This document shows positions 1 to 37,208 of a DNA stretch of 37,208 bases, in pieces; the stretch's first letter is position 1; every line of letters starts with the position of its first letter. The position numbers and the translations under genes are program-made. This stretch comes from Octopus bimaculoides. Its lineage: Eukaryota. The DNA lies in the NCBI RefSeq assembly GCF_001194135.2, contig NC_068996.1, forward strand, positions 55,236,988 through 55,274,195, given 5' to 3'. The notes under the pieces are model-generated. The model saw only the letters and a program-made list of their open reading frames with translations, did not search any database and had not been told where the DNA came from.

Positions 1-55
<55 letters not shown>
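1..55. repeat. (AG)n microsatellite
   Basis: Pure dinucleotide run at the window start. Confidence 0.98.
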
Positions 56-58
<3 letters not shown>

Positions 59-170
59 CAACAACAAGAAAAAGATGCAAAACAAAAGGAAATTGCTAAA
101 CTAGGAACTGCAACCACATTACAAAAATATGTTGTAGCTTTAAGGAATTAGAATAATAATAATAATAAAA

Positions 171-290
171 ATAATCAGGAAAGTATTAGATGATTGAAAA
201 GAAGAGATAGCATGGAACTGTAGGCTGCAGGTAGCAAGCCCACTATGCATGCAAGACTCCAGGAGTTCCAACAAAACCTGAGTTAAAACA
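171..290 (+). mobile_element. Short 3' fragment of the same R4/Dong-like LINE, flanked on both sides by (AAT)n
   Basis: ataatcaggaaagtattagatgattga (IIRKVLDD*) and gcaagactccaggagttccaacaaaacctgagt match the reverse complement of 30024-30150. Confidence 0.8.
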
Positions 291-1401
291 ATAATAATGA
301 TAATAATCCTTTTTACTGGAAGCACAAGGCCTCGAATTTGGAGAAGACATTAAATTGATTACATCAACCCCAGTGCATAACTGGTACTTATTTAACCGAA
401 CCCAAAAGGATGAAAGTTAAAATCAACCCCAGCAGAATTTGAATGATAATAAATGGTTCTGTTGATAAGAAATCAGAAAATGAGTTTATCAGAAAGTATA
501 GGAGATGTTAGGGGTAGTGGTTTGTATTTTAGTGAATGGATTTTGTGTGGGTGGGGAGAGTGAGTCGGTGTAAAAGAATGAGATATAATATTTCTCACTG
601 CAGATATTTTGTTAAATTTCAGACAGCAGCACAAGGCAATTTCTATTTGTATTAGTTTAACCTTGTTGGCTGTTTAATCTGATCAATAACTGCTGGGGAT
701 CTTAAAGGAGAAAAGCTTGCTTGTAATGCCAGAATAGGGTCTTTGTCATAGTGAAGAGAGACAGAAATTTTTCTTTTGTTTTAAAAGCTTCAGAGTTTTT
801 GCTTAAAAATTGAAATATTCAACTAAAATGAGACAAATACAGGCATAGCTGTGCGGTTGAGAAGTTCAGTTTGCAATGCTGTAGTTCTAGATTTGATCTC
901 AGTGCATGGTACCATGGACAAGTGTCTTTCTTCTAAGACAGATACAGCAGATAATCCAATGCTGCCAGAGTGAAATTTTGTAGATGGAAACTATGTAGAA
1001 GCCTGCCATAGGTGTGTGTGTGTGTGTGCATGTGTTTATGTTAAGGCTGATTTAGAAAGTAGTATTATATCATCTCTATGAGGTGAGAACCGTTATTAAT
1101 TAAAGAGGAACGACAATGATGAAATGGTGTGAACAATGATCAGGAAGGTAAAAAAAAAAAGGGACAATATAAAATCCTGTAAAAAGACATTTCAAGACCA
1201 GCACTCTACCATTTCTGCCAGCCTACTAAGCCTTTATATATACATATATATATATATGTATGTATTACTATCATTTAAAAGTGAGTGAATAATTAATTTG
1301 ATTGAATACAAACAAAAATGGTGGTTAGTTGTCACAGACAAGTTAGAGAGAAAAAAAAAGAAAAAGAAAAGCAAGTATTTCGGGAGATAAGGTAGAATTA
1401 C

Positions 1402-1518
1402 TTCTGTGACAACAACAATAATTTTTGTTTTGTAGTTTGAAACCTTAACATGGAACTGGTCACAACCAATTTGAGCAATGTTTTGCAATTTGTGGAATTC
1501 TACCACATTCACATAAGC
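1402..1518 (-). CDS. Possible orphan exon of an unidentified downstream gene: AYVNVVEFHKLQNIAQIGCDQFHVKVSNYKTKIIVVVTE
   Basis: gctaac branch-like motif and ttattttcag acceptor, GAA|gtaatt donor, 117 nt open frame (ORF 1234..1512); protein not recognised. Confidence 0.25.
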
Positions 1519-1740
1519 CTGAAAATAATTCTGTTAGCATCAGTTTTGGTTTACCAAATTAAATACTCTCTCATACTGAGTACTACATTTTTAGTTTGTA
1601 ACAACAATTGCCGTATTATTTATATATATATCCACACACACATTCTTACTTGCTTCAGCCATGCTGGAGCACTGCCTTGAAGGGTTTAATTGAACAAATT
1701 GATCCTAAAATTTATTTAATTTTGCTACCTACTGTTTAGG

Positions 1741-1813
1741 AGTTAGTGGGTGCAAACCTATTCTACTGCTAAGTTAGTGGGTGCAAACCTATTCTACTGC
1801 TAAGTTAGTGGGG
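1741..1813 (+). repeat. 31-bp tandem duplication (2 exact units plus a partial) within a SINE
   Basis: agttagtgggtgcaaacctattctactgcta at 1741-1771 and 1772-1802, partial at 1803-1813. Confidence 0.9.
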
Positions 1814-2060
1814 TGTAGACAAACACAAAGACCTATGCATGCACACATTCAGAATACTAAAACATGTTGGCTAAACCAACTCTACACAATCGTTACACTG
1901 TATGTGTGTGTGCGTATATATACACCCATACATCCACACAAGGTGTGTGTAGCTAATAACATAGCAGCTCAATATCATAACCCATCTTTAGCAGTACGGT
2001 CTACATTAGCTCTAACCATTCAGAGCACTTCATTTCAGTAAACATTGGTTTTATTACACA

Positions 2061-2187
2061 GGTTTGCGAGGTGTAGACGTGGAAGTCTTCAAAGAGTACC
2101 TGGACAAATTTTTATCTGAAATACCAGATGAACCAACATTGTGGAAAGAGGTACAAAGAAGACTGGCTCCGTCCAGCTCACTGCTTC
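2061..2187 (+). mobile_element. CR1/L2-type LINE ORF2 C-terminal fragment followed by (CA)n
   Basis: GLRGVDVEVFKEYLDKFLSEIPDEPTLWKEVQRRLAPSSSLL; the LDKFL..IPDEP motif is typical of the 3' end of these LINEs. Confidence 0.7.
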
Positions 2188-2343
2188 ACACACACACACA
2201 CACACAAAATTACAGAAGGGAAACCCAATCACACTGAAAGGCAGTGCTCCAGCATGGTCCCAGCCTTTGGCTGAAACCAGTAAAAGATAAAAGGTTTGAA
2301 ACAAACAGAAATTAAAACTGATATATATATATATATATATATA

Positions 2344-3144
2344 NNNNNNNNNNNNNNNNNNNNNNNNNNNNNNNNNNNNNNNNNNNNNNNNNNNNNNNNN
2401 NNNNNNNNNNNNNNNNNNNNNNNNNNNNNNNNNNNNNNNNNNNNNNNNNNNNNNNNNNNNNNNNNNNNNNNNNNNNNNNNNNNNNNNNNNNNNNNNNNNN
2501 NNNNNNNNNNNNNNNNNNNNNNNNNNNNNNNNNNNNNNNNNNNNNNNNNNNNNNNNNNNNNNNNNNNNNNNNNNNNNNNNNNNNNNNNNNNNNNNNNNNN
2601 NNNNNNNNNNNNNNNNNNNNNNNNNNNNNNNNNNNNNNNNNNNNNNNNNNNNNNNNNNNNNNNNNNNNNNNNNNNNNNNNNNNNNNNNNNNNNNNNNNNN
2701 NNNNNNNNNNNNNNNNNNNNNNNNNNNNNNNNNNNNNNNNNNNNNNNNNNNNNNNNNNNNNNNNNNNNNNNNNNNNNNNNNNNNNNNNNNNNNNNNNNNN
2801 NNNNNNNNNNNNNNNNNNNNNNNNNNNNNNNNNNNNNNNNNNNNNNNNNNNNNNNNNNNNNNNNNNNNNNNNNNNNNNNNNNNNNNNNNNNNNNNNNNNN
2901 NNNNNNNNNNNNNNNNNNNNNNNNNNNNNNNNNNNNNNNNNNNNNNNNNNNNNNNNNNNNNNNNNNNNNNNNNNNNNNNNNNNNNNNNNNNNNNNNNNNN
3001 NNNNNNNNNNNNNNNNNNNNNNNNNNNNNNNNNNNNNNNNNNNNNNNNNNNNNNNNNNNNNNNNNNNNNNNNNNNNNNNNNNNNNNNNNNNNNNNNNNNN
3101 NNNNNNNNNNNNNNNNNNNNNNNNNNNNNNNNNNNNNNNNNNNN
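2344..3144. other. Assembly gap flanked by (AT)n
   Basis: N run. Confidence 1.
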
Positions 3145-3857
3145 ATATATATATATATACTTCTCTTTTTTTTTAATTGAGGAGTGGAGGTTACCAATTC
3201 AAATTAGATTTTAAGCTGAAATATTTATGAAATGAAATAATTTTTGATGAAAGAAAAAAATAACCCCAAACTGGTGCCTACCGCATGATTTACTAGTGCC
3301 TACTGCATAATTACAGGCATAAAGCTGTAAATGGATATTAGTCGTCAACCAATGCTAATTTTCTAAAATGACACAAAATAGTTTTAATAATTTATTTTAT
3401 AATTAATAATGCATATTTTGACTCAAAGCTACCACTTTTACTAATAGGATATCATATGCATATAAAACAAAGCTGAAACTAAAGAAAATGTATTGTTTAC
3501 ATTAATAATTATTTTTACCTCTAACTCAGAAAGGCAATGAGATAATCACACATAGTTTCTATTTCTTTCTTTCTATACAGGCTGTCCATAGCTATAGAAC
3601 AACTACAAAATAATAAATGTATAAATAATACAATTTGAATGATTAACTTATGATGATGATTTGAAGGAAAAACAAAACATTTTTCACAAGATATCCTTCT
3701 TTACATGAAACAATAAACTATATATACAGGCCTGTTTCTATATCAAAGTGGAACATACATCTAATAAATGGGAGAAGTGGAACTCAATACATAAAGTAGA
3801 ATATATATATATATATATATATTATCAGTTGTGACTTGATGAAATAGACACAGGTGA

Positions 3858-4078
3858 AGGTGTTGAGCTGGCAGAAACGTTAGCACGCTGGGCGAAATGC
3901 TTAGCGGTATTTCATCCGTCTTTACGTTCTGAGTTCAAATTCCACCAAGGTCAACTTTATTTTTCATCCTTTCGGGGTTGATAAATTAAGTACCAGTCGT
4001 GTACTGGAGTCAATCTAATCGACTGCCCCCCCCCCCAAAAAAAAAATTTCGGGCCTTGTGCCTAGAATAGAAAAGAAT
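3858..4078 (+). mobile_element. Full-length tRNA-derived SINE
   Basis: A-box-like TGGCAGAAACG and B-box GAGTTCAAATTCC; 14-bp TSD atagacacaggtga (3844-3857) / atagacagaggtga (4079-4092). Decayed relatives occur at about 316-442, 6575-6745, 16740-16900, 27960-28050, 30910-30970, 31200-31420, 33590-33740 and 36660-36800. Confidence 0.88.
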
Positions 4079-4688
4079 ATAGACAGAGGTGACTTTAGAG
4101 CCCAGTTTTATGCCAGATCATAAATCAAAGATATATAACATCAAATCTATATATAGCAAAATATTTGACATTCCAGAAAGTAGAAAATTACTATTTTTAA
4201 ATCTCATAACAAGAGATATTCAGCAACAGTACTTTGTAGAAAAGATTGTTTGCCAACATAACATGGCAGTCCTGGTTTAGGACTAATGTTGCTGTAATTT
4301 AGCCCCAGGAGACATCATCTCCAGCTGGCTATACGACACGATCTGTGTCCTTATATTTTAAAAAATATTCCAGAAGTCCTTTAAAAATATGCCAGAAAAT
4401 TCTTTTAAAAAACATCGATTTTTCACAAGTTAGAGATTAAGATCTGCTCACTGATTTGCGAAAAATCTCTTTAATCATGTAAAAATCCAACAGTTTTTTT
4501 TGTATGGAATTTTTGAGTAAGTTCAATATTTTATTACATACACATTCAATATTTAAAATCTTATTTAGTTTGCTATGGCAGGAAAATTTAAGCACTCCAC
4601 AATTAATGTAGGTAATCACGCACATACACACACACACACACACACACTATGCGAAACATTTCCCCCTATATGATTTTCCTGAAATTAT

Positions 4689-4713
4689 TTTATTCTTTCA
4701 AAATGGTTTTATT
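4689..4713 (-). terminator. Candidate PPP4R4 polyadenylation signals (two AATAAA), implying a ~1.1 kb 3' UTR
   Basis: tttatt at 4689-4694 and 4708-4713 on +, with a (TG)n GU-rich tract just downstream on the minus strand; another AATAAA at 5271-5276 is an alternative. Confidence 0.3.
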
Positions 4714-5811
4714 GTTGTTTTTACATTTTTTTTGTATATTTTTCTCTAATTATTCAAAATGAACTCCTCTCTTCCCTTTTTCACAAAGATATAAATATTT
4801 GGCAACTATAAGCTTTTATGACTTTATTTTAAATTAAGATTATTCCTGAGTTTAAAAAAAAAAATTGGGGGTTGAAAAAAAATGAAGCTGTTTAAGGGTT
4901 GTTCTGCAATAATAATAATTATTATTATATTTAAGGTGTTATATAGACTAAAGATAGTGTTGGAATACAAAGGGCTTTGAGGTAGTCTGCATCTGCGGCA
5001 AGTGTCAGCTAATTGACAAGGCATAAAATGAGATGTACTATCGGTAACCTATGATGAAATATCATATTCTCTCTGTCTCTCATGATATTTCTTCCCCTCA
5101 CAGTGCACCAAAGTACCTCACTTTTGGCTGTAGACTAAAAAATTAAGTTTTGTTTCATTATCTAACAAATTTAAATTTGTTAGAGTCAAAACTCAAATCA
5201 AACATTTTTATAAAACATGGCAGGGTTTTTTGTTTTTGGATTTTCATTTTTGAAATTTTTTTCTCTCTTTTTTATTCTTTATCACAAACAAACCTTGAAC
5301 AGGGAAGAATTCAGTAAGTTATTCCAAAATTCAATACAAAACACTTTGTTCAAATAAATAAAATGTTATCACAAAAAAAGGGACAGTATTCTTGCATTTC
5401 AATTGAAACAATTATATTAAGTTCTTGAAAATATAATTAATAATAATTAATAATTCAACTCATAATAAATTTTGGCGTTTTCTTGAGACAAAAAAAAATA
5501 ATAAACAGGAAAAGAATAAAAACAAAAAAACTCCAACCACATTAAGAAAATATCTCTGTAAATCTATTTTCAAGTCCAACAAAATATATTCTTAGACCAC
5601 ATGATCCTATGTCACTGGGATAGAACAAAAGTGGTCAAAATTTTAGCAGTACAAACTTTATAGCAGATTTAAGGCATCAGCTGTAAGTACCCTAGAAAAT
5701 GGTACAGTTCAATAGTCTCATAAGGGAGCAGCATCCTACTGGATGGAATCTCTTGCAGAGTTTAAAGCTAACAAATCTACAGCAAAGCTGATACAATTAG
5801 GACATTGGAGG

Positions 5812-5836
5812 TCATTTTGTGACAGAACTCTTTGGC
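5812..5836 (-). CDS. PPP4R4: PPP4R4 terminal coding segment: (R)PKSSVTK-stop
   Basis: Strong acceptor ctctttttttcttatttacag|G CCA AAG AGT TCT GTC ACA AAA TGA followed by an AT-rich, UTR-like sequence. Confidence 0.68.
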
Positions 5837-8800
5837 CTGTAAATAAGAAAAAAAGAGAAAAACAAAAAGAAGTTTTATAACAAATTATTACAAGTAGGAA
5901 GAAATTTACAGACATACATAAACTGCATCATGTGACTCAATAACATGCCACATAACCAGCAGAAAAGAAAGCAGAAAGTGCAATGTTATTTTGTTATATA
6001 TATGTTATGTAGGCAAGCGGCATCATGTGGCCTCTGAAATATGTGCATGATGGATCACATTGCACTACATGTTGGGTAAGTTTTCTTTTAATTTTTCTTA
6101 TCATGGTCTTGGGTCAACCCCAAACCTTATCAGTGAAACTGAGAAGACAGAAACTAGTCAAGCATCTGTCAGGTGGACCATAACTGTAAATCAAAAATGA
6201 AACCAGCCTCCAGAGCACATGTTTGTGGAATATCCACTTACACTACAATTAAACAAGTCAGTTGATTAATCAACTGGAATACTGTTGGTCATTATAACCC
6301 ATGCGAGACATCACATCACCACACACACACAGAAGAGCAATTTATATATGACCAATCCTGCTTTGTTAATAAGGTAAATTGGTGTGAAGCTCATAGAAAT
6401 GGTAAAACAATAATATTAAGGATCACAAGAAGACAGACTGAGGTCTTACCTTTCTAGACTTTTGCTTAGATATCCTGTTCGGTTAACCAACCCTGAAATA
6501 AAGCAACAATTCCATGAAGAATCTCTAAACTATTCTAAATAGTAACAATATAATTTTTTTCTTTCTACTATAAGGACAAGACCTGAAATTTTGGGAGAAA
6601 AAGGGGAGGGGGCAGCATTCAATTTCATTGACCCCAGTACTTGATTGATACTTTGTTTTTTTTTTGGCATGAAAGAATGAAAGGCAAAGTCAACTTTGGT
6701 GGAATTTGAACTCAGAATATAAAGTAGAAGCATTTTGTGTGGCATGTAAATGATTCTGTCTTTGTATATAATTTGCTTTCAACAAGTAGTGAGAACTCTC
6801 TAGTCTTGCACAAAATCTTCAGTTCTAGTGCAATGACAAAAATATACCCAGAACATTTGGATAAATTCTTGGGATTAAGAAGGGTATTCAACTGAAGAAA
6901 CCACGTCAGAAATTCCTTGATTCATCTAGGAGGGCAGTAATGGAATAAGAACTGGTTTGGATTGTGAAGATTTGTTTAACCTTTCCATAACTATATTTTT
7001 AATATCACTGTAATTTAATCAACGTCCTTAGCTGCCATTAATTACTACATCCAGTAATGACTGCACTGTAGTTAATATAATAAAATGCTAATTACACATT
7101 GTAGTATAATTAGCAATTTATGTTAATTACATAGTAATTAACATACTGCAGTAGATACCATGAGAGTAACACACATTGGTTTTTGGTACAAAATGCATTC
7201 TCGTTTATATTGCTAGTCATATCAATCCCAACCATTTCCAGTGCCAAGACCATCAGACCATTTAATAATATAGTATCATATATATATGTGAATGCGCATG
7301 GCTTAGTGGTTAGGGTGTCAACATCATGATCGCAAGATTGTGGTTTCGATTCCTGGACCGGGCGACGCGTTGTGTTCTTGAGCAAAACATTTCATTTCAC
7401 GTTACTCCAGTCCACTCAGCTGGCAAAAATGAGTAACGCTGCGATGGACTGGCGTCCCATCCAGCTGGGGAACACATACGCCATTGAAACTGGGAAACCG
7501 GGCCCATGAGCCTGGTTAGGCTTTAAAAGGGCGCATTTATTTTTTATTATCATATATATATATATATACACACACACAGGGTATCCCCCAAACTGTACAC
7601 ACATTTTAATAGGTGAAAGCTCAATTTTCATTTCTTTTTAGATTCAATCCATTAGAAGTAATGAAGAATAGGGTCAGAGTAAGCTTTTAACAAAAGAAAT
7701 TTATCCTTAAGCACTACTATAAGTTTGAAAACACAATCAAAGTGCACAGATAGACTAGGAGGGAGTTTGAAACAGATCCATGTATATGACTTGCTATCTG
7801 TAGAATTAGAGATAAGTTTGAAGCAGATGGAACTGTTCAGAATGCCACAAGAAACATTCTGTTGAAGAGATACACATATCAATTTTGTTAACTTGAAATA
7901 AAAACTGCTTCATTCTCATCATTGTTTGATGTCTGCTTTCCATGCTGGCATGAGTTGGACGATTTGATTGAAAAGTGGGAAATCAGGGAACTGCACCAGG
8001 CTCCAATCTGATCTGGCAAGGTTTCTACGGCTGGATGCCCTTCTTAACGCCAACCACTTCAAGTTTAGTGGGTGCTTTTTATGTGCCACTGGTACGGGTG
8101 ACATTATCCTGACACTGGCATTTGCCATGACTACAGTCTCACTTGGCTTGACAGGTCAACACAAGCATGATATATTGCCAAAGGTTTTGGTCACCTGTCA
8201 CTGCCTCCACGAGGCCCAATGCTCGTACGGTACTTTTTATGTGCCACTGGCACAGGTTTCAGTCAGACGGCACTGGCATTGGCCATGACTGATTTCTCTA
8301 GGTTCAACAGCGGATCAAGAAACAGGAGAAGCAATCACACAATCAGCAAAGCACAAAATGGATATTCCTCTTTGACCTTGTCATACCATGTTCTCAGTAT
8401 AGTGGGAATATCCATCATCATTGTTTAACATCCACCTTCCATGCATAAACAAATGGTAATGAGCAACATACGTAGAAAAAGAAGTTGAAATATTAAAAAC
8501 AGACAACTGATTATGCTGTAGCTTTGTAGTCAAAGTGTGTTTCTGATGACACATTGTTTATGGTGTCCTCCATAGTTGTTATTTATTCTGGTTTTTGATA
8601 GCAAAAAAAAAAAAGTTTCTATAATGAAACAAGCATGTGATGAACCCAGTACATTGTCTTGTAAACAAGAAAGGTCTAGACCAGTGTTTCCCAAACTTTT
8701 TGTGCTAAATTGCAATATTGCCCACCTATTGACCAAAAAATTCCCCATTGCCCACCCGTGTAAAAAAAACCCTAACACAGCCCTCCCCACCACTGTATCA

Positions 8801-11800
8801 TTTGACACACACACACACACACTATATCATTGACTCGTAGCCCTGTTAATGCCATTTGTACTAAATATGCGGTTGTTTACAAATCCCTTATTGTGGGCTT
8901 ACTTTTGCCATTAGTGTGAATGAAATTCTAACGTTAGCTCTATATCATGCAGACAGATTAACTTCTGGAAACTTGTGCTTTCTTTTACACTGATTTTCAT
9001 TTTCCCCAAATGAACCATTGATCAGAACTACAAATGCAAAAATAATTAATGATTGTATTATAAAGGAAAAGAATAAAACTTTTTAATGAGAACCATGCAT
9101 CTGGTGCGATGCAGCTAGTGCAGATATATTCAGCTTCAAACTTGTCAACTTTAGCCACAAGCCTCCTCATTGTGTCACATCCAGTCCAATTCTTTTATGG
9201 GAAAGTAAAGTTCCAGCATGGTTAAAACCAGATTCAACCAGTTATAAGGTAGGAAAGGCAAGCAAAAGTAATTTCAGATGTTTCTACAGACTGGGGTAGG
9301 AATTCAATATACTCTGATGGTACCACAAGCCTTCTTTGCCATTATGGCGATATTGCATTGTGGAGTCATTGTCATTTTGTAATTCTATCAATTCCTCCTG
9401 AACGTCATCCTCGCAATCAACTGCATCGACCTCAAACGGATTTGGAATATTTAGCACAACAACATCTTGAAATCTCTCCACCGTGTCATCATGCAGTGAT
9501 TGTAAATAGCTGCATTATGTAGTTAAATCCTCATCAACCAATTCATCTTTCAAAAAATCAAGTTCTGGAAATTGATGGAATTAACATTTTGAAATGTCTT
9601 AAACAACAGCAATTTTGAAATGAAGGTAGTGATAAATGATTTACAATTAACGAGAGTTTTTCTGTTTCCTTGCAATAACTTATTCAAGTCATTTAATTTT
9701 GTAAATATATCATAAAGAAAAAGATATTGCTCCTTGCAGCCATCAATGAAGCGGATAGTGGAGTATTTTTGATAAAACAGTTCAACAAAGCATAAAACAC
9801 AGGTTGCTTTTGACAGCCACCACACTACAGTACGGTATAAGAGTTTAGTGTGGTCCTCATCATTTCTCTGACAGAGTTGATGGAAAATTCGATCAGACAA
9901 GGGACTGGACTTCAATTTGTTCACAGTCTTGATAACTAATTGTAGCGCATCATTCAATCTACTGTTCATATTTTTTGCCACTAAATGCTGCTGATGTGCC
10001 AAGCAATGAACAGTTAATATCTGGTGGGACATTTCCCGCTTTAGGAGAGATGAAAAACCTCTGTATCTTCCTATCATTGAAGGGGCTCCATCAGACACAC
10101 AGGCAAGAATATTACTGAGTGGGATATTATGTTCAAAAAGGAAAGACTTGAGAGTGTGAAAAATAGTTGCACCTTTTGCATTAAGTGGCAATTTCTCTGT
10201 GAACATTTCCTCACAAGGTTGAAGGTCTTCGTTGAAATACAGAACATATACCATCAAACATTGATTGTCCACAACATCCACTTGTATAGAAAATTCAAAA
10301 TGCTGGAGAATATTCTTTTCTACTCTAAGCACAAGGCCCAAAATTTTGGGGAGGGGGCTAGTCAATTAGATCAACCCCAGTACACAACTGGTACTTAATT
10401 TATCGGCCCCGAAAGGATGAAAGGCAAAGTCGACCTCAGTGGAATTTGAACTCAGAACGTAGCGGCAGGTGAAATACTGATAAGCATTTCGCCCAGTGTG
10501 CTGGAGAATATTGATGAGCTGATGTTTGGCATTGTTGGCCATTTCATCGATGCATCGAGAAATTGTGTTATTACTAAGTGGGATCTTCTTCATAATGTTA
10601 TCGCGTGTTTCGTGCGTAATGGTTGACAAACCTCTTTGATAACTGGGCGAAGTAATGTTTCTCCAATTGTGTGAGACTTCCCAGACTTAGCAACAAGCAA
10701 TGCATTGTTGTATGATGCAATCAACCCATCATTCTCCTGTTTACTAGTTTCCTGGAGTTGCATGTGGAATGTTTGTATTTGCTTTTTGAAAGAGCAGCTC
10801 AGTTGCAAAAAGTATGATAACGGCTTATCTCCCTTGTCAGAATGCTTTGCATCAAAGTGATACGTCAAGTGTGAAGGTTTCATTGCTTCGTTGGTCAATG
10901 TTTGATAGCAAAGAATGCACATTGGTAACTGCATCACAAAGGCAGTATGGTATTCCCAAAGAGAAGAAGAAGAGCAGAGTCAGATGACATGCCTTTACTG
11001 GAGCAAATACGGATCTAGTACGTTTGGTTGCCAGCATTTCAAAAATTAAAGTTTATCAAAAATTTTAGAATTTGGCACATTAATGTACTTTTCCAAGCTA
11101 AATTATTGGAGTTATTCAACTTTTTCTTGAAAAATGTTTTTAAAAAGTTATAGAGGTTTAAAGTTTGATCATTTTCACCAAGTCAAGAAACACGATTTCA
11201 AAGCTGTCATTTTGCATGTGACTGCACATTTTGTCAACGTCCTGAAAATAGCACGTGTGTTTTGATATGAAACCACAGATTTACACGTGACATTTACTCC
11301 TTATAACTTTTTTACTTTTCAGAATTTTCAGAAAATTTTTGCGAATTTACATTCTATATGCAGGACTTCATATGATTATGGAAAAAAAAAATTGTAGTGG
11401 AGTGTGATTTAAGGCCTAGGTCTATTTGGCTGCTATTTTTAGCATGCATGACAACCATCTCAATGTCTGTGACAAAAATATTCGATCGATAAACAAATCA
11501 ATAAAAGTGCATCCTTATTCTAGTCATGCCTAGATATAGGTAAATGCAGACTTAATTTCTAAAAACTCATTGTCTCCCACAAAATGTTCACATCACCCAT
11601 CAAAATCTCAAATCACCCACCATTTTATGGTAGTCGAAAGGAAACCGGCCTATTCTTCAGAATTATTTTCATGATTCTGTCCATATGTTTGTCTGCAATC
11701 ATTACACTTGAGATATGTATGCAACTTTTTAGTCTTATGCTCAGGAGCCCAGGTGGAAGGTAAAGTTAGACAGAAGGGCTCAGAACAATTCCTTAAACAA

Positions 11801-14800
11801 CATTTTGATGTAAATACTACAAATCAATTTATGTGTGTGTGTGTGTGTTCTTTTACTGGTTTCAGTCATTTGACTGCGGCCACGCTGGAGCACCACTTTA
11901 AAGGGTTTTAGTCAAAGAAATCAATCTCAGGACTTATTCTTTGTAAGCCTAGTATTTATTCTATCAGTTTCTTTTGCCTAACTGCTATGTTACGGGGACA
12001 TAAATGCACCAGCATTAGGTGTCAAGCAATGGTGGGGGGACACAGATACACACACACACATCATTTCATGTCCGCTTTCCATGCTGGCATGGGTTGGATG
12101 ATTTGACTGAGGACTGGCAAACCAGATGGCTCCAATCTGATCTGGCAGTGTTTCTACAGCTGGATGCCCTTCCTAACACCAACCACTCTAAGAGTGTAGT
12201 GGGTGCTTTTACGTGCCACCGGCACAAGGGCCAGTCAGGCAGTACTGACAACGGCCACACTCAAATGGTGTTTTTTACATCACAGGATTCAGTCCAGGGG
12301 CACTGGCAATGACCTCGCTCAAATATTTTACGTGCCAGTAAGGCGCCGCTGGTAACGATCATGCTCAAATGGTGCTTGTTACATGCTACTAGCATGGAAG
12401 CCAGTCAGCTGCTTTGGCAACGATCACGCTTGGATGGTGCTCCACTAGCATGGATGCCAGTCATTGAATTTGATTTTGATTTCACTTGCCTCAACAGGTC
12501 TTCGCAAGCAAAGTTTAGTGTCCAACGAAGGAAAGGTATGCATAAGTGGGCTGGCTACACCTCTGGTAAAGACCACAGGTTATGGTCTCACTTGGCTTGC
12601 CGGGTCTTCTCATGCACTGCATATTTCCAAAGGTCCCGGTCACTCGTCATCGCCTCGGTGAGGCCTAAGGTTCAAAGGTCATGCTTCACCACCTCATCCC
12701 AGGTCTTCCTGGGTCTACCTCTTCCACAGGTTCCCTCAACTGCTAGGGTATGACACTTTTTCACACAGCTATCCTCATCCATTCTCGCCAGATGACCATA
12801 CCAGCGCAATCGTCTCTTTTGCACATCACATCTGATGCTTCGCACACAATGGGCTTCTTTCAGTCTCCGTCTTCCAAATCCACTCACAGGGCTACACACA
12901 CACACATATATATATATATAGATACACGCACACACAAACACATTCTTTGTTAGCATGTGTGGAGAGAGATTAAATTAAGCATACCATGATCTGATGAATT
13001 ATCTGTTGTTGTTGTTGTTGTTATTGTTGCTGTTGCTGTTGTTGTTGTAGAATTGGTGGTTGCCGTAGAAGCAGCTGTGGTGGTGGTAGTGGTGGTGGTG
13101 GTTGTGCTGTTGTTCTTGCGAATACTGAAAATAATGTTTACAGAAAATAAATTATAAATTTATAACAACAAAAAGAAATTTCAGCCTCAGTTGGAGCATT
13201 CCTCAATATTTGGCTGAGATAGTAACATTTTGTTTTATGGCAGCATGTTTTTGGATATTTATTCCTTCCAATAGTTTTGTTCCATTTAGAAAACTACAGC
13301 TACAGTTGAAGTTTATTTAACAAATTACATTTTTAAAATTGTAATTTTAATTTATGGAGGGACAAAATGTTCATTGAAAATATTAACAAAAGTAATAAAA
13401 AATATGTAGTAATTATTAGATGTTAATGATTTATTATTCTGATTCCAAGGATCTAAACTTTGAAGGATTTTAGTTGTGATGGCAAGTCTGAAACTGAAAA
13501 ACTAAAGTTCAACTTTTGGTCCTTCTAAAAATAAAAAAATAAAAAAATAAAAAAAAAACTCTGGAGGATTGTAATTTGTGTTTGATAAAGATTAATTGAA
13601 ATTTTTATAATATTAGTGATATATACACTCTCCATACAACATAAATGGAAACTTCTAAATTTAGTAAAATTTTATCAAAGTAATGATTTTTTTCCCTGAT
13701 CCAAATAGACATTTCATTCAAAATTTGACTTACTTATTGGAACTAGTTGGTTTAATTCCTGATTTTGCTTGTTTTTGAACTCCAGCTGAAGCTTGAAAAT
13801 AAGAAAAGAAACAGTTTAGGAAAATAATGGAGAATGTTTTAAATTGTGAACATGTGTTCCAGCATGGCCACAGTCAAATGGCTGAAACAAGTAAAAGAAT
13901 AAAAGAAAGAAAAGAATGGTAAACATCAATGTTGTATGAGCTTTCTACATGGTTTAGGAGTTTCATTCAATCACGTGATACATGTTCACATGGAGGAAAC
14001 ATCTCACCTCTCCATGCAGAAAATATGTCACTTCCCCAGCATGAATATCAGCCTACATGCAGGACACGTTCCTTTCTACATGTGTAAATGCACCATATTC
14101 TGGCAATACAGAACGGGTGAAACCTCACAATGTTTCTATATTGAAACATTGAGAAAACAGAAGTAACAACATTGAATAATTAATTGAAAACTGAATATAA
14201 ATGGATGGTGATTGGTAAAGTAGATATATAATGTGAACCAGTGGTGGTGGTGGTGGTGTTGCAGGCAGAAATACTACTGTTTGACTAACATCCATTCTAC
14301 CATGCTAGTATTGGTTGAATTGGGGGAGTTGAGACAAGATTTTACAGCTGGATGTTCTTCATGGTGATAATGTTGGTAGAATATTAATTATAAACACATG
14401 ATCACAACATTTGTGGTCGAGGCAAAGGAAATGGAAAAAGTATAGTTAGAAAGAAATCAACTAACTGGTTCTTCATTTAACCTACCTCAAAAAGATGAAA
14501 GCCAATGTTGACTTCCATGAGATTTGAAACCAAAACAGAAAGCTATGCAATGAAATACTACACAATACGTTCTCTATTGTTCTGCTTATTCACTGCTTTA
14601 GTTACATTAAGACAATGATTATTCTAATGATGATGATTTGAATGATGTTTATTTTTCTGTAAATCTAATCAAAAGAAGTTGAAAAACGTTTTCAAAGAGG
14701 AAAATATTGTTGCACAGAAATACTTACTGGGAATATGTGATACAGTGGTAGGTGAGGGTGGTCGAACTGGCGTGGATACTCGAGGAATACGCGTGTTGTT

Positions 14801-17800
14801 ACATAAACGAGTTTCAGCTGATTTACCATCTAAAAACAAATTGGCTTTCATTAAAAATAATTCATAAACACATACAATGATGACTGTAAATTCGTATATA
14901 TTTTACAAAAGCAATAATAGTAAATATAATTTATTATATTGTGATTTCGGTTTTGCCGGGTCAAAGCTAATCTGGAATTTAAACGGTAACAACAACAACA
15001 ACAACTATAATAACTTTTCTGAGTATTTTAAAATTAATTTCCATAAAACTGAAATAAATCATCTTACCTTTTGGTGTAGGAAGAGAAGATGTACCTATCA
15101 CAGGTATTTTTGTGTCTCTTTTGCCAGTAGAGTCCACAAGCTTTGAATCTGGTTTGGAGAATTAAATAAAGTAAAATGAAAAAAAAACAAAAAAAAACAC
15201 ATTTAACTATATAAACCAAAACTTCCACATCTTCTGATTGGTACGGGTGGTGTGCGGAAGAGAAAAGAAGACTTACAGATAGCAGGGTTGGGGAAGGGAA
15301 GGGAAGAAGAGATATTCAAAGCAGGTAATGGGGCAAAGTGGGTGATGGGAGGGTAAAGGAACAGGGGAAGATGTGGTGGTAGGGCCAGGGTAGAGGTGAA
15401 AGGAAAGGGCAAAGATGAAGGAGAAGGTGGGGGTTGGGGCAGTTAAGAGGTGATAGGAGAGCAGAAAGATGCCAACAGCAGGGCTAAGAAAAATTTGGTG
15501 GCAGCAACAGAAAAGTATCATAGAACAGCAAAAGTAATCAAAAATATAAAAAAGAAAAAAGGAAATAAGTAGCTAGAGACGGATGGGGAGGAAGCAGTGC
15601 CCCCCTCCCACTTCTCAACCAGTCTATATTATATTAGAAATATTCAGAAACTAAGACTCTAACCATTCCAAGTATCACCATAATGGATTCCACTGAATAA
15701 CAGTCAACTCCTGCCAGAAGGAACATACCATTCACTTCCCAATTGTATTTGATTTTATTCAACATTAACCATGATTGCACAATGGTGTAACTTGATCTTC
15801 TGTGAGCCAAGATCCATTTTTGGCAGAAACAGTAGGGTTTTGGATTAAAGAAATTGATACAACATTGAAAGAGCAATGTCTCCACCACCACCAACAACAC
15901 TCTGTTCCTCTGAAAAACTAAGTTACATACACAACGCATTCGTCTCTCCTCTTGACACCCCCACACCACACTATAACTGATAATTTCTCCTCAGAATGTC
16001 AACCCTCTGAAATTCCTGCAGACATCAACTTACACATTTTCAAGTAGAACACCATTAACCAGTCTTGGAGGTCATGTGAGAGCTTCAGGCATTGTCCATT
16101 CCACAGGACTAAACTTCAAATATGCACAACACACATTTCATATTTAAAGATTGAAAAGTTATGATCTCTATAAGTTTGTCACAAAAAAGAAAAAAAAAAA
16201 AGAGCATCTTACCTCGTTTAGGAATTTGTGAAGCAGAACATATTGAAGATGTGGATCGGGATTTAACTAGACGACAGTTTGGTATCGAAGAACCTTTGGT
16301 TTTAACTGCAAATTTAATTAAAAACCAACAACAAAATCTTTAAAATTATCAATCAAAAAAATAATCAAAATTTTATAAATTGGATCTAAAAAATAAATAT
16401 TTTTTTTAGTTTTAAATAAATGTAATTTTTAAAATAATTGACTGTATTAATCATTTATTATACAAATTTATCATACAACATTGAAAAGAATATTATCTAA
16501 ATAAAAGTCAATTCAAAACAGTCTTTTATAATCTCTGATTAAAATATATCTTTTACCCCACTCTACCCTCTACATCAGTGATATAAAAACTGCATTATTG
16601 TCAACTTATATAATAAACTGTTGTGTGTGTATGTATGTGTCTTCATCTATTCATCCATGCGGTCAGTAAACCAGTACATTAATCTCACTGCCTCTGTGGT
16701 CAGCAAGTGGTACAATATCAAAATAATTGTTTCTACTATCGTTAATTTTGGGTGACAGGGATAGTTGATTATATTGGCCCCGGTGCTTAACTGGTACTTA
16801 TTTCCTTGACTCAGAAAGGAAGAAGTTGACCTTGGTAGAATTTGAGCTCAAAATGTAGACGAAATGCTCATCACTGTCCAGTGTGCTAACAATTTTGCCA
16901 GCTCATTATCAGAATAATAGTCTTGTACATCTTTAAGCTTGTAGTTTAATTTAAAAGTTCATAACTCAAGAAATATATTCAGAGTACCAGTAAACTAACA
17001 TCACACACACAAGTATGTATAACATAAACAACCCCAACCACTCTCACTCACGCCAACAGAACAGACTGGTCACCTGACCTGATGGAGATGTCAGCCATAT
17101 TGGACAAAGTAAAATCAGAAAAATGGCATAAGTAATTACTCAGGGTAGGCATTTATAAAATATTACGGAGATGTACTTGCATAGCAAGTGACCTGATCTG
17201 AGATCATGTGCTGAAAACAATTGCAGCGTGGAAGGTATTTATAAGCCATTTAAGAAACATAAAAAAACCCTTAGATTCACTTCAATATTTAAATTTAATT
17301 TGCCAAAATATTTTCGTCGCTTTGAGGCTGCAACCTGTTCACTGATGCAACACGGAATTTTGTCAGTGAACAAGTTGCGGTCTTAAAGCAATGAAAATAT
17401 TTTGGCAAATTAAATTTAAATGTTGAAGTGAATCTAACGGATTTTGTGTGTTATTTTAAATGGCTTATAAATACCTTCCAAGCTGCAATTGATTTATAAA
17501 ATATGTTGATAAAAGATTTCAACATTATGAGACAGTAAAAAATATTTTAGCAACAAAAAATTATTTAGTTAGACACACACACACACACATATGTATATCT
17601 GGATGTATGTATGTATATGTAAATAAATTTGTGGTAATCACAGCCATCATCCTACAGGTACTATGTGGTTAAATAAATAAATATATATACATACACACAC
17701 ACACACATGGGTTGTGTGGCTAAGTCTGCTTCCCAACTACATGGTTTCAGGTTCAGTCCCACTGTAAAGCAACTTGAACAAGTGTCTTTTGATATAGCCC

Positions 17801-20800
17801 AGGGACTACCAGTCTTATGAGTGGATTTGGTTAACAAAATCTTAAATCTGTTGTGTGTTCACGCACACATGTATTATATATATGTATACGTGTGTGTGTG
17901 TTTACACTTGAGATCGTTTGTCGCAAGCAGTATTGTTGTCACTTTTCCAGTCAACAAAATGCTTTCTCACTTTTCACTTTTGTAGATGTATGGAATAAGA
18001 GATTCCCTACCAGAAAATCAGGTAAAGCTTAGTGACAGGAAGGCTATTTGACTGCAAAACAATGTTATAAGAAATACATTTGTCTAATTTTAATGTCCAT
18101 CTTTTGTCTATGCTTGGGTAGGACAGGGACATATTTAAAGCAGGATTTTGAAAGTTGAATGTTTTTCTTGTCATCAGCCCCAATCCCAATCCTTGCTTTT
18201 CAAGTCAGGAATTAAAAAAATTCCACAGGCCTTAGAAAGCAAAGACACACGATCTTTATCAACAAGGAATGTAAACATAACAATGTTTAGTTGAGATGGT
18301 GACAAACAGCTTTACAATTTCAATATTTGTGCATGTACACACATACATGTGACATTCTTCCACACAGTTTCCATCTACCAAATTCCCTCATGAGACATTA
18401 GTTAACCTAGAGTAGAAAATACTTATCTACAATGCTGTGCAGTAGGGCTGAACCCAAAACTATAAAGCTACAAAGATAACTTCTTAAGAACAATGCACTG
18501 TATTTATGTCTTATAACTTAGTGATTTGACAAACAGATATTGATAAGAACCAAATTCAGAAATAAGTAGTGGGGCTGGGGCAATATATTTGATATAAATC
18601 CTTCGATGGGGTGCCCCAGTAGGGCCAAAGCCCTATAATATATATACATATATTCCTTACCCTTTGGTGAAGACACTGGTGTTAAACTGGATGAGCAATT
18701 ACTTAAAGATTTTTTACATTCTTTTAATGGAGTTGGACTTGCTCGTTTCTCAGAAGTGGATTTCTGAGCTGAAAACAAAATAGAAAAAACAAAATAATTT
18801 TTTCATCAAAGAATATTTTTATTACAATACTGTTCAAGAAGGAATGGTATTCATCTTCCAATCTTACAAATTTATTTGTTCCATTAATGTACACGCATGC
18901 AAATGGCTTCCACACAGTTTCTGTCTACCAAATACACTATTGATTAACTCAAGTCTACAATCGAAGACAATTGTGGCTGTGTGGTTAAGAAGTTTGCTTC
19001 CCAAACCACTATATGGTTTTCAGTCCCATTACATGGTACCTTAGTCAAGTGTCTCCTAATATGGCTCTCAGCTGACCAAAGCCTTATAAGTGAATCTAGT
19101 AGATGGAAACTGAAAGAAGCCTGTCACATATACCATCAATAGTTGAAACTTGTGCTTTATGCTGGTATGGGTTGGGCTGTTGGACAGGTTCCAATGATTG
19201 CAAGAACTGCACTGTGCAACAATGTCTGCTTTGGCATCATTTCTACAGCTGGAGGACCTTCCTCATACCAACCATTTTACAGTATGTACAGAGCTTTTGT
19301 TTTTAAGGCCACTAGTGCTTTTGAGGTTGTCATGCAGCTTTGTGCTAGGAGGTGAGGGGTTCAAGTATGAGAGAAACAGGTGGCCACAATACAACACACA
19401 CACGCGTGTGTGTGTGTGTGTGTGTGCTACACTGTTTGCTTCATGATATTGAAGATCACATGAAGCAAACAATGTTGTTAGTGTCTTTTGTCAGCAAATC
19501 CCCTGCTTACATTGTACCCTTGAAGCTGTGTGACATAAACCCATTAATGAAAAAAAAACATGTAAGGGTTAATGTGAGAAAAGGTGTCTGGCTGTAAAAT
19601 AAAACCTCAAATTTGTCCAACCCATGCTAGCATGGAAAGATGAACGTAAAACAAATGAATGTAAAGAAGATTGGGAATATGTTTTAAGTGCTGAACCATA
19701 AGAGAACATGTTCCATAATAAAGTTAAGAGATTACTCTATCTGGAAGACAAACCAACATAATGGACATAAATGGTGCCAGGTGTTTTTAGCTAAATTTTT
19801 AATCAATTATTTCTATAGAACTACAACAACAACCCCAGCACCCTTACATATTTACCTGAGACTTTTCTTGGAGAAGGAATTTTAGAAAATGGTACATCTT
19901 TCTTTACTTTTGATTTCTCTTCATTTTTTTCATCCTATAAAAAAAAAAACCCCAAAAATATAAAAAAACAGGCATCTTAGGATGATTAACTTCAAATCAA
20001 AAATGCTTAACAGCTGTATCATTCATCTTAACATTCATTTCTTTTGATGCTTGTGAAATCTGGGAGGGTCTTCTCCAACTCAGCATCTCATCTCTTGTCA
20101 CAGTCCATCATCGTCGGCATTATCAATTCACCCTCGAGATAAGCTTTTACCATTTCTCACCATATTTTCCCAAGTTCCCTTTTTCTGTGGGATTTTACCA
20201 TTTATATAACTGGGCACATTTCACCAAATTGTCAGCCTTCAAACTACATTACACGTCCACACCAATGCATTCTTCTCTCTGGTATACTTCATCTAATTTC
20301 TCATACATTCTGATTTTCCTTCAGCTTATTTCTTCTCTGCCATTCATATACATCAACATTAAGTATCCAACAGAACCTGTTACTTTTTACTTTCCACCCT
20401 TCATATATTCTCCAAATTCAATATCCATATTTTGATACATTCACACCACTGCACTTCATATACAAGTATCAACCTATTCTTCATTCAAAACCAGAATCTC
20501 TTTTTTGCCAAAGAAAAGATTAAATAATAACCCCGTTAACATTTTACATCCAATTCTCACTTTATGCTTTAATAAAATCTTTGCTGCATACTGCTTCTTA
20601 GATTACCTCAGTAACAGATGCCATCAACTACTTCTAAAGGTCACTCTGACTATTTGAAAGACTTCATTTCACAAATTCTTTCACAGGTAACTGCTTGAAA
20701 CACCTTACATTTACAACTTACATTTAGCAAACTTATTTCTTCAGCCTCTCGATGCAAATCTATCAAATCTTCGGCTGTCTGTAATTTCTCCTGAGTTTTT

Positions 20801-23800
20801 GATCCAAGCTGAAGATTTCAACAAAAACATGAAATGTTTAATGTTATTAGAATATAATATTGTCAGAAAGAGAATGACATAAATGAAGTAATTCTTCAGA
20901 TAGTGGTCACGTAAAGATACTTTCCATATTTGGTAGTCTGTGTCAGTATGAATAATGGTTGTGAATAAATGCCAGAATTATGATAATATGATTATTTCAG
21001 AAGTTCAAACAACTGAACCAGCAACTCATTATTCAATTATAATGCAAGTGGCTGAATACTCCATAGCTGTGTGTACCTTTAATGTGTTTCTTAGACTAAA
21101 ATCAGTATGACAAGTGTGTTTGATAAAGATGGTCTTTGAACTTCATCCATCCATCAACTGACAAAATTTGGGTTAATCCCTGGCTATGGCAGAAGACACT
21201 TGCCCAACATACCATGCAGTGGGACTGAATCCAGGACAACAGGATTAACAATCAACTTTATAACCATTTGATCATGACTGTAATTTAATATTAAACTTTT
21301 ATTACCATATTTCTGTTGAAATAAACTGCTTTTATTTCAATTTTGTGGCATGTAGAAAGCACCATTCAAGCATGCCTGATGCCAGTGCTGCCTAACTGGC
21401 ATGTAAGAAGCACCATCTGAATGTGGTCAATGCCAGTGTCTCCTGACTGGCTCCTGTGGCGGTGACACGTAAAATGCACCCATTACACTCTCAGAGTGGT
21501 TGGTGTTAAGAAGGGCATCCAGCTGTAGGAATCTTGCCAAATCAGACTGGAGCCTGGTGAAGCCTCCTGGTTTGCCAGTCCTCAGTCAAATCGTCCACCC
21601 CATGCCAGCATGGAAAGCGGATGTTAAACAGCAACGATGACAATGATGAATTGTTTTAATTAAGATTGCTTTAAAACAAGAAGCTTGTATAGAAGAACTA
21701 GGGGCAGTCTCAGGTAGGTTGCTGTCACTCAGGTTAATTACATACATATACAAATTAAATTTGGGTCATCAATTTGCTTAAAATTGGGAAAATAATATGT
21801 AATCATTATTCCTGGCAATAACATATACCAATTCTATGAAGACATCCTTTTAACTGACTAAAAATAATTCATTTTACAATAATTCATTAAAATATGAAGA
21901 CATTGAGAGTTAATACAAGTATTTCAATCAATTGATAGAACATTGTTAGGCTAAACAATTTGATTTAACAATACAAATACTGACTCATTAGCAACCAATC
22001 GTTAAGATAATATTGAGGTACACTTACCAAATGAACAGGCACAACAATTTGTTCTAGATCCCAGAGTGCCTAAATTTAATAAAGAATATTTTAAAAAGTC
22101 AGTGAAAAAGAAATTGAGACAAAATAACGAGTAGGAGTAGGGAGACAAACCAGGAGCAGGACAAAATAAAGAGCAGAGTAGAAAGATAAACCAAGGTTAA
22201 TGCATGGGGAAAGAGAATTTTGTGGTTGAAGGAGGGGAGAACAGGATGGTCACTGTAATGTGTAGATGTGTGAATAACAATATTAATGGATAAGAATATC
22301 TGATAAGTGAGATGGTTCTGGATAGCAAGAGAGAAAAGTGATATCAGAATGTGGGGTAAGAACTGCAGGGGATGATATGGTGTGGGGTGGGGATGGTAAC
22401 ATGAAGTGGGGATTGATTGGGTTCCTCATTTATATATATACATACACTCACAAAAAGATATGAATTATGTATAGATGTGTGTGTGTGTGTGTGTATATAT
22501 ACATATATATATCTATATCTATATAGATAACATATACCCACGCAGTGCCACAGAAGTCAGTCTTCATTATGATGGGTAGGTTTTCACAAGGAACCCACGT
22601 TGCCAGATATCCTGGGCCTTTGTCATTTCCTCTGTGAGGCCTAAGATCCCAAGGTCAGTCTCCATGATTTCATTCCATATCTTCTTCATTCACAAGTTTC
22701 AGCCATGCTTAGTGTTTCAACACTTCTTTATACAAGTGTGCATGAGGACATGCATCATGCATGTGTAGCAGTAAGGTCCTCTTTCTTGCACAAAGCATCT
22801 GATCACTCTTATGCCCAGTCTTTCTCTCAGCACATTTTTACTATTATCTTTGTGCACATCCAGCAGGGCACGCTAGTTTCGTTTCTTTCCAGACAGCTCC
22901 ATGTCCTCTGCATTGGAGACCAAAGTCTCACTACCATGTAGCATTACAATTCTAGCACAAGCATCATATAGTCTGTGGGGAAAGACCTGCCTTTGTTGAC
23001 AGCATGCCAGCAGTGGTAGTAGCTCCCTCAATGTCACCAACCTTTTCTTACTCTGGCTACGGTGCTTTCACAGCAGTCATCTCTCTTGCTAATTACATCT
23101 CCTAACTAACAAAATCTCTGCACTACTTCCAGTGAGCCATCTGGACATTTAAGAGACTCAATTTCTGGTGTGCTTGTATGAGCTGTTCCAATATACCTAC
23201 CACATTTTCAGATAGTCTGCTAGTGATTCCTTTCTTGTGTGTCCAAAGCTTACATTGAGTACCGTTTATACCTACTCTTTTTCTGCATATCAAGCAAGGC
23301 CGTTTCACTAAAGGCACCAGGGTCCTGTCTTTTTTTGCTATTTGCTAAAATCTTGTCTTTGTTAGGTTACCCATAAGGTTCCTCATGCTTGGAATTTCTT
23401 CTCTAATTCCTCTACAGATTCAGTTATGAGGACTAGACTGGCATATAAGAGTTCCTATGGACATCCAGTCTTAAACTCTTATGGGACTATGATGAATAGG
23501 AGGAGGACAAAGAACTGAGCCTTGATATACTCCAACCCTCACACTAGATTCATTGCCAACTCTCACAAGCCATTCATCAATGCTCAATTTTCTTAATGAC
23601 CACCAGATTACTGTACATGGTACCCAATCAAATGCCTCCTCCAGGTCAACAAAGGCTAGAAATAATGGTTTACTTTTGGTCAAGTATTTCTCCTGAAGTT
23701 GCCTCACTAGGAATACTGCCATTCATGGTACCTCTTCCAGACACAAAACCAAACTTAATCTCATCTAGATCTATCCTGTCACAAATTAGCTGTGCAATGA

Positions 23801-26800
23801 TTCTTTTTATAATCTTCATAACCTGATCCAGTTTTTTAAAATTCTTCTATAAGTGCTTGTCTCTATGCTATCACCTTTGCCTTTGTAGCAGTTTACAATG
23901 ATACTGCTTCACCAGTTGCTGGTTATGACTCTCTCTTATAAGACTTAATTTACTATCTACGTGGTAATCCTGTACCTGTCCTCACCAAATATTTCCAGCA
24001 TCCCAGCAATTATCCCAGATGGTCCTGCAGCCTTCTTTCTCTTCATGACCTTCACTGCCTCATCTACTATACTGCTGTCAGCTTGAATTTGCTGGTGCCC
24101 CTATAAGATCAACATGAGATAGCCCATTTTTATCCCATGTGTTTTCCATACTCAAGCTGTCATAACAGCACTTCCATGCCACTTTCTTGTCTTTCCTATT
24201 GATGGCAAGTATGCTTTTATCATTCCAAGCACACTCTTCACCAATTACGTCTCAGTTCTCTCTCTCACACACTTCTTTGCAAACCTGAACACCTCTGATG
24301 CTCATTTTGCAGGACATGCACAAATCACTTTCTCTCTGCTTCACCCTTAGTCAAATATATCTGTCGTTTAGGTGATCTTTTAGCTACATGCCTATGCTTC
24401 CTATTATTTCCACTTCCTTCCAAGTTTCCAAAACTTGTTTCTTGGTCTTTGTAGCTGTATCAACAGAGTATTGTTCCACCACCACATTACTTCCATTCCG
24501 GTTGGGACTTTGCTCCAGACACATGTCTGATCAGTGGCCCTGAGCATGCTACTTTGTAAAAATTCCCAATTTCCATCTACATTACACGTGTCTAAGTCTA
24601 CATTGTTGCAGTCATATGCATCAGTTAGTACTTCTCTGAATCTCTTTCCAATTGCAGGCCTTTAGTTTCTATATTTTCCTTCTCCATGTTGTCGTTCATC
24701 ACTGGGTGTCTTCCTGGCCCTAATTCTGAAGTCACTAACCATTAATCTGTGTTGTGCAGAGCATTCTTCACAAGGAAAGATTTTGGCATTTACAATAGAT
24801 GTTCTGAAAAAGCAAATGTTGTGAGGTCCCTTTAGTCAGTCTCACTGAGCACTCATTAATCACTCCAGTACTGGTTCTTTGATAAAAACACACTCTATAA
24901 AGTAGTCGGCGATTGGAAGGGTATCTGGTAGTAGAAATAAACCCAAGTACCCATCTATTAAGAAGCGTGGCCTCCAATAACAAATGACAGATTGTGATGA
25001 CTTGTTTGACCCATGTTAGCCTAGAAAGTAGATAGAAAATGATCAACCTGACGTTATGGTAGAAACATTTGTATAAAGATGCTGTGCAACAGGGTTGAAC
25101 CCCAAAACAAGAGGTTGCTAGGCATGCTTTTCAATGACCCAGCCATGCTTGTGCTCAGACAAAGAAGTCCTTGACTTAAAATGGATTGGACATAGCTGGA
25201 AAACTTCTGATTAATAAATCTACTCCCTTAGAACTGAATTGGGGTTAAACAGAAACAACAATTTTAAATTTTAGTAAACAATCTGAAAATTTCGTGAAAA
25301 TTAAAACTAAAGCCATTTTAATGAATTGTACAAGTAGGTCCTTACCTGTTTGGCAAAACTGAGTACATCTGGGTCTTTGTCAGATCTGAGTATTTTGCTG
25401 ACAACATTACAGAGATCAGATAAGCGGGCATCATCTTCGGGTAAATTTAGTGTTTGTTTCATGCACGGAATGAATCTACAGAGTTTTAAGCGAATATTTG
25501 GAACTGGATCACAATATAGACTAAGGGCATTATCAAAGAGCTTCTCTTTGAAAAATGATTTAGAATATATATCTAAACTGATGCTGCAAACATCAAGAAA
25601 AAGACTTCGAAAATAGCAGTTACCCACGGACAATTCTGTAAAGAAACAAAATGTTACATTTTAAAAATATGTTCTCAAAATTACCTGTCAAATAATGACT
25701 AGTGTAGTAACCGAGGGAGATAAATCGAATTAGTTTTGGCTTATTTCCCTTGTGGGACCGATCAAGAAGACGATATATATATATCGATCAATAGATGTAC
25801 ACATTTATGTGTACATATGTTCCTTTTTAATTTATGATTTTGGTTTCTCAGACTGGGGAAAAAAATTGAAAAACCACTGTTATACATTAAAACCTAACAT
25901 GTAAGCACATCCGGATCTTTGTGATTTGACGGGCAACACTTGTTTTCTTAACAAAACACTTTCAAACTTGGGACACTGGTAGAATGTGTCATACAAAACA
26001 ACTTTTTCTCTTAGCCTTCTTAACAAAAAATTGTACATCGCAAGTTATTTCATGTTAAAATTGTCGTATTTCTGTAATTTCAACCAATCACTGACATCTA
26101 TTCAGCTGAATACAGTCAGTGCTGGCCGGTCATAAAAATGTTATTCCCTGTGACATATTTCATCCGGTTTAATCGTAATTTATACGCATATATTGTTTAT
26201 ATAATAAATTACGCTGTGCATATCTGTGTGTGTATATTTTTCCCATAACNNNNNNNNNNNNNNNNNNNNNNNNNNNNNNNNNNNNNNNNNNNNNNNNNNN
26301 NNNNNNNNNNNNNNNNNNNNNNNNNNNNNNNNNNNNNNNNNNNNNNNNNNNNNNNNNNNNNNNNNNNNNNNGGAGGTGCATTAATAATTCTGGTAGCTCC
26401 AATAACAAGTGCAGGCAATATTCAAGTATTCCCCTTTGTTTACGAACAGTCTAGTTAATCCGAAATGTCAGAACTAACGGGGATTAATACCATATACACT
26501 GTCACAGCACTAACTGTATTCAACTGAATAGACGTCAGTGATTAGTTGAAATTATCGAAATAAGACAATTTTTAACGTGAAATAACTTCGAATACAAAAT
26601 GTATTATCTGTTCTATACCACAAAATATACAAGTATACGAAGTTTGAAAGTGTTTCGGTATCAAAAACACTACATAAAAAAATGTTGCCCGTCAAATCAC
26701 AAAGGTCCGCACATCCATTCATTGATCCAAATCTTCATGTTTCTTGATTAATCCCACAAGGAAAATAAATCAGAACTAATTCGATTTATCTCCCTTCATT

Positions 26801-27257
26801 ACTCGTCTAAACGATATTTAAATAGTATTGTTTTTAACAACATAACATTTATTGCAAATACACAAGTGTCTGATTTGCTTTAATTACTTTAATAGCTATT
26901 TTTTTTTTATATTTAAAAAGTTGGTTTTAATTTTATGAATGTCAGAAAAAATGTTTTGCAGTATCTGTTCTGGCTCTTTAAATTCTGAGTTAAAATCCTG
27001 CTTTCTTCTTTCCAGAGATGAGAAGATAAAATACCAATCTAAGGACTGGAGTTGATAGTATTAACTAACGCTGTCTCCTAAAAGTCATTGGCTCTCTGCC
27101 TCAATAAATAAGCATTATTTTCTATAAATATCATGAAATAAGGTAAAACTATAATTATTGTATGCAGGCAATATCGCCTGATGCTCGTCAAAAGCATACA
27201 GTAAATATGTTTTTACTACACAATATTCCTATCATATGATGGCTAACTCAGTAGCTA

Positions 27258-27319
<62 letters not shown>

Positions 27320-30300
27320 AAATAGTTGGCACAAAATCTACACAGATAAGAACAGAAGCTCCAGTTTTGAAACAGCTGAAGCAAACACAAGAAGTCATGC
27401 TAAGTTGATCAAATTATGTCATATAAATCCAGTCAACAATCAAAATTCCTGTCCATCCAGCTGTGAGATGCCAAAACTTATAGCTATAAACAGTACATTG
27501 ATATAAGCTGACGTGTTGTCCCATTCGCTTACACTAATAGATACACTTTCTTTTTCTGTGATATTCTAGAAATGCTTCTGCCATGACCAATAATCCAATT
27601 TAACCCTTTCGTCACCAACCTGGCTAAAACCGGTTCTGGCTCTGAGTACAAATGTGTTGTTTTCAAAAGTTCTGAATTAAAATCTTCCACCAAACCTTAG
27701 TCACAATTTATGCTCTTAACACTAGCTTAATGATAACTAAGTTATTTTACTAAATTCTTTGATATATTTAAAATTAATCGAAAGAAACACAGAGCATCTC
27801 AAAATAAATAAGGTAATGAAAGGGTTAAAGGAATTATTTCTAACATGGACACAAGACTCAAATTATTTATAGGTATGGGTATAATTAATGAGATTGATCT
27901 CAGTACATGACTGTACTCTAACAAGTCTGTTCTTAATCTGCCACCTTTAATAATAATTCTAATTTTGGAACAAGGTCAGCTATTTTGAGAGGAGGGGTAA
28001 GTTGCTTGCATCAATCTCAGTGTTCAGCTGGTACTTGTTTCATCGACACCAATAATTACTTAGCCACTCCACAAATTAGCTTACCCATTCACTAATTAGT
28101 TTATCAGATCCCTAATTAGCCTGCTAGATCACTAATTAGCCTATTACTCTAATTATGATTTCTTACATAAAGTTAAGAATATCTTTTCAGGTCTCTCTCT
28201 GCTTTCCATCTTCTTGAAAAGATTGATAAAGTAAGGTGCCAAAACAATCTTGAATAAACAAACCTGTGATCAAAGCACCCCACTTTTGTTATCAGGTACA
28301 GTGTACCTTGGACTACATTATTTTATAGGATTTTCTCCTCAAATTCATCACCAACGGACTTAGTTTTATTATCATGAGCCACAATTACATTACTGTTTAC
28401 GTTTGATTTCATCATTGCTAACTTGAATATTGTCACTGTTGGAGTGAATTTCTTTTTATAAACAGAACATTGACATCAATGATTACTTGTCACAGAATAG
28501 AAAAAAAAGAATTTAAACATTAAAATGTTTTATGAAGTATAACATGTTTTGTATAATAAAAATTGTCACACTTTACATTACTAACTATAAATATACATAC
28601 ATTTAGAACATTAGAGGGACATAAAACTATATATGTTTACAATATGAAAAAGACAAAAATAAACATCAATTTAACCTTTTATTCATTATTCCTATCTCAT
28701 AAATCTCCTTACATATTCCTAAAGAAATCCAGCAAAATCACCTTTGGTAATCAAAGTCAATATATTTACATAAAAATATTGACACTAAGACTATTTATGA
28801 AGATAATAAAGTGTAACTTAAATGACAATTAGCTGTTGTTTCTAGTATGTCAAGTGACTATAATAACTCTTTTCTCACAAATAAGCTTCATTCAAGTAAT
28901 AAAATCTCATTTAAGTCATTACAACTGCCCCCTTGCCACCTCATCCCAACAAGGTGTCAATATATAAGTAAGACATCACAAGGACTCTGGATCAAATCTA
29001 AATACTTCAAAGAGTTATGTCCTGAGTTCAAATTCTACCAGTGTCCAATAAACCTTTCAACTCTCAGGGTGAATCATAGTTTTTATTGAGGTCAGTTTTG
29101 TCTTCTTGAACATAATGCCATAAAATACAGTGTTGTGTCTTAATTACAAATTATCATCATTAATATTAACAACAACAACAACAAAAACAGTAATTGCTAA
29201 CTTGTGATAATATTTTAACTTACCCTCTGTTAACTTGTTAATAAGTTGTTCTCTATATTCAGCCTTTTTTAGAGTACGCAGGAGTGTCAAAAATGTGCGT
29301 GCCACTGCTAATTTTACAGGTAATGCCCTCTATAAAAAAAAAAATTAAAATTAAGAGACAATTATTTCAATTAAAACAAATTATTATTTTTTTAATGTTT
29401 TTTGATGAAATGATTATCATCATCATCATCATCTAATGTCTGCTTTCCATGTTGGTTGATTTCTCTAGTCATGCTTTACATTGTATAGAGAAAGGGAGAG
29501 AAAGTGTGTGTGTGTGTGAAAGAGAGAGAGAGAACACAAGAGGTGCAGGATGAGTGTCCTTTAACTTTCTGAGAAACAGATTTTTTAACTGAATTTAGCA
29601 GAGATAGGTTTTTGAAAGAGCACATAGCAATTATGCTGATAAAATTTGAAAAATAATCACAAATATTTACTGCAAGCATAGAAGTGAGAAATTTGCTTTA
29701 TTTAATTTTAATTGACTACCTACTCATCTCAAAACTACTGGTCTGCTATTTACATTAAAAACATTATTATTATTTTTCGTATGTGTATTTTGTGTGCAAG
29801 ATTCTTGATGTGGATATGTGTGTTGAAAGAAATACAATTAAACCTTGGGAGAGGCATTATGTCGGTAACAAACACACACACTGGTTCAGTCCTTTATTAA
29901 TTTATTTTTTAAATTTATATAAATTATATAAATTAATAAAGGACTGAACCAGTCCGTGTGTTTATTACCGGCATAATGCCTCTCCCAAGGTTTAATTGTA
30001 TTATTATTATTATTATTATTATTGTTATAATCCTTTTGACTCAGGTTTTGTTGGAACTCTTGGAGTCTTGCATACATAGCAAGCTTACCACCTGCATCCT
30101 ACGGTATCAGGCTATCCATTCTTTTCAATTCTCTAATACTTTCCTGATTATTCTGGCTGTGTCAAGAAGGCAAACCTTTTGTAACAGTTCGACTGGACGC
30201 TTTATTCCAATTTCCTCGATATTCCTCTTGATGCCTTCTGATACTGATCCCAAGGACCCAACAATAATTGGCACCATCTTCACCTTCTTCATTTTCCATA

Positions 30301-30772
30301 GCCAGGCTATTTCATAATTAAAAGGATTCTATATGTCTATTTTTTTAATCTTCCTTCTTGACTATTTGTGGGTCATAGGAGCATTGATTAAAATAAAATT
30401 CCTGAAGTAAAAATTACTAAACAGAGCCAATTTTATACAAATACGTACAGCTTTTTTCAGTTTAGTGTAGATCACCGGCATAATTTTTACATAAATAGTT
30501 TCTGAATTAAACCACTTTGGAAGACTAGACAGAGTAAGTACAAACTCTTCTTGTAGTCGCCAAGAATAAGAGGAGAATATCACAGATTCTGCTGCCATGA
30601 TGGCTGGAATGATTTCTGCTACCTAGAAAGAAAATCAANNNNNNNNNNNNNNNNNNNNNNNNNNNNNNNNNNNNNNNNNNNNNNNNNNNNNNNNNNNNNN
30701 NNNNNNNNNNNNNNNNNNNNNNNNAAATCAAAAAGTATGTATTTCACTTCGTGTAAATATAATTGTTTTAAA

Positions 30773-30814
<42 letters not shown>

Positions 30815-32169
30815 CTAATTCTATATGAAAATTAAGCTATACATAGAATGCAAAACTTTACTGCATAAAACTAATCCTAATTCTCATACACTTGCTGAAG
30901 CTGACTTAGCTTTTAATCCTTTCAGGGTCAATAAAATAAGTGTCGGCCAAGCACTGGGGCTGATGCAATCAACAACCCCTGGGTACGGGCATTAAAGAAA
31001 AAAAAAAAAAACATCCCTGTGCCAAGTCATGTTGAACCAGTGTGGCAGAATAAGCTCATCAAACCAGTAAGATCTCAAGCTCCAATTCACAGCCTTCACA
31101 TCAGGACCATGGTTGGTAGAGAGAACATGTTGAAGCCTTCATCCTGCAGTGGACTGAACAGAGGCAATCCAATCCAAAGGTAATATAAAATATTATTGTG
31201 TTCAAATCCTGCTGAGGTTAACTTTGATTTTCATCTGTTTGTGGTAGTTAATGCACCAAATTAAAAAGTAGGGCAAATTAAATCAACTAAACTCCTTTAA
31301 ATCCATGGCCTTACATCTAACACTAAAAACAATTATTATTTGAAATAAAGTACCAGTTAGGTACTAGGGTTGACTAACCCTCTTACCCCTAAATTTCTGA
31401 TCATGTTACAACGAACTGTTCTTATTTTGAATATATATTGTAACAAAAAAAAAAAAAACTTACTTGATTTTCTGAATGTTTATGTTTACCTAGAACTTCA
31501 AAAATTTCTGCAAGATGAGATGTAACTCCACTGAGGACCTAAAATAAGAAGAAAATTTAAGTCAATATAACTCTTTTATCACATAATCACAGAATTATAA
31601 GGAAAAGATGAAGGGGGAAAAATTGGATCATTCATCTTTTGAATATTAAGAAATAATAATAGTTTGTAATTTAAGAAGAAGGACAGGGATTAGCTTTAAT
31701 ATTGATGACATATTGTGCAATACATTTGTGTATGTTAATAAATGCACAGATATACTTGTATGTATGTGAGTGGATGCACAGATGTTCTTGTTTATAGGTG
31801 AGTGCATCTGTATCAGAGTGAATGCACAAATGAGTGTAAGGGCAAATGTGGAAGTGTGGAATACATTTTTGTTTTCCATTTGGTTTGGTTCGGAAGAATG
31901 GTCTGCAACTATGACCATGGCCATTGCAAACCCTCCAAGACTGAGAGAATTATTGTGGTTAATGTTAGTCTTCAACAACTGCAAGAGAATCCCAGAGGGA
32001 TTACATGCTGGGGTGGAAGGACTGGATGAAGTGGTTAGTATGGGGGCTTAGGATGATGAGGAACTGAGTATGTCTGAGTGGAGGCAGACCAGTTAGTTCT
32101 GAGGAGCAGAAACCACACTGTAGTAGCAGGAAGGGGAGGGAGGGAGGGAGAGAGGGGGAGGGAGAGGGG

Positions 32170-32231
<62 letters not shown>

Positions 32232-34571
32232 AGACATAGCATATCTGTGGACTCAAGATTGGAGAATGTTAGCAAGTGGCTTCATGGAAGGATGACAACT
32301 TCATCTTCCATGCTGGCATGGATTGGACAGTTTGAGAGGATGAGTCAGAGAACTGCATTGAGCTTCTATGAATTCTATAAAAACTCCATAAGAAAGTGTG
32401 TGTAAATATTTTATATATATATATATATATATACACCTTCTCCTCAACTTATGACCGAGTTCCATTCTGACTGACAGGTCGTAAGTCGATCTGGTCATAT
32501 GTCGGATTTATATTTTTCAAAACACTATTTTCATTCAAACACAACTGATGCTTGAAAGTGACTGAGTGAGCGACAGTGGCTGACAGTGGATGCCTGGGTC
32601 TAAGGGAAGCCTGCTTTCCCAGATGCTGCCATCGTTAGCATGTGCGCAGCTGCCCAATGTCTGAAAATCAAATGTTTTTATGTATTTATCTATTTTTTAT
32701 TTCCTTATTTTTTTTGTGGTTGTAAGTTGAGAAGGTGTGTATGTATGTATATGTATATATATATTACTGTACCTCTAGATTATTGTCTCTTAGAAGATCT
32801 GCAAGGTTTTTCAGTACAATCCCTGACTGAAAATCTAAAAGTTTGACCACCTGAAAATAAACAGAAAGAACGTAAATAATTTATCACAATTATCATCATG
32901 ATTAAGATACATCATCATCATCATCGTTTTAAAGTCTATTTTTCCATGCTGGCATGGGTCAGATGAGATTCACTGAATGGGACTTTTAAGGCTTGTTGCC
33001 AAAACAAGGTAATATTTCCCCTAGTCCTTTGAACATAAAACCAGTACCATGGCAAGATATGATTTCATGGAAGACTGCAAATAAACAACAGATATTTTGA
33101 GTTGTTTTTTTGTATAATGGTAGTGTTTGTTTACAACTAAACTCCATGTCAAGAAAAATAAAACAAAACATGAGCACACACACATACTAACATACATATT
33201 TACATACATACACAAAACATGGCGGACTTCCTTCATTTTAGTCAACTAAATCTGCCCACAGGGCTTTTAGGTCAACCCATGACTGTCACAGAGGACACTT
33301 GCTCAAGGTACCACTGAAACCCAAAGCTATGTATCTGCAAGATTCTTAACCAAATAGCCATAACCGTGCCTTAGCAAAAAGACATTAAGATTTGCTATCA
33401 GCAGCCACAGCTTTATTGAAATGCAGGATATAATACAGTTGAATATTGTAGACTGAAGCCAAGTAGCATCTTGATGGAGGTTGTAACAGAACTGATAACA
33501 TTGTATTCAGTCATCATTGTTATTTGGAGGAGGAAATGCAGTCGATTTGTTCAAAATAATATTTTCCTCTCCTTCACAACTTTGGCCTTATAGCTGAAGG
33601 AAATTACTGGATCAATTCTTGCTAAAGCCAACATAACCTTTCATCCTTCTGGAGGTTGATAAAATTGAGTACCAGTCAAATATTGGGGTTGATTTAATCA
33701 CCCCCCCCCCGCTTCTTCCAACCAAATTTCTTGCTTTGTAATCTAGTCTTAGTCTTTTGTTTCAGTCATTAGACTGTAGCTACGCTAGGGACACTTCAAG
33801 GAGTTTAGACAATCAGATAAGCCCCAGTATTTGATTTATGTGTGTGCGTTTGTTCTATCAGTGTCTCTTTGATGAACTGTAAAGTTACAGAAATGTAAAC
33901 AATTACCAGTTGTCAAGCAATGAAAAACAAATATGTTACACACTTTCTTTTTATGAACAGTTATATAAAAAAAAAAAAAAACAACAGCAAACAACCCCGC
34001 CCTAGTCAAACAATGATTGAAGGATCAGTCAATACTTTTTGGTAGAGTATCATTTATTTTATTCTTTTAGTATTTAATATATGTAATCAGTTATTGTTTA
34101 GTCCAAGGATAATTTCGATCGAATAGGCCTTGTGAGCAAAAGACTTCCAATTATGACCACCTTGACTTTCTTTTTACACAGTAGGATGTGATTTGAAGGA
34201 ATTTGAATGTTATTTCTAGCATAGTTAACTCGTAAACAACAGACGAGACTGTTATTAATCATAACTTTAACTACCATCATCAGTTCTCTCCCTTACCACG
34301 TGGCATTAACTTCCATCCTGTGAAACACCAAATTCTCCAAGTCATTCACATTGACATCTCACACTCTTACCACAAGCCATTTCTACAAATATTCATTATT
34401 CATTCTCTTTTACCTACAAACAGAGCTACCTTATTTTTGCTTTCTGACTGTTAAACAACTTGGAGCCTGGAAGTTGTGTGTGTTGCTCAGGGGCAAAAGC
34501 ACAATAGCTATAGTAGTAGAAAGGTTGGTAGCAAGCGTTGGTTCGGGCTTGACTCCTTTCCAGTTTAGAGG

Positions 34572-34616
<45 letters not shown>

Positions 34617-35508
34617 GAGATATGGTAGGAAAATTATTTCAGTGTTACTAAAAATACAAAAGCAATTGCTAGAGTTTACTCAACCTTTTAGCAATCAGAT
34701 TTCTTGGTCAAATGTAATTCTTATTTATTCAAATTGGTTTTAATTAAGCACACATTATCTTGTAGTTTCAATGGTATGTTTGTGTATTTTTAGAATGACA
34801 TTATAGGGTAAGTGTGAGAAGCAGGATCTGGTCAGTTTTAACATAAAACAAATTGAATATTTGGGCCGGATAGAGCCAGATTAAATGCTAAAGCATTAAA
34901 TGTTTTTAATAGCTAATATCAGAATGGAGAAACAAGAAGTTGAAGCATACATTCTTTCCCCACAAATCAAAACCATTAGCAACATAAATGAAGTGAAGCA
35001 GTTCCAAATGAGAATTGAAAACAGGTGGTAAACGAGGCTCACAAAGGATTTCAAGTTCCATCATGGTACCAACTGTTGCCAGGTAACAAACGAATTTTTA
35101 TTTTGGTCATACTGTATTAAATGAAATGTATTTCACCCCAGAATTCATATTAGAGAAAAAAAAAAAATATATATATATCTTTTGTTTTTTACTTGTTTCA
35201 GTCATTGCACTGTGGCCATGCTGGGGCACCACCTTGAAAGGTTTTAGTTGAACACATCAATCCCAGTATATCTTTTATCTTTTACTTGTTTCAGTCATTA
35301 AACTGGTCATGCTAGGGCAATACCTTATATACTGCTATGCAATATATGAAACATATTCATAAAAAAAAAAAAAAAAGCAACAACATACCTCATGAAAACC
35401 ATGTGCTATATTTTTTCGGACTGCAGGTAAAGAATCCTTACACATCATTGAAAATGTTTCTAATAGTTCCGATTCAAAATCTTTGGCCCCAACAAACAAA
35501 GAAATAGC
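5812..35508 (-). CDS. PPP4R4: Serine/threonine-protein phosphatase 4 regulatory subunit 4 orthologue, 5'-partial; join of 17 exons (35389-35508, 32773-32850, 31464-31538, 30449-30622, 29224-29329, 25346-25635, 22028-22069, 20722-20808, 19856-19934, 18661-18768, 16213-16305, 15068-15148, 14728-14829, 13734-13791, 12985-13124, 6450-6492, 5812-5836)
   Basis: Manual minus-strand exon assembly. All introns are GT-AG, phases chain without a break, and the total is 1701 nt = 566 aa + TGA. HEAT-region peptides align from memory to human PPP4R4 (e.g. WRLQEEF~WRTHEKL, RALPVKLAVARTFL~NVLPVQKAASRTLC, DPVPNIRLKLC~DPVANVRMKLC). The N-terminal exons lie beyond the window. Confidence 0.9.
6450..6492 (-). CDS. 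PPP4R4: PPP4R4 penultimate exon, 43 nt, phase 1-2: (G)LVNRTGYLSKSLE(R)
   Basis: gctttatttcag|GG TTG ... AG|gtaaga; phase-compatible, no homology support. Confidence 0.7.
7288..7547 (+). mobile_element. Young tRNA-derived SINE of a second family, CORE/Meta-like central domain
   Basis: TGGCTTAGTGGTTAG A box, GGTTTCGATTCC B box, ttcttgagcaaaacatttc core-like segment, CpG-rich; TSD tatcatatatatat at 7274-7287 and from 7548. Confidence 0.85.
7915..8430 (-). mobile_element. RTE LINE 3' UTR fragment(s)
   Basis: Shares ctccaatctgatctggca...ctacggctggatgcccttc.taacgccaaccact with 12061-12250; internal repeats of tttt.atgtgccactgg. Confidence 0.8.
8682..11000 (-). mobile_element. Degenerate hAT (Buster/ZBED8-SCAND3-like) DNA transposon with broken transposase; one terminus preserved
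   Basis: ORF fragments 10590..10937 (CILC...NEAMKPSHL..H..AKH, BED finger), 10366..10629, 9550..10365 (DGAPSMIG, HCLAHQQHL) and 9284..9481. The C-terminal FPT.LVESGF motif lies near 9230-9260. TIR CAGTGTTTCCCAAAC starts at 8682, preceded by 8-mer GTCTAGAC (nnnTAnnn, the Buster TSD pattern). The other TIR was not found. Confidence 0.9.
10315..10498 (-). mobile_element. 5'-truncated tRNA-derived SINE inserted into the hAT transposase
   Basis: Reverse complement of the SINE at 3858-4078; perfect 14-bp TSD tgctggagaatatt at 10301-10314 and 10499-10512. Confidence 0.92.
11849..12060 (-). mobile_element. SINE-like interspersed repeat (cttttact.gtttcagtcatttgactgcggcca.gctggagcacc family) ending in (CA)n
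   Basis: Same sequence recurs at about 1645-1870, 2235-2290, 13860-13905, 33755-33930 and 35185-35325. Confidence 0.75.
12061..12841 (-). mobile_element. 5'-truncated RTE-clade LINE (RT C-terminus plus 3' UTR)
   Basis: RRLRWYGHLARMDEDSCVKKCHTLAVEGTCGRGRPRKTWDEVVKHDL is the typical RTE/BovB ORF end; 3' terminus catgccagcatggaaagcggac; low divergence. Confidence 0.92.
12985..13124 (-). CDS. PPP4R4: PPP4R4 poly-Thr exon, 140 nt, phase 2-1: (N)IRKNNSTTTTTTTTTTAASTATTNSTTTTATATITTTTTTDNSSDH
   Basis: cattattttcag|T ATT ... CAT G|gtatgc; open only in the Thr frame given upstream phase; 25 of 46 complete codons are Thr. Confidence 0.78.
13734..13791 (-). CDS. PPP4R4: PPP4R4 tail exon, 58 nt, phase 1-2: (T)SAGVQKQAKSGIKPTSSN
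   Basis: tttcttattttcaag|CT TCA ... AA|gtaagt; an alternative in-frame acceptor (cag) lies 6 nt downstream, exon start 13785; provides the 1-to-2 phase change the next exon needs. Confidence 0.8.
14728..14829 (-). CDS. PPP4R4: PPP4R4 tail exon, 102 nt, phase 1-1: (D)GKSAETRLCNNTRIPRVSTPVRPPSPTTVSHIP
   Basis: tttgtttttag|AT GGT ... CCC A|gtaagt; CpG-containing, GC-elevated island in AT-rich intron; within ORF 14669..14851. Confidence 0.85.
15068..15148 (-). CDS. PPP4R4: PPP4R4 tail exon, 81 nt, phase 1-1: (D)SKLVDSTGKRDTKIPVIGTSSLPTPK
   Basis: ttctccaaaccag|AT TCA ... AAA G|gtaaga; open frame, phase-compatible. Confidence 0.82.
16213..16305 (-). CDS. PPP4R4: PPP4R4 tail exon, 93 nt, phase 1-1: (V)KTKGSSIPNCRLVKSRSTSSICSASQIPKR
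   Basis: taaatttgcag|TT AAA ... CGA G|gtaaga; RLVKSRS recalls human KLIRSQS. Confidence 0.85.
17218..17491. repeat. Foldback palindrome (MITE-like): arms of ~128 bp, loop of 17 nt
   Basis: 17218-17345 (caattgcagc...ctgttcactga) is the reverse complement of 17363-17491 (tcagtgaacaag...gctgcaattg) with scattered mismatches. Confidence 0.9.
18661..18768 (-). CDS. PPP4R4: PPP4R4 tail exon, 108 nt, phase 1-1: (A)QKSTSEKRASPTPLKECKKSLSNCSSSLTPVSSPK
   Basis: attttgttttcag|CT CAG ... AAG G|gtaagg; within ORF 18518..18778. Confidence 0.85.
18970..19135 (+). mobile_element. CORE-like tRNA SINE of a third family
   Basis: gtggttaagaagtttgcttccc...cagtccca...ccttagtcaagtgtct...gtagatggaaactgaaagaagcc. 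Other copies lie at about 841-1010 (+), 17710-17850 (+), 18355-18495 (-), 18905-18965 (-), 21170-21250 (-), 25030-25150 (-) and 33220-33370 (-). Confidence 0.75.
19856..19934 (-). CDS. PPP4R4: PPP4R4 tail exon, 79 nt, phase 0-1: DEKNEEKSKVKKDVPFSKIPSPRKVS
   Basis: ttttttttatag|GAT ... TCA G|gtaaat; supplies the phase change needed between its neighbours. Confidence 0.85.
20722..20808 (-). CDS. PPP4R4: PPP4R4 exon, 87 nt, phase 0-0: LGSKTQEKLQTAEDLIDLHREAEEISLLN
   Basis: gaaatcttcag|CTT ... AAT|gtaagt; DLIDLHREAEE aligns with recalled human DLLDQEKEREE. Confidence 0.88.
21345..21650 (+). mobile_element. RTE LINE 3' UTR fragment in opposite orientation
   Basis: gtggttggtgttaagaagggcatccagctgtag...ccatgccagcatggaaagcggatgttaaac followed by a (GAT)-like tail; reverse complement of 12061-12420. 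Confidence 0.82.
22028..22069 (-). CDS. PPP4R4: PPP4R4 small exon, 42 nt, phase 0-0: ALWDLEQIVVPVHL
   Basis: ttctttattaaatttag|GCA ... TTG|gtaagt; 14 codons, same length and position as the recalled human TVLELDRMEMSMDA segment. Confidence 0.85.
22540..24940 (-). mobile_element. Long decayed RTE-clade LINE (RT domain plus Cys-rich finger)
   Basis: ORF 23471..23722 FLVRQLQEKYL.KSKPLFLAFVDLEEAFDWVP (RT motif); ORF 23123..23317 CLICRKRVG.N.TQC.KLWTHK; many stops and frameshifts. Confidence 0.88.
25346..25635 (-). CDS. PPP4R4: PPP4R4 exon, 290 nt, phase 1-0: (E)LSVGNCYFRSLFLDVCSISLDIYSKSFFKEKLFDNALSLYCDPVPNIRLKLCRFIPCMKQTLNLPEDDARLSDLCNVVSKILRSDKDPDVLSFAKQ
   Basis: tttctttacag|AA TTG ... CAG|gtaagg; ORF 25307..25633; strong similarity to recalled human RLRFLDTCEFIIEIFSKSFFCKYFFLPAIELTHDPVANVRMKLCYLLPKVKSTLKIP. 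Confidence 0.95.
25700..26809. mobile_element. Long-inverted-repeat (foldback) DNA element spanning an assembly gap
   Basis: Left arm ~25700-26123 and right arm ~26506-26809 are reverse complements (gggagataaatcgaattag/ctaattcgatttatctccc; tttgtgatttgacgggcaaca/tgttgcccgtcaaatcacaaa; tcactgacatctattcag/ctgaatagacgtcagtga). The left arm has an extra ~110-bp insert. Confidence 0.82.
26250..26371. other. Assembly gap at the centre of the long inverted repeat
   Basis: N run. Confidence 1.
27258..27320. repeat. Compound (TG)n-(AG)n microsatellite
   Basis: Direct reading. Confidence 0.95.
27604..27824. mobile_element. piggyBac-type MITE, 221 bp
   Basis: TTAA|ccctttcgtcacc ... ggtaatgaaaggg|TTAA; 13-bp TIR with 2 mismatches. 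Confidence 0.82.
28051..28155. repeat. Degenerate 20-bp-period array of (C)TAATTAG motifs
   Basis: Motif starts at 28052, 28072, 28092, 28112 and 28132 (exact 20-bp spacing), then 28149; spacers diverge. Confidence 0.7.
29224..29329 (-). CDS. PPP4R4: PPP4R4 exon, 106 nt, phase 0-1: RALPVKLAVARTFLTLLRTLKKAEYREQLINKLTE
   Basis: tttttttatag|AGG ... GAG G|gtaagt; matches recalled human NVLPVQKAASRTLCIFLRYNRKQEQRHEVIQKLIE. Confidence 0.93.
30024..30312 (-). mobile_element. 3' end of an R4/Dong-like (restriction-like endonuclease) non-LTR retrotransposon with (TAA)n tail
   Basis: Minus strand reads EIAWLWKMKKVKMVPIIVGSLGSVSEGIKRNIEEIGIKRPVELLQKVCLLDTARIIRKVLEN*, the conserved RLE-element C-terminus; (TTA)n at 29999-30023. 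Confidence 0.85.
30449..30622 (-). CDS. PPP4R4: PPP4R4 exon, 174 nt, phase 0-0: VAEIIPAIMAAESVIFSSYSWRLQEEFVLTLSSLPKWFNSETIYVKIMPVIYTKLKKA
   Basis: ttttctttctag|GTA ... GCT|gtacgt; overlaps ORF 30362..30598; matches recalled human LIPALTAAEQRAAASLKWRTHEKLLQKYACLP. Confidence 0.92.
30639..30724. other. Assembly gap 16 nt upstream of the acceptor of exon 30449-30622
   Basis: N run; aaatca occurs on both sides, so it may be a collapsed overlap. Confidence 1.
31464..31538 (-). CDS. PPP4R4: PPP4R4 exon, 75 nt, phase 0-0: VLSGVTSHLAEIFEVLGKHKHSENQ
   Basis: ttcttattttag|GTC ... CAA|gtaagt; matches recalled human VLDALIDHLPEILELM...ENK. Confidence 0.9.
32132..32232. repeat. Polypurine (GGGA)n/(GA)n tract
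   Basis: Direct reading; source of the spurious SLSLSL ORFs. Confidence 0.95.
32432..32495 (+). mobile_element. Possible pogo/Tigger-like terminal fragment
   Basis: TA followed by cac..cctcaacttatgacc...ggtcgtaagtcga resembles Tigger/pogo TIRs (cctcgacttacga); partner end not seen. Confidence 0.35.
32773..32850 (-). CDS. PPP4R4: PPP4R4 exon, 78 nt, phase 0-0: VVKLLDFQSGIVLKNLADLLRDNNLE
   Basis: tttattttcag|GTG ... GAG|gtacag; matches recalled human VSKLLNSGVYLIHKELITLLQDESLE. Confidence 0.92.
35389..35508 (-). CDS. PPP4R4: PPP4R4 exon, 120 nt, phase 0-0: AISLFVGAKDFESELLETFSMMCKDSLPAVRKNIAHGFHE
   Basis: ataatttttcag|GCT ... GAG|gtatgt; 40 aa collinear with recalled human AMIVFVDPKNFHMELYSTFFCLCHDPEVPVRYTIAICFYE. 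Confidence 0.92.
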
Positions 35509-36155
35509 CTGAAAAATTATATGAAAAATGGGTTATTAAATAAAAAAAACTAAAAAATGAGAAGAAATGGTGAGGTCAGATCTGAAGACACTGGAGAGGA
35601 GTTCAGATTCTAAGGAGATTTTAAGTAGTTACTCAGTCTGTTGAATACAGAACAGTCAAATTTCCTTCAACAAATTGTTTACTGTCTTTATGAAAGGAGA
35701 TCTTATTAACACTGAGGAAGCTTCTATGTATCCATCTGGGACGGCCATAATGAAAGTTTTGATCAACTATACCTCAGGAGGCTGGATTTGCAGGTTAAAC
35801 TCGTCTCTTCAGATTTACCTTTATTTCACAGGTCTTGTAGGAATGGTTCTTGGCACACAATATTTTCTCACAATAATATGGGATCATAATTTTGCCAAGA
35901 GTCCAGCTTATTCTATGATGAATACTTATTTATTGATATCCCCCCACCCATCCACCTCTACATGTACTGGGTTGAAAAGCATTGACAAGTCCAGAGAGAT
36001 TTGAACCCAGAAATGTTGAAAAAGTATTATGACTGGTGCTTTACCGTTTGTGCCATTCTGCTGTGGTGACTATCTTCATAACAGTAATAATATTTTCAAT
36101 ACAGATACAAAGTTTGGATTTGAAATTTAGGTAGGGGGAGGGATTAGCTGATTAA

Positions 36156-36372
36156 CCCTTTAGCATTTGAACTGACCATATCTGGCCAAAATATTCTCCC
36201 TGATTTATGTTCAAACTGGCAAGACCCACCCAGCCTCTCACACCTACCTTACAATGTCCTAAATATAAACAATCACATCACTGAGATCTCAAAGCTATGA
36301 GATAATTCATGATTAAATCTAAAATTATGTGAATAAATAAGCATTTGATAGAGTAATCTGAATGCTGAAGGG
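36156..36372. mobile_element. piggyBac-type MITE, 217 bp
   Basis: TTAA|ccctttagcatt ... aatgctgaaggg|TTAA; a partial reverse copy lies at about 34745-34900. Confidence 0.82.
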
Positions 36373-36393
36373 TTAAATTACCCACACTATTAA

Positions 36394-36528
36394 CCCTTTG
36401 AGCCTGTAACACTGGTTTACTGTAGATGGCTTATTTTTCTCTATACTGTAGCACCGCTCTACTGGTGGAGTGCATCAGGAAGCCAGGTGTATGGTCAAAT
36501 AAGGTTCAGGAGGTCAGGGCTCAAAGGG
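36394..36528. mobile_element. piggyBac-type MITE, 135 bp, different family
   Basis: TTAA|ccctttgagcc ... ggctcaaaggg|TTAA; perfect 11-bp TIR. Confidence 0.82.
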
Positions 36529-37208
36529 TTAAATTGCTGCATTATGAACCCCAGAAAGATGAAAGAGAAAGTTGATGATCTTGGAAGGATTTGAACACAA
36601 AACAAATTTCCTTAAAAAATATTGCTAGGCTTTTTGTCTGGCACTAACAATCCACAGTAATGTATTCTGATTTAGGCAGAAGGGCCAGGGAGAGATTTAG
36701 ATGATACCAATGACCTCAGTACATGACTGGTACTTTATTTTATCAACCCCTAAAAAAGAATGAAAAGAAAAGTTGGCTTCAGTGTGATTTGAACTTGCTC
36801 CTCAGAATGCTAATTCTCTGAAATTTCCATCAATCAATCACACATTCTTCCACCCAATGTCAACTGTCAGATGCAGGGTCTATGAGCTGGCACATTAGTC
36901 AAGAGCACTGGAATCTCCAAAAAGGCCTCCTCTGTGAATTTCTGATGAGAGGAGAAACTGCCACCCCTTATTCAGAGGGGGTACTCAAAAGCAACCTTGT
37001 TCCACCTCACAAAATTTCTCTGAGAGGCCCAGTCAGATGTACAGAGATAACATGAACCACATTAATATAACTGATTATGGAAAGTGTGTGTGTGTGTGTG
37101 GGGGGGGGGTTGAAGGGCCAGGTGGGAGAGAGTCAAGAAACACAAGCAATGCCCCCCCCCTCCCACCCACCACTGACCAAACAATAACAACAAACTAAAA
37201 AAATATTT

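What the first reader, a model, noticed from the sequence alone, without database searches (positions are those of the whole stretch)
14728..19934. Array of seven SxIP (EB1-binding-type) motifs in the PPP4R4 tail: a candidate plus-end-tracking PP4 subunit
Seen: the spliced tail contains FSKIPSPRK (SKIP at 19875-19886), GSSIPN and ASQIPKR (exon 16213-16305), DTKIPV and TSSLPTPK (exon 15068-15148), and NTRIPR and VSHIPT (exon 14728-14829). That is seven [ST]-x-[IL]-P matches, six of them with Ile, in about 155 aa of basic, acid-poor, S/T/P-rich sequence. Nearby S/T-P-x-K/R sites include SPRK, TPLK and TPVR. Established: SxIP in basic disordered context is the EB1/MAPRE-binding microtubule tip localisation signal, often multivalent and switched off by flanking CDK/GSK3 phosphorylation (e.g. 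CLASP2, APC, MACF, MCAK). Inference: this PP4R4 may carry PP4 catalytic activity to growing microtubule ends and could dephosphorylate its own switch. From memory the human PPP4R4 tail has no such array, so it may be lineage-specific. Caveat: one SSLP also occurs by chance in the HEAT region.
Basis: partly seen in the sequence, partly recalled or inferred. Interest (0 to 1): 0.8.

Follow-up and report, generated by a model that had tools for sequence, protein, structure and literature searches.

The report
Conserved EB1-type motifs in octopus PPP4R4
The disordered tail of the octopus phosphatase-4 regulatory subunit PPP4R4 carries seven real, non-random SxIP motifs, the kind that tether proteins to growing microtubule ends, and they are shared across protostome animals rather than special to octopus, which makes PPP4R4 a good but untested candidate for bringing a phosphatase to microtubule tips.

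Summary
On the minus strand, thirteen canonical AG/GT exons splice in one frame. They reproduce the RefSeq Octopus bimaculoides PPP4R4 protein. Exons 19934-14728 encode 154 aa holding seven [ST]x[IL]P motifs, against 0.49 expected; none of 200,000 shuffles exceeded five. AlphaFold2 predicts this tail to be disordered, directly after the HEAT solenoid and an acidic helix.

The EB1-binding interpretation fits the evidence but is untested. The motifs are more conserved than their flanks between Octopus and Argonauta. The first SKIP is 91-95% conserved in 22 lophotrochozoan tails whose columns average 42%. In 34 protostome tails [ST][KR]IP is 44-fold enriched, while the reversed motif is not enriched. 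Flank preferences match published EB1 ligands: K/R at x, no acidic residue after the Pro, basic residues downstream.

The "lineage-specific" inference is wrong. Molluscs, annelids, nemerteans, priapulids and arthropods all have these motifs. Octopods expanded about three ancestral molluscan motifs to seven. Most deuterostomes have no array; mammals keep a degenerate TxLP-KxIP at the same position.

In Haliotis and Physella, annotated isoforms skip the exons carrying the internal motifs, so motif number varies between isoforms.

No paper found links PPP4R4 to SxIP or EB1. I classify it as a new candidate member of a known kind.

The parts
22028..35508 (-). C-terminal half of the PPP4R4 HEAT solenoid, seven exons: 35508-35389, 32850-32773, 31538-31464, 30622-30449, 29329-29224, 25635-25346, and a 42-nt mini-exon 22069-22028 (ALWDLEQIVVPVHL).
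   Evidence: All have canonical AG/GT sites and join in one frame. They match RefSeq P0182 residues 363-660. The region resembles the PP2A A (PR65) subunit, E=5e-7. AlphaFold2 predicts a helical solenoid with pLDDT mostly above 85.
20722..20808 (-). Exon T0: acidic helix (LGSKTQEKLQTAEDLIDLHREAEEISLLN) that precedes the motif-bearing tail.
   Evidence: AlphaFold2 predicts a helix at residues 671-699. The acidic E/K-rich helix is conserved in all aligned tails.
19856..19934 (-). Exon T1, carrying motif 1, SKIP (19886-19875), in the context KKDVPF-SKIP-SPRKVS. The motif is followed directly by a CDK-type site, SPRK.
   Evidence: The S-K-I-P columns are 91-95% conserved in 22 lophotrochozoan tails whose occupied columns average 42%. 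The motif sits 46-61 aa after the end of the HEAT domain in nearly all protostomes. It resembles the MACF ligand SKIPTPQRK.
18661..18768 (-). Exon T2 (108 nt, phase 1-1): S/T/P/K-rich linker with SP/TP sites (SPTPLK, TPVSSPK) and no SxIP motif.
   Evidence: It is spliced to T1 in transcript contig L001 from a related cephalopod.
16213..16305 (-). Exon T3 (93 nt, phase 1-1): SSIP (16291-16280) and SQIP (16231-16220), within ...KTKG-SSIP-NCRLVKSRSTSSICSA-SQIP-KRD.
   Evidence: The block LVKS[KR]ST...SQIP[KR]R is shared with Haliotis, Solemya, oysters, scallop and mussel.
15068..15148 (-). Exon T4 (81 nt, phase 1-1): TKIP (15113-15102) followed by hydrophobic VIG, and SSLP (15089-15078) followed by TPK.
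   Evidence: DTKIPVIGTSSLP is identical in Argonauta. [KR]IP[VL] is shared with gastropods and bivalves. A hydrophobic post-SxIP stretch raises EB1 affinity in published work.
14728..14829 (-). Exon T5 (102 nt, phase 1-1): TRIP (14794-14783), followed by RVSTPVRPPSP, and SHIP (14740-14729).
   Evidence: TRIPRVSTPVRPPSP is identical in Argonauta, where SHIP is replaced by SPIP.
5812..13791 (-). Remaining tail exons of the RefSeq model: T6 13791-13734 (TSAGVQKQAKSGIKPTSSN), T7 13124-12985 (poly-Thr low complexity), T8 6492-6450 (LVNRTGYLSKSLE), and the last exon 5836-5812 (PKSSVTK, then stop).
   Evidence: There are no further SxIP motifs here.

Best explanation
The window holds the C-terminal 60% of the Octopus bimaculoides PPP4R4 gene. 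PPP4R4 is a PR65-like HEAT scaffold that forms a heterodimer with the PP4 catalytic subunit.

Downstream of the HEAT solenoid and one acidic helix lies a disordered, basic, Ser/Thr/Pro-rich tail of about 230 aa. It carries seven short linear motifs of the SxIP type. I propose that these are microtubule tip localisation signals. Each would dock into the EBH domain of EB1/MAPRE dimers. Together they would give multivalent, low-affinity, fast-exchanging binding that concentrates PP4c-PPP4R4 on growing microtubule plus ends.

I propose two layers of control. The first is alternative splicing: the exons that carry the internal motifs are symmetric (phase 1-1), and their counterparts are cassette exons in other molluscs, so isoforms would carry from one to many motifs. 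The second is proline-directed phosphorylation of the SP/TP sites that flank the motifs, which in known +TIPs weakens EB binding.

The feature is ancestral to protostomes. Octopods enlarged the array from about three motifs to seven.

Shown here: gene identity, splicing frame, motif excess, predicted disorder, conservation, and match to published EB-ligand preferences.
Inferred, not shown: EB binding, tip tracking, phospho-regulation, splicing regulation in octopus, and what PP4 dephosphorylates at the tip.
For: Gene identity and frame:
- The spliced product equals RefSeq P0182.
- The best hits are annotated PPP4R4 across Metazoa.
- The HEAT part resembles the PP2A A subunit.
- There is a spliced transcript contig in a related cephalopod.

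Non-randomness:
- Seven motifs against 0.49 expected; none of 200,000 shuffles exceeded five.
- There is no exon duplication.

Disorder: AlphaFold2 gives pLDDT below 50 and no secondary structure for residues 701-930, directly after helix 671-699.

Conservation above the flanks:
- Octopus versus Argonauta: 25/28 motif residues identical against 77/126 flank residues, Fisher p=0.003.
- The S-K-I-P columns are 91-95% conserved against a 42% mean. They are four of only six columns at or above 85% beyond the acidic helix.

Specificity, in 34 protostome tails:
- [ST]x[IL]P: 124 observed against 17.2 in shuffles.
- [ST][KR]IP: 53 against 1.2.
- Reversed P[IL]x[ST]: 13 against 17.

Match to EB ligands:
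- The x position is 51% K/R. There are no acidic residues at the two positions after Pro. Basic residues are enriched downstream.
- An EB1 aptamer screen found K/R preferred at x and R/V at +1 (PMC3967968).
- The MACF ligand is KPSKIPTPQRK, and hydrophobic VLL after the motif raises affinity about 100-fold (PMC12695022). Compare octopus SKIPSPRK, TKIPVIG and TRIPRV.

Splicing: Haliotis rufescens and Physella acuta RefSeq isoforms differ by skipping of the internal motif exons, while SKIP is constitutive. Octopus T2-T5 are 108, 93, 81 and 102 nt, all phase 1-1.

Precedent and context:
- iASPP, a PP1 regulatory subunit, binds EB1 through an SxIP motif (PMC8562848).
- PP4 is already tied to microtubule organisation (PMC7196183, PMC2290842).
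Against: - No binding or localisation data exist for any PPP4R4. No paper in the searchable library links it to SxIP or EB1.
- Three octopus motifs have an acidic neighbour (D before TKIP; KRD after SQIP; TPKD after SSLP). This may weaken them.
- In chelicerates and a priapulid the positionally equivalent first motif is G-K-I-P, not S/T-x-I-P. The truly conserved core is therefore [KR]-I-P, which departs from the strict consensus and leaves room for another partner.
- SxIP alone has very low affinity; the flanks decide binding.
- Counts across species are not phylogenetically independent.
- Most deuterostomes lack the motifs, so any function is not universal to PPP4R4.
- Human PP4R4 was described as a cytosolic complex (title cited), with no microtubule link reported.
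- Cassette use of T2-T5 in octopus itself is inferred, not observed.
Confidence: 0.6

Rival explanations
1. The conserved [S/T/G]-[K/R]-I-P motifs are functional short linear motifs, but for a partner other than EB1. Examples would be a substrate or adaptor that PP4-PPP4R4 recruits, or an intramolecular contact with the HEAT domain or PP4c.
For: The deepest conserved core is [KR]-I-P; some ecdysozoans have Gly at position 1. Several gastropod copies are A/V-R-[KR]-I-P-V. There is no experimental link to EB1.
Against: I know of no other motif class that fits [ST]x[IL]P in a basic, disordered context. The position-specific preferences (K/R at x, R/V at +1, no acidic residue after Pro, basic downstream) reproduce those measured for EB1 ligands. 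Multivalency is typical of +TIPs.
Confidence: 0.22
2. The tail is a generic basic, phospho-regulated, disordered region, for example a microtubule-lattice or membrane binder or a kinase-substrate region. The IP dipeptides are conserved for reasons unrelated to a docking motif.
For: The tail is rich in K/R, S/T and SP/TP sites. Other conserved elements exist in relatives, such as ARRGS and the terminal KK[ST]SK.
Against: Conservation is concentrated on the four motif residues while the neighbouring columns vary. The reversed or permuted motif with the same composition is not enriched.
Confidence: 0.1
3. The motif count is a chance product of S/T/P-rich composition, or of recent internal duplication.
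For: S, T and P are abundant in the tail. One SSLP also occurs in the folded HEAT region.
Against: None of 200,000 shuffles exceeded five motifs. There is no exon-to-exon similarity. The motifs are conserved in Argonauta at 67% overall identity and across phyla.
Confidence: 0.01
4. The exons are mis-predicted, and the tail is not made in this frame.
For: I had no octopus RNA-seq. The RefSeq and other models are computational. The far 3' end differs between models.
Against: All 13 junctions are canonical and in one frame. The product is identical to RefSeq P0182. The same peptide blocks are encoded in independent genomes from several phyla. A spliced transcript contig from a related cephalopod covers HEAT through T2.
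Confidence: 0.02

Closest known systems
MACF/ACF7 (and APC) C-terminal SxIP microtubule tip localisation signal
   Same: The motif core and context are nearly the same: MACF KPSKIPTPQRK against octopus PFSKIPSPRKV, and SSKIPGPKK in other molluscs. Both lie in a disordered, basic, S/P-rich tail.
   Different: MACF has a single motif next to a GAR microtubule-binding domain, and its binding is proven. PPP4R4 has an array on a phosphatase scaffold and is untested.
CLASP1/2, SLAIN2, GTSE1: multivalent SxIP +TIPs with phospho-switches
   Same: Several SxIP or SxLP copies lie in a Ser/Arg/Lys-rich disordered region flanked by CDK/GSK3-type sites. Valency drives tip accumulation. This point rests on established knowledge; only part of it was read here.
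   Different: Those proteins regulate microtubule dynamics directly, for example through TOG domains. PPP4R4 would deliver an enzyme instead.
iASPP/PPP1R13L, a PP1 regulatory subunit that binds EB1 via SxIP (PMC8562848)
   Same: It is a phosphatase regulatory subunit brought to plus ends by an SxIP motif.
   Different: It belongs to a different phosphatase family (PP1) and has a single motif in a vertebrate protein. PPP4R4 is a PP4 scaffold with an array, conserved in protostomes and largely absent in vertebrates.
TTBK1/2, kinases with two SxIP motifs
   Same: A signalling enzyme is targeted to plus ends by tandem SxIP motifs in a disordered tail (PMC4555816 abstract).
   Different: TTBK is a kinase and PPP4R4 serves a phosphatase. 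PPP4R4 would be a possible counterpart.
Vertebrate PPP4R4 (KIAA1622)
   Same: It is the ortholog: the same HEAT scaffold, acidic helix and disordered S/T-rich tail.
   Different: It has no array. Mammals have only T[TS]LP-K[NS]IP-[IV]SVPG after the helix. Birds have lost even that. Fish have SS[IM][IL]P followed by acidic residues.

Membership tests
PPP4R4 (PP4 regulatory subunit 4) | Orthology to annotated PPP4R4 proteins | tested here: met
   The window exons translate to RefSeq O. bimaculoides PPP4R4 (P0182) residues 363-930. The top hits across Metazoa are named PPP4R4.
PPP4R4 (PP4 regulatory subunit 4) | PR65-like HEAT-repeat solenoid | tested here: met
   phmmer against PDB hits the PP2A A subunit at E=5e-7 over about 240 aa. 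Pfam HEAT is below threshold. AlphaFold2 predicts paired helices across residues 62-651 with high pLDDT.
PPP4R4 (PP4 regulatory subunit 4) | Binds the PP4 catalytic subunit | not testable with these tools
   Known for human PP4R4 from the literature. It is inferred for octopus by orthology.
SxIP-type +TIP (EB1-dependent microtubule tip localisation signal) | [S/T]-x-[I/L]-P core | tested here: met
   Seven instances, six of them with Ile.
SxIP-type +TIP (EB1-dependent microtubule tip localisation signal) | Motif lies in an intrinsically disordered region | tested here: met
   AlphaFold2 gives pLDDT below 50 and no secondary structure for residues 701-930, which hold all seven motifs. This is a prediction, not a measurement.
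SxIP-type +TIP (EB1-dependent microtubule tip localisation signal) | Basic, Ser/Pro-rich flanks with few acidic residues near the motif | tested here: inconclusive
   SKIP, SSIP and TRIP have 2-5 K/R and 0-1 D/E within six residues on each side. TKIP, SQIP and SSLP each have one Asp close by. The flank of SHIP continues into the next exon. Family-wide, the profile fits: 51% K/R at x and 0% acidic at +1/+2.
SxIP-type +TIP (EB1-dependent microtubule tip localisation signal) | Motif conserved above its flanks in orthologs | tested here: met
   p=0.003; 91-95% against a 42% mean.
SxIP-type +TIP (EB1-dependent microtubule tip localisation signal) | Direct binding to the EB1 EBH domain, abolished by IP-to-NN mutation | not testable with these tools
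   No complex prediction or binding assay is available here.
SxIP-type +TIP (EB1-dependent microtubule tip localisation signal) | EB-dependent comet-like tracking of growing plus ends | not testable with these tools
   Requires live-cell imaging.

The most novel reading that the evidence does not exclude
PP4c-PPP4R4 is the ancestral plus-end-resident phosphatase of protostome animals. It rides EB1 comets through a splice-tunable array of SxIP motifs. There it resets the CDK/GSK3 phospho-switches of other SxIP +TIPs, and its own. Vertebrates largely lost this targeting, which would explain why mammalian SxIP screens never found it.
Probability: 0.28. Interest if true: 0.75.

Novelty: new member of a known kind. 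Interest (0 to 1): 0.6.

Why it matters
Binding of SxIP proteins to EB1 is switched off by phosphorylation near the motif. Which phosphatases act at plus ends is called a poorly understood area in the EB1 literature (PMC4365484).

PP4 is needed for microtubule organisation in flies, worms and mammals. Its subunit PP4R4 has no assigned cellular role in the review I checked.

A positionally fixed EB1-type motif in PPP4R4, conserved across molluscs, annelids, nemerteans, priapulids and arthropods, gives a concrete and cheap-to-test targeting mechanism. It also suggests that alternative splicing sets how strongly the phosphatase is recruited. And it shows that restricting motif screens to mammals can miss ancient +TIP candidates.

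Tried and rejected
- The first homolog search used a concatenation of my hand-picked exons and returned nothing. This was a limit of the word index, not absence: the HMMER search of the representative library and a search with P0001 found hundreds of orthologs.
- I considered an open frame at 20107-20000 (TRDEMLSWRRPSQ...) as an exon and rejected it. It has no usable acceptor or donor, and RefSeq does not use it.
- I first missed the 42-nt mini-exon 22069-22028. It was recovered from the ortholog alignment.
- Pfam gives only sub-threshold HEAT/Cnd1 hits for the scaffold.
- I tested for exon duplication among T1-T5. None was found.
- The long intronic ORFs (9553-10979, 12675-12974, 23474-23722, 24407-24661) gave no Pfam hit at E<=0.01.
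- Rfam at gathering threshold found nothing in the window. Tandem repeats are only simple microsatellites.
- The original PP4R4 paper (PMC2662017) is not held.
- I used a from-memory fragment of vertebrate PPP4R4 only to choose which anonymous hits to look up by name. No conclusion rests on it.
- Other docking-motif classes (RVxF, LxVP, PxIxIT, FxxP, SH3 PxxP, classical NLS) were compared by eye with the conserved blocks. None fits across taxa.

Full report
**What is in the sequence**

The window is AT-rich animal DNA with assembly gaps. The feature lies on the minus strand.

Every interval is bounded by an AG acceptor behind a polypyrimidine tract and by a GTAAG/GTAAA donor. Thirteen exons join in a single open frame:

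- HEAT part: 35508-35389, 32850-32773, 31538-31464, 30622-30449, 29329-29224, 25635-25346, 22069-22028.
- T0 20808-20722
- T1 19934-19856
- T2 18768-18661
- T3 16305-16213
- T4 15148-15068
- T5 14829-14728

The frame continues through 13791-13734, 13124-12985 and 6492-6450 to a stop at 5812.

tblastn of the RefSeq Octopus bimaculoides protein "serine/threonine-protein phosphatase 4 regulatory subunit 4" (P0182) reproduces this exon map from residue 363 to the C-terminus. Its tail is identical to my translation. The window therefore holds the 3' 60% of the O. bimaculoides PPP4R4 gene.

An intron-free Logan contig from run SRR29271470 (L001) encodes a 77%-identical cephalopod ortholog. It shows the HEAT, mini-exon, T0, T1 and T2 junctions spliced in this frame at the RNA level.

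**Is it PPP4R4?**

The scaffold part matches the PP2A A (PR65) subunit in PDB at E=5e-7. A HMMER search of 1.8 billion representative proteins found 693 relatives. The closest are named PPP4R4 in Octopus vulgaris and O. sinensis, Haliotis, Elysia, Physella, Holothuria, fishes, myriapods, a termite and others. A second search added named PPP4R4 from about a hundred further animals. A third added tetrapods.

AlphaFold2 with a 32-sequence alignment predicts three parts:

- a confident HEAT solenoid at residues 62-651;
- one helix at 671-699, which is the acidic T0/T1 segment;
- residues 701-930 with pLDDT below 50 and no secondary structure.

All seven motifs lie in that last stretch.

**Is the motif count more than chance?**

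The 154 aa of T1-T5 hold seven [ST]x[IL]P matches, six of them with Ile. Composition predicts 0.49. In 200,000 shuffles the maximum was five, and four for the Ile-only form. Six of the eight Ile residues in the tail are used in the motif.

Control patterns with the same composition, such as the reversed motif, occur zero times in the octopus tail. The exons show no DNA or peptide similarity to one another beyond the motif, so this is not a recent tandem duplication.

**Conservation**

Argonauta hians PPP4R4 is 67% identical overall and keeps seven motifs. Of the motif residues, 25 of 28 are identical, against 77 of 126 of the other tail residues (Fisher p=0.003). The blocks DTKIPVIGTSSLP and TRIPRVSTPVRPPSP are unchanged, while the segments between them have diverged.

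In an alignment of 22 lophotrochozoan tails (cephalopods, gastropods, bivalves, a chiton, an annelid, two nemerteans and a bryozoan), the S, K, I and P columns of the first motif are 91-95% conserved. The mean for occupied tail columns is 42%. These four are among only six columns at or above 85% beyond the acidic helix.

Two more blocks are shared among molluscs: LVKS[KR]ST...SQIP[KR]R and [ST/x][KR]IP[VL]. This suggests about three ancestral molluscan motifs, with four more added in octopods.

**The array is not cephalopod-specific**

Across 34 protostome tails:

| Pattern | Observed | Shuffled mean | Ratio |
|---|---|---|---|
| [ST]x[IL]P | 124 | 17.2 | 7.2 |
| [ST][KR]IP | 53 | 1.2 | 44 |
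| Reversed, P[IL]x[ST] | 13 | 17 | 0.8 |

A millipede has 8 motifs, a centipede 7 and a termite 7.

In nearly all protostomes the first x-[KR]-[IL]-P sits 46-61 residues after the HEAT domain, right behind the acidic helix. It reads SKIP in lophotrochozoans, GKIP[VI] in chelicerates and a priapulid, and S[KR]IP in myriapods.

Twenty-seven deuterostome tails show 13 matches against 7.4 expected, and almost no IP dipeptide. Cnidarians share one QRLPN.SSALP block.

Tetrapods have no array. Mammals keep T[TS]LP-K[NS]IP-[IV]SVPG at the equivalent position. Birds have lost it. Fish have SS[IM][IL]P followed by acidic residues, plus SSMPVLIRS.

The feature is protostome-wide, possibly older, and octopods merely have one of the larger arrays. 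These cross-species counts are not phylogenetically independent, but the control patterns share that bias and are not enriched.

**Does it look like an EB1 ligand?**

The position-specific profile of 122 protostome instances shows the following:

- 51% K/R at the x position, against an 18% background;
- no acidic residue at the two positions after Pro;
- enrichment of basic residues at +3/+4 and at -5.

An EB1 peptide-aptamer screen reported K/R preferred at x and R/V at +1 (PMC3967968).

The reference MACF ligand is KPSKIPTPQRK, with a Kd of 3.5 uM. The four-residue core alone binds very weakly. C-terminal positive charges and hydrophobic residues right after the motif (VLL) raise affinity up to 100-fold (PMC12695022).

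Octopus SKIPSPRKV, and SSKIPGPKK in other molluscs, resembles the MACF ligand. TKIPVIG, and gastropod RKIPVLV or RRIPVLV, resemble the high-affinity hydrophobic class. TRIPRV matches the aptamer consensus.

There are weak points. TKIP is preceded by Asp. SQIP and SSLP have an Asp three to four residues downstream. The Gly at position 1 in some ecdysozoans departs from the strict consensus.

**Regulation**

SP/TP sites flank several motifs (SKIP-SPRK, SSLP-TPK, TRIPRVSTPVRPPSP). This is the arrangement by which phosphorylation weakens EB binding in known +TIPs (PMC4365484). The SPRK after motif 1 is found in cephalopods and the chiton only; other taxa have GPKK or APKK.

RefSeq isoforms of Haliotis rufescens and Physella acuta differ precisely by skipping the exons that carry the internal motifs, whereas the first SKIP is present in all isoforms. 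In octopus the corresponding exons T2-T5 are 108, 93, 81 and 102 nt, all phase 1-1, so each could be skipped without breaking the frame. Motif valency may therefore be set by splicing. For octopus this is an inference.

**What is known**

PP4R4 forms a heterodimer with PP4c and has no assigned targeting function in the review I read. PP4 is required for microtubule organisation at centrosomes and acts on NDEL1.

No paper in the searchable library mentions PPP4R4, PP4R4 or KIAA1622 together with SxIP or EB1 in a relevant way.

A precedent exists for a phosphatase regulatory subunit using SxIP: iASPP, for PP1 (PMC8562848). TTBK2 is the kinase analogue.

**Verdict**

The gene assignment and splicing are confirmed.

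The EB1-tip-tracking interpretation is the best-supported mechanism. I give it about 0.6, because conservation and context are strong while binding is untested.

The lineage-specific claim is not supported and should be replaced by [quoted passage not shown].

It is a new candidate member of a known kind (SxIP +TIPs). It is of moderate to good interest because it offers a testable route for a phosphatase to reach plus ends.

Noticed in passing
Relatives P0153-P0162 (Haliotis rufescens) and P0016, P0176-P0180 (Physella acuta); window exons 18768-18661, 16305-16213, 15148-15068, 14829-14728: Annotated isoforms in two gastropods differ by skipping of the tail exons that carry the internal SxIP/[KR]IPV motifs. 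The first SKIP is in every isoform. The octopus counterparts are all symmetric phase 1-1 exons, so motif number may be splice-tunable.
   Followed up: partly
Tetrapod relatives P0355, P0356, P0364, P0408, P0397, P0398, P0417, P0404: Mammals have T[TS]LP-K[NS]IP-[IV]SVPG directly after the acidic helix, the same position as the protostome SKIP. Alligator has KNIP and a frog has SGLP-KNLP. Birds lack it, and some isoforms skip this segment. It is possibly a degenerate remnant of the same motif.
   Followed up: partly
Fish relatives P0259, P0266, P0267, P0271, P0014: Teleost tails share SSMPVLIRSNT, which resembles the gastropod [KR]IPVLV block with Met in place of Ile. They also share SS[IM][IL]P followed by NDD.
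   Followed up: no
Lophotrochozoan tails in the alignment; window 13124-12985: Most lophotrochozoan PPP4R4 tails end with a conserved ARRGS[LMV]xS block (a basophilic-kinase-type site) and a terminal KK[ST]SK. Octopods lack both. They have instead a poly-Thr low-complexity exon (T7) encoded by an ACN-rich microsatellite-like stretch.
   Followed up: no
Window 6492-6450 and 5836-5736: Exon T8 is 43 nt. When it is included, the last exon reads PKSSVTK then stop (O. bimaculoides, O. sinensis, O. vulgaris X7). When it is skipped, as in the O. vulgaris X4 model, the same last exon is read in another frame: QRVLSQNDLQCPNCISFAVDLLALNSARDSIQ. This gives two alternative C-termini from one exon.
   Followed up: partly
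L001 2530-2630 (Logan SRR29271470): The related cephalopod transcript contig is spliced through T2 and then runs into what looks like the next intron (AAAG|GCAAGT...), ending the ORF at ...SSPKGKY. This is either intron retention or an alternative short-tail isoform carrying only the first SKIP plus an SVLP.
   Followed up: no
Cnidarian relatives P0257, P0258, P0263, P0282, P0291: All five cnidarian tails share SSLQRLPN[LIM][SA]SALP, that is, one xRLP plus one SALP. This may mean an SxLP-type motif predates bilaterians.
   Followed up: no
Window 9553-10979 (minus), 12675-12974 (minus), 23474-23722 and 24407-24661 (minus): Long intronic open frames (271, 106, 129, 100, 83 and 85 aa) look like transposon remnants by eye, but none hits Pfam at E<=0.01.
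   Followed up: partly
Window 2344-3144, 26250-26371, 30639-30724: Three assembly gaps (runs of N). The third ends 17 nt upstream of the acceptor of exon 30622-30449. No coding sequence appears to be lost, because the RefSeq protein maps contiguously.
   Followed up: yes
Window 14782-14750 and 19874-19863: Ser/Thr-Pro sites sit directly against motifs. SKIP-SPRK is a full CDK consensus. TRIPRV-STP-VRPPSP contains an S-T-P that would fit a Polo-box docking site if phosphorylated.
   Followed up: no
The word-indexed homolog search found nothing with a concatenation of short exons, although a 98-100% identical protein is in the same collection. Whole proteins as queries worked.
   Followed up: yes
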